From: an uncultured Phycisphaeraceae bacterium
GTDB taxonomy: Bacteria; Planctomycetota; Phycisphaerae; UBA1845
DNA length: 64,000 bases
Assembly: GCA_964526695.1 (NCBI GenBank)
Contig: CAZGJA010000042.1
Location: 21,145-85,144, forward strand
Reading direction: 5' to 3'
Part shown: piece after piece, positions 1 through 64,000 of the stretch
How positions within the stretch are numbered: position 1 is the stretch's first letter
Layout: every line of letters begins with the position of its first letter
Translations under genes and position numbers: made by a program
The notes under the pieces: model-generated
What the model was told of the DNA's origin: nothing
Database searches by the model: none
The model's input: only the letters and a program-made list of their open reading frames with translations

Positions 1-131
1 AAGAAGATCGGCTCTCGCGCTCGCGGTCGAATTACTTCCAATCGCTTTACGACTATCACGAGGCCTACGCGCGATTGGTGAATGCCATTGGGGCAGCGCC
101 GCCGCAGGAGAGACCAGGAACCGGTCCATGA
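1..131 (+). CDS. 3' end of TolC-like outer membrane efflux protein (partial)
   Basis: Frame from nt 3 reads EDRLSRSRSNYFQSLYDYHEAYARLVNAIG...stop at 129-131, a typical TolC C-terminal helix; ATGA overlap with the MFP gene. Confidence 0.6.
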   Translation, partial: EDRLSRSRSNYFQSLYDYHEAYARLVNAIGAAPPQERPGTGP

Positions 132-1393
132 TGAAAGAGTTTGAACGATTGAGCGTAGTCTCATTCTTGTTCGTGACCTGTTTTGCAGGCTGCGACCGAA
201 ATGAAACCGCGACGCGAGGTCCCGGCTCCGCTTCAACCCGGCCCGCCGCGGCGTCCCAGCCGGCCGAGCAGCCCGGAGGTCGCTGGGTCACGGTCGAGCG
301 CCGGGCGTTTCACCAGACCACATCCGCCGTGGGTTCGTTTCGCGCGCGGCAGACCACGATGCTCGGGTCGCAGGTATCCGGCCGGGTTGACGCGGTTCTC
401 GTGGATGTTGGAGACGTGCTGCGCGAGGGAGAGGAACTCGTCCGCCTCGATCCGGTCTTCTTTCAAATTGAGATCCAACAACGCGAGGCTGATTTGGAAG
501 CTGCCACGGTTAAGCTCGCGGGGGGCCGCGAATCACTCAAGACGCTGCAAGCGGAAGTGCAAGTGGCCCAAACGGCGCTGGCCGAAGCGGACCTCGAATA
601 TACGCGCATGAAGAACCTCTGGGAAAAACCGTCAGGAGAGACGCCGTCGATCTCAAAGCAGCGGTACGACGCCGGGCGATTCGCGCACGAGCAGGCGAAA
701 GCCCGATTGTCCGCCGCAGAATCGCGTGTGGCTGAGCAGGAGGCCAAGCTGCGCGAGTTCGAATCGGGCATCAAGCAGGCCGAAGAAGACCTGCGTTATG
801 CGAAGGAACGGTTGGAGGAAGCCACGATCCGCGCGCCCTACGACGCCGTGGTGACGCGCCGATTGCTTGACCCCGGCGAACCGGTTACGGCGACCCCCGT
901 CACACACATCCTGGAGATTCAGGAGGCCGGGACGTTGTACCTCGAATACTCGCTGCCGCAGGAGCTACTCTCGGCGGTACGCGAGGGAACGCCGATCACC
1001 TTCGACGCAGAAGGAATGCTGAAAAGCGACGGCGAGGGTCAGGCCCTGATTAACATCGTCTATCCGACCCTCGACGAATCCACGCGCTCCTTTCGTTGCC
1101 GGAGCATTGTCGCCAATTCCAGCCTGACGATCCGCCCGGGCATGCTCGCGCGCGTGCAAGTCGTGACCGGCGAAGCGGCCGGTGTGCTGGCGATCCCACG
1201 AGCCGCACTCAAGCAGTCGTCCCGTGGCTGGGTCGTGTTCGCTTCCAATGATGGGCATCGCGTCGAGCGCCAGGTCGAGGTCGGCTTGATGGACGAAGTG
1301 TGGGCGGAAGTACGTTTCGGGCTGTCCGAAAGCGATCGCGTCCTAGTGCCGGATTCAGACCAGACGACGCAGTCCACCCGAGGGAAGCGGTGA
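128..1393 (+). CDS. RND efflux membrane fusion protein (lipoprotein)
   Basis: Lipobox-like FAGC, lipoyl half-motifs (SQVSGRVDAVLVDVGD; IRAPYDAVV), coiled-coil hairpin, RPGM motif; coupled to AcrB-like gene. Confidence 0.93.
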   Translation: MMKEFERLSVVSFLFVTCFAGCDRNETATRGPGSASTRPAAASQPAEQPGGRWVTVERRAFHQTTSAVGSFRARQTTMLGSQVSGRVDAVLVDVGDVLREGEELVRLDPVFFQIEIQQREADLEAATVKLAGGRESLKTLQAEVQVAQTALAEADLEYTRMKNLWEKPSGETPSISKQRYDAGRFAHEQAKARLSAAESRVAEQEAKLREFESGIKQAEEDLRYAKERLEEATIRAPYDAVVTRRLLDPGEPVTATPVTHILEIQEAGTLYLEYSLPQELLSAVREGTPITFDAEGMLKSDGEGQALINIVYPTLDESTRSFRCRSIVANSSLTIRPGMLARVQVVTGEAAGVLAIPRAALKQSSRGWVVFASNDGHRVERQVEVGLMDEVWAEVRFGLSESDRVLVPDSDQTTQSTRGKR

Positions 1394-4300
1394 TGACGCT
1401 CTCTGACATCGCAATCCGCCGCCCGATCTTCGCTTCGATGGTGCTCTCTGCCATCATCGTGTTCGGTGTGATTTCATACCGCCGCATCGGCATCGACCTG
1501 TTCCCCCGCGTGGAGTTTCCCGTCATCACCGTCATCTCGGTGCTCCCCGGCGCCGACCCGGAGACGGTCGAACTGACCGTCACGGATTTGATCGAGGAAG
1601 CCATTTCGACGATCAGCTCGATCAAGCACCTGCGATCCACGAGTTCCGACAGTGTTTCGCAGGTGGTGGTCGAGTTTGAACTGGATAAAGACATCGACGT
1701 GGCATACCAGGAAGTCGTGGCCAAGATCGGCACGGTTCGATCGGAACTGCCTGACGACCTGGAAGAGCCGGTGGTCGAGAAGTTCGACGTGGATGCTTCT
1801 CCGATCATGGCCATCGTCGTGTCGGGCGAGATGCCCATCCGCGATCTGACCTTTCTGGCCGACAACACAGTCAAAGAACGGCTCCAGCGCGTGCCCAACG
1901 TCGGGCAAGTCAAGATCGTCGGCGGGCGCGAACGGCAAATTTGGCTCTGGCTTGATCGCACCAAACTCGAAGGCTACCAACTCTCTGTCCAGGACGTGAT
2001 CGACGCCTTGCGGACCGAACACATCGAATTTCCCGGCGGCCGCGTCGAAACCAGCGCCCGGGAATACGTGGTCAAGACCAAGGCTGAGTTCGAATCGGAA
2101 GAACAGTTCAACAACATGGTCGTCGCGTATCGAAACGACGCGCCTGTCCGCGTGAAGGACTTGGGCCGCGCTGAAGACGGGTTAGAGGAGGAACGCAGCC
2201 TTGCCCGGTTGAATGACGTTCGCGCGGTATCCCTGTTGGTCCGCAGGCAGTCAGGTACGAATGCGGTTCGCGTGGCTCATGACGTAAAAGCGGAGGTCGA
2301 AAAGCTGCGACAAGAGCTGGATCCCCAAGGCGTCCGGCTCGCCATCGCGCAGGACACGTCGCTGTTCATCGAACACTCGGTAGACGAAGTGAAGTTTCAC
2401 ATAGCCTTCGGCGGGGGGCTGGCGATTCTCATCGTGTTCGTGTTCCTGCGCAATCCGCGAAGCACGTTTATCAGCTCGCTTGTGCTGCCGACCGCCATCG
2501 TGGGGACGTTCATCGTCATGAACATGCTGGGGTTCACTCAGAACATGATGACCCTGCTCGCACTGTCCCTGTCAGTTGGCCTGCTCATCGACGACGCCAT
2601 CGTAGTCCAGGAAAACATCATGCGGCACGTCGAGGAGGGCATGACCGCCCGTGAGGCGGCATCGTTTGGCACACGCGAGATCACGCTGGCGGTACTGGCC
2701 ACGACGCTATCAGTGGTCGCCGTGTTCGTTCCTGTCGCCTTTATGGAAGGCATCGTCGGTCGCTTCTTCTACCAGTTCGGCATGACGGTCGCGTTTGCGG
2801 TGATGATCTCCATGTTCGTCTCGTTCACGCTCGACCCGATGCTGTCCTCGCGCATCCTCAGGGCTCCGAAGCGTGGGCGACTCTACCAGTATTCGGAGCG
2901 CATGTTCCTGCTCATCGACCATGCCTACGAATGGCTGCTGGGGCGATCTATCCGGCATCGCTGGATTGTCGTTGGAGTTGGACTGGCCACGTTCGGCGGT
3001 TCGATCTACATGGGAAAGTTCCTTCGGTCGGAGTTCCTGCCTTTGGAGGACCAAAGCGAGTTCAACGTGAAGGTCAAGGCCCCCTTGGGAGCGTCTCTGG
3101 CCGTGACCGATTCACTGTTTGAGCGGCTCCGCGAGCGGGTCAAGGATCAGCTCTGGCTGGACTATACGTTCGTGACCATCGGCTCCGACGAACTCCAGCG
3201 CGTCAACGAGGGCACCATGTACGTCAAGATGCTCGAAAAGGACCAACGCGCAATCGGCCAGAACGACGCCATGACCTGGATGCGTGAGCGAGTCGCCGAC
3301 ATCACCGGCGCCAAGGTCAGCGTGGAAATCGTTCCCCGCGTTTCTGGTGGCGGTCGTAAATGGGCGGACGTGCAACTCGAAATCCGGGGACACGAACTTG
3401 ACCGGCTGGAGACGATCTCCAACGCGGTGATGTCTCGAATGAGAGAAACCGAAGGCTACGTTGACATCGACACGACATACGAGAAAGACAAGCCGGAAGT
3501 CAACGTCTTCGTCAAACGCGACCGGGCCGCCGATTTGGGCGTCAATCCCATGGCCGTGGCCACGGCGATCAACGCTCTCATCGGCGGTCAAGACGTCAGC
3601 AAGTTCAAGGCCGCGGGTGAGCGTTATGATGTCAGCGTGCGTCTCCAGGAACCATTTCGAGCATCTCCGGGCGATATTGAGCAGCTTACCGTCCGCGGTC
3701 GCACGGGCGACCTGATCAACCTCCGCAACGTGGCCTACGTTCGCGAAGAGGCGGGGCCCGTACAAATCGACCGCTACAATCGCGCTCGGCAGATCACTGT
3801 CCTGGCGAACCTGCAACGCGACAAAAAGGTGCTCGGTGAGGCCGTGGCCGAACTGTCAGCCGTCGTCAAGCAGGTCGGGTTGCCTCCCGGCTACAGTTTC
3901 GGCTTTGCCGGTCAGGCCGACAACATGCGGGAGGCTTTCGCCAACTTATTGTTCGCCCTGTTCCTCGCCATCATCATCGTGTACATGGTGTTGGCCTCCC
4001 AGTTCGAGAGCTTAGTGCATCCCTTCACCATCATGCTCGCCCTGCCGCTTTCCGTGGTCGGTGCGTTCGGCCTACTGATCTTGAGCAAAATGACGGTGAG
4101 CATTTACACGATGATCGGCATCATTCTGCTAATGGGCCTGGTCACGAAGAACGGCGTGCTGCTGGTGGACTTCATCAACACGCTTCGCCACCGTGACGGA
4201 ATGGACCGCGATGCGGCGATCCTCAAAGCCGGACCCATTCGTCTCCGTCCGATTCTCATGACGACCTTGGCCCTGATTTTCGGCATGCTCCCGATCGCCC

Positions 4301-4494
4301 TCGGCACAGGAGCGGGTTCGGAGTCACGCCAACCCATGGCCGTCGCCGTCATTGGCGGACTGACGACATCGACGTTGCTGACGCTCGTCGTCGTTCCTGC
4401 CGTCTACACGATTATGGACGACTTGGCACACCCGGCCCGCTGGCGGTTCGTGCAGTGGCTCCGGCGACGTCGCCCCGCACAGGTGCCGGTGTGA
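1393..4494 (+). CDS. AcrB/AcrD/AcrF-family RND permease
   Basis: [11 protein letters not shown] start (TGATG overlap), [11 protein letters not shown] and [22 protein letters not shown] motifs; about 1033 aa. Confidence 0.96.
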
Positions 4495-4623
4495 CCGTTG
4501 GAGACTGACTCTCCACGACCGGATGTAAGAAGTCGCTTTTCGGGGCAGCAGTGGCGAACAGATAGGGTGCAACAGGGATCGACTCGATACGGCCGGGTGG
4601 ATGCTCGGCCTTCGCGGCAACGC

Positions 4624-4908
4624 TCAGTGTTTTGTACCTGTCCTGCGGCCCTCGTCGCCACGCGACGAGTTCCGAGCCGCAGCCATCTGCTCGTGAATCC
4701 AGGAATGCGCCTCGTTCAGCGCCTTGGCCAGCGGTAGCAGGTCCGCGGGGCCGAACGAGTACGCGTTCTTCCAGGTCTCGCCGTCCCGATAGGAGCGGCA
4801 GACCGTCACGTTGTGCATTGTTCCCTTGGCCGTCTGGTTGAGCCAGATTGCGGCCTTGACGTTGCGGTACCGGACCTCGTGGACCGGCTTGTTTCCCGAC
4901 TTGGCCAT
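4624..4908 (-). CDS. Small SSB/PC4-like protein, copy 1
   Basis: GGAGG RBS before ATG 4908; KPVHEVRYRNVKAAIW...SYRDGETWK...SFGPADLL...AHSWI; clear paralogue of 14852-15091; ssDNA-binding function is inference. Confidence 0.7.
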   Translation of the reverse strand: MAKSGNKPVHEVRYRNVKAAIWLNQTAKGTMHNVTVCRSYRDGETWKNAYSFGPADLLPLAKALNEAHSWIHEQMAAARNSSRGDEGRRTGTKH

Positions 4909-5416
4909 AACGCACCTCCAAACCGTGCGCGAAGGGCCGGAGCGATCCACCCGGTAATGGCGTTATGGCGTGCCGGGGGCGAAACGTGCCGTGGAGGCCG
5001 TCGGAGGACACGTGCGTGACTTCGACGGCGCTGGTGTGATAGACCGGGGGCATGTACCCGGCATGTTTGCTCATGTTCATCGCCTTGTTCGCGTCGTATC
5101 CCGACGCGCTCCAGTGGGCGCTGGCGGTTTATCTGCTGATGGTCTGGCGGAACTGGCGCCTGGGGCCGTAGGCAGACCGTTCGCTCGCAGTCACGCGGCC
5201 GGTGGCACCGGCCGACAGCCGTCGTCAAGGCGTCGGCTGTCTGCTCACGAACCGGGCATGTGCCCGCAGGCTCGCAGCGCGTGTTGCTCGTTCAATAGCC
5301 TCGGGAATCGCGGCGCATGGCCGGTCGTACGCGAGATCAACCTTCGACGAACCGTCGAAAGAAATCGGGGCACTCAATCCCGAATCGTCGGGATCGAGTG
5401 CCCCTCGGTGCCACCT

Positions 5417-7216
5417 TCAAGCCGCCCGCACCCGTTTGCGGTTGCGACGCGACTTGTCGCGGTGCCGCGGCTTTTTGCGAGCCTCCTTTCGCCGCGTTGG
5501 CTCCGGGGTGACACCGCCGGAATCGTCAGCTTCGACGTCCGGCTCGAACGGCGGGTCGGCAGCCTGCTCCGGCGGGGACGGTGCGACCGCGCCGGCATCG
5601 GCGGTCTCGTCCTCCGGCGGAAGGCCCCAACTCTTGGGTTGGGGCAGCGCCTTGACGGCTTCGGTTTCGATCTCGGCGTGGTTGATGCCGAGAATCTCGC
5701 ACATCCGTCCGGCCTCGAATGCCTGAAACCCGACGCGATTGCTGTCATGCATCGCCAGCCGCCGAATCCAAATCTGCACCACGTCATGCAGCGCCGCCGC
5801 GGTGCGCTCGTCGGCTGCACCGCCGCGCAGACGGTCATAGCGGTCCCACGGGTCCTCGTGGTACATGCGGTCCGCTCGCCCTGACGTTCCGAACGACAAC
5901 AGCAACGACACGATCTCGGGCTTGTCCGAATCGGCGCCGTGGCCGGCAGCGTTCTCGGCTAGCGCTCTCGACACGTCCTCGACAGTCAAGCTGCGAAGCC
6001 GCGTTTCGACCTGTTTGACCACAAACGCCTGGCGGCGCTTCTGATGGCGGGCACGGCGCTCGTCCAGCGTCATGGGCTTGTGCTCCGCCTTCGGCATGTT
6101 CTTACCGCGACCGTTCTTGTGGCCCGGGATCTGTGGGTCACCGGCGTCGATGTACACCAGCTTGCCGGCCTTGGGTCCATCGACCTGCATGGCGGGCACG
6201 GCGTTCGGGTTGCTCGCCTTGACGAATCGCGGGGCATACACACGGTGAACGCGGTCGCCAAAGGCTTCGTGCATGGCCTGGCTCCCGGAGCCGCCGCCGA
6301 TCTGGACCAGCGCCAGATTCGGATGGTCGGCGCGTAGCTCGCCCTCGCAGCGTTGCACATGGGCAATCTGCTTGCGGTCGAAACACGCGGGGTCCAGGCA
6401 GCGGTCGTCCTTAGCGGGCTTGCCGTTGACGGGTACTTCCTCGGCGTCGAACAGGAGCGGATGCGCCCCGGAGCGCTTCGGACAGTTGCAACATGCTCCC
6501 GCCTTCGGGTCCAGCGTCTCGTCATCGGGCGACCACGGCATAGCGGCGAGCGTGTGCAGGCCGCCGTCGATGATGCGGCGAAGGTCCTCCACACTGGGGA
6601 ACCCGCGGCCGAACACCGGGTAGAAGTCGTCCTGGGCCAGTCCGTCCTGCGTTTCGTCGGGAAGGCGAGCGATCAACTCCAGGTGGGCTGGGGACAGCCT
6701 GCTGGCAGGCGATTCCGCCGTCCGCACCGCTTTGCGCCACGCTTCGGTGAGGCGCGTCAGCGACCCCCGCCTTGCGACGAACTGAGCGTTCTTACCGAGC
6801 CGGGCGGCGATAGCTTCTGCGTCGAACCCGTGCTCGAACGCTTTCTGAATCACCGCGGCCTCCTCCAACGGGTGTAGGTTTTCGCGCTGGAGGTTCTCGG
6901 TGATGGTGACCGCGAGCGCCGTCTCATCGTCGAGCTTGCCGACAATGGCCGGGATGGTCTCCAACCCGGCCAGCTTGGCTGCCCGCCAGCGACGGTACCC
7001 GGCCCGAATCTCCCATGTGTCGGGCTTCTCGGGGTGCGGACGAACCAGAATCGGTTGCAGCACGCCGTTGCGTTTGATGCTGCGAGCCAGCGACTTCAGG
7101 GAGTTGTTGCTCACCGGCCTCCGCCCGTTGTCCGTGGTGGGCACGAGCTGATCGACCGGAATCATCTGGATGCGGCGCGCCAACACGGCGCGGCCTTCGT
7201 ACTGTGCGACAGGCAT
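5417..7216 (-). CDS. parB: ParB/RepB/Spo0J-family protein, long ICE/phage type
   Basis: AGGAG RBS at ATG 7216; GVLQPILVR, IRAGYRRWRAA, ENLQRENLHPLEEA motifs; Cys cluster CCNCPKRSG...RCLDPACF. Confidence 0.92.
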   Translation of the reverse strand: MPVAQYEGRAVLARRIQMIPVDQLVPTTDNGRRPVSNNSLKSLARSIKRNGVLQPILVRPHPEKPDTWEIRAGYRRWRAAKLAGLETIPAIVGKLDDETALAVTITENLQRENLHPLEEAAVIQKAFEHGFDAEAIAARLGKNAQFVARRGSLTRLTEAWRKAVRTAESPASRLSPAHLELIARLPDETQDGLAQDDFYPVFGRGFPSVEDLRRIIDGGLHTLAAMPWSPDDETLDPKAGACCNCPKRSGAHPLLFDAEEVPVNGKPAKDDRCLDPACFDRKQIAHVQRCEGELRADHPNLALVQIGGGSGSQAMHEAFGDRVHRVYAPRFVKASNPNAVPAMQVDGPKAGKLVYIDAGDPQIPGHKNGRGKNMPKAEHKPMTLDERRARHQKRRQAFVVKQVETRLRSLTVEDVSRALAENAAGHGADSDKPEIVSLLLSFGTSGRADRMYHEDPWDRYDRLRGGAADERTAAALHDVVQIWIRRLAMHDSNRVGFQAFEAGRMCEILGINHAEIETEAVKALPQPKSWGLPPEDETADAGAVAPSPPEQAADPPFEPDVEADDSGGVTPEPTRRKEARKKPRHRDKSRRNRKRVRAA

Positions 7217-7511
7217 CTTGGGTCTCCTTGTCTGATGGAAAAGCACGCGACACCCGGCCACGCGGCCGGGCGACTTCGCGAAAGCGGATGGCGCAGGGGT
7301 GGCGTGAAAACCTGGTTGCGTACGACACGGCAGCGCCTGGCGGGTCCGCCTGCGGCGGGTGCGCGGGACGCTGCGATATCCGGCTTCTACCGCTGCCGAA
7401 CTGAGAAAGAGGTGCGGCGGTCAGCCTGCCACAGAATCGCGGAAAAGGGAAGCCGGGGCACCGTGGCCCGATGGGGCTGAAGAAGGGTGGTCACGGGGCA
7501 GGGGGGGATGC

Positions 7512-7760
7512 TCAGCGAGACACGGGACGAAGAACGGGGCGCGGCGAATTTCTCAAGCGGAAGGCGGCGATCACGTTGATTAGGCCTGCCCAGAGCCGCG
7601 CCGAATCCTGGTCGCCAATCAACTCCGCCTCGAAGCGCATGGCTTCGAGCATGTCCATGACGAACGCGACGTTGTCGCTGCACGCCGTCTCGTACGGGTC
7701 GTGCTCGGGGTCGGTCTCGTTGACGAGAGGCAGTCGGTTCATGAGGTAAGCTTGCCACAA
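7512..7760 (-). CDS. Hypothetical small protein
   Basis: 82-aa ORF with natural composition, co-directional with parB; start may be 7742. Confidence 0.45.
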   Translation of the reverse strand: MWQAYLMNRLPLVNETDPEHDPYETACSDNVAFVMDMLEAMRFEAELIGDQDSARLWAGLINVIAAFRLRNSPRPVLRPVSR

Positions 7761-7825
7761 TCGTCCATGCGGCGCAAGCGAGACGATACAGGCATGGGGG
7801 TAGGCAGGCGCTCACGATTCTCGCG

Positions 7826-10366
7826 CTAGGGGTCTATTCCCTGAACCTGATCGACTTGCTCGAGAATTCGCTCCTGCTCCTTGTTGAGGTCGGGCGTGCG
7901 GTTTCGAGCGAGATTGGCGAGTTGGGCAGACCGGACAGGGTCGAAGTAGCAGCCGGAATCGGGAGAAGACATCATGATAAGCAGATCCCAGAGGTGCCGA
8001 ACATCCGCACCCGGAGCGAACGCCGCCCGCTCCTGCAATTCAAACGCGACGCTCAAATGTTCCTCGGACTCGGCGCGCCGGTCCAACCGGGCAAGGACCC
8101 GGCCGACCTGCCAGTGCATGTCCACAGCGCGTTGCAGGGGGCCGTCAAAGAATTCACGAAGGGCCAACGCTTCGTCTGCCAGCCGGTTTGCGTCCGCGAC
8201 GTTTCCAGCGTCCAGCGCCACCCCAGCGAGACGGGTAAGCACGCCCGCTCGGAAACTTCCGATGATCGCATCGCGCATGCCCAACCGCATCAAGCTCTCC
8301 AGCAGCACACGCGCTTCCTCGAATCTCTTCATAGCCAGAGACGGGTCGTCTTCCCGATTCCCCAGCAACCACAGGAGCGAAACGCAATCAAGAACAAACG
8401 GTGGTCGTGCGGGGTCAGCAACAACAACAGCGCGGGCCAGCGGCAACGCCTGCTGTAGGTGGTTTCGGGCAAGTTCCGTGTCTCCTCGCGCATCCGCCGC
8501 CCTCGCACACGCGACATGCGCCGCCCGTAGCGCGTGCATTGAGAGCGGGTTCTCCGGTTCAAGTTCGAACAATTCTTGGCTCAGATGCAAACAGGCGTCG
8601 GAGTGTTCCGTCATGCTGGAAACATCACTACGCTGAAACGCCACGATCGTGAGCCGCTCGTGGCTCCAAGCCAGCCATTCCAGGTGTTTGACCGAGCGAG
8701 AGGATTCCACCAGCCGTTCGTGCAGGGATGCCGCCTCTTCGTAAAGCCGCCATCCCTCGGCGCGCCGCTCCAAGGCGCAAAGCGCGTCGCCGAGCAGCAC
8801 AAGATCAATCGAAAGTCTGCCCAAGGTCGTGGCGTCACTGGGAGCCAACGTCGCTGCATGGCGACGTGCCTCCACGGCCTGCCGGCGCAAGTCGAGAGAC
8901 GCGGTCACTCGTCCTGCTCTGAACTCCGTCGAGGACTTGTACCGCAGCGCGCTCGCCAGAACATCGAGCAGGTGCGGATCATCGGGCCTTCGCTGAAGCA
9001 GGTGCCACGATTCATCGTAACAGCGCTGCGCGATGTCATCGCGCACAGCGTCTGTCCCGGCGATCTCGTCCAGTCGTGGAAGCGTTTCGCGGGCCAGAAA
9101 GCTAGCGAACTCTGACGACCGTCGTTCCGAGGCACGGGCCTGGAACAGTCCATACCAGGCTACGGCGGACAGGATGAAAAACACAACAACCGCGCCGGCG
9201 GTCACTGACACAAGTGCCCGGCGCCTGCGGCAGAATTGGCGGAGTAGATAAACCGCGCTCGGCTTGCGCGCGAGGATAGGTTCATGGTTCAGCAGGCGGC
9301 GTAGGTCGTCCGCCACTGCGCCGGCCGACTGGTATCGACGCCCGGCGTCTTTCGCCAACGCGGTCGAAACGATAATGTCGAGATCGCCGTCGCACGCTGG
9401 GTTGCGGAGTCGAAGTGATGTCGGCGCGACTCCCTCGATCGCGCGAACCGCCTCACCGATACCGAGACGCCGTACGTCGATCGGGAGTTCGCCAGCGAGC
9501 AACTGATATGCGAGTACGCCCAAGGCGTACACGTCGGAGCGGGTATCCGCCTCACCGCGAAGTTGTTCCGGGCTCATATAGGCGAGCGTGCCGAGAAGTT
9601 CCCCTTGCTGGGTATGGAGCGATTGGTCGGTCAGTTTCGTCTGCCCGATGGCCTTGGCAACGCCGAAGTCGATGATCTTCGGGGTTGGCACCCCGTCGAG
9701 GTCCGCAACCAGAATGTTGGAGGGCTTCAGGTCTCGGTGGATCACGCCGTTGACGTGCGCGTGCTGCACGGCGTCGAAGACGCGGATCAGCAGCTTGATT
9801 CGCTCATCTATCGAAAGCCCAAGCCGCCCGCAGTAGGTGGTGATGGGCTCGCCGGGAACATGCTCCATCACGAAGTAGGGACGGCGCGTTCCATCGTCAA
9901 GCTGGCCGGCGTCGATGATGCTCACCACGGACGGGTGGCTAAGGTGGGCGAGTGCCTGTCGCTCGGCCTCGAAGCGCTTCAATACCTTCGCGCTGTCCAT
10001 GCCATAGCGCAACACCTTGACGGCCACGCGACGCCGGAGGGGCGTGAGTTGTTCCGCGAGGTACACCCGAGCAAAGCCGCCTTCACCAATCACGCTTAGG
10101 AGGCGATACGGGCCGACCGACGAGAGCAGCGCGTCGTCGTGTCTGAGGATTTCATCGACGACTCGCGATTGCAGCGCGGCGTCGATGACGGGTTGCTCCA
10201 GGAAATCCGGGTTCTTGTCGGCGTGGAGTAGCAGGTTGCGCAGCTCGCGTGCTAGCGCTTCGTCCTCACCGCAGGACTCCTTGATGAAACGGTCTCGTTC
10301 GTCGTGGGGCAGGTCATGGGTGGTGAAGAACAACTCCTGGAGCCGTTTGTGCTTGTCCGGGGTCAT
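7826..10366 (-). CDS. Ser/Thr protein kinase with C-terminal TPR-like repeats (ECF-associated)
   Basis: IGEGGFARVY, VAVKVL, HRDLKPSN, IIDFG, GTLAYMSPEQ, SDVYALG; start MTPDKHKR overlaps the sigma stop (ATGA). Confidence 0.95.
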   Translation of the reverse strand: MTPDKHKRLQELFFTTHDLPHDERDRFIKESCGEDEALARELRNLLLHADKNPDFLEQPVIDAALQSRVVDEILRHDDALLSSVGPYRLLSVIGEGGFARVYLAEQLTPLRRRVAVKVLRYGMDSAKVLKRFEAERQALAHLSHPSVVSIIDAGQLDDGTRRPYFVMEHVPGEPITTYCGRLGLSIDERIKLLIRVFDAVQHAHVNGVIHRDLKPSNILVADLDGVPTPKIIDFGVAKAIGQTKLTDQSLHTQQGELLGTLAYMSPEQLRGEADTRSDVYALGVLAYQLLAGELPIDVRRLGIGEAVRAIEGVAPTSLRLRNPACDGDLDIIVSTALAKDAGRRYQSAGAVADDLRRLLNHEPILARKPSAVYLLRQFCRRRRALVSVTAGAVVVFFILSAVAWYGLFQARASERRSSEFASFLARETLPRLDEIAGTDAVRDDIAQRCYDESWHLLQRRPDDPHLLDVLASALRYKSSTEFRAGRVTASLDLRRQAVEARRHAATLAPSDATTLGRLSIDLVLLGDALCALERRAEGWRLYEEAASLHERLVESSRSVKHLEWLAWSHERLTIVAFQRSDVSSMTEHSDACLHLSQELFELEPENPLSMHALRAAHVACARAADARGDTELARNHLQQALPLARAVVVADPARPPFVLDCVSLLWLLGNREDDPSLAMKRFEEARVLLESLMRLGMRDAIIGSFRAGVLTRLAGVALDAGNVADANRLADEALALREFFDGPLQRAVDMHWQVGRVLARLDRRAESEEHLSVAFELQERAAFAPGADVRHLWDLLIMMSSPDSGCYFDPVRSAQLANLARNRTPDLNKEQERILEQVDQVQGIDP

Positions 10367-10935
10367 GGAGAATGGCCGCTCAACCAGGACGCGAGCAACG
10401 CTTTGGCCAGCGCCCATTTCTTAGCGATGGCTCTCGGCGAAAGCTCCATCATGGTCGCGACCTCGTCAACTGTCAGCCCCCCAAAAAACCGCAGCTCGAC
10501 GATTCTGGCGAGTTCCTGGTCCAGCGCCTCAAGCTTCTTCAGCGCCTCATGGACGTCGATGATGTCGGCTTCGACACGGCCATCGGTCGCAGGCTCCGCA
10601 CGGAGCTGGACCGTAATCTGACCGTTGCCACGCTTCTGGCAGCCGTGGCCCTTGGCATGGTCGATTAGGACGCGCCGAATGGTCCCGGCGGCGGCGGCGA
10701 AGAAGTGGGTCCGGTCGCGCCAGCGGATGTCGGTCAACTCGGACAGGCGCAAGTAGGCTTCGTTGACCAGCGCGGTAGGTTGGAGCGTGTGGTTCCGCCG
10801 TTCCGCTGCCATGAAGCCCAAGGCCAACTCGCGGAGCTGTTCGTACAGAACGCGCCCAAGTTCCGGATCGCCAAGCACTTGCGCTCCGGCCTCGAACGAC
10901 GCCGGGTGTCCCTGCTGCCTGCCTTCGCGCTCCAC
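10363..10935 (-). CDS. Planctomycete-type ECF sigma factor
   Basis: HTLQPTALVNEAYLRL, HFFAAAAGTIRRVLIDHA, IVELRFFGGLT...W..AKA motifs. Confidence 0.93.
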   Translation of the reverse strand: MEREGRQQGHPASFEAGAQVLGDPELGRVLYEQLRELALGFMAAERRNHTLQPTALVNEAYLRLSELTDIRWRDRTHFFAAAAGTIRRVLIDHAKGHGCQKRGNGQITVQLRAEPATDGRVEADIIDVHEALKKLEALDQELARIVELRFFGGLTVDEVATMMELSPRAIAKKWALAKALLASWLSGHSP

Positions 10936-11099
10936 TTCCTGCCTCCGGAACTATTTGTGCAGCCTGCACGGCCGATTGTCGCCTTTCCGGGGTGTAGGAG
11001 TCAATGCGAGTGGGCTTAGGCGGTCCATCCCGGGAAGGTCCGCGCGCCGAGGACCGGTCAAACTGCGCCCCCCGATTGTCGAATTGCCAGGAGTTTGCG

Positions 11100-13505
11100 A
11101 TGGCTTGCAGGCTGTCAACGGTCGCCGTGTTTTGCCTTCTGGCTCTAGGGGCGAAACCTGGACTCGCCCAACCGTGCTCTCCGAACTGGAGCGACTGGTT
11201 TTCCGCGGGTGACCTAGCTGGTCAAGCGCGAGCATTGGCCTCGTTCGACGACGGCACGGGGCCGGCGCTTTATGCTGGTGGTCTGTTCACGACCGCAGGC
11301 GGCTTGACTGCCAATCGCGTTGCCAAGTGGGACGGTCTGACTTGGTCATCGCTCGGGTCGGGGATGAATAGTCCGATCTATGCGTTGACGGTCTACGACG
11401 ACGGCACGGGGCCGGCGCTTTATGCTGGTGGTCTATTCACGACCGCAGGCGGCTTGACGGTCAATCGCATCGCAAAGTGGGACGGCCTGACTTGGTCGCC
11501 ACTCGGGTCGGGGATGAACAATACAGTCTATGCGTTGATGGTCTACGATGACGGCAAGGGTCCGGCGCTTTACGCTGGCGGCCTTTTCACGACCGCCGGC
11601 GGCGTAGCGGCAAATCGCATCGCTAGGTGGAACGGTTCGACTTGGTCGTCGTTGGGGGCGGGATTGGACAACGAGGTCCGTGCACTTGCTGTGTTCGACG
11701 ATGGCCTAGGCACGGCACTCTACGCTGGCGGAGCATTCACAGCTGCCGACGGCGTTGCAGCCAATCGCATCGCCAAGTGGAACGGCTTGACTTGGTCGCC
11801 GTTGGGGACAGGGATGAACGGCTCGGTGTTCGCGTTGACCATACACGACGACGGCGGAGGCATGGCACTCTACGCCGGCGGCCTGTTTACAACTGCCGGA
11901 GGCATCGCGGCCAACAGAATCGCCCAATGGGATGGCGCGGACTGGTCGTGGTTGGGGACGGGGATGAACAGCTCTGTCTTTGCGCTGACCACGTACGATG
12001 ATGGGGCAGGCCCGGCGCTCTACGCTGGTGGCGTGTTTACGACCGCTGGAAGCGTCGGGGCCAACAGAATCGCCAAATGGGACGGCTTAGTATGGTCGCA
12101 GCTAGGGGCGGGGATGAGTGGCCCCTCGGTCGATGCGTTGCTCATGTACGACGATGGCACAGGCGCTGCGCTCTTCGCCGGAGGTTCATTCACAACGGCA
12201 GGAGGCGTCTCGAGTCCTAATATCGGCAAGTGGGACGGGTCGGCTTGGTCCCCGCTGGGGACCGGGATGAACAGCGACGTATTCGACCTCACTCTGTACG
12301 ACGACGGCACGGGCCCGGCTCTCTACGCTGGCGGCCCATTCACAACCGCAGGAGGTGTCGCGGCAAACAGAATTGCCAAGTGGGACGGCACCACTTGGTC
12401 GCCGCTGGGGACGGGGATAGATGCGCTCTGGGTCTCTGCGTTGACTGTATACGACGACGGCACGGGTCCAGCACTTTTCGCCGGCGGCACATTCACGACG
12501 GCTGGCGGCGTCGCGGCCCTCAATATCGGCAAGTGGGATGGGTCGGTGTGGTCCCCGGCGGGGACCGGGATGAACAGCGGGGTATCCGCGCTTAGTGTGT
12601 ACGACGACGGCACGGGCCTGGCACTGTACGCCGGTGGCTCGTTCACGATGGCCGGCGGCGTCGCGGCAAGCAGAATCGCCAAGTGGAACGGCTCGACGTG
12701 GTCACCGTTGGGAGACGGGCTGGACGACGCGGTGTATGCGCTGATTGTGTACGATGATGGTACCGGACCGGCGCTCTATGCGGGCGGGAACTTCGACATG
12801 GCGGGCGCCGTTGCGGCGTATCGCATCGCCAAATGGAACGGCGTGACTTGGTCTGCGCTCGGGACGGGGATGAACATTCCCCCTTCGTCCGTCGACGCGT
12901 TGACCGTTTACGACGATGGCATGGGTGCAGCGCTCTACGTAGGCGGGAACTTCGAGATGGCGGGCGGCGTAGAGGTCAACCACATCGCCAAATGGAACGG
13001 ATCGACTTGGTCTCCGCTAGGAACTGGTATGAACAGTTTCGGTTCAGTCGGCGCGTTGACCGTGTACGACGATGGCACCGGCCCCGCGCTCTTCGCCGGC
13101 GGAAACTTCACGACCGCAGGTGGCATAGCGGCAAGCAGAATCGCGAAATGGAACGGGTCGATATGGTCGCCACTTGGGACGGGTATGAACGACTCCGTCT
13201 ATCAGTTGACCGTTTACGACGACGGCGCGGGACCGGCGCTCTACGCCGGTGGCCGCTTCACAGTGGCCGGCGGCTTGTCATCGGGGCGCATTGCTCGTTG
13301 GGGTTACCCGGTTGAGGCCCCTGGTATTCCGGGAGATGTCGATGGCGACGGAGACGTTGACTTGGACGACTTCAACTCGCTTGCCAGTTGCCTCGAAGGG
13401 CCTGGGGTCCCTCCAGCGACGTGTTGTGAGTCGGCTGATCTCGACACGGACAATGACGTTGATCTTGTTGACTTCGCACAGTTTCAGATAGCTTTCGGAA
13501 ACTGA
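11100..13505 (+). CDS. Secreted 14-repeat beta-propeller protein with C-terminal dockerin-like domain
   Basis: CAGGAG RBS, signal peptide; 14 copies of about 50 aa YDDGTGPALYAGG.FTTAGG..A.RIAKW.G..WS.LG.GM; C-term GDVDGDGDVDLDD...DLDTDNDVDLVD. Confidence 0.88.
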   Translation: MACRLSTVAVFCLLALGAKPGLAQPCSPNWSDWFSAGDLAGQARALASFDDGTGPALYAGGLFTTAGGLTANRVAKWDGLTWSSLGSGMNSPIYALTVYDDGTGPALYAGGLFTTAGGLTVNRIAKWDGLTWSPLGSGMNNTVYALMVYDDGKGPALYAGGLFTTAGGVAANRIARWNGSTWSSLGAGLDNEVRALAVFDDGLGTALYAGGAFTAADGVAANRIAKWNGLTWSPLGTGMNGSVFALTIHDDGGGMALYAGGLFTTAGGIAANRIAQWDGADWSWLGTGMNSSVFALTTYDDGAGPALYAGGVFTTAGSVGANRIAKWDGLVWSQLGAGMSGPSVDALLMYDDGTGAALFAGGSFTTAGGVSSPNIGKWDGSAWSPLGTGMNSDVFDLTLYDDGTGPALYAGGPFTTAGGVAANRIAKWDGTTWSPLGTGIDALWVSALTVYDDGTGPALFAGGTFTTAGGVAALNIGKWDGSVWSPAGTGMNSGVSALSVYDDGTGLALYAGGSFTMAGGVAASRIAKWNGSTWSPLGDGLDDAVYALIVYDDGTGPALYAGGNFDMAGAVAAYRIAKWNGVTWSALGTGMNIPPSSVDALTVYDDGMGAALYVGGNFEMAGGVEVNHIAKWNGSTWSPLGTGMNSFGSVGALTVYDDGTGPALFAGGNFTTAGGIAASRIAKWNGSIWSPLGTGMNDSVYQLTVYDDGAGPALYAGGRFTVAGGLSSGRIARWGYPVEAPGIPGDVDGDGDVDLDDFNSLASCLEGPGVPPATCCESADLDTDNDVDLVDFAQFQIAFGN

Positions 13506-13554
13506 GAGGCCCGGTGGTGCAAGGGCCTCGAAAAACCGTACGTTCGACTCGGAG

Positions 13555-14580
13555 TCAAGCCGCCAGGGCCAGCAGGGCGCTAGCCCTTTCGTCGGCCTCG
13601 GTGCGGTCGCCGGCGTGCTTGATCCGGCCCGCCAGGCGCGTGAGCGCATCGACGACACAGAAGATGGTGAACCGGCCGCGTTGGGCGGCAATCTCCACGG
13701 CCTCTTTGGCGGCGGCGCGGGGGATGCCCTGCTTGGCCAGCACCTTGAGCACGTCCTCGGCGCTGCGGCCCAGCGTGGTCTCCATCGCCTTGCGAATCGC
13801 GTTGACGAACCCGTCGCGGCGCTGGTCGCGCTTCTCGACCAGCTTGCCGATGATCTCGCGGATCTGCCCGAAGCACTCATGCACGTTGGCCGTGTGCTTG
13901 CGGGTGAACTCGACGATTTCGACGGCGTCCCACACGATGTGGTTGGCGCAAACCGCCTGGAACCAGAAGGTCTGCACCCCGACCGAGCGGCGTCCTACCT
14001 CGCTGTTCCACAGGAAAAAGCCGGGGGCGAAGGCCTCGCCGTCGATCTCCGTCCAGCCGGCCGGGTCGATCAGGAAGACGAACATGTCCTGCTCGCCGCA
14101 GTACAGCCCGGTGCCGCCGATGGTCGCGGTCTGCGGCGGCTGAAAGTCCGTCGCGAACTCGCGAACCATCGACAGCAGGTCGCAGTTGTACAGCCGCGTG
14201 TAGGCGGCGCCGTGAATGGCGCGCACGGTGTCGTCCATCGTGAGCGCCTGGAGCGGCTTGCCGTCGGACGGCAAGGTCTCGAAGAAGATCTGGCTGGCGG
14301 TGGCCGCGGAGACGCGATTGAGCGTGTCCTTGTTCACGTTCGCCAGTCGGCAGAGCTGCGAGAAGCTCCATTCGTTCATGTTGAAATTTCCGTCTTCGCC
14401 GAGCACGACCCGGCAGCGACTACCAGCCGGCTCGACTTTGATAGCCTGCGGCGGGTGCCAGCGGTCCACGGAGCGCTCCTTCTCGTCCTGGCAGTGACGC
14501 CAGAGATCCTGGAGCGTGTCGAACCGCTCATCGACGCCGCGTGAGTACAGCTCGTTGTGAGCACGCGTGAGATTCTGCAT
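13555..14580 (-). CDS. DUF932-family mobile element protein
   Basis: MQNLTRAHNELYSR..DERF, GLYCGEQDMFVFL, PGFFLWNSEVG, FQAVCANHIVW motifs. Confidence 0.8.
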   Translation of the reverse strand: MQNLTRAHNELYSRGVDERFDTLQDLWRHCQDEKERSVDRWHPPQAIKVEPAGSRCRVVLGEDGNFNMNEWSFSQLCRLANVNKDTLNRVSAATASQIFFETLPSDGKPLQALTMDDTVRAIHGAAYTRLYNCDLLSMVREFATDFQPPQTATIGGTGLYCGEQDMFVFLIDPAGWTEIDGEAFAPGFFLWNSEVGRRSVGVQTFWFQAVCANHIVWDAVEIVEFTRKHTANVHECFGQIREIIGKLVEKRDQRRDGFVNAIRKAMETTLGRSAEDVLKVLAKQGIPRAAAKEAVEIAAQRGRFTIFCVVDALTRLAGRIKHAGDRTEADERASALLALAA

Positions 14581-14851
14581 GGGTAGTTCCTTTCAAAAAA
14601 CAGGGTTGACCTGAGACAGGCCTGCAAATGCACCACCGGTCTCTCACCCGCCGTGACGCGGTGTCCGGGCGGGCGAGAACGGTGCGGGGTCAATCTGCCC
14701 GAGCGATGCTGAAAACGAGCGAACGGCGCGTGGCCGGGCGGGATGTGCTGGCGGGGATGCTGAAAGAAAGGCGCGATTCAGAGGTGTGAATGACGAGAGG
14801 GTGGCGCATGCTGCCGAGCCGGAAGGCCCGGGGACCAACCTCTCGCGTGCG

Positions 14852-15091
14852 TCAGGACTTTTCCTGCGAGCGTTCGCAGATCCACGTGTGGGCCAGGTCG
14901 GCGACCTTGGCGGCGACCAGCAAGTCGTCGCGTCCGAACGTGTCGGACTGCTCCCAGTTGTCGCCATCTTTGTAGAGCCGGCGAAGCTGCACGTTGTGCC
15001 GCACGCCGCCCTCCACCTCGTTGGCCCAGATCACGGCCTTGATGCGGCCGAGCCGCACTTCGTGAACGGGTTTGTCCTTTTCCTTCGGCAT
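14852..15091 (-). CDS. Small SSB/PC4-like protein, copy 2
   Basis: AAGGAG RBS; KPVHEVRLGRIKAVIWAN...RLYKDGDNW...FGRDDLL...AHTWI; strong identity to copy 1. Confidence 0.75.
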   Translation of the reverse strand: MPKEKDKPVHEVRLGRIKAVIWANEVEGGVRHNVQLRRLYKDGDNWEQSDTFGRDDLLVAAKVADLAHTWICERSQEKS

Positions 15092-15116
15092 GGTGATTTC
15101 TCCTTTGCCTTCGGTT

Positions 15117-15233
15117 TCAGAATCCACTTGATACACACTCATAACGCTCCTCGTCGATTACTCGCTCCGTTCGCGTCGTGCGTCGCATGACGTTGCCGCC
15201 CTGCTCGGCGCCGCGTGCGGAGCCTTCGTTCAT
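15117..15233 (-). CDS. Possible 38-aa peptide
   Basis: AGGAGGT RBS before ATG 15233; MNEGSARG...CVSSGF; immediately upstream of SSB-like copy 2. Confidence 0.3.
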   Translation of the reverse strand: MNEGSARGAEQGGNVMRRTTRTERVIDEERYECVSSGF

Positions 15234-15876
15234 CCTGGCTGTCACCTCCTCTCTGCAACCTGCGCAGCATGCCACTCCCTCCGGCTCGGCGCGCACAGGC
15301 GGCGTCGCGACGAAGGAAACGGAACTCAGCGTTACCGGGATGCAGGACCGCGAAGCGCGGTCGTTGGGAAAGAACAGCTTGCGGCGCGACCGTAGCACGT
15401 TTCGGGCGCACGGGTCAAGCGGCGCTGCCCGTCTGGTGCCGCCTGCCATGCCCACCTTCATCATAAGCGTGACGGGTCGCGTCTGCACGAACCGAGTCAC
15501 CTGCCCCCCCGGCAGTCCGCTGCGGTCCGCGATCGCCTGGGACACCTGGGCGGCAACCGCCAGCACCCGTTGCCGCCCCTGCACCGGGTCTGCCGTATAA
15601 AGCCGTCGTCGTCGGGTCCTCGCCCCGTCGAGGCCGTCAGGCCCTTGGGACCCGACGAGGACGGCTACGGCAGACCCAGTGCTGCGCCACCCTGAATCCA
15701 GTCCCCACCCACCCTGCCGGTAATGCCTGAGTCCGAGGGTTCCTCGATTCCACGCCGCTTTGCACCGGTCGCACGAGCGCCTCCGACCCGCCCCTGAGAA
15801 CAGGCTTGTTGCCTGGATTTTTCTTCGCGCCGCCATCGCGGATGGATAGAATGTAGCAACCGCCGTTCCCGGCGCG

Positions 15877-15974
15877 GCTCTTTGACAACCGCAGAGCGCC
15901 GTCCCCAAACGAGTTCAACCCCTTCGCGGGTTTACTGGCCCCCTCTCCTGCCGGGGCCTTACAAATTCCGCAGG
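15877..15974 (+). ncRNA. Structured leader element copy 3 (boxA-like site, hairpin, H-type pseudoknot)
   Basis: GCTCTTTGACAAC at 15877; AACCC-CTTCGC-GGGTT; stems GGCCCC 15937-42/GGGGCC 15953-58 and CCTGC 15947-51/GCAGG 15970-74; covaries with the copies at 29.0 and 29.6 kb. Confidence 0.65.
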
Positions 15975-16129
15975 AAACAAAGCGGCTCCATCGGAGTCGG
16001 TCGCGGGCCAAGCGGCTCCTGACTTCATTTACGAAGGGCAACATCCTATCCCATTAGCGCTCTCCTGCCCTTGAGCGAGAGAGCGGTGATGTAGGAGGAG
16101 GATGAGGCAACCTGTAAGTGAAATAGGAG

Positions 16130-16438
16130 ATGAAGCATATGCTTTGGTTATTGCGATTGCTACTCATAGGACCCGAGTCGTTCAAGGTTCCCCGACGCCA
16201 GCCGACTTCCGTCGATACGCCGGTGGGCGACCGTCAACCGACGGACGCCTTCACCAACGGACGGATGAAGCTGCGGGTGTGGAAGAACTACGACAAGCGT
16301 GGCGAAGTCTTTTACAACTTCGACCTGGTCCGACAGGTGGAGCATGGCCGGCACGCAAAGTCTTTCCAGTTGCAAGACCTGGAACCGGCAGTGGAATGCT
16401 TGAAGCGGGCGCTTGCCTGGGATCGAGACCGTAAGTAG
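16130..16438 (+). CDS. Divergent SSB/PC4-like protein, copy 3
   Basis: C-terminal half FTNGRMKLRVWKN..GEVFYNFDLVR...KSFQLQDL...ALAW aligns by eye to copies 1 and 2; start 16130 or 16139. Confidence 0.55.
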   Translation: MKHMLWLLRLLLIGPESFKVPRRQPTSVDTPVGDRQPTDAFTNGRMKLRVWKNYDKRGEVFYNFDLVRQVEHGRHAKSFQLQDLEPAVECLKRALAWDRDRK

Positions 16439-16445
16439 CCGGACT

Positions 16446-16476
16446 GTGTAGGAGCTAACCCTCCTACACTTTTTTT
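16446..16476 (+). terminator. Intrinsic terminator
   Basis: GTGTAGGAG-CTAACC-CTCCTACAC followed by T7. Confidence 0.85.
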
Positions 16477-16505
16477 ATTGCCATATCGGGCCATGGAACG
16501 CAAGC

Positions 16506-17738
16506 TCAGGGATAAAATAGCCCCATGTCGCGCCAGATCGGTGCAAGCTGCTGAAACTCCTCGAACAGCTTGCGGTACTGGTCCCAGTCCGCGTCGGTCT
16601 TGGGATAGGGTGTGGTCCACAAGGGTCGGTCGTTCTTCTGATACTGCTGGATGTAGGCAAATCCCTTGGCGCTCTTGGCTTTGCCACAACCCGCAGAGAC
16701 GAAGGTCTGGAGGTCGGTGGTGATGCCGAGCTTGACCAACGTGTTGTACGACGTCATTTCTGAGGGGCCGTCGATGAACATCATTCGCTGACTCGTCTCG
16801 CCGTGACCGAATCGCCAGCGTCCCTTGGCCAGGAAGGGCTGATACTTGGCCTGAACGGCCGGGTCTTCCGCCAGCTTGCGGTTGCGCGCCAGGTCGATTC
16901 CGGCTTTCTGTTGCTCCGCCTCGGCCTTGACCTTCTCGGCCTCAGCCTTGGCCAGCTCTTCGGTCTTCTTGTCGCGCTCGGCGCGGATCGCGGCCTCGAT
17001 CCGCTCGGTTCGCTCGCGGGCGAGCTTCTCATCGAAATCGGCCATCGCGTCCGACAGAGTGGTCGGCCCAGGCGCGTTCGGGGCTTCACGGGCGAGTAGC
17101 TCGATGGAGCGGCGGGTGTCGGCGTAGGCTTTAATCGCGGCCTTCAGCGCCCAATCTTCTCGGTCCAGGTGACCCGTCCAGTCCTGCGACGGCGCGTAGT
17201 CGCCCGTGTCTTCCTTGATGGCGGCCTCGACCGGCTCGAACAGCAGGCGTAGCTTCTCCTTGGACGCGGACACCTGGTCCGGCGTCCAAAGTGCTTCCTG
17301 TCGATAGAGCCCGGCGAACTTCTCGACTCGTTCGGGTTCGACGGCGATTCTGCGGCCGCGTTCGTCGGTGAGCAGCACGCGAACCTCTCGGTCCCATGCG
17401 GCGAGTTGTGCCTCCACCTCGGCCAGCGTCGAGCGGACGCCTTCGATTTTCTGCCGGGCCGCCTGGAGCTTCAGACGATTCAGGGTTCGGCGCTCGCGGT
17501 CCACGGATTCGACAATTGAGTTCTCATTCGGAAGGACGGTCGATTCGCCCGCGCTCGTTAGCCCCGACGTGCCTCCTGCATTGACGAGCGCAGATTCGGT
17601 CGGTTTGGCGATGGACATGAACGAGCGCACAGTGAGCACCACGATGCCTGTCCCCAAGACGATGCAGGCGAAGATCATGACGTGGAGTCCAGAAACGTAC
17701 TCGCCCAGAATGCGGCCAAATTGTTTATTGGGATTCAC
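16506..17738 (-). CDS. Membrane-anchored coiled-coil protein, last gene of the transfer operon
   Basis: Single N-terminal TM (VMIFACIVLGTGIVVLTV), long E/K/A-rich helices; ATGA overlap with the VirD4-like gene. Confidence 0.8.
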   Translation of the reverse strand: MNPNKQFGRILGEYVSGLHVMIFACIVLGTGIVVLTVRSFMSIAKPTESALVNAGGTSGLTSAGESTVLPNENSIVESVDRERRTLNRLKLQAARQKIEGVRSTLAEVEAQLAAWDREVRVLLTDERGRRIAVEPERVEKFAGLYRQEALWTPDQVSASKEKLRLLFEPVEAAIKEDTGDYAPSQDWTGHLDREDWALKAAIKAYADTRRSIELLAREAPNAPGPTTLSDAMADFDEKLARERTERIEAAIRAERDKKTEELAKAEAEKVKAEAEQQKAGIDLARNRKLAEDPAVQAKYQPFLAKGRWRFGHGETSQRMMFIDGPSEMTSYNTLVKLGITTDLQTFVSAGCGKAKSAKGFAYIQQYQKNDRPLWTTPYPKTDADWDQYRKLFEEFQQLAPIWRDMGLFYP

Positions 17739-20700
17739 TCCGGCGGCTCCTTACTTGCAAACAGGTTATCCAAACGCTCTTCCAAGTCATCCTTCTGTTC
17801 CGGCGGCGCCGGCGGTTTGGGCGCCGCAGGGGGTCTTGCGGAGGCGGCCGTACCCGCCGATGCCGCTGAAGCTCGGGGAGGCGGAATGGCAGCGGGGGCC
17901 GACTCGCGCGGCGGAACGTAGGTTCCGGGTTGTCGGCCGGGCCAGGATGCGGCCGAGCGCCGCTCATACTCGTCCTGGGAAATATGAAAGTCGGAAAACA
18001 CGGGGAACAGTCGTCCGCCAAACTGTGTCCAGCCGCGGCCGCGGGTAATCTGGACGAGGCTGTGCTGCTCGCGATCGCTGAAGCTGATCACATCGTCACG
18101 GCGGATGCGGGGGCCGTATTGTTCGCTGAGCGAGAAGCTCTCGCCGCCGATGCGGGAAGTGGTCCAGCCGTAGGTGGCGGAATACCGCGATTGCTCGCCG
18201 GAGCCGAGGCTGAGCATCTCCTGAGCCGCGAGGTCGCTGGCAGAGAATACCTGGCGCAGCCGCGTATTGGCCTGAACAGTGGGAATCAAGTTGATGTTCT
18301 CGTTCTTTTTCAGGTCGCTTAGGGTCTGGTTGGCTAGGATCACGGAGATTCCGTGCGAGCGCGCCTGGCGAAGCACGATCTCGATGTTTGTGGAGACTAC
18401 CTGCTGGAACTCATCGACGAAGACGTACACCTGGTGGTTGGACTTGCCGCGATGCACGGCCGCAGTTAGCAGCGAGTGCAGGGCGAGCTTCGCCGTTTCG
18501 CGTGCGGACGATTCCTCCAGCGGCGCGGAGAGATAAAAATACACGACGTGCGGTCGTCGCACGACCGCGGACATGTCAATTTGATAGCGGATTACTTCGG
18601 GGTTCGGGGCGGATTCGGCGGTGATGTTGAGCGCGTGATTCGCAGCGAGCAGATCCACAACCGTGTACAGGTGCGTTCCTTCCTCGTGTTGGCGTTTTTC
18701 AATGTTGAGTTCCTTCCGCCGCGGGCGTAGATCAACGGCGAAGTATCTGCTAAGGTCGCGGAACGAACTGATGCGTTGGTCCTCCCGCAGCACCTTGACG
18801 AGCGTGTCGCGGTGGATGGCCGAAAAGTAAGAGGGTCCGAATCCCTCCCCGTAGTCGAGGCCCAGGGATTGCAGGAGGATAGAGGCCTTTTGTTGAATTG
18901 TCAGCTCCCTAAAATGACCTTGCAAGAAGGGGTTGAAGGCAAAGGTGTGTCTGCCTTGGTGGTTGGTATACCACTTGAAGCGAAGCATTTGTTTCTTGCG
19001 CTTGACCGCGCCGTTCACGTGATCGACGCGAATCCGCGCGGCTTCAAAGAGGGCGGCGTCGCCCTTGAGGTCAATGATCACGACCGACGTGTGTGGCAAC
19101 CCGATGAGTTGGGCGGCGAGGGGGGCGATTCCCAGGGCGGTCTTGCCCGACCCCGTGTCTCCGGTGATGTGGGCGTGTTCGTGCAGGATGCGTCGGTCCA
19201 TGAGAATGGGATAGTCCACCACTGGGTTGCAACCAAAAAAGAGGTGGTCGCATTCACGCACTGGGCGGCCTTTTGAATCCATGACTCGGAAGCGGGACTG
19301 GCGGAGCCGGTCCACGTAAGCTTCCCAGCGAGATAGCTGAGGAACCCGCTGATACGCGCCCGGCGCGCGAGCAGTGCCTTCGAGCGTGCGCGCGTGATGA
19401 AGCAAGCGGCGGGCCCCCAAGGCGAAGGAGGTGGAGAGAAGGAAAACGCCGATGGCGGCGTAGCAGGCAAACACCGAGGCCGTCATGCTGAAGAAGAAAA
19501 ACGTCTCGCCGCGGGTCATCCCCTGGAGCGTGGAGAGCAGGTAGCCTTCGTAAGACTGCAATCGGACGGCTGCAGCGCGACGACGCGCGTTCCGTTCCTC
19601 TGTCGCCAGCCGGGCCTTGACATATGCCTCCCGCTGCGATTGGGGGATATGCTTGAGTACCTGCTCGGGAACGCGGACGTTGGATTGGGAACTCGGGCGA
19701 TTGGCGGGGTTATCGAACTCCTCGCTCATCACCCACGACCGCGCTCCGGCGTCAATCCACGGGCCGTTGCCGTAGAACAGAACGGGGATCGGGAAGTAAG
19801 CGCAGACCGGAACGAGCGCCAAGGCAAGCATGAGGGAAATGTAATAGGTCGTGATGAAGCGCCGGCGCATCGATCCGGCGGGGCTCTGGAACACGCCTGG
19901 CGCAACCGTCTGCTTGTAGTTGTAGGAAAACCATGAGGACCATGCGTCATAGACAATTCGGCAAACCTCGATCCAGGTCGCATCCGGATACAGCCGGTGT
20001 GCCTGATGCGCGCCGTAGATGAGCAAGGCGGTGATGTAGACCAGCAGACCCGCCAAGCCACTGAAGAATGGGCCTGGTACCAGCATGGCGGTGAGGGTCG
20101 CCGCCAGCAGGGCGACCAGCACGAATGCCAGCGCGACGTAGTAGTGCTGGAGTTCGCGTCGCTCGGGTGCGAGCAGTGCGAGGGAAGGGTCATCAACTGG
20201 GGGAGCAGCGGGAGCCTCGGCAGCAGCGACTTCACGTTTGGGAGCGCCGGCCGCGGCGCGAAGCGACGCCGACGGAGAGGCGAACGCTCGCAACGTGCCG
20301 CGAAGCGTGGCATGCATCCACACGGAGCGCCAACGCATGCGCGTGGGTCGGTCGAGTTGGGGATGGGCGTGCATCCACATGGCCCGGTGGGTGACGACGG
20401 AGTGGGCGAGTTGGATGGCAAGGGCGCCCGCGATGAGCCAAAGGACGACGTGAAGCCCCGCCGTAGTCACGACGCTGAGCAACCACAGGGCCGGGCCGAG
20501 AATGCTCCAGCCAATAAGTGCCGCTCGGGGGACGCCGTTGAGATACAGGGATACTACGTGCAACGTCATGAGCAAGGCGACGACGGAGAGGAAGAGTGAG
20601 GTGGCGGTGCTTTCGGCGACCGCTCGAACGGCGAAGGCCACGAGGGCTCCGACGCCGCCCGTGGCCAGGAAGAACCGCAGCGTGGCATGACGCGCTTCCT

Positions 20701-20806
20701 TGTCGGTGGCGTCGGTCGTGCGGTAGTCCAGCTCCATCCCGGCCGTCGGTGGGAGTAGGTCCGGAGCGAGTCCGTCATACGGGTTTTCGTGTTCAGGCGC
20801 CAGCAC
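17735..20806 (-). CDS. VirD4/TraG/TraD-like coupling ATPase with large multi-TM N-terminus
   Basis: Walker A GDTGSGKT, IIDLKGD, Walker B VFVDEFQ, QARSHGISVILANQTLSDL; many hydrophobic segments in the first about 460 aa; likely GTG start 20806 with GGAG RBS. Confidence 0.88.
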   Translation of the reverse strand: MLAPEHENPYDGLAPDLLPPTAGMELDYRTTDATDKEARHATLRFFLATGGVGALVAFAVRAVAESTATSLFLSVVALLMTLHVVSLYLNGVPRAALIGWSILGPALWLLSVVTTAGLHVVLWLIAGALAIQLAHSVVTHRAMWMHAHPQLDRPTRMRWRSVWMHATLRGTLRAFASPSASLRAAAGAPKREVAAAEAPAAPPVDDPSLALLAPERRELQHYYVALAFVLVALLAATLTAMLVPGPFFSGLAGLLVYITALLIYGAHQAHRLYPDATWIEVCRIVYDAWSSWFSYNYKQTVAPGVFQSPAGSMRRRFITTYYISLMLALALVPVCAYFPIPVLFYGNGPWIDAGARSWVMSEEFDNPANRPSSQSNVRVPEQVLKHIPQSQREAYVKARLATEERNARRRAAAVRLQSYEGYLLSTLQGMTRGETFFFFSMTASVFACYAAIGVFLLSTSFALGARRLLHHARTLEGTARAPGAYQRVPQLSRWEAYVDRLRQSRFRVMDSKGRPVRECDHLFFGCNPVVDYPILMDRRILHEHAHITGDTGSGKTALGIAPLAAQLIGLPHTSVVIIDLKGDAALFEAARIRVDHVNGAVKRKKQMLRFKWYTNHQGRHTFAFNPFLQGHFRELTIQQKASILLQSLGLDYGEGFGPSYFSAIHRDTLVKVLREDQRISSFRDLSRYFAVDLRPRRKELNIEKRQHEEGTHLYTVVDLLAANHALNITAESAPNPEVIRYQIDMSAVVRRPHVVYFYLSAPLEESSARETAKLALHSLLTAAVHRGKSNHQVYVFVDEFQQVVSTNIEIVLRQARSHGISVILANQTLSDLKKNENINLIPTVQANTRLRQVFSASDLAAQEMLSLGSGEQSRYSATYGWTTSRIGGESFSLSEQYGPRIRRDDVISFSDREQHSLVQITRGRGWTQFGGRLFPVFSDFHISQDEYERRSAASWPGRQPGTYVPPRESAPAAIPPPRASAASAGTAASARPPAAPKPPAPPEQKDDLEERLDNLFASKEPPE

Positions 20807-21518
20807 GGCGTTGCTCCGCGGGGAGCAGCTCCCCGATCTCCTGGACAAAGGCGTAGCGGAACTGCACCTCCTTGTGCAAGTCCTCCACGTAGCGCGCGAT
20901 CTGCTTGATCCGCGCTTCGCGGATGGTCACGATGGTGATGACGAAGCGGCCCTTGCGGATGATGCTGTGTTTCCAGCTTTCGCGATGAAGCCGCTCGCTG
21001 ATGAGCGTGCGCACCCGGTCCCGGATGCGTCGTAGCGGGCGCCGCGTATCGATCAACAGGTAGCCCAGCCGCCCGCGCTCACCGTCCTTGTCGAGATAAT
21101 ACTCCTCCGGGATTTGCCTGCCGATGACCAACTCGGGGAACTTCTCCCGGAACTGTCGAGGGCTGAGCTTCGGGTGAATCTGCTCGCCCAGGCAGCAGAA
21201 AGCGAGCATGCCGTACACCTGGGCCAGGCGAACCGGCGACCGAAACCCCTCGCTTCCCGCCTCAAGTTGGAACTCGGTCACGGCGGCATGGGTCGGGTAG
21301 TAGTAGTTCAGGCTGCCGTAAAGCGGGGCGTCGCCCAGGTAGCCCGCCTCCCGCATCCGCCGCACCCAACTCTTGGCGGCGTGGATGGTCTCGCCGGGCC
21401 AGTAGACGCGGCGGACGGCCTCATAGGTCGTCATGCGGAAGCAGCCGACGTGGTCGCGGAGTATCTCGGCGTCACGGTCGGTCAGGCGCACCTTGCGGGA
21501 TTTCGCTTCATCTACCAT
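20793..21518 (-). CDS. Replic_Relax-like protein 2 (degenerate nuclease motifs)
   Basis: RLTDRDAEIL winged-helix start, ..WVRRMREAGYL; lacks the HDL and PDA motifs of its neighbour. Confidence 0.6.
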   Translation of the reverse strand: MVDEAKSRKVRLTDRDAEILRDHVGCFRMTTYEAVRRVYWPGETIHAAKSWVRRMREAGYLGDAPLYGSLNYYYPTHAAVTEFQLEAGSEGFRSPVRLAQVYGMLAFCCLGEQIHPKLSPRQFREKFPELVIGRQIPEEYYLDKDGERGRLGYLLIDTRRPLRRIRDRVRTLISERLHRESWKHSIIRKGRFVITIVTIREARIKQIARYVEDLHKEVQFRYAFVQEIGELLPAEQRRAGA

Positions 21519-22153
21519 AGCTCGTAGCGCCTCCCGCGCCGGGCACAGTCCTCGTGGAAGGCCTGGACCGTCTCCTGCGAATACTTCCCGCCAAGTTCGA
21601 CCACCAGCTCAGGGCGGCCGTCACTGAATTCGAGGACGGCGTCCGGGTCCTTCAGCTTGTAACCGGCCTTGGGCCTCAGGTCCTCGCCAATCCAGGCGCC
21701 AGCGTCGTCAGGCCGTTCCCGCCGGAAAAAGAGATAGACCGCGGCCAGGTTCAAGTCGTGAGTCGCGTAAAGCGTATCGAGCCGCTTGGGGCGAACCGGC
21801 CCGCCGAATTCGTCCAGCGTTTGCCGGGTGGCGGTGAACACGCTGAGCCTCGTCGGCGGCCGGTCCACCTCCCAACGCTGGGCTAGGCTCCGGGCAATAG
21901 CAGCGCAATCCGGGTCGGGCTCGCCTGGCGACCAGATGTGAATCGGGGCGGTCAGCTCAAGCATCCGGGAAACGTAGACGTGCGTGGCGTGCAACCAGCC
22001 GGCGCCGGAAAGCTCGGTCAGGCGTCGCCGCGAGATCGCCTGGGCGTTGGAAGCCGTTGGCCACCAGGCACCAGCAAGCTGTTCAAGCGAGAACACTCGA
22101 ACCCGGCAGGCCAGGGCCTCCAGAATCTCGTTGTCGCGGTCGGTTCGCTGCAT
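21512..22153 (-). CDS. Replication-relaxation (Replic_Relax-like) protein 1
   Basis: RTDRDNEIL, RRRLTEL..AGWL, THDLNLAAVY, PDAVL...VVELGG PD-(D/E)xK-like core. Confidence 0.75.
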   Translation of the reverse strand: MQRTDRDNEILEALACRVRVFSLEQLAGAWWPTASNAQAISRRRLTELSGAGWLHATHVYVSRMLELTAPIHIWSPGEPDPDCAAIARSLAQRWEVDRPPTRLSVFTATRQTLDEFGGPVRPKRLDTLYATHDLNLAAVYLFFRRERPDDAGAWIGEDLRPKAGYKLKDPDAVLEFSDGRPELVVELGGKYSQETVQAFHEDCARRGRRYELW

Positions 22154-22708
22154 GGCTGAGCTTCGTCAAAACCGGCCTCAATTCTATCGCCGCCGGCGGC
22201 CCGAACCAATCGGGGCGCGCCGGTCCTCCGGGCGCGCAACCCTTGATGTTGGAGTTTATGCTGAACTCGATGCATCCCCTTGAATGGGCGTGAGTTATGT
22301 CCGAATGATGCTCCTGGCCGATGACCCAACAAGATGCCGAAGGGTGTGCCATGACCTGAGCCATGTGGGAACCGGCGTGGGGTGGTGCCCATGCTCGAAT
22401 CTCCCAAGTCACCGACTGGCGAAGCGGCCGCACCAGTGAACCTACACTCCGGCGCCGGAATTCGAGCATGGGCTGAAAAGACTCTTCCAGCTCGACTGGC
22501 GGCGGGACTGCGGCGGCGGGGTGTCGAGGCGTCAGCCGGGGCCGGGGCGGCGGGTGCGTCGGTCAGCAAAAACACGGGTGAGCGGAATCTCCCGCCGAAG
22601 GCGGGGGGCGGCCTGCGCGGGGCCGGTGGGGGAATTCCAGCGAACTCCGCTGCCGCGATTCGCGGGTAGCCGGGTCGGAAATTGGGCCCGGCTCCGGCTT
22701 TCGTTCCG

Positions 22709-23452
22709 TCAGGCAGCGGCTCGTCGCACTCCGGCGTTGCGGAACACGACGCAGTACTCGTGCCGGATGGGCACTTCCTCCATTTTGCCGTACGTTTTCC
22801 GGTCGGACCGGCAGTTGTGCTGCAGCTTGATGATGACCGAAGCCAGCTTGCCGAGTTGGGTCTCCAGGTTCAGCACGTCGCGGACCATCGGGTAGTACCG
22901 CCCGTGCTTGCGGATGTCGCCGACCAGAACGGCCAGCCTACCGCCGGGGGCCAACGCGGCCGCACAGCGGCAAAGGCAAACGCGGAGCCGTTCGACGAAT
23001 GCGTCGTAGTCCTCGCAACTGCTCAGGTCGGCGGGGTTGTCGCTGTAGCGCACGATGTTCCAGTACGGCGGGTGAATCCAAACCAGGTCGTACTCGCCCG
23101 GCAGGTCGTGGGCATGGAGGTTGAACCCGGCGTGCAGGTCGCTCCCCCAGTACTCAATCTGCGTGCCAGCCTTGCGGTTGAGCCACTCGACGACATGGCG
23201 GGTGGTTCCCGAGCCTTCCATGGGGTCGGCTACCCGCCTGGCTCCGTAGCGAACCACGAGGCCCACGAAGAGCCGGCCGTCGCAGTTACCCGGGAATTTC
23301 GGGTCGCCCCAGAGATTGCATCGCTGCGGAAAGGAAACGACGGAGCCCATGCTCTCGGCATGTTCCTTCACGCGGGTCTGTATCGGTGTTTGTTTCAGTG
23401 TCTCGGATGTCATTGTGTTGGATTGCTTGCCATTCATTGCTTCTGTTTCCAT
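22709..23452 (-). CDS. Orphan DNA amino-methyltransferase (N4C/N6A)
   Basis: DPMEGSGTT SAM-binding motif, HPPYW catalytic motif, VLVGDIRK, HEYCVVF; GAGG RBS at ATG 23452. Confidence 0.88.
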   Translation of the reverse strand: METEAMNGKQSNTMTSETLKQTPIQTRVKEHAESMGSVVSFPQRCNLWGDPKFPGNCDGRLFVGLVVRYGARRVADPMEGSGTTRHVVEWLNRKAGTQIEYWGSDLHAGFNLHAHDLPGEYDLVWIHPPYWNIVRYSDNPADLSSCEDYDAFVERLRVCLCRCAAALAPGGRLAVLVGDIRKHGRYYPMVRDVLNLETQLGKLASVIIKLQHNCRSDRKTYGKMEEVPIRHEYCVVFRNAGVRRAAA

Positions 23453-23511
23453 TTGCCTCATTTGGTTGTGAAGGCCGAGCGGCACAAACGCCGCTCGACC
23501 GGTGTTATTTG

Positions 23512-24165
23512 TCAGCGTTTGTTTTGATGGGAACACTTCGGCTTCTGCATTTGATACCGGAGAGAATCCTCGCCCAAGTCGATGAGGCGATGCAATCGCC
23601 ACCGGATTTCAATCTCATAGCTCAGACCCAGTTCCTGGTTGAGCTCCGCGCGCCCGTCAAAGACGAGGCTGTCGAAGTCTCGCCAGCCGCCGAACCAGAT
23701 TTCCTGGAACGCACTTTGGACTTGGGCAGCCACACACGGACAATGCCCTTGCGGTTGCTCTTTCTGGTTTTCGCTGGTGTCTGTGCTCATGGTTTCTCTC
23801 ACCTCCTTGACACCGGGCGGCTCGAACGCCTCTTGGATGGCTTGGTCAGTAATTCCAAGCATGCAGTCGAATTCGTCACGTTCATCGTCACCCTCCCACG
23901 CGTCGAGCACGTGTAGAGCAGTACCCATCTGGACGTAGGCGAAAAACACGGGATACCAGCTGAATCGGCCGCAGTAGAGCCGGACCCGGTTCTTGCGATT
24001 CCACCAAGAACGTCTCTCCGGCTGGTGCAGCCGAGGGAGTTGGTCGTGCAGCTCACCGATAGCGGCTATGCCATCGAGCGGACTGAAAAGGTCATCGAGA
24101 CGGTTCGTAACGCTATGGTCCATGATGACGATGAACTCGGAGGGGGATTGTTTGGTGTGTGTCAT
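23512..24165 (-). CDS. Hypothetical protein (possible internal start at 23790)
   Basis: AAGGAG RBS at ATG 24165; in-frame AGGAGGT-ATG at 23790. Confidence 0.6.
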   Translation of the reverse strand: MTHTKQSPSEFIVIMDHSVTNRLDDLFSPLDGIAAIGELHDQLPRLHQPERRSWWNRKNRVRLYCGRFSWYPVFFAYVQMGTALHVLDAWEGDDERDEFDCMLGITDQAIQEAFEPPGVKEVRETMSTDTSENQKEQPQGHCPCVAAQVQSAFQEIWFGGWRDFDSLVFDGRAELNQELGLSYEIEIRWRLHRLIDLGEDSLRYQMQKPKCSHQNKR

Positions 24166-24212
24166 GGTCTTCTCCTTTTGTTTGAACGCTGGCGGCTGCA
24201 CCGCCAGCACGT

Positions 24213-24638
24213 TCATTTGAAAAACTGTGCTAGTCGCGCTCGCCAGTGAGAGCGCCAGCGAATCGGCCTAACAAGGTCGGACCAGCCCAGCTCCTTTGCC
24301 ACCCGGTCCGCGATTTGGACCGTCGCGGCTTCGCCTAGGTGTTTCCAGATTTCGTCAATGCGTTCATCCGCGTAACGCATTTCTCTTGCTTCGTCTTCCG
24401 TTTGCTGCCTAGTGATGAGTTGAAACCGGCTGATGCTTAATCCGACGCGGTACCAGTATGTGGCGAGCTGGCCCATCTCATGACGGGTGCATACGAAAGC
24501 CGGGCACGGCTGGGCCTCAAGGCCGCTTGTTTTGTCAAACGGGTCATGTTTGCCACGTCGCTTCCAAGGGGGCAGCTGCAGCTTCTCGAACGCGTCGGCG
24601 CATATCATCGCCCATTGGGTTACTTCCTTTTTCCTCAT
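24213..24638 (-). CDS. Hypothetical protein
   Basis: GGAGAG RBS before MRKKEVTQW; co-directional with backbone genes. Confidence 0.6.
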   Translation of the reverse strand: MRKKEVTQWAMICADAFEKLQLPPWKRRGKHDPFDKTSGLEAQPCPAFVCTRHEMGQLATYWYRVGLSISRFQLITRQQTEDEAREMRYADERIDEIWKHLGEAATVQIADRVAKELGWSDLVRPIRWRSHWRARLAQFFK

Positions 24639-24750
24639 GTCAGTCTCTCCTCGATGTGAAGACCGTCGGACACAATCCCGCCCGGCGGTCGCGTTACCCG
24701 AGCGTCCGCGTTTGCCCGTACGCCCGAACCAAAGTGGGCCCCAGCCCACT

Positions 24751-24804
24751 TTGAAAGGCTGCTGTCAACTTCACGAACCCTCCCGGTTGACAGCAGCCTT
24801 TCAA
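24751..24804. repeat. Perfect 19-bp inverted repeat with adjacent 8-bp hairpin
   Basis: TTGAAAGGCTGCTGTCAAC (24751-69)/GTTGACAGCAGCCTTTCAA (24786-804); AAAGTGGG/CCCACTTT hairpin at 24731-52. Confidence 0.9.
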
Positions 24805-25085
24805 CAACAAGCGAGCGGCGGCGTTGCCGGCGGTGGCGTGGTGCCGGCAGGCAAAAGGCATGACAGGACGAAGGGGCGGGGCAAGCGGCGGGCGGGGAGA
24901 CCTGGCGGGCCTTTTGGGGCGGCGGGGGCCGGCGACGGTGCCGCTCTCCTCAGCCGGGGAGCGTGCGAGCATGCGAGCTCGCTGGTGGAGTGGCGCGGCG
25001 AATTCCGCACGACTTGCCTCGCTGTCGAAACCCGCACACCAATGGCGAGAAACGTCACCAGACTCGTCGAGTAGGTGCCTGAGTC

Positions 25086-25114
25086 TTGACAATGTAGGGC
25101 GTTTGCCCTATAGT
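25086..25114 (+). promoter_or_regulatory. sigma70-type promoter with operator palindrome in the spacer
   Basis: TTGACA-17 nt-TATAGT; spacer holds TAGGGC-GTTT-GCCCTA. Confidence 0.8.
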
Positions 25115-25163
25115 TGTAGTCACTGAGTCGATGAACGGCTCGCGATTACGGCAATGGAGGGAT

Positions 25164-25496
25164 ATGAAAAATGCACACGACACCGAGCGATATCAAGGCT
25201 GGGCCAATTACGAAACCTGGGCGGTGAGCCTCTGGCTGGATAATGAGGAAAGCACCTATCGGTATTGGCGAGACGAGGTGAAGCGTCATCGAAAGGCGGC
25301 AAGCACTTCGCCGCAGGTGCGGGGCGGGACCTGGACAGCTCAGGAAGCTGCTCGGTTCAACCTTGCGGACCAACTCAAGAAGGAAGTGACCGACGCGTCG
25401 CCGCTGCACCAACCAAGCTTGTACACGGATTTGTTGCTCGCTTCCCTCTCGGGGGTCGATTGGTTGGAGATTGTCGATAACTGGATGGCCGAATGA
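25164..25496 (+). CDS. Phage/ICE-type hypothetical protein (GWxNYETWAVxLWLDN family)
   Basis: GGAGG RBS; YQGWANYETWAVSLWLDNE and VDWLEI motifs. Confidence 0.75.
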   Translation: MKNAHDTERYQGWANYETWAVSLWLDNEESTYRYWRDEVKRHRKAASTSPQVRGGTWTAQEAARFNLADQLKKEVTDASPLHQPSLYTDLLLASLSGVDWLEIVDNWMAE

Positions 25497-25756
25497 CCAC
25501 AAAGCAAAACCGGGGCGGCGACGCCCCCCGCGTCCTTTCGCTGGCGAACCTCTTCCGAAGGGCGGCAGCCGACAGCGGGCTAAGCGTGTACCGCATCGCC
25601 AAGGAAACGGGGATTGACCAGTCCACCCTCAACAAGTTCCTGGTCGGCGCGCGGGATAATCTCCGCCTGGACGTGGCGGACCGTTTGTTTCGATTCTTTT
25701 TTCGTCCGCCGCGGCCGAAGTCGCGGGTGGAACTGCTTCGGAAAGAACGGGCGTGA
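25493..25756 (+). CDS. XRE/Cro-like HTH regulator
   Basis: GLSVYRIAKETGIDQSTLNKFLVG; ATGA overlap. Confidence 0.85.
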   Translation: MTTKQNRGGDAPRVLSLANLFRRAAADSGLSVYRIAKETGIDQSTLNKFLVGARDNLRLDVADRLFRFFFRPPRPKSRVELLRKERA

Positions 25757-25799
25757 ACATGCCCATGTATCTCGAAGGCGTTTGCGTGAGGTGGTGTGG

Positions 25800-26177
25800 T
25801 CAGTCGCCGCCGTCGGCTGGTGAAACGCCGTTGCGAGCCAGCCATTCCCGCAAGGCAGCCTCAACAATCGCCTGTTGCGTGTAGGGCTGGACGTAGTCGA
25901 GACCGCGCAGGGCAGCCGCTCGGCGTAGCATCCGCACCGCGTCGGTTGTCAGCCGGAGCGTGATGGATTGAAGCGGCCGCGGAGCCGGCCGTGAGGTCGA
26001 AGCTGGGAGGTGGCTTCTCAGCCGGTGCTTGGGTTCGGCTCGCGGAGTCGGCGACGCAACCGAAGGCTGCGGTGTGGAACTTCCCTCGGCAGCGGTTTCT
26101 GCCGGCTCAGGCGACTTCAAAAAGTTCCGTTGTTCGCTCGTCAGGGCGGTAAGCGTGCTGCGTCGTGTCGATTGCAT
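25800..26177 (-). CDS. ParA partner, ribbon-helix-helix-like (type Ib)
   Basis: Disordered N-terminus then SITLRLTTDAVRMLRRAA...QQAIVEAALREWL; directly after parA. Confidence 0.65.
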   Translation of the reverse strand: MQSTRRSTLTALTSEQRNFLKSPEPAETAAEGSSTPQPSVASPTPRAEPKHRLRSHLPASTSRPAPRPLQSITLRLTTDAVRMLRRAAALRGLDYVQPYTQQAIVEAALREWLARNGVSPADGGD

Positions 26178-26805
26178 GTTGGTGAATCTCCGTCAAAAGC
26201 GTCGTCATTTCGTTCGCGGCCGTCCTCGCCCCTCGGCCCATGCGCCAAACGACTGAGCGTTGGCCCGGTGCATCGGCGACGGCTTCCCTCATTTTCAAAG
26301 AGGCCCGGCAGACCGGCAACCCGAGTGCCGCTGCGGCGGCGCGGGACTCCCGTGTCAAATGAAACCGTGCATCTCGCAACCGCGTCAGTGCGATGATTCC
26401 ACTGGGTTGTGACTTCTTCCGGATGGCCTGGGCGCTGCGGAGCATTCGCACCGTAGCGGCGGTTGACTCCAGTTCTGGCAGGCTGACGCCACAGGGAATG
26501 ACGGCCAAGTGCGCCACCAGTAGCAACGCGCGCGTCGTCTCGGAGAGGTTGGCCGGCCCGTCGGCGACGATACACTCCGCCGTTCCGGTCAGCCGGTCAA
26601 CGGCCTCAATCAGATCGTCGGCCCGCTGCTCGACGATGATGTTCACTTCCGGCGCCGCAACGCGGAGCCAGTTCGAGGATGACCCCTGTCCGTCGGCATC
26701 GATCAGCGCGACGCCGTGCCCGGCCTCGTGAAGCCATGCCGCGAGGTGGACGGCCAGCGTGGTTTTTCCTACTCCGCCCTTTTGGTTGACGCACGCGATC
26801 AGCAT
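26107..26805 (-). CDS. parA: Plasmid-type ParA ATPase
   Basis: MLIACVNQKGGVGKTT, LIDADGQGS, IVADGPA, AVIPCG. Confidence 0.92.
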   Translation of the reverse strand: MLIACVNQKGGVGKTTLAVHLAAWLHEAGHGVALIDADGQGSSSNWLRVAAPEVNIIVEQRADDLIEAVDRLTGTAECIVADGPANLSETTRALLLVAHLAVIPCGVSLPELESTAATVRMLRSAQAIRKKSQPSGIIALTRLRDARFHLTRESRAAAAALGLPVCRASLKMREAVADAPGQRSVVWRMGRGARTAANEMTTLLTEIHQHAIDTTQHAYRPDERTTELFEVA

Positions 26806-27200
26806 GCGACCACCTTCGCACGATCGGCCGCTCGCCGGCAAGCGTGTTTTCACTCCCGCGCGCTGACGTGCAAGCATGTTGGCATGCCAGCAAGCCGGCG
26901 CCCAAGAATCCCCTTGCGCTATGCATCCAGTGTCGTATTCTGGGAATGGGAAAGAAGCGGATGGCGTGGAGCGCCGTCCAACGAATAACAGAGGAGGAAT
27001 CGCGGAAATGTAGCAGAACGCGCCCTGCCAGAGGGAACCAACGCTGACACGTCAAGCGTGCAGCGTGGCGGTTTTGGACCAGACACCCGAAGCCTACCAC
27101 GACTGACACCCATCTCGTCAATGGCAATCTTCTGCCACGGAACCGAAGCCTTGCCTTCGACCCGGGATCTGCGCACTCCCACTCACAAGAGGGACCGAGC

Positions 27201-28595
27201 ATGAACTCGATAAGACAATCGACCGCCCTGGCGACGGCGATGAGCCGGATGCCGGGCGGCTATCGTCGCATGGACGTGAATCATCTTTTGGCCGTCTGGC
27301 ACGCCTACCGCACGGAAAAGCGCATTCGTTTCGTGGACTTCCGCGTCTACCTGGCGCTGCACGAGATGGCCGAGCGGCGTCGAGCCGGACGCCGCAGCAA
27401 AGCGCGTCGACGGAAATCGACGCTTCCACCAAAGCGGAACCTGAGCGGAATCGTGTTGGAATGTGCCCGATTGCTGCGGGTGCGAGACTCCCGCGTCGCG
27501 TCCGGCGCCATACAGCGGCTGGCGCGTGCGGGGTTGATTTCGATTTCAGAGCATTCGATTCGACTCAAGGGGCAAGGACCCGCATCGCTAGAGCAAGACT
27601 CAAGGACCGGTTTGGCCGGTCGGAATGTGTCGCGCCGGACGATGGCAGTTCCGCGCCGAGTGCTTCGGCATCTGGCTGGCGGAGAGACCGTCAGTCGCAC
27701 CGCGACCATGCTGGGACACTTGCTACGCTGCGTATTCCATCATCGCGGTTCAGGCTGGAACTCGGTGGGGTCGTGCTCGATTCGGTTTGTGGCCGAACTG
27801 TTCGGCGTGGACGCCCGAAGCGTCAAACGCGCGCGTCGGAGGCTGGTGGACGAGGGTTGGCTGAAGCCGGAGTCGGCGGACCATTGGCACGTGCAGGCGC
27901 AGGGCGCTCGGGTGAAGGTCAACCTATCCTGGTTCCCCGGTCCGCAGGAACCACTTCTAGACGTCAACGCGGCCGGAATGTCACCCCGGCCACCCGGTTT
28001 CGCGTGCCCGTTGTCACCCCCAGGATCAAAACGCACGCTTCCCCTGGTACTTCAGAACCACACACCCGCGTTTCCGCGGGGTGTTGGTGTTTGGACCGAT
28101 GGGCCGGCTGAGGATCCACCGCGATTGGCGGATGTCCGTCTCTGCGACCTTGTGGAAGCGGATCGCCTGCAACTGCTCTGCCAGGAAGCGTGCGCGCGCG
28201 GCTGGATTCGGTCCAGCGAGCACGACACGTTGCGCGTGTTCTCCGCCGCTGCACACGCTCGAAGGGTCGGGCGCACCAACCCGTGTGGCTTGTTCGTAGT
28301 AGTCCTGCGGCGCGGGTTGTGGATGTACCTGAGCAACGATGACGATGACACCGGGCGGGCTCTGTTCCGATCGCTGAAAGACCCACGCCTGGTCGGTCCT
28401 GCGAATCGTCCGCGGGGTGCCGCACACTCGCGCGAACTCGGTCGCGAACCTGAGGAAATCCGCGGGGTAAACAACCTTGCGGCGTCCCTCGCGAGGGCAT
28501 TCACAATGCCGGGAAGCACTGCACGACGAACCGAAAGGGGAGCGCGACCTGTGTTCGCCGTAGCTCGGCTCCGTCGCGAATTGGCTTCGCGATGA
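27201..28595 (+). CDS. Putative replication initiator (two wHTH-like regions)
   Basis: DFRVYLALHEM; SIRFVAELFGVDARSVKRARRRLVDEGWL HTH; divergent from parA. The ORF is well supported; its function is inferred. Confidence 0.5.
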   Translation: MNSIRQSTALATAMSRMPGGYRRMDVNHLLAVWHAYRTEKRIRFVDFRVYLALHEMAERRRAGRRSKARRRKSTLPPKRNLSGIVLECARLLRVRDSRVASGAIQRLARAGLISISEHSIRLKGQGPASLEQDSRTGLAGRNVSRRTMAVPRRVLRHLAGGETVSRTATMLGHLLRCVFHHRGSGWNSVGSCSIRFVAELFGVDARSVKRARRRLVDEGWLKPESADHWHVQAQGARVKVNLSWFPGPQEPLLDVNAAGMSPRPPGFACPLSPPGSKRTLPLVLQNHTPAFPRGVGVWTDGPAEDPPRLADVRLCDLVEADRLQLLCQEACARGWIRSSEHDTLRVFSAAAHARRVGRTNPCGLFVVVLRRGLWMYLSNDDDDTGRALFRSLKDPRLVGPANRPRGAAHSRELGREPEEIRGVNNLAASLARAFTMPGSTARRTERGARPVFAVARLRRELASR

Positions 28596-28635
28596 AGCCG
28601 CGGCCGCGCTTGCGCTTCCGCATCGTTGATGGTAT

Positions 28636-28676
28636 AAAAAAAGGCCCCTTGGGGGGCTAATGAGACCTCCCAAGGG
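28636..28676 (-). terminator. Intrinsic terminator of unit 1
   Basis: Minus strand: CCCTTGGGAGG..CCCCCCAAGGGG-CC-T7. Confidence 0.8.
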
Positions 28677-28698
28677 AACCTGCGTTTGCGAGTTCGAG

Positions 28699-28881
28699 TT
28701 ACAGTCCACCTGTTCTGATTCGCTCTAAGAGCACCAGACCCACGGCGAACCCGATCCCGATCAGAAACGCGGAGAACCAAAACAGCACGAACACGTGTGT
28801 GATTCTCCAAATGATCAGGTTCAGCACTGACTTCACCACCGATTTCTCGTTCCTCTGCATACGCTTTCTGTCTCTTTTCAT
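28699..28881 (-). CDS. 60-aa single-TM glycine-zipper peptide A
   Basis: GAGAGG RBS; basic N-terminus, F39-G42-G44-G48-L51 helix; ungapped homologue of 29256-29438. Confidence 0.7.
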   Translation of the reverse strand: MKRDRKRMQRNEKSVVKSVLNLIIWRITHVFVLFWFSAFLIGIGFAVGLVLLERIRTGGL

Positions 28882-29043
28882 ACGTCCTCTCTCAAGGTTT
28901 TTTCAGTTAATAAGAAAACCAGAAAAACCGTTCATCAACCTTCGCAGATGAGCTGCGTGAGCAGCCCATCGGCCAAGTGGTAAACAGAGAGGTCAGACAT
29001 CGACGTCGTCAGAAGAGGCAAAGTCCCTTGCTGGTTGCGCAAA

Positions 29044-29122
29044 CGCGCCGGTCGAATGTTTGAGAGCCCGGACCGGTAAGGGGCTCATGCAAACCCACGA
29101 AGGGGTTGCGCCGTGACGCGAC
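29044..29122 (-). ncRNA. Structured leader element copy 1 (hairpin, H-type pseudoknot)
   Basis: Sense: GCAACCCC-UUCG-UGGGUUUGC then GAGCCC/GGGCUC crossed by CCGGUC/GACCGG; 73 of 75 nt identical to copy 2. Confidence 0.7.
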
Positions 29123-29202
29123 GGACGGCTCGTATTTGGCCTGGCCGCCGCGAAATCTCGCCGAGAAGCAACGCTGCAGGCTGCGATGCCTCGTGTTTCC
29201 GC

Positions 29203-29240
29203 AAAAGTGCCCTTGGGGGGCTAATGGGACCCCCCAAGGG
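29203..29240 (-). terminator. Intrinsic terminator of unit 2
   Basis: Minus strand: CCCTTGGGGGG-TCCCATTAG-CCCCCCAAGGG-CAC-T4; homologous to the unit 1 terminator. Confidence 0.7.
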
Positions 29241-29255
29241 AATTGCGTTGTCGGT

Positions 29256-29438
29256 CTACATGCAACCGTTCCAGATGGTTACTGCGAGCAGTATCCCTGT
29301 CGTAAGTCCAAGACCCGCTGTGAAGCCGGCAGCGAAAATCTTGAAGAAATTCCTGACGGCTTCCTCCACGGCGAATTGCACTTCGAGAGGCACCCGATCT
29401 GTAGTCAAACGCTTCATGTCATCCATTATGTTTCTCAT
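29256..29438 (-). CDS. 60-aa single-TM glycine-zipper peptide B
   Basis: GGAG RBS before ATG 29438 gives exactly 60 aa; M8,R10,V16,F31,F39,G42,G44,G48,L51,I55,G58 identical to peptide A. Confidence 0.7.
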   Translation of the reverse strand: MRNIMDDMKRLTTDRVPLEVQFAVEEAVRNFFKIFAAGFTAGLGLTTGILLAVTIWNGCM

Positions 29439-29593
29439 AATACGCTCCATTTGTTTCAAGTTAATAAACAACCATCAACCGCTCATCCACCTCACAGATA
29501 GGCTGCAAAATGCAGCCCATCGGCCAAGCGATGAACATGGAGCACAGACAGTGGCGTGAACGATGGTCAGGTGACCTCATGGTGCAGACCGCA

Positions 29594-29723
29594 ACGCCCG
29601 GTCGAATGTTTGAGAGCCCGGACCGGTGAGGGGCTCATGCAAACCCACGAAGGGGTTGCTCCGTGACGCGACTCGGAGGCCGGCTTCCGCCGCCCGGTCG
29701 CGGTATTTCGTTGACAAAGAGCA
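29594..29723 (-). ncRNA. Structured leader element copy 2 with upstream boxA-like site
   Basis: Same motif 550 nt from copy 1; TGCTCTTTGTCAAC at 29723-29710. Confidence 0.7.
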
Positions 29724-30371
29724 TGCCGGCCGGCAGCGGTCCCACGGACGGCCCACGGCCCGGCCCTCCATTGTATGCACGCCTGATGGGCAAGGGTACG
29801 CCACCGGGGCGGCGTGGCCGTCGTTTTTGGCGATCGCTGGCCGGGAATCCGTCTGAGCCGCCCGCCAAGGTCTGAATCCGGGCGCGACGGTGGACGCCAA
29901 CGGAATCCTCCGGAAAGCCGCTTTGCACCGCCCCGCGGCTCCGGCTATCTCCCGGTCGTGCGAAAAAACCGCCTGGGGCCAATACGGCAATCTGGGTAGC
30001 TTTGGGTGAATGGTCACGAGTTAAGTGCGGAAGACTTTCCCTGTCCGGGCCGTCGCCCTTCCCCGCGAGCCCGGCCCGGAAGCCGGGTGCCGCCGGGCCT
30101 GGGAGCGATGCAGTCCCGTCCAATCGCGGGATTTGCCGTTGCCGTAGCGAACCCTCGGCTCGCCCGTGAAGCCGTAAGTGCCTTGCGGCAAAAGAGGTTC
30201 GGGATTCGGCCTGCGGCTCGGGACCCTGTCGGCCGTCGCTGGCCCGGAGACGAGCGAAGCGAGCCGGCGGCGGTCGATAGGGTGAGGCGCGGGCACCCCG
30301 CCTGCGGAGGGGCTCCCGGAGGCCCGAGCGTGCAGGCTTCTTGCTTCCGAGGTGCCGAGGTGGACGTCCAG

Positions 30372-31771
30372 CTACGTGTCGTCTGGGGCGTTCGTGGGGC
30401 GTTTCTGAGGCGTTTGAGGCGTTTGTGAGGCGTTTAGCACGTAGTGCGTGGCCCGGCCGGTCCGACCCCGCCGGCGGAGCAGTTGGCGGGAGACGAGTTC
30501 GTCCAGGCAACGTGACGCCGTCTGCCGGGACACGCCGAGCAATTGCTGAACCTGCTGGTTGGTCACGCGCGGCTGTTGCTTGGCGAGCAGAACGACGCGA
30601 ACCCGGTCGTCGGTAAGCCCCATCGCGCGTAGTTGCTCGGGCGTGAACCGATCCTTGGCGAAGACGACCTGGAAGCCGCCCGATTCCTCGGCGAAGCGTG
30701 GTTCCGGGAGGCCCTGCTCGCGACACAGCTCGCGCATCCGCGTCGTGCCCGTGCCCCAGCCTAAATAAGCTCAGCAAAGAAGAACATGCGGGCCAGCAGC
30801 GGATTCCGCGGCTGAGAGGAGTGCCGCTCCTTCAACAGGTCTGCCAACGTAATTCCTTCGGGAAGGGGGCCGGGGTTCCAGAAATCGACGCGGTCTTCTT
30901 CGACGCGGATCTGGATGTCGCCCAAGGCCGTGTAATCCCGATGGATGAGTGCGTTGATCGTGGCCTCACGCAGGGCATCGAGCGGGTACTCCCAGGTCTC
31001 GCGGCGTTGAATACCCTCGACGGTCATTGCGGTGGACTTGACTTCGGAGCGCAGCGCGAGGTAGCTGCGGAAGGCCTCCAGCACGCCATCGAGCTGCTGC
31101 CAGAGGTTGCCGGTGATCAGCCGGTCGTCCAGCGTGACTCCGTTCTTGAAGTGACCGATGTGGACCTGACCCGACGTGGCGACATGCTCCGGGTGCTTTC
31201 CGAACAACATCACCGCGGCCTTCGTGACTACGCCGTCGCGAAGCAGCCGAAGGTTTGTGAGTGCCTCCCGTGGATCATCGCTTTCGCTGAGCTTGGGGAG
31301 GCGTTTGGCGGCCAAACGGACGAACCGGCGAAACGCGTCGAGGTCGAGCGAACTGAAAGGAAGATCGGTGGGCAGCGCGTCCCACGTTTCGCCCAGTTTC
31401 GACATGAGCCGACGGCCGACCTGGTCCGGCGTCATGTCGCGGTTCGTGCTGCCGACGCGGGTCAGGTACCGGCCGCGGTACGCGGTCGGGACAGTAGTCG
31501 GCTCGACGCATAAGCACAGGACGGGCTTGCGGCCACGCAGCTCGATGCGGATGGCTGGTCGCAGGCCGAGCGCTTGAACGACCTGGTTGGCAATGCGCTG
31601 CTGCTCGGCGTCGTTGCCCGACCAGCCTACGACCTGCGCGTCATCGTTGACTCCGACATGTACCGTGCCGCCCTTGTGGTTCGCGAAGGCGGCGAGCGTT
31701 TCCAGCGCGGAGTCAGTCCAGCGCTCCTTGAACTCGACCGTTTCGCCTTCCTTCGGTTTCAAGCGGGCCAT
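30372..31771 (-). pseudogene. Disrupted Schlafen/AlbA_2-RecG_C-wHTH ATP-binding protein
   Basis: EGETVEFKE..AFAN.KGG, EATINALIHRDY, RNPLLA; reads ATT TAG GC TGG GGC ACG (expected I-E-A-W-G-T-G): stop at 30761-63 plus 1-nt frameshift. Confidence 0.8.
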
Positions 31772-31894
31772 ACTCGATTCTCGCTCGATCCCAGCACCGG
31801 TGCAACGAAGAGCACGCCGTGCCGAGGGAAAACGAGGTAAGCCGAATGAGCGGACTTCCGCGAGAGTCCGTCGGAGTGCATGCGATCGCGAATC

Positions 31895-32362
31895 TCAAAT
31901 CCCGATCAGAACGGCCAGAATAGCGAACGCAAGGAAAACCATGTTCGCACCTGCGATGCGGCGAGGGGGAATGTCTCGCGCAATCAGCACACCGTTGATG
32001 ACCAGGAACGCGACTGCAACCAGGTGCCACACCTGCCAAGTTCCAAAAGGTGGAAGTGGCCGGCACAATGACGCCTCGAGACCCCACCAAGACATGTCAA
32101 TCGAGTCGAGGGCTGCGGCGGCGGACGAGGACGCAAAGTAAGACAGAAAGCCGAGCACGACGAACGCGATTCCGACAGCAGCGAGCGAAAGGCGTCGTCG
32201 AAGTAGGCCCCACAGCATACCGAACAGTCCGACGAGCAGGAGCCCGGAGCGCGCCAGCGCGATGTACTCCTGCTGGTTGGCGGCGGCGACCGCCAGCCAG
32301 AGCGCGATCGGCGCGACGAGAATGGCTGCGAGAAAGATGAGAACGCGGGTCACGTTGTTCAT
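31895..32362 (-). CDS. Multi-pass membrane protein
   Basis: About 5 hydrophobic segments; ATGA overlap with the AAA gene. Confidence 0.75.
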   Translation of the reverse strand: MNNVTRVLIFLAAILVAPIALWLAVAAANQQEYIALARSGLLLVGLFGMLWGLLRRRLSLAAVGIAFVVLGFLSYFASSSAAAALDSIDMSWWGLEASLCRPLPPFGTWQVWHLVAVAFLVINGVLIARDIPPRRIAGANMVFLAFAILAVLIGI

Positions 32363-33756
32363 TGGATCCCTCCCGGAGCGGTCGAGGGGTTCACCCCGGC
32401 GCGCGCGTTAGCATGGGGGAGTTCGATCGGGACGCAGGTGAGCGGCGGACCGGCACAAACGCGTACAGGGCTTCCGGATGCACCTGCCTCGACGAGGGCA
32501 TTACCGAGAATCGCATCGATGGCGTATTCGTACGGCCGGGCACCGAAGACCTGACTCCTGGTGTGCTCCAGGATGCGAACAATCACGGCCGGTTCGATGT
32601 ACGCAACGTTGACCCCGTACTCCTGGGCAACCGCATGAACGGCAGACGCTGCGATTTCAGTCAAGGCGTTGGTGGAGAGCGGCCTAAATACGAAGAAGCG
32701 GTTGATTCGCCCGACGAGTTCTGGCGCGATGCCAGCGGCCCGGACGTGGCTACGGCAAACCTCATCTGTACGGACACTGTCATCGAAGGACTCGGTTCGA
32801 GCAAGTTCAGCGACGATGCCGTCTGAGTCCAAGTTGGCTGTGAAGATGAAGATAGCGCGCCGGCAATCGACTTCGCGCGTGCCGGTCGCAGTGCGCGACG
32901 GACTGGAGAGTCGGCCGGCGTCCATCGCGTTCATCAGGGTCTGAAGGATGGTGGGATGCGCTTTCTCTATTTCATCGAAGAGGACGACGCGCCGGGGATT
33001 GACTGCGAGGTCGTCAACTAGTTGCGCGCCTTCGCCGTGGCCGACATATCCCTGCGGAGCCCCAAGGAGCTGACTCCGGCGATGGGACTCGCCGTATTCT
33101 GACATGTCCAACCGGGTATACGAGTAGCCGATTTTCCGGGGATCAAGAGTCTGAATGACCTTGGACACGAGCGCGGCCGTACGAGTCTTTCCGACGCCTG
33201 TTGGCCCTGCGAACCAGCACGTGCATGGCCGGCGCGGGTCGATGCGGGCGACGTGGCGGCATACCTGTTCGGCCAACGGGCGCAGCACGTGGTCCTGACC
33301 GAATACATGGCGGCGGAGCTCTTCCGCGAAGCGGCTGGAGTCGACATGCGGGGCACTGTGAGTTCCTGCCTGGACAGCCTGTAACTGTTGGATCGTCGAC
33401 AGATCCGTTAGCTGCGCGACTGCCGGCGCGGAGGAATCCGGTTGACCGGCGTCAGCCGGGTAGACAGGCGCAAGGTCCGAAACGATCCACTCACGCAGGG
33501 CATGGAAATGTGGAAAACGCTTCTCTCCTCTGCTCAACCATCGCCGCAACTCGCGGTTCTGTCCCGTGTAGCGCACGCCGGTCTGGACGTAAAGGATCGC
33601 CGCCCGCGATCCGGCGTCTACCTCGAACCCGACGTGCGCATGGGACGGCTGGCATCCTGGGGGCATGCACTGGTCTCGAAATCGAATACAATGCGCAGAA
33701 GCCCTCCGCTCCAGTTGAGCCCACGCGTCGTCGCTGCCGTGGATGAATTGGTGCAT
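32359..33756 (-). CDS. ClpB/ClpA D2-type single-ring AAA+ ATPase with unknown N-domain
   Basis: GPTGVGKT, LDMSEY, pore loop GYVG, VVLFDEIEKAHP, PELVGRI, GARP; GAGGAG RBS. Confidence 0.92.
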   Translation of the reverse strand: MHQFIHGSDDAWAQLERRASAHCIRFRDQCMPPGCQPSHAHVGFEVDAGSRAAILYVQTGVRYTGQNRELRRWLSRGEKRFPHFHALREWIVSDLAPVYPADAGQPDSSAPAVAQLTDLSTIQQLQAVQAGTHSAPHVDSSRFAEELRRHVFGQDHVLRPLAEQVCRHVARIDPRRPCTCWFAGPTGVGKTRTAALVSKVIQTLDPRKIGYSYTRLDMSEYGESHRRSQLLGAPQGYVGHGEGAQLVDDLAVNPRRVVLFDEIEKAHPTILQTLMNAMDAGRLSSPSRTATGTREVDCRRAIFIFTANLDSDGIVAELARTESFDDSVRTDEVCRSHVRAAGIAPELVGRINRFFVFRPLSTNALTEIAASAVHAVAQEYGVNVAYIEPAVIVRILEHTRSQVFGARPYEYAIDAILGNALVEAGASGSPVRVCAGPPLTCVPIELPHANARAGVNPSTAPGGIQ

Positions 33757-33770
33757 GTCAAACTCCTCAA

Positions 33771-35471
33771 TCAGGGCCTGGGCGAGGGACGCATCAGACG
33801 CGTATCTGCAAACGTGCCAGCAGCATTACGAAGGTCACCAGTACCAGAGCAGTCCGGGCACACCGGCCGGGTAGGTGATTGCCCAGCATCCGGCGCCTGT
33901 GCCAGGAACAGAGTATCCAGCATGACGAAGCTGCCTGCGTCGGCGGCGCCCGCGATCCGCCTTCCAAATGTGTTGCCGAATGTAACGTCGAAGTTCGGAT
34001 CCATTCTGATACGCAACAGGTTGCGTGAACCGAGCATGGTCACCATGTTTCCCCAGCGTGGGTGGTCCGTGCTGTGGTGCGTGACGGCAAGCAGAACATG
34101 GCCGAGAATCGCGTTGAGCATTTCCGCGGCGAAGATGGGTGCGCCAGTTGAGCTTACCGTGTTGCGATAACCGTTCTCGTACGCCGCGTAGCGCGACGAT
34201 GTGATGCAGCGATGGCACGCAGGTGACACGCCCGGGATCGTGTACGTGACTTCCGCTCCGCGCCCTTCTACGTACTCTTGGGCACAGATGGTCGGCAGCC
34301 CGAAGTGCAGACCCAGCCGGTGCCCACGGGCGTTTGCCTCGAAGTTGTCAGTCAGGACCAGTAGAATCCACAATCGCGGAAGGCTTACCGCCCCCGTCGA
34401 CTCCGCCCGCATTGGCTGGCGGAGTAGGACTTCAAACGTCTCGTCGTCAATTGCTTCGATAGGTTCGGAGACAGCCAGCGCTGCCGATGCGGGATTGAGA
34501 CGTACCACATCCGCGGCCAGCGCCTCCGCCTTGGGCTTCCCGATAGCTTCGGGTTCGGCCTGCTGAGAAAAGATGTTGGCCGCAGTAACTTCGTCGGGAT
34601 CGACGAGCACTACCTCGCCATACCCCATCCGTGCGCAGTTGCGAACGAGCGAGGCTGCGCCGCCCACCCCGATCACGATGAGCCGGGTGGCGTCCAAGAG
34701 CTCCAGGTCGCAAGCAGAACCGAGCCGAGTAAGGTACTGGTCCCTCTTGGCCACGGCGTTGGCCTGGGCGGCGATCTCGTCGGTGGTAGCGGGCTGCGTA
34801 GTCACGCATTTCGGCCCAGCGCTGAGTCGCGCCCCGGGTTCCAGGGAGGCGAAGTTCCCATAGTACTTATGGCGAAGCGTCGGACGCAGTTCTCCGGGGC
34901 TTTCTTTGAGGCGTGGGAGAGTTGGAGCGGGGCTCTTCATCTCGGACGCCACGATAATGGGCTGCCGTGCGGACCCATCCGGCCCGCCATCGACAACGCG
35001 CAGCCGTCCTTTGACGATGTTGCAGCGTGAGCGATCCGTCGGGCTTGGGACCGCTGCGTACGTCAGGACCTGGAAGGCGCCGCTGTCGACCGTCGTCATA
35101 ACGATCGGGAGCCACAGCAGCTCAAGTTTCTTGAAGCACCTGAGTATCTGACCGGCATACCACTCGTCGTATCCCGACGGGCGCCGGACGCCGGCCGGAT
35201 GGCTATGCGCAAAGCCGCAGAACTCGATCCCGCTGACCTTCCATTCCTTGATGACGCGATTGAGCGACCCAATGTCCGGATCATACGCGGCGGCGCTGCA
35301 CCGGCCGTTCTTATCCGCCTCGAAGCTGCAAATGTAGCCATCCGGTCCGCGTCCGAGCATGCCGCCACGTTCTGCGCGGTGCTGGCCGATGAAGGCGCGG
35401 ATCTGTCCGAGCACGTTTTTTGACATCCGTAGGGTTGGGGCCGTTGTCGCATTGTTCTGATTTGTCACCAC
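33771..35471 (-). CDS. JAB/MPN+ isopeptidase fused to ThiF/E1-like adenylation domain
   Basis: ERGGMLG plus exact JAMM H-x-H-x7-S-x2-D (HSHPAGVRRPSGYD); VIGVGG, VDPDEV, GKPKA, TDN, Zn motifs CHRC and CPDC; AGGAGG RBS, GTG start. Confidence 0.9.
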   Translation of the reverse strand: MVTNQNNATTAPTLRMSKNVLGQIRAFIGQHRAERGGMLGRGPDGYICSFEADKNGRCSAAAYDPDIGSLNRVIKEWKVSGIEFCGFAHSHPAGVRRPSGYDEWYAGQILRCFKKLELLWLPIVMTTVDSGAFQVLTYAAVPSPTDRSRCNIVKGRLRVVDGGPDGSARQPIIVASEMKSPAPTLPRLKESPGELRPTLRHKYYGNFASLEPGARLSAGPKCVTTQPATTDEIAAQANAVAKRDQYLTRLGSACDLELLDATRLIVIGVGGAASLVRNCARMGYGEVVLVDPDEVTAANIFSQQAEPEAIGKPKAEALAADVVRLNPASAALAVSEPIEAIDDETFEVLLRQPMRAESTGAVSLPRLWILLVLTDNFEANARGHRLGLHFGLPTICAQEYVEGRGAEVTYTIPGVSPACHRCITSSRYAAYENGYRNTVSSTGAPIFAAEMLNAILGHVLLAVTHHSTDHPRWGNMVTMLGSRNLLRIRMDPNFDVTFGNTFGRRIAGAADAGSFVMLDTLFLAQAPDAGQSPTRPVCPDCSGTGDLRNAAGTFADTRLMRPSPRP

Positions 35472-35483
35472 AATCCTCCTCGG

Positions 35484-35786
35484 CTACCAAGAGCCGGTCT
35501 TGATGTACTTGACGGTATGCCGGGACCACGACTCCGCGATGGTTCGAGCCTCTCGCAGGGTTCTGGGCGGCGGTTCGTAGCAGATATGCGGTCTGCCAAA
35601 ACACCCCAGCCCGTATCGATGCGTGGAGTGGCCATCCGTCGCTCGGCCGGCCGGATATGAAGGCTGTTTATCGATGTATATCCGGATCGTTCCGTCGGTC
35701 TGCTCCACGAGCGAGAAGTGGAACGACGTGGTCGGGCTCGCGTACACGTCGTACCAAAAGCTGTCGATCTTCCTCCGATCTGCCAT
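35484..35786 (-). CDS. E2/UBC-like protein (divergent)
   Basis: Beta-rich FHFSLVEQTDGTIRIYIDKQPSYP, then STHR...GRPHIC and an LxEAxxIAxxW helix, resembling the E2 P-x-x-P/H...IC layout; AGGAGG RBS. Confidence 0.6.
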   Translation of the reverse strand: MADRRKIDSFWYDVYASPTTSFHFSLVEQTDGTIRIYIDKQPSYPAGRATDGHSTHRYGLGCFGRPHICYEPPPRTLREARTIAESWSRHTVKYIKTGSW

Positions 35787-35813
35787 GGTCATCCTCCTGT
35801 TCCGATGAGAGGC

Positions 35814-35852
35814 ACAAAGGCCCCCGGCGGCGCGGGCGGCGCCGTCGGGGGC
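35814..35852 (-). terminator. GC hairpin/attenuator between repeat peptide and E2-like gene
   Basis: Sense GCCCCCGACGGCGC-CGCCC-GCGCCGCCGGGGGC then CTTTGT (weak U-tract). Confidence 0.55.
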
Positions 35853-35863
35853 TGAAGTTGGGA

Positions 35864-36016
35864 CTAGCGGAAGCCGCCTGGCGGCAGCTCCTCATCGCCC
35901 CGGAATCCACCGGCCGGGAGTTCCTCGTCCCCGCGGAATCCGCCGGGCGGGAGCTCCTCGTCCCCACGGAACCCTCCGACGGGGAGCGATGCTTCGAAAT
36001 CGTAGATCGCCTTCAC
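35864..36016 (-). CDS. 50-aa tandem-repeat peptide MKAIYDFEASLPVGGFR(GDEELP[P/A]GGFR)x3
   Basis: Hand-translated, absent from the ORF track; GGAGGT RBS plus GTG; 33-bp repeats differ mainly at synonymous sites. Confidence 0.85.
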   Translation of the reverse strand: MKAIYDFEASLPVGGFRGDEELPPGGFRGDEELPAGGFRGDEELPPGGFR

Positions 36017-36096
36017 GATCCACCTCCAATCTCAAACTGTTGGAAGACCCGTGCTTCACTCGGAGCCGAAGCACCTGGCTCACCATCGGGACGCAT
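36013..36096 (-). CDS. 27-aa upstream peptide MRPDGEPGASAPSEARVFQQFEIGGGS
   Basis: GGAGGT RBS plus ATG 36096; TGA overlaps the GTG of the repeat peptide (GTGA coupling). Confidence 0.45.
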   Translation of the reverse strand: MRPDGEPGASAPSEARVFQQFEIGGGS

Positions 36097-36163
36097 GGTA
36101 ACCTCCGCTCCCATCATGTACAAGGCTCTCTACCGTACCAGTAGAAAATAGCGACAACAAATC

Positions 36164-37729
36164 GTGGCGCGTTGTAAAGCACGGCTGCGGGCTATGGACA
36201 ACATCTCAGGCTCCCCTAGAATAATGGGCATGAGCAGCACCAAGAGGGCGCGGAGCGTCGACAGCGGCAGGACGAAACGCCTGCAGAGTGGCGTTTCAGA
36301 ACCCGCCGCCGAACGTCGAGCCGGCGAGCGACCGCAGGGGAGACCTGCCCCCCCCCAGGAAGTCCCGCCCCAGAAGCCAAGCATGCCCAATGGAGGGGAA
36401 AGAGAGGAAGGGCAAGCTCTGGACGGCGGTCATCGGGGGCGACCAAGGCGGGATTCACCGGATCGTGAATCCTGGAAGAAGCTTCTCGCTACGCTTCTAA
36501 AGCAGGCCGACAACCCGCCCAGAAGCAAGGATCTTGCGGACACCGTGAAGAAATACCTAGGGAAACGCCGAGACAACCGAACGGTTTCGTCTGCGCTGAT
36601 CGACAAATGGAGATCCGTGGGTCCAAGCAATCCTCAAGCGCCGACGGATTCGGTGATGGCGAATGCGCTTCTCGACGCACTCGAGGAAAGGCTCGTTATC
36701 CGGCCGCGAAAGCCTGGGAATCAGCCTGACAAGCTATACGACGGGCTAGTGGACGAACTGCCCGGCCAAGAGTGGGACCCCGAATCCATTCGATGCAGGC
36801 TAATACAATGGTTATTCAAAGATGCAGTGCGCGATTCGGATCCCGAAGCGAAGCTCTATCGGTTTTCCTACCTTGCGGCACATGAGCTGTTCGAGGAACT
36901 CTGGCAGTATGTGTCCCCGGATGCGACGTGGGACGATTCCGATACGGCGTTTGTGGGGGCCTGCCTAATGTCGAATCGCAAACAGAGCGAAGACGTCTGG
37001 CAACTGATCGAAACAAGCAGCGGAACGTTCCAAGTACGCGAAGAAAGCGACTGTAGCATCGTTCATGTCCGGCATATCGTGATGTTCCTCTATTGGGACG
37101 GCCGTGACCGTGAGGAGGCCCAAGAGGCTTGCAAGAAACTAAAGGATGAAATCCAAGCTAAGAAATCAATGGAATTCATCACGGATCGTGCAAATGAGGG
37201 TTTGGCCACGCACGTTGTCCTCGGTGTATATCGGGGCAACGACCGCGAGAATGGACAAGAGTGTATGCGGGAGTTGCAGGATATTGCAAGGGGACTTTTT
37301 GAGGCTTGCAATAGCAATGGTCGAAAGCACTGCTTCGTCTGGCGGAAGGATTTGGAGAACGAAGCTGCAGCGCCGTACCCCATGAGCGATTTCTGGCTTC
37401 TCCTCTTTCCCGACGGCGACAGCAAGCTATGGAGGTCGATGCGGCACCCGGAACAGTTCAAGCGCATTCGGTACAGTCGAGCTACCCGCCTCTGCGCGCC
37501 TATCGGCGGATATGAGAAGCAAGCTGTTTGCTCGTGGATGGGCATTAAGGGGAGCAAGAGCGTGGCCACAGGGGATTACCTATGGCGAGTGTTGCCGGGT
37601 GCGCGCATATCGATGGATCGTTCATCTGGCACGGAACACGCCGACGCTCGTCAGGCAATAACTTCCACTCGGTCAAGTGCCTCCGTCGGACGCCCGTCGA
37701 AAGCTAAGGGGCGCGGTAAGCATGTGTGA
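36164..37729 (+). CDS. Divergent putative regulator (XRE-like HTH plus large unknown C-terminal region); start uncertain
   Basis: Long ORF; VSSALIDKWRSVGPSNPQAP resembles an XRE recognition helix; stop overlaps the ABC ATPase start. Confidence 0.55.
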   Translation: MARCKARLRAMDNISGSPRIMGMSSTKRARSVDSGRTKRLQSGVSEPAAERRAGERPQGRPAPPQEVPPQKPSMPNGGEREEGQALDGGHRGRPRRDSPDRESWKKLLATLLKQADNPPRSKDLADTVKKYLGKRRDNRTVSSALIDKWRSVGPSNPQAPTDSVMANALLDALEERLVIRPRKPGNQPDKLYDGLVDELPGQEWDPESIRCRLIQWLFKDAVRDSDPEAKLYRFSYLAAHELFEELWQYVSPDATWDDSDTAFVGACLMSNRKQSEDVWQLIETSSGTFQVREESDCSIVHVRHIVMFLYWDGRDREEAQEACKKLKDEIQAKKSMEFITDRANEGLATHVVLGVYRGNDRENGQECMRELQDIARGLFEACNSNGRKHCFVWRKDLENEAAAPYPMSDFWLLLFPDGDSKLWRSMRHPEQFKRIRYSRATRLCAPIGGYEKQAVCSWMGIKGSKSVATGDYLWRVLPGARISMDRSSGTEHADARQAITSTRSSASVGRPSKAKGRGKHV

Positions 37730-38564
37730 TGCGCTGTGCGTGGATAAACTGTCCGTCGAATATGCCACTCCAGTGGTGCCCTTACGAGCCCTGTCGGAGG
37801 TAACGTTTGCTGTGCCTCCGGGGCCTGCAGGTTCCTCGGTTTGCTGTTTGGGAGCATCGGGTGCCGGCAAAAGCACGCTCGGGCTCGCTGTTATCCAACT
37901 TCTGCCGCATGAAGCACGAGTCAAAGGCAAGGTATCCTTGCCAGGAGGCCTGACGCTCACCGCGAGCGGTGGTCGGCTGCGGGAATACCGGCGGCGCAGC
38001 GTCGGCGTCGTGCTCCAGGATGCGCCAGGTTCTTTGGTTCCCGGCGTTCCAATTGGACGGCAGGCTCGGCGCGTTTTCGCCGTGAGGCGGGGTCTTGCCC
38101 GAAGAGATGCCGAGCGAAGCGCGCGGGAAGGGCTGGCCCGGGTGGGCCTCGAAGACGTTGAGCGCGTTTGGCGGGCGATGCCATCGGAGCTCTCGGGCGG
38201 CATGTGTCAACGGGTGATGATAAGCCTTTCAGTATTGGCTGCTCCTGAGCCTCGGCTCATGATATGTGACGAGCCCACGAGTGCCCTCGATAGCGTGTCG
38301 GCTGCGCAGGTGCTTGAGTTGCTTTTTCGCATCAAGGCTGAACACCGAATCACGATGTTGTTCATTACGCACGATGTCCGTCTGGTTTGGCGCTTTGATT
38401 GGGTGGCGATTCTCTCAGAAGGCCGGCTCGCGGAGTTTGAAAGGAGTGACCAGTTCTTAGCAAGCCCGCGGAGCGAGGAAGGACGTCGGCTGCTCGATGC
38501 TGGTAAGGCCCTCGGTAGCAGTTCGGTCGATCGTGTAAATGCTCAACAGGAGATAATGCGGTGA
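37722..38564 (+). CDS. Dpp/Opp-type ABC ATPase
   Basis: GASGAGKS, LSGGMCQRV, MICDEPTSALD, FITHD. Confidence 0.93.
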   Translation: MCDALCVDKLSVEYATPVVPLRALSEVTFAVPPGPAGSSVCCLGASGAGKSTLGLAVIQLLPHEARVKGKVSLPGGLTLTASGGRLREYRRRSVGVVLQDAPGSLVPGVPIGRQARRVFAVRRGLARRDAERSAREGLARVGLEDVERVWRAMPSELSGGMCQRVMISLSVLAAPEPRLMICDEPTSALDSVSAAQVLELLFRIKAEHRITMLFITHDVRLVWRFDWVAILSEGRLAEFERSDQFLASPRSEEGRRLLDAGKALGSSSVDRVNAQQEIMR

Positions 38565-39658
38565 ACTTAATGGCTGGGTCTTTGGGAGGGGCGATACCGA
38601 CACTCCGGACGGACGGCCCTTCCGTGATATCCATTTGCGTCAATGCAGTGTGCCCCTTGAAGTGTCGGCATTGCTATTTGGCCGGGGGCGAACCCGCGAT
38701 CGGTGTCGGGGCCGCGCAGTGGCTTCGATTCTTGCGGTCCGTCTTCATCGATCTGCGGCCCCACTCCTTGTGTTTTAGCGGAAAAGAGGTCTTCGCCCTC
38801 GATGAGAGTGCGTCGCTCTTCTTCGACGCACTGCGCCTCCGGGACGAGGAGCAAGCCGGTAGCGTTCAGCGAACACGTATCGGCGTCATCACGAATGGGA
38901 CCCTGCTCGATCGGTACCGCGATCAGCTCGTTGAGTGCCCGCCGGATTGGCTCGACGTGAGCATCGACGGGTTGGAAGGCGCACACGATGAAGTGCGCGG
39001 GAAGGGCTCCTTCGCCCGCGTTGCCCGAAACCTGCCGTGGCTCGTCGAGTCGTTCGGCGCTCGGCTCTGGGTCGCAGTGACATTGATGGAGAGTAACGTC
39101 GAGACGCTCCGGGAGTTCATTTCAGGCCTCCACCACACGTCCGGTCTAAACCGGTTCACCGTGGGAATCTACAAGCCGCAGAGTTACACGGATTCAACGC
39201 TGCGGCTTGCGGAGCCCAGCCGGGAGGGACGGATTCTGCGCTCAGTCTACGCCCTCGAACAGATACAGGACGCGGATGGCGTTGTAGTGCGCATCGAACT
39301 CGACGTCGGCGATGCTGGCCTTCGATTGAGACTCCAAGACTCGGGCATGATCCCCACCGTTGGGGCGATCCGCGTCGCGGAACATTCCCTGAAGAATGGA
39401 CTAACGCTCCAACTCGCGGCCGCGACAACCCCCGTGGGACTTTGGCGAGCTGTTCGCGTGACGAACGAAGGTCTTTATCTGGCAGCAGAGGATCTCGTCG
39501 ATGTGACCGCATATCGAGAGCGCGCCATCGGGAATATCGCGGAGTTCGAGTACGACGCGAAGCGAGTCTACGAGGCCGGACTCGTGCATCCGCGCTTCCG
39601 CGAACTGGTCGGGACAGAGGCGCCTGAATTCCTGGCGCGGCTTGCCCGGTCGGCATAG
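38561..39658 (+). CDS. Radical SAM enzyme
   Basis: CPLKCRHC (CxxxCxxC), FSGKE, ITNGTLL, VSIDG..HD.VRG; C-terminal SPASM-like region without Cys. Confidence 0.9.
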   Translation: MNLMAGSLGGAIPTLRTDGPSVISICVNAVCPLKCRHCYLAGGEPAIGVGAAQWLRFLRSVFIDLRPHSLCFSGKEVFALDESASLFFDALRLRDEEQAGSVQRTRIGVITNGTLLDRYRDQLVECPPDWLDVSIDGLEGAHDEVRGKGSFARVARNLPWLVESFGARLWVAVTLMESNVETLREFISGLHHTSGLNRFTVGIYKPQSYTDSTLRLAEPSREGRILRSVYALEQIQDADGVVVRIELDVGDAGLRLRLQDSGMIPTVGAIRVAEHSLKNGLTLQLAAATTPVGLWRAVRVTNEGLYLAAEDLVDVTAYRERAIGNIAEFEYDAKRVYEAGLVHPRFRELVGTEAPEFLARLARSA

Positions 39659-39681
39659 GGGCGGTCCCTGGAGCTACCCAA

Positions 39682-41292
39682 ATGAGGCGAACAACCATCA
39701 CGATCGCGGCTGTGTTTGGAGCCCTCGGGCTCGCGGCACTTATGTTCTGGGCATACCGTGGTCAGGAGCCTACACACGTTCGCGCGGTGACAATTCCGCT
39801 GGAAGGCGACATCCAGACGCTGGACCCAGCCGCGCTTTCCGATCCGACGACAAGCCGCGTTGTTTGGCAGATATATGAAGGGCTCGTTGGGCTCGACGCG
39901 GAAAACAACGCGGTGCCGATGATTGCGGAGTCATGGGATGCTCGCGACGACTCACGCACGTGGGTATTCAGGATTCGGCAAGGTGTCTTGTTTCATCCGC
40001 ACGCAGCCTTTTCCGGGGAATCGCATAGACGAGCGGTCCGTGCTGACGATGTCGTCTGGTCGATCGAGAGAATGGCGCGTGGTTTTGGATCGTTCGTGTT
40101 TGGCGGTCTTGTCGAAGGCTTCGACGTGTACGTCAAGGGCGAAGGAAAGAGCATTACCGGTTTACGAGCCACGGGCGAGCACGAGGTCACGTTCATTCTC
40201 AATCGGCCCGACCCGTCTTTCTTGTACCGTATCACCAGCCCCTACCTGTCCGTCATGCCGCGCGAGGTGGTCGAAGGAGACGCGGATGCGTTTGGAAGGA
40301 CGGTAGCAATCGGAACGGGAGCATTTCGGTTGGTTCGGGCCGGGAGCGGTGAATTGGTTTTGGAACGATACGCAGAATACTGGGGCAGGCGAAGCGGCAA
40401 CATCGATAGCGTGACGTTCCGAGTTGAGAAGAATCCGCAGTTCCGAATGGCTGGCTTGCGATCCGGCACGTACGACCTAGTTCGTATGCCGACGGAGCTG
40501 CGCGGAGAGTTTCTTCTTCGAGACGGCAGCTTCAAACCCGAGTCTGCTGCTAGATTCCAAACGTTCGAATCGTCAACATTCAACGTGCATCTGCTGGCCG
40601 TAGATGCCAAACAGGTAACTGATGCCGCGTTGCGGCGGGCCATATCTCTGGCGGTTGACCGTGACGTTATCGTCACCGAAGTGCTGAGTGGCGGCGCTGT
40701 GCCGGCCAACGGGCCAGTTCCGCCAGGAATGCAGGGTTATCGCTCGCCGCTCCGGGTCGCTAGAGACCGAGAGGCGGCTCGACGCGAGGTCGCGGCCAGC
40801 TCCTATGCGGGGCAGGAGCTGACGCTGTTGGTGGCCAGCGTTCACAATCACCCTGACATTGTGCAGGTTGTACAAGACGAACTACTCCAGTGTGGCATCA
40901 AGACGCGCATCGAGCAGGTCGAGTTCAACGCATTCGTTAGCCGACTATTCGGCACTAATCGGCCGGCACTATTTTTGACTTATAGCGAATGGATTTATTC
41001 GGCGCCGGAGCTATTGATGGAACAGTTTCGGTCCACGGCTACGCCGAATCCGAACGTATTCGGTTATGCGGACGACCGTGTTGACGCTCTAATCGCTCAA
41101 CTTGGCGCGACCACGGAGCGGTCTGAACTGAATCGGCTGTGCGCTGATATCGAAAGGATTGTGGCAGAAGCACCACCGGCCGCATGGCTCTACCACGAGC
41201 GGCATATGTTCCTGGCAGCTAAACGACTCTCACACTTCGCTGTGACGGGCAACAATCATTGGCTCCTTTCGGAGCTGCGGAGTGAGCCGTAA
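39682..41292 (+). CDS. Family-5 peptide/nickel ABC substrate-binding protein
   Basis: N-terminal anchor, TLDPA, IYEGLV, GTGAFRL, LRRAISLAVDR. Confidence 0.93.
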   Translation: MRRTTITIAAVFGALGLAALMFWAYRGQEPTHVRAVTIPLEGDIQTLDPAALSDPTTSRVVWQIYEGLVGLDAENNAVPMIAESWDARDDSRTWVFRIRQGVLFHPHAAFSGESHRRAVRADDVVWSIERMARGFGSFVFGGLVEGFDVYVKGEGKSITGLRATGEHEVTFILNRPDPSFLYRITSPYLSVMPREVVEGDADAFGRTVAIGTGAFRLVRAGSGELVLERYAEYWGRRSGNIDSVTFRVEKNPQFRMAGLRSGTYDLVRMPTELRGEFLLRDGSFKPESAARFQTFESSTFNVHLLAVDAKQVTDAALRRAISLAVDRDVIVTEVLSGGAVPANGPVPPGMQGYRSPLRVARDREAARREVAASSYAGQELTLLVASVHNHPDIVQVVQDELLQCGIKTRIEQVEFNAFVSRLFGTNRPALFLTYSEWIYSAPELLMEQFRSTATPNPNVFGYADDRVDALIAQLGATTERSELNRLCADIERIVAEAPPAAWLYHERHMFLAAKRLSHFAVTGNNHWLLSELRSEP

Positions 41293-42257
41293 TGTCGAGA
41301 GGCTCGTTGGCCTATCGCGGTAGCCGTCACATCGGCGGTTGGAGCATCGCCTCTGTGCTACGAGTCGTGGCAACGGGCATAGGGCTGTTTCTATTCGTAT
41401 CGACGGTCGCATTCATTGTATTCTCTGTCTTGCCGACTGATCCGGTGCGCAATGCACTTGGAATGAACGCTAGCGAGGAGGCGGTTCAGTCGCTTCGCCA
41501 GCAGCTTGGATACGATCGGCCGATGGCCAAGCGATACGTGCGCTTCCTGGTTGGCTCGCTCCAGTTGGATTTCGGCCGCTCGATCCATTCTCGCCGTCCA
41601 GTGGGCGCAATGATTGTCGAAGGGTTAGCAACGACAGGTCGCAATGGAGCTATTGGGCTGTGTCTCGCTGCGTTCTTGAGTTTGATGTTGGTCGTCGTTG
41701 CGTGGTCGTGGAGGAGGATTGAACACGCTTTGGTTCTCTTGTGTCGGTTGCTAACGAGCATCCCTAGCCTCATTCTGGCGGTCACGGCCGGCGTTGTGGC
41801 CTATAGCATGCTTGGCGGCTTCGGAACAGGTGGTTATCGCGAGGTCGTCGGCGTTGTTACTGCCTTGGCGGTGTACCCGACTTGCTCACTGGCAGAGATT
41901 GCGATCGGTGAATCCCGGAGGGCGGAGCGGTGTAGCTTTGTAACGGCCGCGCGCAGCTTCGGCATGAGCGAACGGGCGGTGTTCGCTCGGTGCGTTCTTC
42001 CTGCCATACTGACTAGCTGGGCAGGGCACGTGTCCAATCTGGCAGCGTCGATTTTCGTTTCCTCCGCGGTCGTCGATGCGGTTTTCTCTTTACCGGGAAT
42101 TGGTCATTTACTCGTTCAGGCAGTTATCCATAACGATCTTCCGGTCGTGCAGGGGGTGATCGTCGTCGTAATCGCGGGCTTCCTAGGCGTTGATCTCTTG
42201 TTCGATCGTTTAGTCCTGCCGCGGTTGGCCGTGCATGTGGGGAGTACCCGATCGTGA
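41292..42257 (+). CDS. DppB-like ABC permease
   Basis: PTDPV, LGYDRP, DFGRS, TAARSFGMSE, VFSLPGIG. Confidence 0.92.
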   Translation: MSRGSLAYRGSRHIGGWSIASVLRVVATGIGLFLFVSTVAFIVFSVLPTDPVRNALGMNASEEAVQSLRQQLGYDRPMAKRYVRFLVGSLQLDFGRSIHSRRPVGAMIVEGLATTGRNGAIGLCLAAFLSLMLVVVAWSWRRIEHALVLLCRLLTSIPSLILAVTAGVVAYSMLGGFGTGGYREVVGVVTALAVYPTCSLAEIAIGESRRAERCSFVTAARSFGMSERAVFARCVLPAILTSWAGHVSNLAASIFVSSAVVDAVFSLPGIGHLLVQAVIHNDLPVVQGVIVVVIAGFLGVDLLFDRLVLPRLAVHVGSTRS

Positions 42258-43054
42258 AGACCTCCCGCCTGGCAGCCATAGCGGTGGTCGCGCTGCTTTC
42301 CGGACTCGGATGGGTCCTTAGCGCCAATGATACGCCGGATCTGGAGCGAAGGCTCTCGCCCCCATCATTTCAGAACTGGGCGGGAACGGATCATCTCGGC
42401 CGGGACATACTGGGCCGTACAGTTCGAGCAGCCGCAACCGCCGCGACCGTCGCACTTCCTGCTTGGATAATCGCGACGTTCTTCGGAACAGTCCTCGGTC
42501 TTATTGCCGCAAGCACGCGTGTGCGGGTGGTGAGCATAACGATCGACTGGGCGATCAAAGTGGTCTTCGCAACTCCCTCGTTTCTCTTGCTTGTCGGCTT
42601 AGGAGCGGTGCTGGGTCGAGGCATGGGCGCCATATTCGTTGTCGTGCTGCTGGTCGGCTGGGCATTTCCTGCTCGACATGCACGGGCTCTGGCGCAAGAT
42701 GTACTCGGCGCTCCCTTTACGAGGGCTGCACTGTCGATGGGCTTTTCGTCCATTGATGTCGCCCGCTATGTACTTGCGCCCGCGTGTGTTCGACCTGTCG
42801 TCGCAGCGAGCGGGGGACTTATCGTGGAGGTCCTTGCGCTCGACTTGGCATTGACCCTCTTCGGCTTTGGTCCGCCCCCGCCATCTCCGACATTCGGTAC
42901 GTTGCTGAGCGACGGGCTTCGGTTTTACAGCACAGCGCCGTGGACCGTCCTGGTGCCGCTCGGTATCATTTGTGTCATGTGCTTGTGCTTTCGTTCGGTG
43001 ATCGGTGGTGCCGGCGCGGCATTGCCGATCTTGACTACGCAACGTCGGCGATGA
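42254..43054 (+). CDS. DppC-like ABC permease
   Basis: GTDHLGRDILGR, AALSMG, PTFGTLL, APW. Confidence 0.92.
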   Translation: MKTSRLAAIAVVALLSGLGWVLSANDTPDLERRLSPPSFQNWAGTDHLGRDILGRTVRAAATAATVALPAWIIATFFGTVLGLIAASTRVRVVSITIDWAIKVVFATPSFLLLVGLGAVLGRGMGAIFVVVLLVGWAFPARHARALAQDVLGAPFTRAALSMGFSSIDVARYVLAPACVRPVVAASGGLIVEVLALDLALTLFGFGPPPPSPTFGTLLSDGLRFYSTAPWTVLVPLGIICVMCLCFRSVIGGAGAALPILTTQRRR

Positions 43055-43069
43055 GAGCGGCGTCGGTCG

Positions 43070-43302
43070 AAGTAACCCAGCCTAAGTCGAGGTCGATAGT
43101 GGCGATATGCTCTTCAATCCCAGGGGGACGGCCACTCTGATCGACGATTAGACGATTAGCGACGGAACCAACCCTCGGACCACGCACATTTCCGCACGAA
43201 AATCACCCAGCCGCGTTGCGACTTCAAGGCACGTCCGCCGAATGAGCGTGTTGCAGCCGGGCACGAGCCGGCGGCAACTCGTGGCTCCCGGTTCACCGCC
43301 AT
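43070..43302 (-). pseudogene. Decayed nucleotidyltransferase toxin (AbiEii-like) N-terminus
   Basis: Three frames read MAVNREPRVAAG / RRTCLEVATRLGDFRAEMCVVRGLVPSLIV / DQSGRPPGIEEHIATIDLDLG; 8-bp duplication GACGATTA at 43143-58. Confidence 0.7.
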
Positions 43303-44318
43303 TGCAGTCGCTCCTTCCGCAGGTGTTCCGCAGCCTCTTCGGCTCGCTCCGGCATGCCGTGCATATCCAGGTACGCCTGAACCGGGCTGACGCACTCAGC
43401 GCCAGCGATGGCTTGCGCGCCGTGAAACACCCCCTCGTCGTTGGGGCGGATCAGCCAGAGGTTGGCGCCGCGCTTTTCTTCGTGCCAGTTGAGTTTTTTG
43501 AGCAGCTTGTCGCTGGCCGGTTTTCGCAGGTATGCGGTGAGCAATCGGTAGCCGGCAAACGGGGCCAACAACCAAGCCGCTGCCAAGCCGGTCAGAGCGA
43601 AGGTGATGGAGAGATCCTCGCAAGCCTCTACGAGTCGCCGGGAGAGTTCTTCGCCGGAGTGTGAGGCGACATGTCCCTCACGGATGTCGTGACGGCGCAA
43701 ATCGTATTGGCTTCGCCAGGCTTCGAGCAGCAGGTTCGGGTCTCGCGGCCGGATGCCGCCCTCGGGGGTTCGCTCGATGAGGCGGTCTTCCTCCAACCGT
43801 TTGCAGGTGCGACTCACGTAACCAGTCCCGACTTGGCTTTCCTGGGCGAGTTCGGATTGTCGCCACGACCGCTTCGGGTCATTGAGGAGGAGCCGAGCAA
43901 TCCGGGAACTCTTGGGGGCAAAGACCGATGACGGGCGGCCACGCTGCACGAACAGGTTGGGTTTTCCGGCCACGTGAACGCGCAGGCCCGGGACGTTGAT
44001 TTCCGCGTTTCCCGAAAGGTCGACGAATCCGACCTTGTGTTCGCGGCAGACCTTCGCGCCGACCTCACCCATGAAGGGTACGGCAACCAAGGGGATTGCT
44101 TGCGGTCCGGCGTGCTTTGCCGCAGCGCGGGCGTCCTCAGCGGCCTGCGCCACGGCCGCGGCCCGCGAATTCGGTTTCGCCACCACCGCGAGGACGAGTG
44201 AACCAAGCCGTAAAACCCGGTCGGCGGAGGTCCCGTTCTTGATGGCGCTCACGCGCAACGCGGTCAGGTCGGCCAGCAGGCTTGGCAGGCTATCCAGGAT
44301 GTCAGGGTCGGCGTTCAT
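43293..44318 (-). CDS. Type IV TA AbiEi-family antitoxin/regulator
   Basis: GFVDLSGNA, VFAPKSSRI, wHTH QSELAQES.VGTGYVSR, VSPVQAYLD...R.EEAA. Confidence 0.85.
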   Translation of the reverse strand: MNADPDILDSLPSLLADLTALRVSAIKNGTSADRVLRLGSLVLAVVAKPNSRAAAVAQAAEDARAAAKHAGPQAIPLVAVPFMGEVGAKVCREHKVGFVDLSGNAEINVPGLRVHVAGKPNLFVQRGRPSSVFAPKSSRIARLLLNDPKRSWRQSELAQESQVGTGYVSRTCKRLEEDRLIERTPEGGIRPRDPNLLLEAWRSQYDLRRHDIREGHVASHSGEELSRRLVEACEDLSITFALTGLAAAWLLAPFAGYRLLTAYLRKPASDKLLKKLNWHEEKRGANLWLIRPNDEGVFHGAQAIAGAECVSPVQAYLDMHGMPERAEEAAEHLRKERLQWR

Positions 44319-44322
44319 GCTT

Positions 44323-44368
44323 ACTAAAATCGGCCAGTTGACGGCGCATTCAACATCGGTATTTTAGT
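44323..44368 (-). promoter_or_regulatory. Inverted-repeat operator over the antitoxin promoter
   Basis: ACTAAAAT 44323-30/ATTTTAGT 44361-68, with inner TTGA/TCAA; directly before ATG 44318. Confidence 0.5.
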
Positions 44369-44519
44369 GAACCCCGTGGAGCTGTCCAGGTGGCCGGGTT
44401 GCACGGGGGCGTCGCGCCCGCAGCATCGCCGCCTTGCACGAAGGTCCAAATAATTTGGACCACTGCGCTGGCACTTGCGGCTGCGTCGCCACATAGACTG
44501 CTCCAACGGACCACGAGAA

Positions 44520-45052
44520 AAGTTGCGTCATTCTCGAGCTTGCGAACAGGGAGGGATAAAAGGACGGCATCTGTTAGGCTTCACCGCGTGGTGAAAGTGG
44601 CTCTCAGAGTGAAACCTCGCCCCGTAAAGCCGGATGTTGTTAGGGTGTTTCTCGTAAGCTGACAGGCGAAAGTTGCGTCTGGGAAGCTGGCACACGTGGC
44701 TTCTGGCGCTGCCAGGGCGGTTTCCGAACGACTGGTTCTACTCTGAAGCTGGCACGGGGCATCAAAAACGAAAAAGTTGCGTCAGAAGTTGCGTCAGAAC
44801 GACCCGAAAAACAGTCGTCAGCTAGTAAGCGTACATCGCGCGATCAGTGACGCAACTTCTTGTACCGCCGTCGTTAGTCATTGTCAGTACTTGGGTTAGG
44901 ATCACCCTCTGGGGACTTCCCAAGCTGGACGTCGTCGGTTCGAATCCGATCGCCCGCTTTCTTCATAACGTCTTTCAGCTTAATAACTTGGGGCTCGTCA
45001 TCTTGAGCCCCAGCGACCCCTGATTTCTCGATTTGCGTCGCTTTTTGCGTCA
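44520..45052. repeat. Integrase arm-type repeats (AAG)TTGCGTCA
   Basis: Copies at 44520, 44670, 44774, 44786, inverted at 44848, and 45032/45044 on the other side of the tRNA core. Confidence 0.7.
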
Positions 45053-45620
45053 GTTGTTCGTCGATTGGGGTGTGGGCCGCCTCGGCGAGATCGGCCTCGT
45101 TCACCCGTAGGTAGTGCTGCCGTGCGACATCGTCGGAGTGGCCCATCCATTCGACGACGACGTGAAACGGAAAGCCGGCGTTGATCCAGTCGCTCTCCCG
45201 GTTCTTGCGGAGCATGTGGCACCACTTGGCGTACTTCGGGATCCCGGCCTTCTTGCGGCTGACGCCGAAGTCCCGCCAGACATTTGGGGCAGTCGCGGCT
45301 TGGACGACCATCGACTTCCCCGGGCGCCGCCGCGAACACATCCCGGAGAATCGGCAATTGCTCCGGGGCGATGGGCGCGACCCGGCGCCGTTTGGTCGTT
45401 TGGGCCCAAACCACCAGCCGGTTCTTCTGCCGGTCCACGTCGCGCCATCGAAGCGACAGCGCTTCACCCTGCCGTAGGCCGGCGAGTCGGCAAAGTCCCA
45501 GCAGCGTCTTCCATCCTTGGTTCGGGCAAGCCTCGACAAGCTTGTTGAACTCGTCCAGGCTGACGTAGTGCCAATCCTCGTCGACCGGCGGCAAGCCGCC
45601 GCTGAGACGGTCGAAGGTCC
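44874..45620 (-). pseudogene. Tyrosine integrase, 5'-truncated and frameshifted
   Basis: LAGLR, HMLRKN, WMGHS..VARQHY; frameshift near 45320; C-terminus reads through the tRNA core. Confidence 0.88.
44916..44958 (+). mobile_element. att core: 3' half of tRNA-Gly(CCC)
   Basis: CTTCCCAA-GCTGG-ACGTC-GTCGG-TTCGAAT-CCGAT-CGCCCGCT; the 5' anticodon stem, D arm and acceptor 5' strand are absent. Confidence 0.85.
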
Positions 45621-45899
45621 ACGCGCACGCCGTTCTTCGAGAACGCCGCCAGCGTCAACGTCCGCCCCGTGCGGCTCGCCCGGACGCAGTACTCCCCGCA
45701 GCGCGTCGCCCGCGCGGTGGTCAGCGCCTCGCGCCGCCGCCGCCGCGAAGTCGTGCTCTCGGCGGAGGGCAACACGATCGCCCTCATCCGCCGTGTTTCG
45801 CATCGCCTGGCCGACGCCATCATGGTCCGCTTCGCCCGCCTCGCCATGCCGCCGGGCGGGGCGGATGGCGAGTCGCCGAAGCCGAGCGGCCGATCCTGA
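45621..45899 (+). pseudogene. C-terminal fragment of short-chain dehydrogenase (SDR)
   Basis: TRTPFFENAA...SPQRVARAVV.A.RRRRREVV...LADAIM; no N-terminus, abuts the integrase fragment. Confidence 0.6.
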
Positions 45900-46041
45900 G
45901 ACATGCGGATGGGAGCGGCCACCGCCCCGGGCTTTCCCACAAGATGGACGACAGCTACGTCGATTGAGCGTCGGGCAGCGCCTTGATTGAGCAGCAACAG
46001 AATACCAGCCCGTGGTGGAACTCGAAACCGGGCATCGGGAC

Positions 46042-46143
46042 CGTCACCCCCGCGCAGGCGGGGGTCCAGTCCGCCCCGCAAAACCGCTGGTTTCATGCCT
46101 CCTCAAAGCAACAGTCTGGATTCCCGCCTGCGCGGGAATGACG
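46042..46143. repeat. REP pair of dRS3 type (ATTCCC-N8-GGGAAT)
   Basis: CGTCACCCCCGCGCAGGCGGGGGTCCAG 46042-69 and inverted CTGGATTCCCGCCTGCGCGGGAATGACG 46116-43. Confidence 0.85.
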
Positions 46144-46263
46144 GGTGTCGCGTTTCGCCACAAACTGATAAGGGGCGCCGCGGGCGCGCCCCTGCTTGAT
46201 CGGACTTTAGCGCCGCGCGCATGGGCGCGCGATGGAATCGCGGCCGCCACGCCGCGCTCCCAA

Positions 46264-47277
46264 CTACGGATTCGGCGAGCATGACGACACGCCGAACTTC
46301 GCCGTCTTGTTCCCCGCGACATAGATCATCGGGTTACTGGCCGTTCCGCTGACGTCGATGGACTCCCAGATCAGGTTGCCAGTGGTGCAGAACGAGCCGT
46401 GGACCTCCAGTGCCGGCCCGTCGCCTTCCTGCCAGCTTGTGCTGTTGTTGCGGCTGAGTTTGAGGATGACGTCGCCGGAGGCCACGACGTGGCTGTACGG
46501 GTCGATCACGAAGTACCCGCCGCAAGGATTGTTGACACCACAATCGGCGTCCACCACTTCCCACGTGGCGTCGCCGGTCACGTCCACGCCGTTGAAGTCC
46601 ATGCGCCCCCCGGCCTCGGCGATCCAGTGTCCGCTGGAGTTCCCGTCCACGTCGAAGTCCTCGACGGCGAGCTGCCCGCCGCCGCCATCGATGTTAGCCA
46701 CGACGTAACCGTGGTTGTGCAACTTCACGCCGATCTTGCCTCCGCCGGTAATCGTCAGCGAGTCCTCGCGGGCGCTGCCCACGCCTGCGATGGTCAACTC
46801 GTCGGAGGTGCTGCTGTTGTAGCTTCGGATAGCCCCCTTCGCCGCCATCTTGATCTGCCCGCCGTCGCCGGTGATCGTGTGATTGCCGCGGATGAGGAGG
46901 ACGCCGAGGTTATGCCCCTGCTCACCCGTAAGATCGATCGTTCCGGTCAGCACGCTGCTGTGCGTCTGGCCGTCGAGACCCAGCCGCAGTTCCTCGGCAT
47001 TCTTGACGGTCAGCGTCCCGCCAAGGGTCAATGTCTTGCACAGCGCCGGGTCAGGCGGTTCCGACGTTTCGACCGTGCAGGTCTGGCCGCTCAGGATGAT
47101 CACGTCGTCGTCGGCCGTGGGAATTTGGTTGCCCGACCAGTTTGTAGTTGCATGCCAGATGCCGGAAGTTTTCTGAAAGGTTCGCTCTGCGGCAGATACC
47201 TCACTGCAATAATGCGTGGACATGCCAAGGGCCGCGATTGACGCCAAAGTTCCACGGGCGGCTTGTCTTGTTAACAT
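46264..47277 (-). CDS. Secreted beta-helix/passenger-like surface protein
   Basis: Signal peptide; WHATTNWSGNQIPTADDDVII motif; G/T/D/N-rich beta repeats. Confidence 0.75.
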   Translation of the reverse strand: MLTRQAARGTLASIAALGMSTHYCSEVSAAERTFQKTSGIWHATTNWSGNQIPTADDDVIILSGQTCTVETSEPPDPALCKTLTLGGTLTVKNAEELRLGLDGQTHSSVLTGTIDLTGEQGHNLGVLLIRGNHTITGDGGQIKMAAKGAIRSYNSSTSDELTIAGVGSAREDSLTITGGGKIGVKLHNHGYVVANIDGGGGQLAVEDFDVDGNSSGHWIAEAGGRMDFNGVDVTGDATWEVVDADCGVNNPCGGYFVIDPYSHVVASGDVILKLSRNNSTSWQEGDGPALEVHGSFCTTGNLIWESIDVSGTASNPMIYVAGNKTAKFGVSSCSPNP

Positions 47278-47363
47278 CTCATAAACTCCTATTCTCAAGT
47301 TAGAACTATGATCATAGAAACAGTTGTAACAGCGTGCCATTGCCTTCGTTCAGCACAGGCTTG

Positions 47364-48407
47364 TCATCTCCTTCGCCCCTGCAAAGTTCGGACGCGACGA
47401 AGCAGGCCTATATCGGTCTCAAACAGGTCACCAGAAGCCCACGTGATCTCACCCCGTCGGTTGATGTCTGGGACATCCTGGTCCTCATCAACCTGAACAA
47501 GCAACGTGAAAACTCCGTTGTGAAATGACCAGAGATCAAGGACGCGGCGCTTGTCGTCCCAACGAGTGAAGACGATCTGCCCTCGATCGCCAATCTCCGG
47601 CGATGAACCCCAGTGAGTTAAGTCGGTTACGACATCGTTCTCCCACGCTTGCAACCCGCCATCCATGTCGGGCGCGTTGTACGTCCAAACCACAGCGCCC
47701 CTGTTGTTGATGCTTGGGTGCTGGGGTTCAAAGGTCTCATCGGGAGAAATCCGTTGATGCACGTCGTTTTTGTAGAGCACAATCGACGACACCCACGGAT
47801 CTGCGTCGAAATCATACCGCGTAAACACGATCTGATCGCGATCATTGATGGCCGCGCCCTGGTTCCACACGCCATTGCAGTGCTCACTGTCAGTGGTCAA
47901 CTGCTGCACGCTCGCGCCGTCGTAGTAGAATACGTCGGTGCTTCCGCAGTAGTCGAACATCTCAGCGGACCAGACCACATGACCAAGCTTATTGATGCGA
48001 GGCAAGTGATCACTGTTCGCATCGTCGGTCAGCCGCGTCACCGTTCCATCCGGCGTGCGCACCATAACCTCGAGCGTGGGCCCGTACGGGCCTTCCGGCC
48101 CGACGCCGCGGCTCCACACGATGACGCCGTCGTCGTTGATGTCCGGGAACGTGTCCCGGATGTCGTCGTCGAACGTCAGTCGCGTCAGCTTACCTTTCGA
48201 GTACAGGTAAATGTCCTCGGTATGCTCCGAGAAGCCGGGGCGACGGGTGAACACCACGTCGCCCTTGTTGTTAATCCGAGGCCAGTACTCGAACTCCGGT
48301 CCGTTTGTGATACGAACGTACCGGTAGCCGGGCGGCGTCTGGCCCTCCGCGATGACGGGCCAGACCGCAATGACCGCCAACACCTTGACTGTGGAACGCA
48401 GTTGCAT
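47364..48407 (-). CDS. Secreted beta-propeller repeat protein
   Basis: Signal peptide; about 7 P.IN..G.(V/I)VW repeats. Confidence 0.8.
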   Translation of the reverse strand: MQLRSTVKVLAVIAVWPVIAEGQTPPGYRYVRITNGPEFEYWPRINNKGDVVFTRRPGFSEHTEDIYLYSKGKLTRLTFDDDIRDTFPDINDDGVIVWSRGVGPEGPYGPTLEVMVRTPDGTVTRLTDDANSDHLPRINKLGHVVWSAEMFDYCGSTDVFYYDGASVQQLTTDSEHCNGVWNQGAAINDRDQIVFTRYDFDADPWVSSIVLYKNDVHQRISPDETFEPQHPSINNRGAVVWTYNAPDMDGGLQAWENDVVTDLTHWGSSPEIGDRGQIVFTRWDDKRRVLDLWSFHNGVFTLLVQVDEDQDVPDINRRGEITWASGDLFETDIGLLRRVRTLQGRRR

Positions 48408-48535
48408 GACATCACTCTCCGATCATGGATCGCTCGTGCCTCAGCGCCGCAATGCGCGTCTGCTCCCGGTACTACGCCGGTGGCGAGGACGGGGTTCAGC
48501 CGCGCGTGCGTAACACATGCACGCCGCGACTTCGA

Positions 48536-49057
48536 TTATTCCGTGGTGATCTTCGCCCGCCCGTCCACGCCGGCGATGATCCGCCTGCCGGACGTGCCAG
48601 TGATGACCACGGAATCGCAGTTCAAGGTCTTGGAGTTGCCGTTGGACGTGATGGTCGGCTCCCCTTCGTCGTACGGGGTGCCGATGAAGAAGTCCTCGAT
48701 GGTCACCGTGGAGGAGAAGTTCTCCAAGCTGATGGGATCGAGGGTCGTGATTGACGCATCGTCGTTGGGATCGTCCGGGTAGCTTGTGATCGACGGACCG
48801 ATCCAGTTAGCGGGATTGTCCCAGAAGTTGTCGTCCGGGTCGTTTCCGCTCCAGGTGAAACTCGCAAGGAGCGTAAACCTCGCCTCGGGGCTCGCCGCGA
48901 AACCGGAATGGTCCCATGGCAGGATGACGGGGCAGAGCAGAACCGCTGCAAAGATCAGCAGCACCGCCCTTCTAAACCGCGCGACACCGCGTCTCGGGTC
49001 TCGGGTCTCGGGTCTCGGGTCTCGGGTCCACGGCGCGCGGACTTGCGTGACCCCCAT
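48536..49057 (-). CDS. Small secreted protein with in-frame heptamer repeat near the 5' end
   Basis: Hydrophobic signal segment; WDNPANW..YPDDPNDDASI motif like 46264-47277. Confidence 0.6.
   Translation of the reverse strand: MGVTQVRAPWTRDPRPETRDPRRGVARFRRAVLLIFAAVLLCPVILPWDHSGFAASPEARFTLLASFTWSGNDPDDNFWDNPANWIGPSITSYPDDPNDDASITTLDPISLENFSSTVTIEDFFIGTPYDEGEPTITSNGNSKTLNCDSVVITGTSGRRIIAGVDGRAKITTE
48991..49025. repeat. (GTCTCGG)5 simple sequence repeat
   Basis: Five perfect 7-nt units. Confidence 0.95.
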
Positions 49058-49335
49058 TTTCGTACAGGGCTTGCGATGTCATCGCAGCCTCCTTGCGAAA
49101 AACGACATCGTCCGGTTGCTGGGCACCTCACAAAAGGGTCCAGACGGACGTTTTTCCTCGGATTCTGCCGTCGAGTCCAAGCTGTCTCGGACTGACACAC
49201 CTCAATATAGCGGACCGCAGAAGGCACGTCAAGCGGAATTCCAGGAGCGTTTCCGTCGGACGCAGGCCTGAGCCGGCGAGGGACGAGGGCTCTTTCCGCA
49301 GGCGGTGGCAAGACTTGGAACTGGGCATCAGCGTG

Positions 49336-49513
49336 CGTCACCCCCGCGCAGGCGGGGGTCGAGAGCGGGCCGTCAATCCTCTGGATTCCCGCCTGCGCGG
49401 GAATGACGGGAGCAGGGTAGTTCGTCGCTCCGCGACGCACGCTCGCCACGGAGTGGCGAACTACCCGGTTCGCCCGACTGGGAGACTGGATTCCCGCATG
49501 CGCGGGAATGACG
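49336..49513. repeat. Three dRS3-type REP copies
   Basis: 49336-63, 49381-408, 49486-513; same consensus as 46042-143. Confidence 0.85.
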
Positions 49514-49720
49514 GAGCTGGATTGTCTCCTGTGGTGTCGCCGCCATTACGTTGCGCCCTGTGGTTGGGTTTGCGTCGGACCTGGTCACCGGGCTTGCGCC
49601 GAGTGCTCTGATAGGCGGTTGGCATCCGATTCGCACCGCGTACAATCCGCGTGCTGGAATCGCGCGGGGCGACCGACGTTTTGTGGGGCGACCGCGGCGA
49701 TTGCGGCATGGGGGCACACC

Positions 49721-50125
49721 GTGGCGAATCAACCGGGCGAGGGGCTGTTCATCGATTCTGACTGGAAGGAAGAGGCCAGGCGCGAGAAAGAAAAGCTCGC
49801 CGCTGCGGAGGCGAAGGCGGCGCAGGAGGGCGCGGGCAAGCCGCGCTTCGCCGACCTGCTCAACCTCATGGTCATGCAGGTCATGGCCTCGCTGGGCGGG
49901 ATGATGGGTCCGGGCGGGCAGCCGATGCCCCCCGACCTGCAAGCGGCGCGGTACTTCATCGACCTGCTGGGACTCCTCGAAGAGAAGACGCGGGGCAACC
50001 TCGTCGAGGAGGAGAAACAGTTGCTGGAGCAGGTGCTGTACGAGCTGCGGATGGAGTGGGTGCGGATCACCGGGGCGATGCCGCCGGCCGCGGCCGCCGC
50101 GCCGACGGGCGGGAAGCCGGCGTGA
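49721..50125 (+). CDS. DUF1844-family protein
   Basis: LFIDSDWKEEA; DLQAARYFIDLLGLLEEKTRGNL..EE..L..VLYELRM; GTG start. Confidence 0.88.
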   Translation: MANQPGEGLFIDSDWKEEARREKEKLAAAEAKAAQEGAGKPRFADLLNLMVMQVMASLGGMMGPGGQPMPPDLQAARYFIDLLGLLEEKTRGNLVEEEKQLLEQVLYELRMEWVRITGAMPPAAAAAPTGGKPA

Positions 50126-50140
50126 CGGCCTGTTGAAGCG

Positions 50141-50316
50141 CTGGGTTGACCGGCTGGAAAGCCGGTCCCCCAAGGCTGGGTTGACCGGCTGGACAGCCGA
50201 GCCCCCAATGAGTTTGGCTGACCGGCTGGAAGCCGATCCCCCCAACGAGTTTGGCTGACCGGCTGGAAGCCGATCCCCCCAACGAGTTTGGCTGACCGGC
50301 TGGAAAGCCGGTCCCT
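50141..50316. repeat. Five tandem REP units GACCGGCTGGAA(A)GCCG(G/A)TCCCCCA
   Basis: About 36-nt period, palindromic core, near-identical 10-12 nt linkers. Confidence 0.88.
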
Positions 50317-50412
50317 CAGAGCAGGGGTGCGGCTTCGGGTTTGCAGAATGCTCGTGTCCATGAGCCGATTGTTTCAGGCACGACCCGACGGGGTTCTGCC
50401 ACGGGCTGCTCG

Positions 50413-51603
50413 ATGCCGCTGATCCCGATTCGCACTGAGTCCCCTATCCGCCGCACGCCGTGGGTCAACATCGCCCTCATCGGCCTGTGCATCGCCGCCT
50501 ACCTGGCGTTCAACGTGGCCGGCATTCCGGCATTCGTCGGGCTGAAACGCGACCTCGCTCTCTTCACCCTCCAGCCGCGACTGCACCAGTTCCTGACGTA
50601 CCAGTTTCTTCACGCGGACCTGATGCACCTGGCCGCGAACATGCTCTTCCTCTGGGTGTTCGGCAGCAGCGTGAACGCCAAGATGGGGCATGGTCCGTAC
50701 CTGCTGCTGTTCCTGGGGGGCGGGGTGTTCGCCGCGTGGGGGTTCGCGATGACGGACGCGCGCGGGGCGGAGCTGATCGGGGCGTCCGGCTCGATCGCGG
50801 CGGTGACGACGGCGTACCTCGTGCTGTTCCCGCTGAGCCGGGTGGTGATCCTGTCGCTGATGTTCGTGATCGGATTTTTCCGCGTTCCGGCTATGGTGTT
50901 GATTTTGCTGAAGGTTATTCTATGGGACGTGGTGGCGCTCGGCGCGGACGAGGGCGGCAACGTCGCGCACGCAGCGCACCTGGCGGGCTATGCTTACGGT
51001 TTCGCGGTCGCGCTGCTGGTGCTGTTGCTGCGCGGCGTGCAGCGGGATCATTACGACATGCTGGCGCTGTGGGATCGCGCGGCGCGGCGCTTCGCATGGC
51101 GACGCGCGATGGCCGGCGGCGCGACGACGATCGACGGCGCGTGGATCCCGGGTCGCGTGGCCACGCAGCGCAGCGCCGCGGACACGGCGCGGCTGGATCG
51201 CGCGGCCGAGTTACGCGAAGGGGTTTCGCTTCATCTGGCGGCGGGCGAAACGGATCAGGCTTGCGCGGCGCACGAGTTGTTGGTCGCGCTGGATGCGTCG
51301 CTGTGCCTCTGTGAGCGCGAGCAGATTCTGATCGGACGCGCGCACTACGAGGCCGGGCGCACTCCGCAGGCGGCGGCGGCGTTCGAGCGGTTTCTTGCGG
51401 TGTATCGCGGCTCGACGGAAGCGCCGGCGGTGGCGCTGCTGCTGGGTGTGATTTACGCGCGAGACCTGCAGCGCAACGAGCTGGCGGACGCGGTCCTGAC
51501 CTCGGTGCTGGATCGCCTGACGGATGCGGCGCGGCGCGAGCAATGCCTGCACTGGTTGCGGCACGTGCGCGCGGCGAAGGGCCGGCCGACGGCGGAAGGG
51601 TAG
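50413..51603 (+). CDS. Rhomboid intramembrane protease with C-terminal TPR-like domain
   Basis: FLHADLMHLAANM, GASG (catalytic Ser), AHAAHLAG (catalytic His). Confidence 0.92.
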   Translation: MPLIPIRTESPIRRTPWVNIALIGLCIAAYLAFNVAGIPAFVGLKRDLALFTLQPRLHQFLTYQFLHADLMHLAANMLFLWVFGSSVNAKMGHGPYLLLFLGGGVFAAWGFAMTDARGAELIGASGSIAAVTTAYLVLFPLSRVVILSLMFVIGFFRVPAMVLILLKVILWDVVALGADEGGNVAHAAHLAGYAYGFAVALLVLLLRGVQRDHYDMLALWDRAARRFAWRRAMAGGATTIDGAWIPGRVATQRSAADTARLDRAAELREGVSLHLAAGETDQACAAHELLVALDASLCLCEREQILIGRAHYEAGRTPQAAAAFERFLAVYRGSTEAPAVALLLGVIYARDLQRNELADAVLTSVLDRLTDAARREQCLHWLRHVRAAKGRPTAEG

Positions 51604-51610
51604 GGCGTTT

Positions 51611-51732
51611 GCGGCGGGCGGGACGCCCGCCCCCCCTTATGCGGCGGGCGGGACGCCCGCCCCCCGAGGACGGAACGCTGTGGCACTTGCGAAGCAGTAC
51701 TGGAGTTTGCGGCGGGCGGGATTCCCGTCGCG
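51611..51732. repeat. REP units GCGGCGGGCGGGACGCCCGCCCCCC
   Basis: Two exact copies at 51611 and 51641, a degenerate one at about 51710. Confidence 0.8.
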
Positions 51733-51809
51733 GTGATGACCATGATGCGGCGTCCGGCGCGATGTCGCGCGCGGACGGCTGTCACCGTTATTCAGAAAGG
51801 AGTCTGGAC

Positions 51810-52691
51810 ATGCAGGAAATCGCGTACGTCAACGGCGTGTTCTGCCCGATGGAGCAGGCGACGGTCTCGATCAACGACCGCGGATTCCAGTACGGCGACA
51901 GCGTCTATGAGGTCATCGCCGCTTATGGCGGGCGGCCCTTCCGCATGGCGGATCACCTGCACCGCCTGGGCACGAGCCTTGCGGCGCTGCGGATCGAGCT
52001 GGATCTCACCACGCTGAAAATCGAATCGCTGGTGCGCGAGGGGCTGACGCGCTGCGGCTTCGACGAGGCGATGGCGTACATTCAGATCACGCGCGGCGTC
52101 GCTCCGCGGACGCACATCGCGCCGCCCGGCATCAAGCCGACCGTCGTCATGACGTTTCGCCCGCTGCCGCAGGTGTCCGCGCAGGCGAAGGAGCACGGCG
52201 TGGCGCTGATGACCGCGCCGGAGATCCGGTGGGCGATGTGCTACGTCAAGGCCACGACGCTGCTGCCCAACGTGCTGACGCGGATGAACGCGCGGGCGGG
52301 CGGCTTCCACGACGCGATTTTCGTGGCTTCGGACGGCGATGTTCGCGAGGGCACGTCGTCCAACGTGGTGATGGTCAAGAGCGGGCGGCTGGTGTTCCCG
52401 TGCCGCGACGCTTCGATCCTGCACGGCGTGACGCTGCTGACGGTGACGCAGTGCGCGGAGCATCTGGGTCTGACGTGCGAGGAGCGCCCGGTGCACATCG
52501 ACGAGCTGCGCGCGGCGGACGAGATGTTCCTGACCAGCACGACGGAGGAGGTTCTTCCCGTCACCGCGTTCGACGGCCGGCCCATCGCCGACGGGCAGGT
52601 GGGAGCGATCACACGCCGCATGATGGCGACGTACTACGACCTGGCGAGGGGTCTGGGCGTGTTTCAAGATCGGCATCGCAACTCGGCCTGA
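51810..52691 (+). CDS. Class IV PLP aminotransferase (D-amino-acid aminotransferase-like)
   Basis: DRGFQYGDSVYEV, YIQITRG, VKATTLLPN, EGTSSN, ILHGVT; AAGGAG RBS. Confidence 0.93.
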   Translation: MQEIAYVNGVFCPMEQATVSINDRGFQYGDSVYEVIAAYGGRPFRMADHLHRLGTSLAALRIELDLTTLKIESLVREGLTRCGFDEAMAYIQITRGVAPRTHIAPPGIKPTVVMTFRPLPQVSAQAKEHGVALMTAPEIRWAMCYVKATTLLPNVLTRMNARAGGFHDAIFVASDGDVREGTSSNVVMVKSGRLVFPCRDASILHGVTLLTVTQCAEHLGLTCEERPVHIDELRAADEMFLTSTTEEVLPVTAFDGRPIADGQVGAITRRMMATYYDLARGLGVFQDRHRNSA

Positions 52692-52710
52692 GGCGGGGCG
52701 CGGTCCGGCG

Positions 52711-52866
52711 GAGCCGCAACCGTGAGGGAGCGAACGTCGAATCTGTCAGAGCCGCGACCGTAAGGGAGCGCGCTCTGCGTATGTTACGACCGCCCGCGTC
52801 TCTGATGGCGCGACCGCGCTGAGGACCGCTTCCTAACGAGCGCGGCTCTGAACACGCGCGGCTCTG
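52711..52866. repeat. REP units GAGCCGCGACCGTAAGGGAGCG
   Basis: Direct copies at 52711 and 52749, inverted copy 52827-50. Confidence 0.8.
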
Positions 52867-52897
52867 AACGTGGGTCGGCGCGCATGAAACTTGACGC

Positions 52898-54211
52898 ATG
52901 CCCAGGAGCAATCCGTTGAGCACACGACGATCCTTCCTGAAGCACTCCTGTGCCGCCGCCGCTTTCGGATACGTGGCGGCGTTTCGCAATGACGCCGTCG
53001 CACGGGTTCGCGCGGCCGTGGCCGACGCGGGCGCCGCGACGCCGCAGGATCTCGCGTCGAACGAGGACTTCTGGTTTCAGGTTCAGCGCGCCTACGACGT
53101 GGACCGCTCGATCACCAACCTCAACAACGGCGGCGTCGCGCCGGCCCCGAGCATGGTGCTGGCGGCGCAGGGGCGCAACGAGGCGATCACCAATCATGCG
53201 CCGTCGCGCTATCTCTGGGCCGTGCTGGACCCGCAGGTGGAAACCGTGCGGAAGCGGCTGGCCGGCCACTTCGGCTGCGACGCGGAGGAGATCGCCATCA
53301 CGCGAAACTCCAGCGAGGCGCTGCAGATCTGCCTGTTCGGGCTGGACCTCAAGCCCGGCGACGAGGTGCTCGCCACCGCCCACGACTATCCGCGGATGCT
53401 CAACACGCTCAAGCAGCGCGAGGCGCGCGAGGGGATCGTGCTCAAGACGTTCGAGTTCGACACCCCGCCGAAGTCCAAGGCGGACCTGGCCGCGCTCTTT
53501 GAGAAAAACGTCACGCCGAAGACGCGCGCGATTCTCATGTGCCACATCACCAACCTGACGGGGCAGATCTTCCCCGTGAAGGAGGTGGTGCAGATGGCGC
53601 GGCAGCGCCACATTGAGGTCATTGTCGATGGCGCCCACGCGTTCGCGCATTTCCCGTTTCACCACGGCGACCTCGACTGCGACTACTACGGAACCAGCCT
53701 GCACAAGTGGTGCTCCGCACCGATCGGCACCGGTTTCCTTTACGTTCGCAAGTCGAAGATCGCCAATCTCTGGCCGCTCATGGCCGCGCCGGATCCGAAA
53801 AAGGACGACATCCGCAAGTTCGAGGAGATCGGCACGCATCCGACGGCGCCGCGGCTGGCGATCGCGGAGGCGCTGTCGTTTTACGAAGGTATCGGCGCGG
53901 AGCGCAAGATCGCGCGGCTGACCTACTTGCGCGACCGCCATGCCGCGCGACTGACGAAGCTGCCCAAGGTGCGCTGCTACACGAACCTGGAAGCGGGCAT
54001 GGGCGGGGCGATCTGCACGCTCGGCGTGGAGGGGCTGGACGCGGGCGCGCTGACGGCCTGGCTGTGGGACAAGCACAAGATCGTGGTGACGCCCATCGTG
54101 ATCGGCGCGGTCAACGGCATCCGCATCACGCCGAACACGTACACCACGCCGGCGGAAGTGGACCGCTTCGCCGACGCTTTCGAGCACGCCGTCAACCACG
54201 GCATCGCATAG
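52898..54211 (+). CDS. Tat-exported class V PLP enzyme (isopenicillin-N epimerase-like)
   Basis: STRRSFLK twin-Arg signal; LNNGG, ITRNSSEAL, VDGAH, TSLHKW. Confidence 0.9.
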   Translation: MPRSNPLSTRRSFLKHSCAAAAFGYVAAFRNDAVARVRAAVADAGAATPQDLASNEDFWFQVQRAYDVDRSITNLNNGGVAPAPSMVLAAQGRNEAITNHAPSRYLWAVLDPQVETVRKRLAGHFGCDAEEIAITRNSSEALQICLFGLDLKPGDEVLATAHDYPRMLNTLKQREAREGIVLKTFEFDTPPKSKADLAALFEKNVTPKTRAILMCHITNLTGQIFPVKEVVQMARQRHIEVIVDGAHAFAHFPFHHGDLDCDYYGTSLHKWCSAPIGTGFLYVRKSKIANLWPLMAAPDPKKDDIRKFEEIGTHPTAPRLAIAEALSFYEGIGAERKIARLTYLRDRHAARLTKLPKVRCYTNLEAGMGGAICTLGVEGLDAGALTAWLWDKHKIVVTPIVIGAVNGIRITPNTYTTPAEVDRFADAFEHAVNHGIA

Positions 54212-54366
54212 GTGCGCACGACCGCGAGGTGGGGCAGGTCTCCGACCTGCCAAGGTCTCGCAGCTCTCCGAGCTGCGCCCACGGCCCGTCGCCTTGGATC
54301 GACCCCGCCGCGGCATTACCATCAGCCCGCCTCGAGCATCCAACATCTTGAAAGGCAGGTCATGCC

Positions 54367-55407
54367 ATGACGACGCCAGCGAACGTGGAAAAGGTCATCA
54401 TCATCGGATCCGGTCCCGCCGGCTGGACGGCCGCGATTTATGCCGCCCGGGCGAACCTCAGCCCGCTGGTCTTCGCCGGCCGGCCCAAGCAGACGCCGAC
54501 GACCATCCTTCCCGGCGGGCAGCTCATGCTCACGACGGAAGTTGAGAATTACCCGGGTTTCCCGCACGGCGTGGACGGTCCCACGCTCATGTGGCACTTC
54601 GAGCAGCAGGCCGTCCGCTTCGGCACGCGCGTCGTCGGCGACAAGGGGTTCAGCCCGGACGTCTCCGACCGCTTCAACGGGCACGATGCCGCCTACCACG
54701 ACTGCGCGAGCGTGGATTTTTCCACCCGTCCTTTCAAGGTCGTCGGCGAGGACGGAACGCAGTACCTGGCGCACAGCGTGATCGTCGCCACGGGCGCGAC
54801 GGCCAACTGGTTGAACCTGCCCAACGAGCAGCGTCTCGCGCGCAGCGGCGGCGGCGTCAGCGCCTGTGCCGTCTGCGACGGGGCTTTGCCGGCGTTTCGC
54901 AACAAGGACGTCGCGGTCATCGGCGGCGGCGACTCGGCCATCGAGGAGGCGTCGTACCTGACCAAGTTCGCGTCCAAGGTGTACCTCATCCACCGCCGCG
55001 ATCAGCTTCGCGCCAGCAAGATCATGCAGCAGCGGGCGCTCTCCAACCCCAAGATCGCTCCGCAGTGGAACAAAAGCGTCGCCGACGTGCTGGGCGATCA
55101 GCACATCACCGCCCTGCGGTTGAAGGACACCGTGACCGGCGCGATGTCCGATCTGCCGGTGGCCGGGATGTTCTGCGCCATCGGTCACACGCCGGCCACA
55201 GCCTTCCTCAACGGGCAACTCGAACTGGACGCCAAGGCCTACATCAAGCTCAAAGACCCTTACCGCTCCACGACCAGCGTGGACGGCGTGTTTGCCGCGG
55301 GCGACTGCGTGGACAGCGTCTATCGACAGGCCATCACCGCCGCGGGGATGGGTTGCAAGGCGGCGATCGACTCCGAGCGGTGGCTCGCCGACAAGGGCGT
55401 GCACTGA
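54367..55407 (+). CDS. trxB: Thioredoxin reductase
   Basis: IIGSGPAG, GGQL..TTEVENYPG, CAVC, GGGDSA.EE, FAAGD..D..YRQA.TAAG. Confidence 0.96.
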   Translation: MTTPANVEKVIIIGSGPAGWTAAIYAARANLSPLVFAGRPKQTPTTILPGGQLMLTTEVENYPGFPHGVDGPTLMWHFEQQAVRFGTRVVGDKGFSPDVSDRFNGHDAAYHDCASVDFSTRPFKVVGEDGTQYLAHSVIVATGATANWLNLPNEQRLARSGGGVSACAVCDGALPAFRNKDVAVIGGGDSAIEEASYLTKFASKVYLIHRRDQLRASKIMQQRALSNPKIAPQWNKSVADVLGDQHITALRLKDTVTGAMSDLPVAGMFCAIGHTPATAFLNGQLELDAKAYIKLKDPYRSTTSVDGVFAAGDCVDSVYRQAITAAGMGCKAAIDSERWLADKGVH

Positions 55408-55443
55408 GCAGACGCGGTGTGGCTTCGGTTTCCAAACAGCAAT

Positions 55444-55523
55444 TGTGGCACCGGTTTTCAACCTGTGTAGGTGTGGCACCGGTTTCCAACCGGTGGATGT
55501 AGCACAGGTTTCCAACTTGTGCA
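55444..55523. repeat. Three REP units TGT(G/A)GCAC(C/A)GGTTT(T/C)CAAC(C)
   Basis: Palindromic units between the convergent trxB and czcA; related single unit at 54229-52. Confidence 0.8.
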
Positions 55524-55574
55524 GAGCACGGCTCGAACTGATGTTCCGATTCATCAATCGCCCACAACGCGGCT

Positions 55575-58500
55575 TCACCTTGCCACTGCGCAGGCCGCCG
55601 GCTCGCTGTCGACCTCTTCGCCCCCTTTCGTGCGACCCGCTCCCAGGAGCGAATACAACGCCGGAATGATCATCAAGGTCAGCAAATTGTCCGAGATCAC
55701 GCCGCCGATCACCACGGTCGCCAGCGGACGCTGCACTTCCGCGCCGATGCCCGTGTTCAGCGCCATGGGGATGAACCCCAGCGCGGCCACGGTCGCAGTC
55801 ATGAGGATCGGGCGGAGTCGCATCACGCGCGTTTCTTCTATGGCCTGCGGCAGCGCGACGCCCGCGGCGAGCCGTTGACGTAACGTGGAAACCAGCACCA
55901 GCCCGTTAAGCATCGAAACACCCGACACGGCCACAAATCCCACGCCCGCGGCAATGGTGAACGGCATGTCGCGGAGGTGAAGCGCAATAATGCCGCCCAA
56001 TGCGGCAAACGGCGCGCCGGTGAAAATGATGAGCGAATCTCGCACCGATCGCACGCTTAGATACAATAACACCAGAATCAGCGCCAGAGCCAGCGGCACA
56101 ACCACGGACAGTCGCCGGCTGGCGCGGATCAGATGCTCATACTGTCCGCCCAGCGCCCAATGATATCCCACGGGGAGCTTCAATGCCTCGTTCAACTTGC
56201 CCTGCGCCTCCCGGACAAATCCTCCCAGATCGCGCCCGCGCACGTTGCATTGCACAATGATGCGGCGCTTCTGCCACTCGCGGTTGATGGCCGCGGGGCC
56301 TTCGGACTGGCGGATTGTCGCCAGGCGACGCAGGGGAAGCCGCTCGCCCGAGGCCGTGGTGACGAGGATATTGGAGAGGGCCTCGACATCGCGCGCCTGA
56401 TCCTCTGCGAGCTTGAGCACGAGGTCGAATCGCCGATCGCCTTCGCGGATCTGTCCGACGGTAATGCCGCCGATGGCCTCGATCATCTCGAGCACGTGCG
56501 CCGCGGGGACGCCGTGTCGCGCGACCGCGTCCTGGTCGATGCGGACTTCCACGACCGGCAGGCCGGTGACCTGCTCGACGGACACGTCCGCGCTGCCCGG
56601 AATGGACTTGAGCAGAGTTTCCGCCGCGCGAGCCTGTTGCTTGAGGATCTCCAAGTCCTCGCCGAATATCTTGACGCCCACGTCGGCTCGAATGCCGGCA
56701 ATCATCTCATTCATGCGCATTTCGATGGGCTGGCTGAAGGCGACATTCATTCCCGGCAGTTTGGCCAACACCTCGTCAATGCGTTCCACCAGTTCGTCCT
56801 GCGTGCTTGCGGCCTTCCATTCCTCTCTCGGTTTCAGTGTCAAGAAGATGTCAGTCACTTCCAAACCCATGGGGTCGGTCGCGATCTCCGCCGTGCCGGT
56901 GCGGCTCCAGACGTCGCGGATTTCGTCGGGGAAGCGTTCCAACAGGAGCTTCTCGATCTGATCCCCATAACGGATTGATTCATCGAGCGACACGCCTGCA
57001 AGCCGGACGGTGTTCATCGTGATGGCCATTTCTGACAGGCGGGGAATGAACTCCGCGCCCAGTCTCAAGCCCAGCCACGCGCCTCCGCCCAGAAGCACCA
57101 TGCCCCCCGCCAGTGTGACGACACAATGGCGCACCGCGAATCGGATCATCGGACGAAACGCGGCTTGCAACAATCGAATCAGGACATTCTCCGTGGCCCC
57201 GTGCTTCTTGCGGGCAAGCAACAGGCTGCACAATACCGGCATGAGCGTCAGGGACAGGACCAGTGAACTGGCGAGGGCGAACAAAACCGTCAGCGCCATC
57301 GGGCGGAACAGCTTGCCTTCGATGCCTTCCAATAAAAGAATGGGAAGGTACACGACCATGATGATGAGTTCGCCGAACATGGTCGGCCCCCGGACCTCGA
57401 TGGCCGCATCGCGCACCACGTCGAGCGCGGGTCTGGTTTCGCCCGGCTGCCCGAGGCGGCGGATGCAGTTTTCCACCATGATGACGGTGCTGTCCACAAC
57501 CAGGCCGAAGTCAATCGCGCCCAGACTCAGCAAACTTGCGGCGATGCCGAATCGCACCATGTTGTTGAACGCGAAGAACATGGAGAGGGGAATGGCCAAT
57601 GCGACGATCAGGCCCGCTCGCAGGTGTCCCAGAAACACAAACAACACGGCCACCACCAGAATAGCGCCCTCGTAGAGGTTGCGCTTCACCGTCGCGATCA
57701 CCTTGTCCACCAGTTCGGTGCGTTCGTAAACGACTCGGACTTCCACGCCCTCCGGGAGCGACTTGCGAGCCTCTTCCAGTCGTGCTTCCAGCCGGCGCGT
57801 CACCTCGTGACTGTATTCACCCATGAGCATGAAACCCAGTCCGTGGACGACCTCGCCCAGTCCGTTCGCCGTGACGCCGCCGCGCCGAATCTCATATCCC
57901 TCTCGAACCTCGGCGACATCGCGGATGCGAATGGGGACGCCGTCGTGCGCCTGGATGACAATGTTGCCGATCTCGTCTAGATCAGTGGTGAGGGCAAAAC
58001 CATAGACGACGTGGAGTTCGCCCGCTTGCGTAAGTTGGCCGCCGCCCACGCTGAGATTGTTGTGACTGAGGGCGTCCCTCACATCGTCGAGGGTCAAGGC
58101 GTGCTTGACGAGCGAGGAGGGTTCGATCAGCACCTGGTATTGCCGCCGCTGCCCGCCCCAGGTGTTGACCTCGGCCACCCCCGGCACGGACGCGAGCTGC
58201 GGCTTGATGATCCAGTCTTGAATCGTGGTCAGCTCCGTGAGGCCGCGCGTGCGGCTGGTCACAATATAATGGAAGACCTCGCCCAGACCGGTGGCAATAG
58301 GCCCAAGCTCGGGGCGCTCCACGCCCGCGGGCAAGTCCGCCGCTTGCAGCCTTTCGCCGACCATCTGCCGTGCAAAATAGATGTCCGTTCCGTCTTCAAA
58401 GACCACGTTGACCTGGCAGAATCCGAATTTGGAAACCGAGCGCACTTCCGTCAGACGCGGCAGACCGGACAGCACGCGCTCCAGCGGCGCGGTGATTTGT

Positions 58501-58688
58501 TGCTCGATCTCCACGGGTCCCAGTGCGGACGCCACGGAGTTGACCTGAACCATCACGGGCGTCGTGTCGGGAAAGGCGTCAATGGGCAATTGCCGCAGCG
58601 AAAGCAGCCCCGAACCGATCAGTCCAAGAGTCAGGACGATGACCAGAAATCGGTTCTGCAGAGACCAGATGATGACCCAGTTGAGCAT
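55575..58688 (-). CDS. czcA: CzcA/CusA heavy-metal RND permease
   Basis: [43 protein letters not shown]. Confidence 0.95.
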   Translation of the reverse strand: MLNWVIIWSLQNRFLVIVLTLGLIGSGLLSLRQLPIDAFPDTTPVMVQVNSVASALGPVEIEQQITAPLERVLSGLPRLTEVRSVSKFGFCQVNVVFEDGTDIYFARQMVGERLQAADLPAGVERPELGPIATGLGEVFHYIVTSRTRGLTELTTIQDWIIKPQLASVPGVAEVNTWGGQRRQYQVLIEPSSLVKHALTLDDVRDALSHNNLSVGGGQLTQAGELHVVYGFALTTDLDEIGNIVIQAHDGVPIRIRDVAEVREGYEIRRGGVTANGLGEVVHGLGFMLMGEYSHEVTRRLEARLEEARKSLPEGVEVRVVYERTELVDKVIATVKRNLYEGAILVVAVLFVFLGHLRAGLIVALAIPLSMFFAFNNMVRFGIAASLLSLGAIDFGLVVDSTVIMVENCIRRLGQPGETRPALDVVRDAAIEVRGPTMFGELIIMVVYLPILLLEGIEGKLFRPMALTVLFALASSLVLSLTLMPVLCSLLLARKKHGATENVLIRLLQAAFRPMIRFAVRHCVVTLAGGMVLLGGGAWLGLRLGAEFIPRLSEMAITMNTVRLAGVSLDESIRYGDQIEKLLLERFPDEIRDVWSRTGTAEIATDPMGLEVTDIFLTLKPREEWKAASTQDELVERIDEVLAKLPGMNVAFSQPIEMRMNEMIAGIRADVGVKIFGEDLEILKQQARAAETLLKSIPGSADVSVEQVTGLPVVEVRIDQDAVARHGVPAAHVLEMIEAIGGITVGQIREGDRRFDLVLKLAEDQARDVEALSNILVTTASGERLPLRRLATIRQSEGPAAINREWQKRRIIVQCNVRGRDLGGFVREAQGKLNEALKLPVGYHWALGGQYEHLIRASRRLSVVVPLALALILVLLYLSVRSVRDSLIIFTGAPFAALGGIIALHLRDMPFTIAAGVGFVAVSGVSMLNGLVLVSTLRQRLAAGVALPQAIEETRVMRLRPILMTATVAALGFIPMALNTGIGAEVQRPLATVVIGGVISDNLLTLMIIPALYSLLGAGRTKGGEEVDSEPAACAVAR

Positions 58689-58888
58689 TCACGCGATCCT
58701 TGAAGTTATGTGTTGCATTGAGTTTCCACGCGGGTTGTCGGATGGACTCAACGGTTGCTGCCTGTTGGCAGCCGATTGCGATGGCGGAGACTCAGCACTT
58801 CTGCGCAGACAAAGATCCAGTCTTGTCGCGGAGCGACGAACTACCCTGAACGCGCCAATCGAGCGGCCGGCTGTCCAACCTCGGGGCG

Positions 58889-60472
58889 CTAATCATGCGG
58901 ACAACATCCGGCGCCAATGCTGCCCTTCATAATCTCCGTCTTGAGCAAATAGCTTCCCGTGGTGACGACGGTCTCGCCATCCGTCACGCCGTCGCGGATT
59001 TCGACGAGATCGTGCGTCTCATACCCGAGAGACACTTTTCGCGGCTCAAACTGCAAGTCGGCCTTCCTCACAAAGACGATATTGCAACATCCGTCCCACT
59101 GCAGAGCGGATTTCGGCACGGTCAGAAGCGGCTGCTGCTCCAAAACGGTCACCTGCGCGTGGGCGAACATGTTCGCGCGGAGCAGGCCGGACGCATTGTC
59201 CACTTCCGCCCGCGCCTTGAGCGTGCGCGTCCGGTGGTCCACCTCGGTGCTGACCCACGTGACGCGGGCCTGCGGAATCGCCCGGACCAACCCGTCGATC
59301 TCCAGGCGCACCGGCTGCCCCACCGCCAGCAGCGTCGCGTCAGACGGGTTCATATCGAGCATCGCCCACATGCGCGACGTGTCGGCGACGGCGAAGAGCG
59401 TGCGTGTGGTCTCCACGCTTTCGCCGACGACGGCGCTGCGCTCCACCACCAGCCCGTCGAAGGGCGCGACCAGTTCGAGAAGGGGGCTTAGCTCCTGCGA
59501 CTTCTCCAAGGCCTGCACGCGCGCATCGTCCCATCCCAGCGTCCGCAGGCGCAGCCCCGCCTTTTGCAAGCCCATCCGGGATTCAATCAGCCGTGCCTCG
59601 GCTTCAAGCACGTCCTTCTGCGGCGTGCCCGAGCGTTCGTGCAGATCCAGCTCGCGCTTGTGGCTGTTCTCTGCAAGGCGCAGCGACGCGACCGCTTGAA
59701 GGTAATCCGCCTTGGCCTGCGCGAACTCGGCGGAATCGACGATCGCCAGCACGTCGCCGCGGCGCACGGAGGCTCCCAAATCCGTGTGGACTTCCTGCAG
59801 GATGCCCGCCGCGCGGGACGACAGCCGGGCGAAGCGATTGAGGTCGTAGCCCAGCTCGGCATTGCAGGAGACGGTGTGGCTGATGGGTCTTGGCTGGGCG
59901 AGCACGAATTCCAATCCCGCGCGGCGCACGGTCTCCGCGTCCGCCAGCGTCACCAGCGTCGCGCCGGTTTCGCATTTCGCGTTCGGCGCCTGAGCATGGC
60001 GCGTCAGCGAAGCGGCAGCATTCCCATTCCGGGCCGCGCCGACCGATGCCGTGCCCTCCGATGCCTTGCCTTCCGGCGCCGCGCTTCCGGCGTGATCATG
60101 CCCCGCGTGATCTTCCCCGGCGCGGTCCGCATCGCTCCCGTCGCTGCCCTCGCCGTTACATACCTTGCACAGCGATTCCGGGCAGTCGTGCCCCGCGCAC
60201 CAGTCGTTCTTCTTCTTGAACGCCGCCACGAGCTTGTCGTGACACTTCCAGCACAGCGCCTCGGGCACGCCGTGCCCCGCGCACATGCCAAGCTTCTCGA
60301 TGAGCGTCGGGTCGCACCAGGGACACTCCGCCGGCGCCAATCCGTGCTCGGCGCAAATGGATCCCTCCGCAGCGGATCCGCCTCCGTCCGCCGGACCGGT
60401 AAGCGCGTACCAGAGACCGCCGGCGACAGCGCCCGCAATAATCATCAATGTGAGAATGTTTTTCATGGTCAT
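58889..60472 (-). CDS. CzcB-like MFP with Cys/His-rich N-terminal repeats
   Basis: Three C-x-x-H-x5-6-C-x-x-C repeats, DHAGHDHAG, lipoyl motifs, C-terminal GCCPHD. Confidence 0.9.
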   Translation of the reverse strand: MTMKNILTLMIIAGAVAGGLWYALTGPADGGGSAAEGSICAEHGLAPAECPWCDPTLIEKLGMCAGHGVPEALCWKCHDKLVAAFKKKNDWCAGHDCPESLCKVCNGEGSDGSDADRAGEDHAGHDHAGSAAPEGKASEGTASVGAARNGNAAASLTRHAQAPNAKCETGATLVTLADAETVRRAGLEFVLAQPRPISHTVSCNAELGYDLNRFARLSSRAAGILQEVHTDLGASVRRGDVLAIVDSAEFAQAKADYLQAVASLRLAENSHKRELDLHERSGTPQKDVLEAEARLIESRMGLQKAGLRLRTLGWDDARVQALEKSQELSPLLELVAPFDGLVVERSAVVGESVETTRTLFAVADTSRMWAMLDMNPSDATLLAVGQPVRLEIDGLVRAIPQARVTWVSTEVDHRTRTLKARAEVDNASGLLRANMFAHAQVTVLEQQPLLTVPKSALQWDGCCNIVFVRKADLQFEPRKVSLGYETHDLVEIRDGVTDGETVVTTGSYLLKTEIMKGSIGAGCCPHD

Positions 60473-60542
60473 TGTCTTTCGCAGGGCCACCGGAAAGTTG
60501 CCTTGGTTTCTTTTGAGTCTGCAATCGTTGCAACGAGAACGC

Positions 60543-63500
60543 TCACCGGGCACTTTGGCCCGGATCGCTGTTGGGTTTTCTCCGGGATGGATTCGTTGAG
60601 TCGAGCGAGGGTTCTGAATGTGCGCCGCTTGGAACGCCCTCCACGGCGGGGGCGACTTCCAGCGGCCCAGTCTCCGGCTTCTCCCATTCCTGGAACACAG
60701 GCATTGGTTTCCCTGTGGGATCCCATCCCGTGAAAATGCGGTAGAGCGCCGGCAGGACGATCAGGGAGAGAAGGGTGCTGGTGGCGAGTCCGCCGATGAC
60801 CACCGTGGCCAAGGGGCGCTGCACTTCCGCCCCGGTGCCGGTGGCGAGCGCCATGGGCACGAACCCCAAGGACGCCACCAGTGCCGTCATGAGAATGGGG
60901 CGGAGGCGCGTCAAGCTCCCCTGGATGATCGCCTCGTCGCGCGACAAGCCTTCGCGGCGGAGCTGGTTGATGAAACTGACCATCACCAGGCCGTTCAGCA
61001 CGGCCACGCCCGACAGCGCGATGAAGCCGACGGCGGCGGAGATCGAGAACGGCATGTCGCGCAGCCAGAGCGTGACGATGCCCCCCGTAAGCCCGAGGGG
61101 CACGGCGCTGAAGACGAGCAGTGAGTACTTGACGCTCTTAAACGTGCTGAAGAGCAGGATGAAAATCAGCAGGAAGCAGACGGGCACGACGATCGTCAAC
61201 CGCTCCTTGGCGGCGACCAGATTCTCGTATTGCCCGCCCCAGACGAGCCATCCGCCCGGCGGGAGTGCGACGGCCTTCATTTTCTCCTGCGCTTCGACGA
61301 CGAATGAACCCAGGTCGCGCCCGCGGACATTGCACTGCACGACGATGCGGCGCTTGCCGTTCTCGCGGCTGATCTGGTTGGCGCCCTCGGCGACTTCGAT
61401 GTTGGCGATTTGTCCCAGCGGAACGAAACCCATTTCGTGCCTGGGAACCAGGTCCCCGTGCGAGTCCCCGTAAGCGGCGAGGCGCGAGCTGCCGGATTCC
61501 TCATCATCGCCGCGCGGCAGCGGAATCGGCAAGTTTTCCAGGGTCTCGGGGCGGCCGCGCAGTGCGTCCGGAAGGCGCACGACCAGATCGAACCGCCGGT
61601 CCCCCTCGAAGAAAAGCCCTGCTTCTCGACCACCCATCGCGGCCGCCACCACGTCCTGCACGTCGGCGATGTTCAGCCCGTACCGGGCGATGGCCGCGCG
61701 GTCGATGTGGATCGTCATCGCCGGCAGGCCGCTCGTCTGCTCCGTCTTGGCGTCGGCGGCGCCGGGAATGTCCTGAAGGACTGCGAGAACCTCCTGGGCG
61801 GTCTTCTGCATCTTCGCGAAATCATCGCCATAGACCTTCAGGGCCACGTCGCCGCGGACGCCTGAGATCAGCTCGTTGAAGCGCATCTGGATCGGCTGTG
61901 TGAACTCGTAGTTGTTGCCGGGCAGCGCCTTGACCGTCAACTCGATGAGCTTCTGCAGCTTCCCCTTGTGACCTTCGAGCTTCGGCTCACCGTGCTCTTG
62001 GCCGCCGTGGGCATCCTCATCTTCCGCATGTCCGCCGCCGAGCTGCTCCATCTCCTCCGACTTCGCCGCGATCAGGCGATCAAGCTCGGCTTCACTGCGC
62101 CACGCCTCGCGCGGCTTGAAGATGATGAACGTGTCCGAGACGTTCACCGGCATGGGATCGGTCGCCATCTCGGCCGTGCCGGTCTTCGAGTACACGAACG
62201 CAACCTCGGGCAGCGCGGCGACGGCGCGCTCGACGTCGATCTGCATCAGACCCGACTGCGTGAGCGACGTGCTGGGGATGCGCATCGCGTGCATGGCGAT
62301 GTCCTTCTCGTCCAGCGTCGGAACGAATTCCTGCCCGAGGCGCGTGAACAGCAGGGCCGACCCCGCAAAGGCCGCGACCGCCAGAGCGGCGACGCCCCAG
62401 CGAAGCCGCAACGCCCATCCCACGGTGGGTTCGTACAGCGCCTTGATCCAGCGGATGGCGAAGACCTCCGTCTCCTTGACTTTCCCACGAATCAGGATCG
62501 CGACCATCGCCGGCACGAAGGTAAGCGACAGAACGAACGCGGCGACGAGGGCGAAGATGACGGTGATCGCCATCGGGTGAAACATCTTCCCTTCGACGCC
62601 GGTCAGCGCCAGAATCGGCACATAGACCGTGATGATGATCGCCTGGCCGAAGACCGACGGCTGGATCATCTCCTTGGCCGCGGTCATTACCTCGTGGAGC
62701 CGTTCCTGGAGCGACAGCACACGGCCGACGTCATGCTGCTTGTGGGCGAGCCGGCGCAGGCAGTTCTCGACGATGATGACCGCGCCGTCCACGATTAAGC
62801 CGAAGTCGATCGCGCCGAGAGACATGAGATTGCCGCTGACTCTGCTCTGCACCATGCCGGTCGCGGTCATCAGCATGGAAAGCGGAATGGCCGCCGCGCA
62901 GATCAGCGCCGCCCGCACGTTTCCGAGCAGCAGCAACAGGACCGCGATCACAAGGATCGCGCCCTCCAGCAGGTTCTTCTGCACGGTCTGAATGGTCGCA
63001 TCCACCAGCTTGGTGCGATTCAGCACGGTCTTGGCATGAATCCCGGGAGGCAGCGTGCGCTGCACGTCGCCCATCTTGGCGTCGACGGCGGCGGCGACCG
63101 TGCGGCTGTTTGCGCCCAGCAGCATGATGGCCGTGGCCACGACGACTTCCTCGCCGTTCTCGCTTGCGGATCCGGTGCGCAGCTCCCGGCCGACGCCGAC
63201 GCCGCCGGGCACCGCGATGTCGCGGACGTAGATCGGCACGCCGTTGCGCGTTCCGACCACGATCGATTCGATCTGTTGGACGCGCTCGATCCGCCCCGTC
63301 GCGCGGACGACGTAAGCCTCTCCCTTGTGCTCGATGTACCCGGCCCCGGTGCTGACGTTGTTCCGTTCAAGAGCTTCGATCACGTCGTGAAAGGTGAAGC
63401 CGTAGCTCACGAGCTTCATCGGGTCAGGCTGGACGTGGTACTGCTTGACGTAGCCGCCGATCGCCTCGACGCCGGCCACGTCCTTGACGCCCTTAAGCTG

Positions 63501-64000
63501 CGGGCGAACGATCCAATCCTGCACCTCGCGCAGGTAGGCCGCCTGCTCCAGATCCGTCGCCAGGCGCTGCCCCTCCGGTGTCAGATACGTACCGTCGCTC
63601 TGCCAGCCGGGTTGTCCATCGACGATCGCAGCTCCCTTGCCGTGCGGGTGCTCGTACTCGACGGTGTACATGTAGATTTCGCCCAGACCGGTGGCGATCG
63701 GTCCCATGATCGGCTCGGCGCCGGGCGGCAGGCTTTCCCTGGCCTCGCCGAGGCGCTCGGAGACCTGCTGGCGGGCGAAGTACACATTCACGTCGTCCTC
63801 GAAGACCGCGGTCGTCTGCGAGAAGCCGTTGCGCGAGAGCGAGCGCGTCGATTGCAGGCCGGGGATGCCCGCCAGCGCCGTCTCGATCGGAAACGTGACC
63901 TGCTTTTCGATCTCGATGGGCGAGAGCGAGGGAAACAGGACGTTGATCTGCACCTGGTTATTGGTGATGTCGGGCACGGCGTCGATCGGCAGTCGCTGGA
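60543..64000 (-). CDS. czcA: Second CzcA/CusA RND permease (5' end outside window)
   Basis: [30 protein letters not shown]; His-rich insert HAEDEDAHGGQEHGE. Confidence 0.95.
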   Translation of the reverse strand, partial: QRLPIDAVPDITNNQVQINVLFPSLSPIEIEKQVTFPIETALAGIPGLQSTRSLSRNGFSQTTAVFEDDVNVYFARQQVSERLGEARESLPPGAEPIMGPIATGLGEIYMYTVEYEHPHGKGAAIVDGQPGWQSDGTYLTPEGQRLATDLEQAAYLREVQDWIVRPQLKGVKDVAGVEAIGGYVKQYHVQPDPMKLVSYGFTFHDVIEALERNNVSTGAGYIEHKGEAYVVRATGRIERVQQIESIVVGTRNGVPIYVRDIAVPGGVGVGRELRTGSASENGEEVVVATAIMLLGANSRTVAAAVDAKMGDVQRTLPPGIHAKTVLNRTKLVDATIQTVQKNLLEGAILVIAVLLLLLGNVRAALICAAAIPLSMLMTATGMVQSRVSGNLMSLGAIDFGLIVDGAVIIVENCLRRLAHKQHDVGRVLSLQERLHEVMTAAKEMIQPSVFGQAIIITVYVPILALTGVEGKMFHPMAITVIFALVAAFVLSLTFVPAMVAILIRGKVKETEVFAIRWIKALYEPTVGWALRLRWGVAALAVAAFAGSALLFTRLGQEFVPTLDEKDIAMHAMRIPSTSLTQSGLMQIDVERAVAALPEVAFVYSKTGTAEMATDPMPVNVSDTFIIFKPREAWRSEAELDRLIAAKSEEMEQLGGGHAEDEDAHGGQEHGEPKLEGHKGKLQKLIELTVKALPGNNYEFTQPIQMRFNELISGVRGDVALKVYGDDFAKMQKTAQEVLAVLQDIPGAADAKTEQTSGLPAMTIHIDRAAIARYGLNIADVQDVVAAAMGGREAGLFFEGDRRFDLVVRLPDALRGRPETLENLPIPLPRGDDEESGSSRLAAYGDSHGDLVPRHEMGFVPLGQIANIEVAEGANQISRENGKRRIVVQCNVRGRDLGSFVVEAQEKMKAVALPPGGWLVWGGQYENLVAAKERLTIVVPVCFLLIFILLFSTFKSVKYSLLVFSAVPLGLTGGIVTLWLRDMPFSISAAVGFIALSGVAVLNGLVMVSFINQLRREGLSRDEAIIQGSLTRLRPILMTALVASLGFVPMALATGTGAEVQRPLATVVIGGLATSTLLSLIVLPALYRIFTGWDPTGKPMPVFQEWEKPETGPLEVAPAVEGVPSGAHSEPSLDSTNPSRRKPNSDPGQSAR

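Follow-up and report, generated by a model that had tools for sequence, protein, structure and literature searches.

A repeat-peptide gene, a small His/Cys protein and a JAB-E1 fusion form a conserved operon that may encode a peptide-based, Bub-like pathway

Introduction

Ubiquitin is made as head-to-tail repeats or as N-terminal fusions, from which a dedicated isopeptidase family releases the modifier. Pupylation combines a disordered small tag that has a conserved C-terminal motif with the ring AAA+ ATPase Mpa/ARC and a glutamine-synthetase-like ligase, PafA/Dop, and the QbsCDE and CysO/Mec pathways follow a logic of JAB, E1 and a carrier with a trimmed tail. JAB/E1/carrier operons appear in rows 4a-4e of Iyer 2006 (PMC1779556). 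Closest to the locus described here is Type I Bub, in which a Ubl-E2 fusion is cleaved by the system's own JAB-E1 fusion (Ye et al. 2024, PMC11601596) and which is operon type 6E.1 of Iyer, Burroughs and Aravind (2006).

Here, we analyse an operon within a 64,000-nucleotide stretch of DNA (the window) from an uncultured Phycisphaeraceae bacterium; we found no published description of this peptide/JAB-E1 operon in the literature. The initial annotation had read it as a ubiquitin-like conjugation system whose modifier is a short repeat peptide. The explanation that we prefer, at slightly short of an even chance, is a Bub-like (ubiquitination-like) pathway that uses a ribosomally made short peptide instead of a folded beta-grasp modifier.

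Results

Five genes of the window are co-directional and each is preceded by a Shine-Dalgarno sequence (Table 1). The first, a GTG-initiated minus-strand ORF (36016-35864) with GGAGG 5 nt ahead of the GTG, encodes a peptide of 50 aa, MKAIYDFEASLPVGGFRGDEELPPGGFRGDEELPAGGFRGDEELPPGGFR, just as originally described. It can be parsed as a leader, MKAIYDFEAS, followed by four LPxGGFR cores with GDEE linkers between them or, alternatively, as containing three full 11-residue units, GDEELP[PA]GGFR; the last Arg is the exact end of the ORF. Among the three complete units, 16 nucleotide differences are synonymous and 3 are non-synonymous, and in other arrays the peptides are identical despite dozens of synonymous differences between copies. 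Since the units differ mostly at synonymous positions, the protein database contains 29 related peptides and homologous operons in many phyla encode such peptides, the window gene is more than a chance ORF; it is real and conserved. The GC-rich hairpin that follows it has no U tract and a z-score of only -1.4, and no terminator-like site was found there; this weak feature may increase the ratio of peptide to enzymes, through attenuation or by stabilising the transcript.

Table 1. Features of the operon in the window
Feature	Coordinates	Strand	Evidence
Precursor peptide gene, 50 aa	35864..36016	-	ORF and RBS; unit differences; homologous peptides in 57 loci
13-bp GC-rich hairpin between peptide gene and next gene	35820..35852	-	MFE and centroid structures; weak feature
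Small protein, 100 aa (102 aa from start 35792)	35484..35786	-	homologue family; predicted structure; gene position
JAB-E1 gene, 566-aa product	33771..35471	-	
JAB/JAMM metalloprotease domain, about residues 1-160	34992..35471	-	invariant JAMM residues; confident model; BubCD JAB alignment
E1/ThiF adenylation domain, about residues 230-566	33771..34784	-	Pfam ThiF; conserved residues; structural match
ClpB-D2-type single-ring AAA+ ATPase, 465 aa	32359..33756	-	Pfam, NCBIfam, motifs, occurrence across loci
Hydrophobic 155-aa protein, 5 predicted TM segments	31895..32362	-	lineage-specific accessory; ATGA overlap

Examination of the regions upstream of homologous operons revealed equivalent peptide genes at 57 of about 80 loci, in more than ten phyla; no recognisable peptide was found in about a quarter of the loci. 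The precursors hold 1-8 copies of a unit with the consensus G-[GD]-[DE]-x-[ILV]-P-x-G-[GT]-[FWL]-[RH]. At no fewer than 12 loci, from several phyla, array and small domain form one in-frame fusion with the array at the N-terminal side, and elsewhere the peptide gene lies directly upstream of the small-domain gene. [RH] is the very last residue of twelve arrays and of about ten single-copy peptides. Some repeat precursors carry a short C-terminal extension and others do not. A JAB cut between Gly-Gly and Phe-Arg, by analogy with di-Gly modifiers, had been proposed; it is unsupported, because most clades have Thr in place of the second Gly, many precursors end at [RH], and the alignment columns found to covary with the type of peptide (below) belong to the E1 domain rather than to JAB. 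The wider analogy with polyubiquitin, on the other hand, is strengthened by the array-small-domain fusions and by the Type I Bub precedent of a JAB-E1 protein that cleaves its own Ubl-E2 fusion. As with ubiquitin, the repeats are arranged head-to-tail or as an N-terminal fusion and release by an isopeptidase family would apply; unlike polyubiquitin, the units have 11 residues and no fold, and their conserved end is aromatic-basic instead of Gly-Gly.

The conserved core of the operon consists of the peptide, a His/Cys domain of about 90 aa and the JAB-E1 fusion, with the peptide gene in first place. The operon resides on mobile elements and is spread over more than ten bacterial phyla, with its loci in defence islands and conjugative elements, in line with the setting in defence or element control first suggested. 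Also as first suggested, the window operon contains no beta-grasp gene: no operon protein matches a ubiquitin-like family in Pfam, nor does Pfam match PafA/Dop there. In the window, genes for a peptide ABC importer and a radical SAM enzyme adjoin the operon and are divergently transcribed.

In the 566-aa protein, Pfam detects ThiF (8.6e-14) and Prok-JAB (5.7e-5, under the curated cut-off). None of the JAMM residues E34, H89-S-H91, S99 and D102 varies among 26 homologues, confirming a JAB domain with an intact motif fused to an E1/ThiF domain. The latter displays GxGG (268-271), R281, D291, K314, D375 and CxxC pairs at 419/422 and 538/541, and its adenylation residues are invariant among homologues; the crossover loop has an invariant R427-Y428 and no Cys beyond the CxxC pair. 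BubCD (9ea4) is the best PDB match to the JAB-E1 model and spans both domains, whereas by sequence the protein is as near to TcdA, MoeB or MccB as to BubCD, and the PADLOC E1-E2 and JAB models match it weakly. Columns 371, 395-402, 443-465 and 514-518, which flank the crossover loop on both sides, track peptide type, a covariation that is confounded by phylogeny and involves few independent switches. One of these positions, K455, goes with a terminal His: two loci of the Arg type that branch among relatives of the His type have lost it.

Sequence and structure matches of the E1 domain include MccB and PaaA, which lends weight to the main rival explanation, one that the initial annotation had already raised as an alternative and that we consider rather unlikely: a ThiF-type RiPP pathway that yields no protein tag but a free product, be it a signal, a toxin or a molecule resembling a cofactor. 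JAB would serve as a leader or linker peptidase that frees the 11-mers and the E1-like domain would adenylate their C-terminal carboxylate, after which an internal nucleophile would form a ring or other intramolecular product, candidates being the amine of the invariant N-terminal Gly, for head-to-tail cyclisation, and the side chain of the terminal Arg/His; the small domain would be a peptide-binding or acyl-carrier helper. A ThiF-fold enzyme beside a very short precursor, with the conserved residues of the precursor C-terminal, is the arrangement of MccB/microcin C, IndF, EnfB and PaaA/pantocin A. Of these, MccB, IndF and EnfB adenylate the conserved C-terminal residues of such peptides, and multi-core short precursors with conserved C-terminal motifs are typical of RiPPs (PMC12596934), which counts against a conjugation reading. 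The precursors of the present operons are short; their leader varies and their C-terminal core, present in 1-8 copies, is strictly conserved. The units are rich in Pro and Gly, fitting cyclisation, a hairpin lies 3' of the precursor gene, and the importer and radical SAM genes are adjacent. However, neither of those two genes belongs to the recurrent neighbour clusters, and a conserved gene for an exporter or for immunity was not found. In place of the RRE or peptide clamp of the ThiF-like RiPP enzymes, neither of which Pfam found, the N-terminal domain is JAB, and no mention of JAB/JAMM was found in the consulted literature on these enzymes. The obligatory small Cys/His domain is a further difference from them; its fusion to the precursor at some loci, the dedicated AAA+ unfoldase and the variable downstream modules are closer to defence- or conjugation-type systems than to biosynthetic clusters.

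In about 68 of 76 genome loci, the gene of the small domain immediately precedes that of JAB-E1. Translation in the window most likely begins at ATG 35786, giving 100 aa, since AGGAGG lies 6 nt before it and the closest homologues (P0001 and P0002) start with MADRR, in agreement with this position. By sequence comparison, the protein founds an unannotated family of domains of about 90 aa (733 cluster representatives), in which Y14, F26, Y39, P44, Y46, R50, T57-H58-R59, C71, W89, A90, T93, Y96 and G100 (102-aa numbering) are near-invariant and the C-terminal motif is Y-I-x-T-G-x-x-F. Some proteins contain two or three tandem domains, and P0213 and P0262 are natural small-domain-JAB-E1 fusions. 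The AF2 model, one of those built from shallow alignments (15 and 26 sequences), has three strands, one helix and a long loop that bears the His and Cys. The length, Cys and operon position of the '100-aa E2-like protein' stand, but an E2 identity is not supported: a PDB search with the model gave no UBC fold, Pfam and PDB sequence searches give no match, and hhalign against the Bub E2 domain returns a probability of 0.05%. The 'E2-like' label draws only on gene position and a His...Cys pattern.

These properties of the small domain also bear on a distinctly improbable reading, in which the repeats work non-covalently, as a series of short linear motifs in a disordered multivalent tail or in a free ligand, to recruit or regulate the JAB-E1 dimer or the AAA+ hexamer, and the E1 substrate lies elsewhere, for example in the small protein trimmed at its C-terminal motif. 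In several phyla, the small domain does carry the array as its N-terminal tail, the copy number of the unit varies from 1 to 8, and the small domain has a near-invariant Gly 3 residues from its end and, with its tandem forms, is loosely polyUbl-like. Against this, the motif stands at the exact C-terminus of free peptides, single-copy ones included, which points to carboxylate chemistry. In the model, the Gly caps a long helix, with a tail of conserved length and an aromatic final residue beyond it, unlike a flexible tail that is cleaved off; the model is not beta-grasp, and conserved His, Cys and Arg would be unusual for a modifier.

The 465-aa ATPase, whose start is preceded by GAGGAG at 7 nt, matches AAA_2 in Pfam (7.7e-32), aligns with the D2 half of ClpB and ClpA in NCBIfam, and contains Walker A GPTGVGKT, Walker B DEIEKAH and the pore loop GYVG; the PADLOC DolB and PDC-M37B models match it at 1e-16 to 1e-17. 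It occurs directly after JAB-E1 in 38 loci (about half), and its system-specific N-terminal domain of about 140 aa is conserved in about 38 loci, so that the proposed D2-type ClpB partner proves frequent and dedicated. It shares the AAA_2 module and GYVG pore loop with the ClpB/ClpV D2 ring and DolB of the Dodola defence system, from which the single ring, the particular N-domain and the absence of a DolA partner set it apart. A small disordered ribosomal tag with a conserved C-terminal motif and a nearby ring AAA+ unfoldase recalls Pup/UBact; adenylation here is of E1 type in contrast to PafA/Dop, and there is no proteasome or protease partner. The membrane-protein gene is translationally coupled to the ATPase gene, overlapping its stop codon (ATGA), yet the 155-aa product has no homologue at any other locus, and only 11 of 32 loci have any TM protein after the ATPase. 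The 155-aa protein is an accessory specific to its lineage, outside the conserved set and not, as initially listed, a system component.

In one subclade (L004), the small protein and JAB-E1 are coupled to PAPS-reductase/DndC-like, SMC-like and DndE-like genes. Such coupling would suit sulfur transfer of the ThiS/MoaD/QbsE type, the least probable of the readings and a highly improbable one, in which JAB exposes a C-terminus that E1 adenylates and that is converted to a thiocarboxylate, passing sulfur to a metabolite or DNA; JAB, E1 and a trimmed-tail carrier also match the logic of QbsCDE and CysO/Mec. Subclade L004, however, has no recognisable peptide, Pfam found neither a rhodanese domain on the E1 nor a cysteine desulfurase or other sulfur-metabolism gene in the window operon, and sulfur-metabolism genes are missing from the recurrent neighbour clusters; a dedicated AAA+ and a mobile-element context fit metabolism poorly.

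Discussion

What we observe directly is a conserved gene set with intact catalytic motifs, with fusions and with a JAB-E1 protein structurally akin to BubCD; the chemical steps, cut site, target and biological role of the peptide-based Bub-like pathway are what we infer. The precursor, a separate peptide or an N-terminal extension of the small domain, would supply 1-8 units, and the JAB domain would trim it, most likely on the C-terminal side of [RH], ahead of the next small residue, releasing units with an aromatic-basic C-terminus and, in fused forms, also the small domain. The E1 domain would bind the [GT][FWL][RH] tail and adenylate the terminal carboxylate; a C-terminal motif suits such activation. 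As the E1 domain has no catalytic Cys, the activated peptide would be handed to Cys71 of the small domain, with His58 close by and Tyr428 of the crossover loop as a possible relay, as in BubCD, and from there be moved onto an amine of a target. Where the ATPase is present, its N-domain could engage the tagged product or peptide, which the ATPase would then unfold, and JAB might also reverse the modification.

Several lines of evidence favour this pathway. The layout matches Type I Bub, a modifier-E2 fusion upstream of a JAB-E1 fusion, and BubCD is the best structural match of the window protein over both domains. In both systems, the E1 domain lacks a catalytic Cys and has an invariant crossover-loop Tyr, the modifier precursor is immediately upstream, fused to or preceding a small partner domain, and the loci are mobile and in defence-associated contexts. 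The invariant JAMM and adenylation residues and the near-invariant T-H-R and Cys of the small domain would be expected of such a pathway; the two kinds of fusion support it, as do the covarying E1 columns, the dedicated AAA+ N-domain and the defence and conjugative context. The combination of E1, JAB peptidase and small Cys domain, single-chain fusions included, is shared with Type II CBASS Cap2/Cap3 and 6A E2-E1-JAB fusions; in contrast to these, there is no CD-NTase or other C-terminally conjugated enzyme here, the domain order differs and the small domain is no recognisable E2.

The operon also differs from Type I Bub. The modifier is 1-8 copies of an 11-residue peptide, not beta-grasp; the partner domain has no detectable UBC fold or homology and a Cys/His pair in contrast to the Ser/His of Bub; a DUF6527 protease is absent, and a dedicated ClpB-D2-like ATPase is frequent. 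That the JAB-E1 sequence is no nearer to BubCD than to TcdA, MoeB or MccB counts against the pathway, as do the lack of a detectable E2 fold in the small domain, the loci lacking a recognisable peptide, the phylogenetic confounding of the covariation and the shallow alignments behind the AF2 models. To our knowledge, neither an 11-residue modifier nor adenylation of a C-terminal Arg/His has a precedent among E1/E2 conjugation pathways.

The genomic setting of the operon suggests a biological role in conflict among mobile elements, phages and their hosts.

A repeat-peptide gene heads a five-gene operon

The initial annotation placed an unrecognised repeat-peptide reading frame at the head of a run of genes, and the sequence, the ribosome-binding sites and domain searches confirm both the frame and the run. 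The operon consists of five minus-strand genes between 36016 and 31895 that are co-directional and close-set or overlapping, each preceded by a Shine-Dalgarno sequence (see the table). The product of the first gene reads MKAIYDFEAS-LPVGGFR-GDEE-LPPGGFR-GDEE-LPAGGFR-GDEE-LPPGGFR-stop. No terminator-like site was found after the peptide gene, and a hairpin there was not significant when compared with shuffled sequences. For the second gene, which encodes the small protein, an alternative ATG lies 6 bases upstream and would give a product of 102 aa; this start is unlikely to be real, because AGGAGG abuts that ATG and the closest homologues begin MADRR. Residue numbering follows the 102-aa form.

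Features of the operon, the surrounding insert and the divergent cluster
Feature	Coordinates	Strand	Remarks
ParB	5417-7261		insert
Ser/Thr kinase with TPR repeats	7826-10417		insert
341-aa protein, third-position GC 0.89	13555-14580	-	without Pfam domain; phrog_1362 (phage family, function not assigned) 7.5e-14
TrwB/TraD-type coupling protein	17735-20848		insert
N6/N4 DNA methylase	22709-23602		insert
ParA	26107-26877		insert
Replication-initiator-like HTH protein	27201-28595		insert
121-aa winged-helix ORF	30372-30737	-	
AlbA_2/Schlafen + HATPase_c_4 regulator	30761-31771	-	
Hydrophobic protein, 155 aa	32362-31895	-	no match in Pfam, NCBIfam, PADLOC or PHROGs
ClpB-D2-like ATPase, 465 aa	33756-32359	-	Pfam AAA_2 7.7e-32; NCBIfam alignment to second ATPase ring of ClpB, ClpA and ClpV
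JAB-E1 protein, 566 aa	35471-33771	-	Pfam ThiF 8.6e-14; Prok-JAB just below threshold
Small protein, 100 aa	35786-35484	-	no match in Pfam, NCBIfam, PADLOC or PHROGs
Repeat-peptide ORF, 50 codons, GTG start	36016-35864	-	no match in Pfam, NCBIfam, PADLOC or PHROGs
Cluster divergent from peptide operon	36164-43054	+	521-aa protein, ABC ATPase, radical SAM, family-5 solute-binding protein, two permeases
Radical SAM enzyme	38561-39658	+	within divergent cluster
AbiEi-like gene	43293-44318		insert
Integrase	44874-45803		insert

The peptide family and its C-terminal motif

The three complete 33-nt units of the window differ at 16 synonymous and 3 non-synonymous nucleotide positions, and selection therefore acts on the peptide and not on a DNA repeat; outside the window such counts are biased, the copies having been picked by their peptide pattern, and only the synonymous totals are informative. 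Searching with the 50-aa sequence recovered 29 related small proteins, each with a variable leader and 2-4 copies of the unit. The nearest homologous operon, in a Lentisphaerae MAG, has a small protein 65% identical to that of the window and a peptide gene in the matching position, its array split by a scaffold gap. We collected 64 distinct arrays with 2-8 copies and a period that is nearly always 11 residues (a few have 12, and one clade 20). The unit varies by clade, from GDEELPPGGFR in the window clade to GGDEIPPGTFH, GGEEIPPGGWR, GGEEIKPGTLH and GGDSVPPGTFH, with the consensus G-[GD]-[DE]-x-[ILV]-P-x-G-[GT]-[FWL]-[RH]. A stop codon comes right after the last [RH] in 12 arrays, and a small residue follows it in 46 (G 15, A 13, S 11, C 4, T 3). 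Single-copy peptide ORFs, such as MNTMPMFGGDEIPPGTFH-stop and MIKRRGDDELPPGTFR-stop, occur in at least 12 further loci. The motif is therefore C-terminal.

In Bacteroidota, Ignavibacteriota, Blastocatellia, Anaerolineae and one cyanobacterium, the small domain carries the complete array at its N-terminus as an in-frame fusion, as in ...GGEEIPPGGWR-AVID-TYRSKNG.... The two are encoded separately in some genomes and as a single fusion in others, which implies that peptide and small domain work together, as a Rosetta-stone pair. In the clade whose units end in GTLH (homologous loci L070, L073, L060, L068 and L071), the final repeat, next to the fused small domain, is always degenerate; the junction, E-x-L-x-x-G-T-L-[CYR]-A-x-[FY]-[SY]-P-A-T-Y-R-T, is conserved and could be a special or non-cleavable site. 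In two other homologous loci (L001 and L002, 1687-1786), a run of N lies within the repeat array of the scaffold. Array copy numbers from metagenome assemblies may be too low, because assemblers struggle with these arrays.

A three-gene core is spread across many phyla

The small protein has 14 close relatives, and its domain profile, run against 1.84 billion cluster representatives, recovers 733 members at E <= 1e-3 and 385 at E <= 1e-10. Homologues of the JAB-E1 protein form 69 clusters. Scanning one genome per species gave 76 JAB-E1 loci, in Planctomycetota, Verrucomicrobiota, Kiritimatiellota, Lentisphaerota, Desulfobacterota, Acidobacteriota, Bacteroidota, Ignavibacteriota, Actinomycetota, Cyanobacteria, Chloroflexota, Clostridia and others. 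In about 68 of these 76, the small-domain HMM has a match immediately before the JAB-E1 gene, a neighbour count that, like the others here, is approximate, gene calling in the high-GC loci being crude. In 57 loci small domain, JAB-E1 gene and peptide motif were found together. The three-gene core is also present in isolate or culture-collection records, namely Pontiellaceae B12227 and B12219, Dietzia sp. PP-33 and Chroococcopsis gigantea SAG 12.99.

The small domain carries a conserved His and Cys

Across 74 diverse members of the small-domain family, Y14, F26, Y39, P44, Y46, R50, T57-H58-R59, C71, W89, A90, T93, Y96 and G100 are near-invariant, with 11 residues between T57-H58-R59 and C71, and the protein usually ends in Y-I-x-T-G-x-x-F. 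An AlphaFold2 model (15 sequences, pLDDT 82) has three strands, a long loop bearing the His and the Cys, and one long helix. The initial annotation read this protein as E2-like, and its gene position and His-then-Cys spacing do recall an E2, but none of the fold and profile comparisons supported membership of the E2 superfamily. Foldseek against the PDB gave nothing significant (best E 0.3), neither a UBC nor a beta-grasp fold; the topology of the model is loosely compatible with UBC, and small, loop-rich models are hard for Foldseek. The family profile matched no PDB sequence at E up to 10, none of the 733 members has a Pfam domain, and hhalign against DUF6791, the E2 domain of the Type II bacterial ubiquitination-like (Bub) operons, gave 0.05% with an alignment of two sequences only. 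We set aside a reading of the small protein as a beta-grasp ubiquitin-like protein (Ubl) with a cleavable C-terminal Gly, given that the model is not beta-grasp, the Gly caps the helix and the tail is conserved to its end.

The small domain also occurs in tandem, two or three to a protein, and in two JAB-E1 homologues it is fused at the N-terminus. Some loci encode two or three small-protein paralogues, some of them without the Cys. In four loci (L047 1653-3253, L054 4945-5617, L048 and L085), one paralogue often keeps the Cys and another loses it, examples of the Cys-less form being ...KYIDWHPP and ...WLINWPG. Such pairs recall the inactive E2 variants (UEV) that are paired with active E2s.

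The JAB-E1 protein resembles BubCD

The JAB domain of the window has the JAMM zinc-site pattern, E ... H-x-H ... S-x-x-D, and the residues concerned (E34, H89, H91, S99 and D102) are invariant in 26 homologues and conserved among 57. The strict motif is present in 36 of the 57 loci, and inspection shows a variant spacing in the clade whose units end in GWR. The adenylation residues, GxGG 268-271, R281, D291, K314 and D375, are likewise conserved in both sets. Two conserved CxxC pairs, C419/C422 and C538/C541, lie in the E1 domain; in both alignments the only conserved Cys within 405-445 are those of the CxxC pair. The crossover loop that follows the first CxxC has no further Cys, and its R427 and Y428 are 96-100% conserved.

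The AlphaFold2 model of the protein (pLDDT 84.6) finds as its best PDB match by Foldseek the Citrobacter BubCD, a Type I Bub JAB-E1 fusion (9ea4, 526 columns). BubCD is the only PDB match to span both domains; the matches to UBA5, ThiF, Uba4, Cap2 and MccB are confined to the E1 half. Sequence and structure matches of the E1 domain in the PDB include TcdA, MoeB, MccB and UBA5, and by sequence alone BubCD (2.6e-7) is no closer than TcdA, MoeB and MccB. In two Acidobacteriaceae MAGs (loci L021 and L022), the JAB-E1 gene is apparently interrupted, its ORF beginning in mid-JAB domain (MPIVQTVPDTGRFE...). At 3258-6916 of L022, two ORFs of 494 and 260 aa, which by eye look like an IS21-type transposase pair, lie between the small-protein gene and the interrupted gene.

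Where the precursor may be cut

Three observations speak against Gly-Gly as the key to the cut first proposed, GG|FR. The second Gly is Thr in most clades; many free peptides, multi- and single-copy, close exactly at [RH]; and the columns most informative about peptide type across the 57 loci are all in E1 and none in JAB. The residue after the final [RH], if there is one, is small, like the Gly after each internal [RH]. We prefer units ending in [RH], which would be cut before the following small residue, because of the Thr variants, the [RH] ends and the location of the covarying columns in E1. Cleavage behind the invariant Gly or behind [GT] is a possible alternative.

In the 57-locus alignment the peptide-type-informative columns are 371, 395-402, 443-465 and 514-518, and in the AlphaFold2 model these E1 segments flank the crossover loop. 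In E1 structures the tail of the modifier lies beside this loop. Lys455 goes with a terminal His in the groups whose units end in TFH, GFH and TWH, and two loci of Arg type whose nearest relatives are His-type (L038 and L041) have Ala or Cys at this position; L052 and the TLH clade are exceptions, and the signal is confounded by phylogeny and based on few switches. The pattern suggests that [FWL][RH] would still be on the peptide when E1 binds.

Accessory genes and genomic setting

In 38 loci the gene after JAB-E1 encodes a ClpB-D2-like ATPase. Walker A, Walker B and a GYVG pore loop can be read from its sequence, and its first ~140 residues form a domain that is conserved across those loci. 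The ATPase is a dedicated partner and not a universal one; in some loci unrelated genes take its place. We set aside the membrane protein as a part of the system: the 155-aa protein of the window has no homologue in any other locus, and of 32 evaluable loci only 11 have a hydrophobic protein of some kind after the ATPase. The 521-aa protein of the divergent cluster also has no homologue in the other loci, and we rejected it as a part of the system. A subclade represented by two loci (L004, 8001-14988, and L005) has the small protein and JAB-E1 followed by PAPS-reductase/DndC-like, SMC/AAA_23 and DndE/HerA-like genes; its small protein is extended at the N-terminus by a conserved hydrophobic stretch, and the upstream sequence showed no recognisable peptide gene.

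The window operon sits in an insert of ~40 kb with chromosomal RND-efflux genes on both sides, and the region 5417-45803 resembles an integrative conjugative or mobilisable element. ARAGORN detected no tRNA gene in the whole window. Together, the genes of the cluster divergent from the operon make up an oligopeptide-type importer in which a radical SAM gene is embedded. AlbA_2/Schlafen, HATPase_c_4 and winged-helix domains usually form one protein; here the AlbA_2/Schlafen ORF, which belongs to the insert, and the 121-aa winged-helix ORF lie end to end with a 23-nt gap, and the pair may be a frameshifted or split regulator.

In other genomes the neighbours include coupling proteins, relaxases and recombinases, as well as ParE/RelB, AbiE, Gabija-like genes, a CD-NTase, an integrase and a Lit-like peptidase. 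A tblastn search with JAB-E1 gave no match in the plasmid and phage collections, and among 2.9 million viral contigs only 2 convincing relatives were present; this is therefore not a phage system. The system is a cargo of integrative elements and defence islands. In three Bacteroidota loci (L062, ~11900-14134; L063, 11712-13982; L076, from 11727 onward), a further ubiquitination-like operon comes directly after the repeat-peptide system, and two E1 systems therefore stand side by side. In L062 and L076 this is an apparent complete Type II Bub operon with a multiubiquitin-like gene, DUF6791-ThiF and DUF6527, the latter two Pfam-confirmed in L062; L063 has a Pfam-confirmed Multi_ubiq gene and then a second JAB-E1-like gene.

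Comparison with known systems and proposed mechanism

Operon type 6e combines a polyUbl, an RWD-like or inactive-E2-like domain and a JAB-E1 fusion, the E2-like domain being either fused to the polyUbl C-terminus or encoded separately between polyUbl and JAB-E1 (Iyer, Burroughs and Aravind 2006, PMC1779556). These operons were renamed Bub by Ye et al. (2024, PMC11601596), in whose Type I the E1 lacks a catalytic Cys and uses a crossover-loop Tyr instead, and the E2 uses Ser/His. The system described here shares with Type I Bub (6E.1) its gene order and fused-or-split pattern, an N-terminal JAB fused to a homodimeric-type E1 as in BubCD and, as judged from the alignments, an invariant crossover-loop Tyr in an E1 that appears to have no catalytic Cys. 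It differs in having a tandem 11-residue peptide where Bub has beta-grasp domains (Pfam found no beta-grasp or Multi_ubiq domain in the window operon), an apparently unrelated domain with conserved His58/Cys71 where Bub has a UBC-fold Ser/His E2, and no DUF6527 serine protease (BubE). Pfam found no DUF6527 in the window operon proteins, and elsewhere that domain was seen only in a separate Type II Bub operon beside the system in L062, L063 and L076.

The genes and their conservation, the intact catalytic motifs, the fusions and the relationship to BubCD are all observed. The mechanism that we tentatively hold to be the most likely is a Bub-like cascade with a ribosomal peptide as its substrate, and its chemistry we infer throughout. 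JAB would trim the repeat-peptide precursor, E1 would adenylate the C-terminus of the peptide, Cys71 of the small domain would receive the peptide and hand it on to a target, and the ATPase would act on the product.

The main rival, which we rate as rather improbable, is a ThiF-type modified ribosomal peptide (RiPP) pathway in which the activated peptide reacts with itself. ThiF-dependent RiPP systems likewise have a short precursor with a conserved C-terminal core adjoining a ThiF-like enzyme, and known ThiF-like RiPP enzymes act on C-terminal motifs of just this kind. They differ in having a leader-binding RRE or peptide clamp and an exporter or immunity gene; here the N-terminal domain is a JAB, Pfam found no RRE in the operon, and no conserved transporter was found among the neighbouring genes. 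The small domain may have a cryptic peptide-binding function. Lesser rivals are an array of motifs that acts non-covalently and a role as sulfur carrier.

In contrast to pupylation, the operon has no PafA/Dop by Pfam, and its peptide has an aromatic-basic end where Pup has GGQ/GGE. Membership of Dodola was rejected, as the ATPase alone matches DolB (1.7e-16), with no DolA and no other PADLOC match of Dodola, and so was membership of the PRTRC cassettes, the sole match being 0.0019 to the PRTRC ThiF model. No paper describing the system came up in full-text literature searches for its motif and for its combination of genes.

In its fullest form, about which we are doubtful, the Bub-like reading amounts to ubiquitin-type tagging with an unfolded 11-residue modifier, produced either as a tandem precursor like polyubiquitin or as a fusion with its own carrier. 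JAB-E1 would release and activate the modifier, a new Cys/His carrier would bear it and a dedicated AAA+ protein would read it, in conflicts between conjugative element, phage and host. If the peptide is conjugated, E1-type tagging would not need a beta-grasp modifier, and a C-terminal tail of ~11 residues would suffice as the smallest "ubiquitin". This would bear on the evolution of ubiquitin-like signalling and on what E1 enzymes recognise, and would provide a very small tag that can be encoded genetically and comes with a ligase, a remover and an unfoldase of its own. Should the product instead be a RiPP, it would to our knowledge be the first RiPP class made with a fusion of JAB peptidase and E1, and its precursor family would be large and easily mined. 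In either case, this study defines a domain family of 733 cluster representatives that had no annotation, a family of peptides that share a sharp motif, and a testable three-gene core.

Follow-up and report, generated by a model that had tools for sequence, protein, structure and literature searches.

A single-ring ClpB-NBD2-type ATPase as the fixed fourth gene of a bacterial operon with a repeat peptide, an E2-like protein and a JAB-E1 fusion

Does a Clp-type ATPase encoded directly behind E1, E2 and JAB genes belong with them, and if so, what could it do there? The question is raised by a locus of an uncultured Phycisphaeraceae bacterium, for which we analysed a window of 64,000 nucleotides (contig CAZGJA010000042.1 of assembly GCA_964526695.1). 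Bacterial operons of E1, E2 and JAB genes, such as CBASS type II, Bil and Bub, are an active field. To our knowledge, no characterised operon of this kind always includes an unfoldase, and we know of none in which the folded Ubl is swapped for a short repeat peptide. The features of the locus are listed below in the order of transcription, each with the evidence used to assign it.

35864..36016, minus strand: repeat peptide gene of 50 codons, a leader and three 11-residue FRGDEELP(P/A)GG units (six-frame search, ORF list)
35484..35792, minus strand: E2-like protein, p102, 102 aa (AF2 model, fold match, invariant columns)
33771..35471, minus strand: JAB peptidase-E1 (ThiF) fusion, 566 aa, directly upstream of the ATPase (Pfam, PADLOC)
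32359..33756, minus strand: single-ring AAA+ ATPase of ClpB-NBD2 type, 465 aa (Pfam AAA_2, PDB profile match, homologues)
33457..33756, minus strand: family-specific N-terminal alpha/beta domain of the ATPase, aa 1-100 (AF2 model, family conservation)
32473..33324, minus strand: AAA+ large and small domains of the ATPase, aa 145-428 (alignment to 1qvr 552-826, invariant columns)
31895..32362, minus strand: membrane protein, 155 aa, five hydrophobic segments, TM family A (ATGA overlap, hydropathy)

An earlier sequence-only reading of this DNA held that the ATPase retains just the second AAA+ module of a ClpB-like protein with its GYVG pore loop intact, and the domain analysis bears this out. 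A Pfam scan of the whole protein returned one AAA_2 domain (residues 180-352) and neither a second AAA+ module, a Clp_N domain nor an M-domain, and residues 1-179 are without any Pfam match. When the family profile was compared with the PDB, residues 145-428 matched NBD2 and the small domain of Thermus thermophilus ClpB (1qvr 552-826) at E 2.8e-58; this was the sole significant stretch of the alignment, the NBD1 stretch scoring 1.7 bits. The match extends through the D2-small domain, which is complete, as is the NBD2 catalytic set: Walker A (184-191), the pore loop (236-239, nt 33040-33051), Walker B (257-264), sensor-1 (N308), the Arg-finger (R350) and sensor-2 (R407, inside FGARP at 404-408). 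Ten residues of these motifs (G184, K190, G236, Y237, G239, D261, E262, N308, R350 and R407) do not vary among 28 homologues. Homologues of full length number more than 100, at about 50% identity, and the labels ClpA or ClpB that they carry in the databases are routine mis-annotation.

The ATPase thus aligns end to end with NBD2 of ClpB/Hsp104 and shares its catalytic motifs and pore loop, whereas NBD1, the M-domain and Clp_N are missing, and whereas ClpB/Hsp104 is a stress chaperone, the present gene is part of an E1/E2/JAB operon. Neither ClpB NBD2 nor the ATPase has a ClpP-docking loop: the [LIV]-G-[FL] tripeptide that is conserved after sensor-1 in ClpA, ClpC and ClpX is absent from the ATPase family as judged from inspecting the alignment by eye only, the stretch after FTSN being of ClpB length and its tripeptide variable (SFD in the window, AFG or GFG elsewhere). 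Human CLPB/Skd3, which is among the PDB matches to the profile, is likewise a one-ring NBD2-type protein with an unrelated N-terminal domain; the ATPase differs from it in having a private alpha/beta N-domain and no ankyrin repeats, which Pfam did not find in the 465 residues.

The genes upstream, all on the minus strand, follow the order peptide, E2-like protein, JAB-E1, ATPase, and the same order is repeated in loci L087, L091, L094, L096, L148, L149 and others. The fusion consists of Prok-JAB (31-109) and ThiF (256-458) domains by Pfam and matches the E1-E2 and JAB models of PADLOC. Its stop codon lies 14 nt before the ATPase ATG, which is preceded by GAGGAG. The 102-aa protein has an E2-like fold: its AlphaFold2 model (pLDDT 86, pTM 0.80) gave as best match the CBASS E2 8hsb_B (Z 7.5, rmsd 3.1, 93 aligned residues), followed by a next row at 4.8 and by BubB (4.7), Cap2 (4.5) and listed UFC1, UBC, UEV and RWD structures; H55, H58, R59 and C71 are invariant. 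The motor thus stands beside a candidate tag as well as an E1, an E2 and a peptidase. Repeat peptides homologous to that of the window are found upstream in many related loci. Neither a protease nor any other downstream sink for an unfolded substrate is encoded in the module.

Linkage across genomes shows how constant this arrangement is. A search with the full-length ATPase alignment had used AAA-core patterns and gave only ordinary ClpB and ClpC genes; a family-specific DNA pattern (MNAMDAGRLS) yielded 22 loci from genomes and 40 from metagenomes, 50 of them distinct. These counts are a sample, since members of the family whose residues differ at this position escape the pattern. The upstream DNA was testable in 39 of the 50 distinct loci, and in 38 of these the gene immediately upstream, in the same orientation, encodes an E1; where at least 1700 nt were available, 23 of 29 loci have the full JAB-E1 fusion. 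The E2-like gene and the GG repeat peptide accompany E1 in related loci. The sequence-only reading, which tied the ATPase to the JAB-E1/E2 genes, had named as refutation that the ATPase and TM genes occur mostly without them; what was found is the opposite, and it supports the view that the ATPase belongs functionally with these genes. Linkage is kept even in a split variant (L104) where JAB, E1 and the E2-like protein are separate genes. In another locus (L152) the N-domain and a membrane protein of TM family B are kept and the AAA core is lost, which may be decay, or the N-domain may act alone. Related loci span about nine phyla, and among 400 other genomes of the phylum the N-domain was matched once, weakly. 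The neighbours of the module differ between loci and show no relation to one another, so the four genes move together as a unit. The ATPase is therefore the fixed fourth gene of a conserved bacterial operon, which apparently has been undescribed so far; our literature search found no paper describing the module.

The membrane gene behaves differently. Translational coupling of the ATPase to a protein of about five transmembrane segments, as first read from the sequence, is upheld: the start codon of the 155-aa ORF shares bases with the TGA of the ATPase gene (CCAATGAAC; ATGA), GGGAGGG stands 6-7 nt upstream, and there are five Kyte-Doolittle peaks of 1.75-2.86 near residues 16, 45, 67, 119 and 145. 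The protein is without Pfam or PADLOC match, and its ORF is a real gene because homologues (31-33% identity) are found at the equivalent place in two loci of Bythopirellula. In a set of 5.8 billion proteins TM family A comprises only 8 clusters, each of which agrees with the ATPase subclade of the window and Bythopirellula, and it follows a single ATPase clade (support 99) in a quick tree of which our argument uses only the starred branches. A small ORF with at least two TM segments that starts between -30 and +135 nt from the ATPase stop was found in 17 of 44 loci, often overlapping that stop (-4, -8, +1), and these ORFs fall into at least four unrelated families. Other loci carry a membrane-anchored paralogue of the E2-like protein, or no membrane gene, the latter being about half of all loci. 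Family B, which is not homologous to family A (probability 0.17%), has 68 clusters, and a genome scan centred on it gave six loci, all six inside the module. Because family A is limited to one subclade and others carry non-homologous TM proteins or none, the small membrane protein is a lineage-specific, swappable accessory and a core role is ruled out; with about half of the loci lacking it, the membrane link is not essential. Such behaviour fits an effector, a target or an anchor, the first and last of which had been suggested from the sequence, while the status of a defined partner is weakened by the confinement of family A to one subclade.

The N-terminal region, which the first reading could not assign, still matches no Pfam family and no PDB fold convincingly, yet residues 1-100 fold with confidence into a small alpha/beta domain in the AlphaFold2 model (pLDDT 86, pTM 0.76). 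They are conserved family-wide, with P32, P37, V57, W73 and W90 invariant; a variable linker comes next, and after it a conserved LTD motif (116-118). Foldseek gave no convincing match (best E 0.16), the ESM Atlas fold search no usable one, and the best VIA-align row (YkuJ, Z 4.6) is within the stated noise of the tool. E2/UEV-like rows at Z 3.0-3.3 are at the same noise level, so a UEV-like reading is no more than a thought; the small alpha/beta fold of the model is not that of a Clp_N repeat. Homology to the 102-aa E2-like protein is not detectable (hhalign probability 0.45%), and the N-region of the split variant compares with the N-domain at a probability of 0.17% from a single sequence, although the aligned segments are positionally equivalent. 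Sequence searches returned 191 clusters, and in nearly all of the best 150 the domain begins at the N-terminus, in proteins of at most 528 aa. Short proteins with the N-domain only are among the matches, and they may be fragments from contig ends or genes like that of L152. The N-domain is thus private to this family of ATPases, which is what one would expect if it were an adaptor specific to the pathway, and is a new domain family that belongs to no known Pfam family or fold.

Taken with the gene linkage, we favour with moderate confidence a reading in which a self-contained module has the ATPase as its fourth indispensable part, a substrate-threading unfoldase with its N-domain as adaptor, and the membrane protein is interchangeable. 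The module would comprise the GG repeat peptide, the minimal E2-like protein, the JAB-E1 fusion and the ATPase. The latter would most likely form a threading hexamer of ClpB-NBD2 type, and its private N-domain would most likely bring the motor to a product or substrate of the conjugation enzymes, candidate targets being a peptide-tagged substrate, an E2~peptide intermediate, or the E1 and E2 proteins themselves. In roughly half of the lineages the membrane protein would most likely be a partner located at the membrane, as target, anchor or effector.

A more specific version, which we regard as rather unlikely, makes the N-domain a receptor for the 11-residue GG tag that replaces the beta-grasp Ubl, giving a minimal pathway of tagging, ligation, de-tagging and unfolding that membrane proteins direct to membrane targets. 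The clade-specific membrane proteins, and the membrane-anchored E2 of one clade, might then lead to extraction of tagged proteins or to a suicide output. Prediction of a complex between the N-domain and the 50-aa repeat peptide, run without controls, scored 0.02 against a mark of 0.32, a score that tells in neither direction on binding. About equally doubtful in our judgement is that the ATPase serves the enzymes, as a remodeller or recycler that strips or resets E1-E2-peptide complexes or feeds precursor or conjugates to the JAB site. Precedents are the Rpt ring, which is coupled to Rpn11 in the proteasome lid, and Trip13, which resets HORMA proteins in type III CBASS. The ATPase gene always comes immediately after that of JAB-E1, the N-domain is conserved with the enzymes across all clades, and neither a protease partner nor a ClpP loop is present, all of which agree with a remodeller; however, a precursor of 50 residues, probably disordered, should need no unfoldase, and gene order alone cannot separate a remodeller from a tag-reader.

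Two further explanations were weighed. In the window the module adjoins an ABC set of peptide type in which a radical SAM enzyme is embedded, as also in L122, and the repeat precursor resembles multi-core precursors of RiPPs. The module might make a modified RiPP-like peptide: E1 would adenylate the C-terminus, as MccB and PaaA do for modification or cyclisation, JAB would release the cores, and the ATPase and membrane protein would take part in export, immunity or handling; small polytopic membrane proteins are typical partners for immunity or export. We consider this improbable. ClpB-type ATPases have, as far as we know, no role as RiPP exporters, the membrane gene is missing from about half of the loci, and the E2-like fold with its invariant Cys points to transfer chemistry. 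The radical SAM query was moreover negative in four of five other host genomes, with one match on a different contig; ABC/radical-SAM linkage as a general feature was rejected, being seen elsewhere only in L122.

Just as improbable to us is that the ATPase and membrane protein are the toxic output of an abortive-infection-type defence, in which the unfoldase, switched on by the conjugation enzymes, would harm the cell by way of the membrane protein or jointly with it. The swappable small TM proteins do recall the TM effectors of CBASS and Pycsar, which also vary, and defence or mobile genes adjoin some loci (SIR2, AbiEii, GmrSD, integrases, NACHT), a ParA and a Schlafen/AlbA_2 gene being near the module in the window. 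PADLOC also matched the ATPase to DolB of Dodola (E 1.7e-16) and to PDC-M37B, both of them single AAA+ proteins that resemble ClpB and belong to candidate defence systems. These matches, in the range of E 1e-16 to 1e-17, are far weaker than that to ClpB and cover the generic AAA core only (residues 124-314), and DolA (DUF6414) had no match in five scanned neighbours. Against such an output stand the loci without a TM gene, mixed neighbourhoods that include housekeeping genes, the absence of matches in plasmid, phage and IMG/VR collections, and the published relatives, the Bub operons, for which phage protection is not yet demonstrated (PMC11601596). Because the neighbouring genes are heterogeneous, the likeness to defence systems remains an analogy.

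How does such a module compare with known systems? In Pup-Mpa/ARC and ubiquitin-Cdc48/proteasome, an AAA+ unfoldase recognises the tag through its N-domain. The logic would be alike here, with a small, probably disordered tag whose C-terminal end is reactive, one enzyme for ligation and a peptidase for de-tagging, and an AAA+ ring with a dedicated N-domain, whose recognition of the tag is putative. The parts differ: Mpa and Cdc48 are classic AAA proteins, whereas the present ATPase is of the Clp NBD2 clade; the Mpa N-domain is a coiled-coil/OB structure, a fold different from that of our N-domain; the Pup ligase is PafA, whereas ligation here would use E1/E2 chemistry; and in contrast to the Pup and ubiquitin systems, no proteasome or other protease is encoded. 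The type I Bub operons (6E.1), consisting of BubAB, BubCD and BubE, share with the module a JAB peptidase N-terminal to the E1 adenylation domain (BubCD), an adjoining E2-type protein and a sporadic, mobile-looking distribution (Ye et al., 2024, PMC11601596). In Bub, a beta-grasp Ubl is fused to E2, BubE is a DUF6527 serine protease and an AAA+ ATPase is not present (PMC11601596), whereas the module has a separate E2-like gene, no beta-grasp Ubl, the repeat peptide as its only tag candidate, and a fixed AAA+ ATPase. DUF6527 (PF20137) is absent from the operon proteins and from the whole genome (98.6% complete; control genomes matched). FtsH ternary vWA-MoxR conflict systems, described computationally, carry a full Ubl-conjugation set and likewise join JAB, E1 and E2 genes to AAA+ ATPases (Kaur et al., 2020, PMC7159879). 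Their MoxR and FtsH ATPases, RING-type E3, Ubl-E2 beta-grasp fusion and caspase-like effectors are all lacking in the module.

A ClpB-NBD2-type motor with a private, putative adaptor domain, locked to E1, E2 and JAB genes in about nine phyla, suggests that bacteria couple tagging to mechanical remodelling outside the Pup system as well. The operon offers a compact four-gene set in which the coupling of a tag-ligation pathway to an AAA+ motor can be studied, and it defines new families, one of N-terminal domains and several of small membrane proteins. If the N-domain is indeed a tag receptor, the module would represent a third independent invention of the logic of ubiquitin-Cdc48 and Pup-Mpa.

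In the window, the ATPase lies in an operon of five co-oriented genes, all on the minus strand:

35864-36016, minus strand, repeat-peptide gene, an ORF of 50 codons
35484-35792, minus strand, putative E2-like protein gene, 102 aa, no domain in the Pfam scan
33771-35471, minus strand, JAB-E1 fusion, 566 aa, Pfam Prok-JAB and ThiF
32359-33756, minus strand, ATPase, 465 aa, a single Pfam AAA_2 domain at residues 180-352
31895-32362, minus strand, hydrophobic protein (TM family A), 155 aa, no domain in the Pfam scan

The ATPase start follows the JAB-E1 stop by 14 nt and is preceded by GAGGAG, and the ATG of the 155-aa gene overlaps the ATPase TGA (ATGA) with GGGAGGG upstream. Together with five hydropathy peaks in the 155-aa protein, this bears out the sequence-only reading that the ATPase is coupled to a gene for a protein of about five TM segments.

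Using a profile of 28 homologues, ATPase residues 145-428 were aligned to NBD2 and the D2-small domain of T. thermophilus ClpB (1qvr 552-826, E 2.8e-58), followed in the match list by ClpC, Hsp104 and human CLPB/Skd3. With the single AAA_2 domain in Pfam, this agrees with the earlier claim of only one AAA+ module, of NBD2 type. The GYVG pore loop is intact as proposed, with G236, Y237 and G239 invariant among the 28 homologues, as are G184 and K190 of Walker A, D261 and E262 of Walker B, N308 of sensor-1, R350 within PE(I/L)xGRI, the counterpart of the ClpB arginine-finger stretch, and R407 of the FGARP sensor-2 motif. The stretch past sensor-1 is of ClpB length and the conserved [LIV]-G-[FL] tripeptide was not seen there, thus no ClpP-docking loop is apparent. 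Because of the one module, the invariant motifs and the missing loop, the ATPase looks like an active one-ring Clp/Hsp100 that would thread substrates independently of a protease; hexamer formation and threading are expected from its family. PADLOC matched it to DolB and PDC-M37B over the generic AAA core only.

Residues 1-100 are conserved family-wide (P32, P37, V57, W73 and W90 invariant) and are followed by a variable linker and a conserved LTD motif. An AlphaFold2 model of this N-domain from an 18-sequence alignment (pLDDT 86, pTM 0.76) has the order helix-helix-strand-strand-strand-helix-strand-helix. The domain, which could not be assigned from sequence, found no convincing solved fold either by Foldseek (best E 0.16) or by an all-against-representatives structural search (top Z 4.6, YkuJ, lower than what the tool itself counts as noise). 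HMMER, run in full against 1.84 billion cluster representatives, gave 191 clusters; among the best 150 of these the domain is N-terminal in nearly all, the longest protein has 528 aa and no other architecture occurs, so the N-domain is private to this ATPase family, as expected for a pathway-specific adaptor. That it reads the GG tag itself, the FRGDEELP(P/A)GG unit of the repeat peptide, seems rather unlikely to us. In a Victivallales MAG (L152, 5380-6381) the module is intact through JAB-E1, the AAA core is deleted and a 194-aa ORF holds N-domain, linker and LTD motif only, with a TM family B gene 37 nt downstream. Either the gene has decayed or the N-domain stands alone here, and many short N-domain proteins among the clusters could resemble it instead of being contig-end fragments.

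Our first locus search returned ordinary ClpB genes only and was replaced by the family-specific coding pattern MNAMDAGRLS. This matched 22 loci among genomes representing species and 40 contigs from metagenomes, or 50 distinct loci once identical copies were set aside. The genome loci span Planctomycetota, Verrucomicrobiota, Kiritimatiellota, Lentisphaerota, Pseudomonadota, Acidobacteriota, Thermodesulfobacteriota, Myxococcota and Chloroflexota. Where at least 1700 nt lie upstream, the full JAB-E1 fusion is immediately 5' of the ATPase on the same strand in 23 of 29 loci, and five more match in the E1 part only, four of them with stand-alone E1 genes (L098, L104, L130, L138). All ten loci with 300-1700 nt upstream hold the E1 3' part at the contig edge, and for L092, which ended at the ATPase, the added flank shows the fusion next to it on the upstream side. 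In total, E1 is linked to the ATPase in 38 of 39 testable loci, so that the ATPase occurs with the JAB-E1/E2 genes to which it had been assigned, and not mostly apart from them; the 102-aa gene and repeat peptide are usually present as well. The sole exception among the 29 is L113 (3662-6651), where the ATPase is 5'-truncated, begins near Walker A and adjoins a toxin-antitoxin pair of the opposite strand (AbiEi/AbiEii); an insertion seems to have disrupted this module.

A split variant, L104 (1372-6400), has the order repeat peptide, two E2-like genes (both with HNPW...CLG), JAB gene (HSHP...SxxD), E1, ATPase and TM protein; since the separate genes keep their linkage, the ATPase goes with the pathway as a whole, beyond any single fused gene. 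Alternatively, the motor may be a remodeller of the pathway enzymes, which we consider improbable. The split form, also present in L098, L130/L119 and L138, has a 48-nt tandem repeat ORF, separate JAB gene, stand-alone E1 and an ATPase with divergent N-region; wherever downstream sequence exists, the ATPase stop is overlapped or immediately followed by a small TM gene.

The 102-aa protein has invariant H55, H58, R59 and C71, and its predicted fold (pLDDT 86, pTM 0.80) matched best the E2 of E2-CBASS (8hsb_B, rmsd 3.1 Å, 93/102 residues aligned) at Z 7.5, borderline on the tool's scale and well above the next row at 4.8. Lower rows include BubB (4.7), the Cap2 E2 domain (4.5), UFC1, UBC13/Mms2, E2S, Tsg101 UEV and RWD domains. 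Because of these repeated E2-superfamily rows and the invariant Cys, an E2-like fold is the best reading of the model, and the motor would then adjoin a candidate tag, E2, E1 and peptidase; that the module is a RiPP-like peptide pathway is a very unlikely alternative. The JAB-E1 fusion is also a feature of type I Bub operons, but these carry a Ubl fused to the E2 together with BubE, a DUF6527 protease, and lack an ATPase (PMC11601596); a search of this genome for DUF6527 gave no match. The sets in which Ubl conjugation goes together with MoxR and FtsH ATPases (Kaur et al., 2020; PMC7159879) differ in architecture, Iyer et al. (2006) make no mention of an AAA+ partner, and full-text literature searches found no such module.

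In the 155-aa protein, loops rich in Arg (54-57, 129-135) and an acidic one (78-108) suggest that the N-terminus is inside and the C-terminus outside, with very little of the surface facing the cytoplasm. TM family A comprises 8 clusters among 5.8 billion proteins; members follow the ATPase with the same ATGA overlap in both Bythopirellula copies, and one more is suggested to share a contig with the closest ATPase homologue, P0002 (longest contigs both 10,455 nt). ATPases with family A form a single clade in a quick tree (support 99). Elsewhere the next gene encodes a 126-aa protein of TM family B (68 clusters; 6/6 loci inside the module in a genome scan centred on it; retained in L104), families C or D, singleton small multi-TM proteins, or soluble or unrelated proteins (NACHT, GTPase, LRV repeats); families A and B are not homologous (hhalign probability 0.17%). 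In one Kiritimatiellota/Lentisphaerota clade (L084, L093, L114, L124, L125) the E2-like gene comes after the ATPase and is duplicated, one copy with a hydrophobic N-terminal helix (MIELIVVG...) read as a TM segment, and more small multi-TM genes lie beyond; this is a second, independent membrane link of the module. In a Verrucomicrobiota-type clade (L087, L122, L147) a conserved soluble protein of ~196 aa (MQPTELGSETGEMVLPERHIESLDDIPREIAEKR...) replaces the membrane gene and overlaps the ATPase stop by 19-23 nt.

A small ORF with at least two TM segments begins -30 to +135 nt from the ATPase stop, frequently with overlap, in 17 of the 44 distinct loci that extend at least 230 nt downstream; adding L086 and the five membrane-anchored E2 loci places a membrane protein beside the motor in roughly half of loci. 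The proposed partnership of membrane protein and ATPase therefore stands in part: the gene is recurrent and tightly coupled where present, yet not homologous from one clade to the next, and dispensable, which marks it as an interchangeable accessory and not a core partner. A toxic output formed by ATPase and TM protein is, in our estimate, a long shot.

Near the module in the window are a ParA gene, a Schlafen/AlbA_2 gene and a divergent ABC/radical-SAM set. The Schlafen/AlbA_2 + HATPase_c_4 gene (336 aa) and, directly after it in another frame, a 121-aa winged-helix ORF (30372-31771, minus strand), 123 nt downstream of the membrane gene, look like two parts of a single gene interrupted by a stop or frameshift. 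Head-to-head with the module (36164-42257, plus strand) is an ABC set of peptide type, made up of ATPase, family-5 binding protein and permease, in which a radical SAM enzyme is embedded; such a set also lies downstream of the module in a metagenome contig (L122:8366-13821), and the radical SAM query had no match in 4/5 other host genomes. The Bythopirellula polymerisocia isolate genome holds two diverged whole-module copies on two contigs (L095, L101), each with its own family A gene, 88% identical, and identical modules in MAGs binned as Myxococcales and Rickettsiales (L097, L102) reflect either recent transfer or mis-binning. A scan of 92 neighbouring ORFs found no family in common; a few belong to mobile elements or defence (two integrases, SIR2, AbiEii, GmrSD, Replic_Relax), and some others are housekeeping genes. 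Plasmid, phage and IMG/VR collections gave no match, and the N-domain was found in just one of 400 other genomes of the phylum, as a weak match.

The best-supported reading, held with moderate confidence, is that the private N-domain would recruit a ClpB-NBD2-type unfoldase to products or components of the peptide/E2/JAB-E1 pathway, with clade-specific membrane proteins as its optional partners. The module has the behaviour of a self-contained cassette that moves horizontally, and a defence role is plausible for it.

Follow-up and report, generated by a model that had tools for sequence, protein, structure and literature searches.

The window, the whole stretch of 64,000 nucleotides analysed here from an uncultured Phycisphaeraceae bacterium, carries on its minus strand a short gene for a repeat peptide (35864..36016; 50 codons, GTG start) that heads a four-gene cassette. 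Reading of the sequence places a Shine-Dalgarno element, GGAGG (36023..36027, minus strand), 6 nt 5' of the GTG codon, and the arrangement GGAGGTGA..GTG upstream of the frame is common to the window and to its closest relative, locus L076. The translated peptide is MKAIYDFEASLPV-GGFRGDEELPP-GGFRGDEELPA-GGFRGDEELPP-GGFR, and its parts follow one another on the same strand: a 13-residue leader that ends in LPV and precedes the first GGFR, three full 11-residue units of the form GGFRGDEELPx (35945..35977, 35912..35944 and 35879..35911), a terminal GGFR (35867..35878) and the stop codon (35864..35866). Tandem Repeats Finder described the underlying DNA as a repeat of period 33 with 3.6 copies and 79% matches. 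No tRNA genes were found in the window.

When the 33-nt units are aligned codon by codon, nine nucleotide columns vary, eight of them at third positions and one, responsible for the P/A difference, at a first position; the hypergeometric probability that at least eight of nine variable columns fall on third positions is 9.6e-5. A preliminary description of this DNA had stated that the units differ mostly at third positions, that GGFR occurs four times and GDEELP three times, and that the sole residue variation is the series V/P/A/P before GG. The counts and the series are exact, and all factual statements of that description were correct. Its proposal that the peptide is under selection and that the open reading frame is real now finds strong support in homologues and in a conserved gene order.

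A protein search with the window 50-mer recovered 25 metagenomic peptides of 30-80 aa, and scanning reference genomes and metagenomes with degenerate DNA patterns supplied further ones, bringing the homologous peptides to 39 distinct sequences. They have a common layout of a leader, [DE][DE]E-LPxGGFR-type units and a short tail. Leaders are unrelated or fast-evolving and extend over 13-54 residues N-terminal to the first GG, while the units follow the consensus [G][DE][DE][ESQ]-[LI]-P-x-G-G-F-R and are present in 1-5 copies, mostly 2-4. The tail after the last GGFR is absent in two peptides and is a single residue (always G, S, A or T) in 18; in the others it has up to 24 residues. Among the 112 units defined by GGFR, the proline at -2 and the leucine or isoleucine at -3 are invariant and position -1 is free; LPxGG precedes FR in all 112, so that GG is followed by extra residues throughout, and position +1 after GGFR is small, usually G, S, A or T. 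Lysine is nearly absent from the units, and poly-tag chains linked through lysine are therefore not expected. Two loci from the genome pattern scan, L004 and L005, were set aside as chance finds at single-match loci, and two from the viral-contig scan, L014 and L015, yielded unrelated matches only. No copy of the peptide gene or the cassette was found on IMG/VR viral contigs, and phage carriage is without evidence. Pfam, NCBIfam, PADLOC and PHROGs hold no family for the peptide or for two of its cassette partners described below, the small Cys/His protein and the N-domain.

The residues beyond the final Gly-Gly deserve separate mention. It had been suggested that the terminal FR caps the last GG, as in precursors of ubiquitin-like proteins (Ubls). 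FR does follow the last GG, but the notion of a cap is too simple, since FR is kept at that place in 36 of the 39 peptides (the other three have GSFR or GGLR). By its conservation, FR with the next small residue looks like a part of a recognition motif and not like a disposable cap.

Codon usage in the wider family repeats the pattern of the window. In the pooled data of 17 homologous loci, 25 columns vary at codon position 1, 16 at position 2 and 115 at position 3, a third-position excess (115/156) with a binomial p of 7.5e-25; the unit alignment that had been proposed as a check thus shows the synonymous pattern recurring independently in 17 loci. In L001, a Pontiellaceae locus, the units encode the same amino acids although 9 of their 11 codons differ. 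These data bear directly on the possibility that the frame is untranslated, the 33-bp repeat being a regulatory or recombinational DNA or RNA element, or that the opposite strand does the coding. The frame is indeed short and starts with GTG, and the surrounding DNA is GC-rich, a condition under which long spurious open reading frames are frequent; a 164-aa frame on the plus strand (35657..36151) overlaps it. However, the third-position excess fits this frame only, and when the units of the window are read in the five alternative frames their amino acids change from unit to unit. Furthermore, the frame, its Shine-Dalgarno start and a stop codon close behind the last unit persist across phyla while the DNA diverges. 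A check for loci that keep the DNA repeat without the frame returned none, the frame being open in every homologous locus. We regard the untranslated alternative as effectively refuted. The 50-codon frame is a real gene whose peptide is under purifying selection, because homologues keep the frame and the gene order is conserved.

The number of units is far less constant than their sequence. The closest relative, L076, encodes a 39-aa peptide consisting of MKTMCDLEASLPR and three GGFR motifs, against four in the window; it also ends directly at GGFR, and the small protein of its cassette is 89% identical to that of the window. Comparison of the two leaders, MKAIYDFEASLPV in the window and MKTMCDLEASLPR in L076, illustrates how fast leaders diverge while units stay fixed, the enzymes of the two loci being 89% identical. 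Within one lineage with identical enzymes, the peptide has two, at least three or at least four units depending on the sample (L010/L011, L051 and L002/L012/L047, respectively), and the DNA of these units is identical, which indicates recent expansion. The comparison of repeat number that had been recommended therefore gives a range of one to five units with variation between close relatives, and this variability suggests that unit number is a matter of dosage and not of architecture.

The spacer between the peptide gene and the gene for the small protein holds a strong GC-rich hairpin, GCCCCCG-ACGGCGCC...GGCGCCG-CCGGGGGC (35820..35852, minus strand). In the window it folds at -35.8 kcal/mol, with a z-score of -1.4 that is not significant in so GC-rich a sequence. 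In 12 of 12 loci that were folded, this spacer likewise forms a strong, perfect hairpin, 10-21 bp long and of unrelated sequence, and inspection shows one in L076 as well. The element is a candidate attenuator or mRNA-stabilising structure, and its conservation suggests that the peptide is produced in excess over the enzymes encoded downstream.

The next gene of the cassette encodes a small Cys/His protein (35484..35792, minus strand), 102 aa as listed and about 95 aa in the family; translation probably begins at the second ATG, at 35786. T57-H58-R59, C71 and P76 are conserved, an exhaustive profile search retrieved 733 representative clusters, and loci contain one to three copies. An AF2 model (pLDDT 82) has the topology βββ-loop-β-α, which is not a β-grasp. 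We consider the protein a candidate carrier or E2 analogue, the label 'E2-like' deriving only from the H...C motif, the position in the operon and the fusions described below. Foldseek comparison of the models of the small protein and of the N-domain with the PDB gave no match, every E-value exceeding 0.3; PDB profile searches with the two were empty, and hhalign detected no signal between either of them and human UBE2D2 or between the two themselves. No likeness to E2/UBC, RWD or β-grasp folds was thus detected for either by Foldseek, PDB profile or hhalign. The alternative that the small protein is itself the modifier, given a conserved TG 2-4 residues before its C-terminus, is less likely, because in the AF2 model this glycine caps a long helix and is not carried on an extended tail.

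Two genes downstream of the peptide gene lies a fusion of a JAB/JAMM peptidase with an E1/ThiF adenylation domain (33771..35471, minus strand; 566 aa), in which Pfam recognises Prok-JAB at aa 31-109 and ThiF at aa 256-458. The peptidase part spans about aa 20-140 and contains E34, H89-S-H91, S99 and D102; the adenylation part spans about aa 245-560 and contains GxGG (268-271), D291, D375, C419xxC422 and C538xxC541. The JAMM motif E...HxHx7Sx2D is invariant in ten homologues, as are the GxGG, DPD (DxD) and TDN motifs and the two CxxC pairs of the E1 part, and the fusion is kept in nine further loci. Judged from sequence, the catalytic motifs of both domains are intact. The crossover loop of the E1, which follows CHRC, is without a conserved cysteine and has R427, Y428, Y431 and S441 invariant, so that a classical thioester relay from the E1 is unlikely. 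The closest PDB profile matches of the domain are MoeB and UBA5, at about 1e-5, and by sequence it is not closely related to a solved structure.

The last conserved gene of the cassette (32359..33756, minus strand; 465 aa) couples a novel N-domain to an AAA+ module. The module, residues 140-465, resembles the D2 module of ClpB/ClpA and has a GYVG pore loop. The N-domain extends from aa 1 to about 100 (about nt 33457..33756) with M1, Q3, F4, G7 and C23 invariant, and an AF2 model based on only three sequences (pLDDT 74.5) has the topology α-βββ-α-β-α, again not a β-grasp. A 155-aa open reading frame with 4-5 predicted transmembrane segments (31895..32362, minus strand) overlaps the AAA+ stop codon. 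Small, non-homologous transmembrane proteins follow the AAA+ gene in L002/L010, L006 and the window, and not in L001 and L013; membership of this frame in the cassette is uncertain. Genes 3' of the AAA+ gene are not conserved.

The order of peptide gene, hairpin, small Cys/His protein, JAB–E1 fusion and N-domain–AAA+ protein is kept wherever enough DNA is available, that is, in the window and in L001, L002/L012, L006, L010/11, L013, L020, L025, L031, L047, L060, L072 and L076. Variants show which parts are separable. In L008/L009, JAB and E1 are encoded apart, and a protein of 124 aa consists of the N-domain alone, without the AAA+ module; in L040, the N-domain is joined to PIN and protein-kinase domains and the small-protein domain to the N-terminus of JAB–E1. 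Its occurrence alone in the first case and with other outputs in the second marks the N-domain as a core component. Three related loci with E1, JAB and the small protein, L073, L074 and L075, contain no recognisable GGFR peptide, and the enzymes can presumably work on another substrate.

The named hosts of homologous loci are Pontiellaceae, a Lentisphaerae MAG and a Deltaproteobacteria MAG. Outside the window, the products of neighbouring genes include AbiEi/AbiEii, ParE, OLD-TOPRIM with UvrD, a CD-NTase and a Lit-type peptidase U49, as well as integrases and a serine recombinase. In the window they include Schlafen/AlbA_2, AbiEi, a phage-type integrase, ParA and a DNA methylase. The cassette rides in islands of defence genes and mobile elements.

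Multiple GG motifs with extra residues, encoded directly 5' of a JAMM–E1 fusion, lead us to read the peptide, by analogy, as a polyubiquitin-like pro-peptide that would serve Ubl-type tagging or signalling with a short-peptide modifier, and we hold this reading with middling confidence. From the gene context we infer the cleavage and its site, the adenylation, the transfer and the role of the AAA+ protein. The peptide would be made in excess, the hairpin after its stop codon attenuating read-through or stabilising a short mRNA. The JAB/JAMM domain would cut after every LPxGG, with FR[G/S/A/T] as the P1'-P3' recognition residues, and would set free FRG[DE][DE]ELPxGG 11-mers together with the leader, which would end in LPxGG; all these products would expose Gly-Gly at the C-terminus. 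The leader fragment expected from the window peptide would be MKAIYDFEASLPVGG, with a mass of 1596.786 Da. The E1 domain would then adenylate the exposed C-terminal glycine, a step for which the action of ThiF-like enzymes on short peptides is a precedent (PMC12596934). The activated peptide would move to Cys71 of the small protein, acting as E2 analogue, and/or to the N-domain, at Cys23 or at its N-terminus, and from that nucleophile to target proteins. The N-domain would link the tag to an output, the ClpB-like unfoldase here and the PIN and kinase domains in one variant.

Such a pathway would yield an 11-residue peptide, or the leader with LPxGG at its end, and not a β-grasp Ubl. The analogy with Ubl precursors that require proteolytic maturation, drawn in the preliminary description, holds in part: the JAB–E1 context fits it, but the product would not be a β-grasp Ubl and the cleavage is putative. 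Only tentatively do we extend the proposal to a β-grasp-free system in which the 11-mer would be joined covalently to invader or self proteins and the ClpB-like AAA+ protein would recognise and unfold them by way of the N-domain, a scheme about which we remain doubtful. If true, it would be a third independent logic of unfoldase tagging beside ubiquitin and Pup, placed in bacterial immunity. As a separate observation, the tails of 0-24 residues after the last GGFR count against a tagging role.

The conservation at the end of the peptide can also be read in another way. Since FR and the small residue are conserved in the last unit too, a binding motif explains this no less well than a cleavage site. 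The peptide might accordingly stay uncut, its LPxGGFR repeats forming a multivalent ligand (an inhibitor, antitoxin or adaptor) for the small protein or for the N-domains of a hexameric AAA+ protein, or a bait for an invader protease that would expose GG ends and thereby switch the system on. Retention of FR and a small residue past the final GG agrees with this, one to five units (mostly two to four) resemble the valency of a partner, the small protein is present in one to three copies per locus, and tripwire or decoy logic, which is known in immunity, offers a parallel for the bait. However, the intact JAMM site fused to E1, which every locus conserves, needs a substrate, and JAB/E1 substrates canonically carry extra residues beyond GG (PMC10557695, PMC11601596). 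Moreover, unit number is free among near-identical systems, which is easier to understand as dosage than as a scaffold of fixed stoichiometry. We think it quite improbable that the peptide acts uncut.

A different chemistry is offered by ribosomally synthesised peptides (RiPPs). The peptide might be the precursor of a RiPP-like small molecule whose units are excised by JAB and adenylated at glycine by the ThiF-like domain, followed, for example, by head-to-tail cyclisation of the 11-mer or by a nucleotide addition of the microcin C kind; the resulting compound would either be toxic or act as a second messenger, with the effector's N-domain as its sensor. Precursors with several cores and variable leaders are typical of RiPPs, and the E1 domain, devoid of a conserved crossover-loop cysteine, is in this respect like the adenylation-only enzymes MccB and ThiF. 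A hairpin after the structural gene is a feature of mccA and lantibiotic operons, and the hairpin 3' of the peptide gene recalls it. The N-domain, in addition, swaps between output domains, as ligand sensors do in defence systems. ThiF-like enzymes such as MccB, EnfB and IndF adenylate the C-termini of short ribosomal peptides, and in the microcin C-type systems (MccA/MccB, EnfA/EnfB, IndA/IndF) a short peptide gene precedes the E1/ThiF-like adenylase, as it does here (PMC12596934).

Against these points, MccA ends in Asn and is unrepeated, whereas the cassette peptide ends in GGFR(x), and MccB, which has an N-terminal peptide clamp, matches the E1 of the window in the Rossmann core only (E = 3e-3). 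Microcin C-type clusters have exporters and immunity genes, and neither JAB nor the AAA+ module nor the small Cys/His protein belongs to them. The cassette itself conserves no exporter, immunity gene or further tailoring enzyme, and no conserved transporter was found across the homologous loci; an ABC importer and radical-SAM genes adjoin the locus in the window but are not conserved elsewhere. The surroundings are a defence island and not a biosynthetic cluster, and the RiPP scheme leaves two conserved proteins with invariant cysteines without a role. We therefore judge a small-molecule product unlikely and return to the tagging proposal for comparison with known conjugation systems.

Polyubiquitin genes encode head-to-tail units ending in Gly-Gly with a short C-terminal cap, in variable number and with mostly synonymous differences. 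The cassette peptide shares the tandem GG units, the short end, the variable number and the synonymous divergence. However, its unit is an unfolded peptide of 11 residues and not a 76-aa β-grasp domain, it has a leader, and its processing enzyme is a JAMM domain joined to E1. Pup and UBact are small, disordered, acidic tags with a GG-containing C-terminus, encoded beside ligation genes and, in Mpa/ARC, an AAA+ unfoldase; for Pup, the glutamine-synthetase-like PafA/Dop forms the link through a Glu side chain. A disordered tag is likewise paired with an AAA+ unfoldase in the cassette, but the chemistry is of the E1/JAB kind, the AAA+ module is ClpB-D2-like and the peptide ends in GGFR and not in GGQ/GGE. 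The cassette contains neither PafA nor Dop nor proteasome genes.

Two further comparisons concern bacterial E1 systems. In Type II CBASS, Cap2 is an E1 that acts on a flexible C-terminal tail in place of a β-grasp body, with Cap3 as JAB partner in a defence setting (PMC10557695). Cap2, however, is an E2–E1 fusion whose substrate is a CD-NTase, and the cassette lacks both a CD-NTase and an effector of this type; PADLOC E1-E2 models match the E1 of the window in the Rossmann core only (aa 228-349, E about 1e-10). In Bil (6C), a multidomain E1 of IAD-AAD-CYS architecture, a CEHH E2, a separate JAB and a β-grasp BilA are found, whereas the cassette E1 is a single adenylation domain on JAB, and searches of Pfam, NCBIfam and PADLOC matched neither CEHH nor Ubl.

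The closest known system is Type I Bub (6E.1: BubAB, BubCD, BubE). BubCD, a JAB–E1 fusion, cuts the BubAB pre-protein and exposes the C-terminal Gly of the Ubl, and Type I Bub E1 has no catalytic Cys and uses a crossover-loop Tyr instead (PMC11601596); class 6e of the 2006 catalogue likewise combines a polyUbl with a JAB–E1 fusion (PMC1779556). The cassette shares the N-terminal JAB/JAMM on an E1 domain of the homodimer type (PMC11601596, PMC1779556), the crossover loop without Cys and with conserved Tyr, and the location in mobile or defence loci. Release of a modifier Gly from a precursor by the JAB/JAMM peptidase is a further likeness, which for the cassette is only proposed. Type I Bub modifiers come either as a tandem array (polyUbl) or fused upstream of the E2; the cassette has the tandem form. 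Some rare homologues of the small protein (P0088, P0187) carry a single GGFR or GGWR fused at the N-terminus and so mirror the BubAB fusion.

Type I Bub and the cassette also differ. The repeated unit has 11 residues rich in Pro/Gly and is not a β-grasp domain, and Pfam and NCBIfam gave no match to a Ubl, ThiS or MoaD family among the cassette proteins. The partner is a Cys/His protein of about 95 aa without a detectable UBC fold and with an invariant Cys in place of Ser; Pfam, NCBIfam, PADLOC, PDB profile, hhalign and Foldseek revealed no BubAB-type Ubl–E2 in the cassette. The N-domain–ClpB-like AAA+ protein stands in place of DUF6527/BubE: Pfam recorded no match to DUF6527 (PF20137) in the open reading frames scanned from 29.6 to 39.7 kb of the window, nor does PF20137 occur in the Pfam lists of L006, L008, L010 and L076. 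Since for each family at least one defining component was sought and is missing, the cassette is not a member of the Bub, Bil, CBASS type II, Pup/UBact or microcin-C families.

In the literature readable without subscription we found no description of the motif or of the gene combination, and the cassette does not appear among the prokaryotic E1/JAB operons catalogued in 2006 (classes 4a-6e; PMC1779556). We rate the cassette as a conflict system of the E1/JAB conjugation type in which a tandem-repeat peptide replaces the Ubl, with a mechanism that is unproven. To our knowledge, characterised E1-dependent conjugation always involves a folded β-grasp modifier or, as in CBASS, the tail of a folded enzyme, and the anatomy of the cassette would surprise specialists. 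If the 11-mer fills the modifier role, it would define a minimal E1/JAB substrate. The cassette would then represent a new branch of bacterial Ubl-like immune systems with two uncharacterised families, the small Cys/His protein (about 730 representative clusters) and the effector-coupling N-domain, and the peptide might provide a very small, genetically encodable and enzymatically ligatable tag.

The expectation that gene callers would miss the peptide gene is only partly true: about 25 homologues, including that of L076, are called in public data. Defence operons can thus start with functional genes of 30-80 codons that are inconsistently annotated, and repeats within genes that carry synonymous differences only are a usable signal for such small genes.

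On the minus strand of the window, a strong perfect hairpin (35820..35852) lies 3' of the stop codon of the peptide gene. A strong perfect hairpin is also found at the equivalent spacer in 12 other loci recovered by homologue and pattern searches (L001, L006, L008, L010, L013, L019, L020, L025, L031, L040, L072, and L076, the closest relative), and across the window and these 12 loci its position is constant while its sequence differs from locus to locus. The spacer hairpin may act as an attenuator or mRNA stabiliser, setting a high ratio of peptide to enzyme.

In L002 (7770..7915), located on a contig of a Lentisphaerae metagenome-assembled genome shared with L012, the units of the peptide repeat are identical at the DNA level and the contig end falls within them. 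The repeat probably broke this assembly, and unit counts from short-read assemblies are therefore lower bounds.

L040 (1968..4091 and 4448..6337) has a variant cassette: the domain of the small Cys/His protein is fused to the N-terminus of the JAB–E1 protein (707 aa), PIN and protein-kinase domains replace AAA+ as fusion partners of the N-domain, and genes encoding VWA, PP2C phosphatase, and TPR proteins follow downstream. Three further loci, L073 (3944..7099), L075 (416..1600), and L074 (6001..7965), harbor the small Cys/His family together with either ThiF and JAB encoded as separate genes or a JAB–E1 of reduced length, and no GGFR peptide could be recognised in any of the three. In L074, the small protein's conserved part is closely preceded by a 53-aa ORF (5922..6083) with the C-terminus ...QGG, and a Dnd-type cluster comes next.

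The cassette of the window is flanked (21512..31771 and 43293..45803) by mobile-element and defence genes, including a DNA methylase (22709..23602), a ParA-like ATPase (26107..26877), a Schlafen/AlbA_2 protein (30761..31771), an AbiEi-like regulator (43293..44318), and a phage-integrase-family gene (44874..45803), and the window itself contains no tRNA genes. A divergent gene group on the plus strand (36164..37729 and 37677..43054) opens with a 521-aa protein matching no family, followed by an Opp/Nik-type ABC ATPase, a radical-SAM/SPASM-like enzyme, a family-5 solute-binding protein, and two permeases. The group could represent a peptide-uptake or peptide-modification cluster; its adjacency to the cassette is not kept in other loci.

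One candidate from the pattern scan, a protein on an IMG/VR viral contig (L015, 4172..5662), was rejected as a chance match: its repeats read PLKEGSGV, and PEGGFRG only in another frame, so the protein is unrelated to the GGFR peptide family. The searches also returned an unrelated second repeat-peptide family of about 95-125 aa, with the pattern MTIPTLKVLASLLQLHG...(F/Y)(V/I)GPYGGFRR repeated 2-3 times and a C-terminal GFGRAY (L027, 9303..9650; L028, 2057..2374; L058, 406..783; L065, 2054..2341; L070, 2688..2975).
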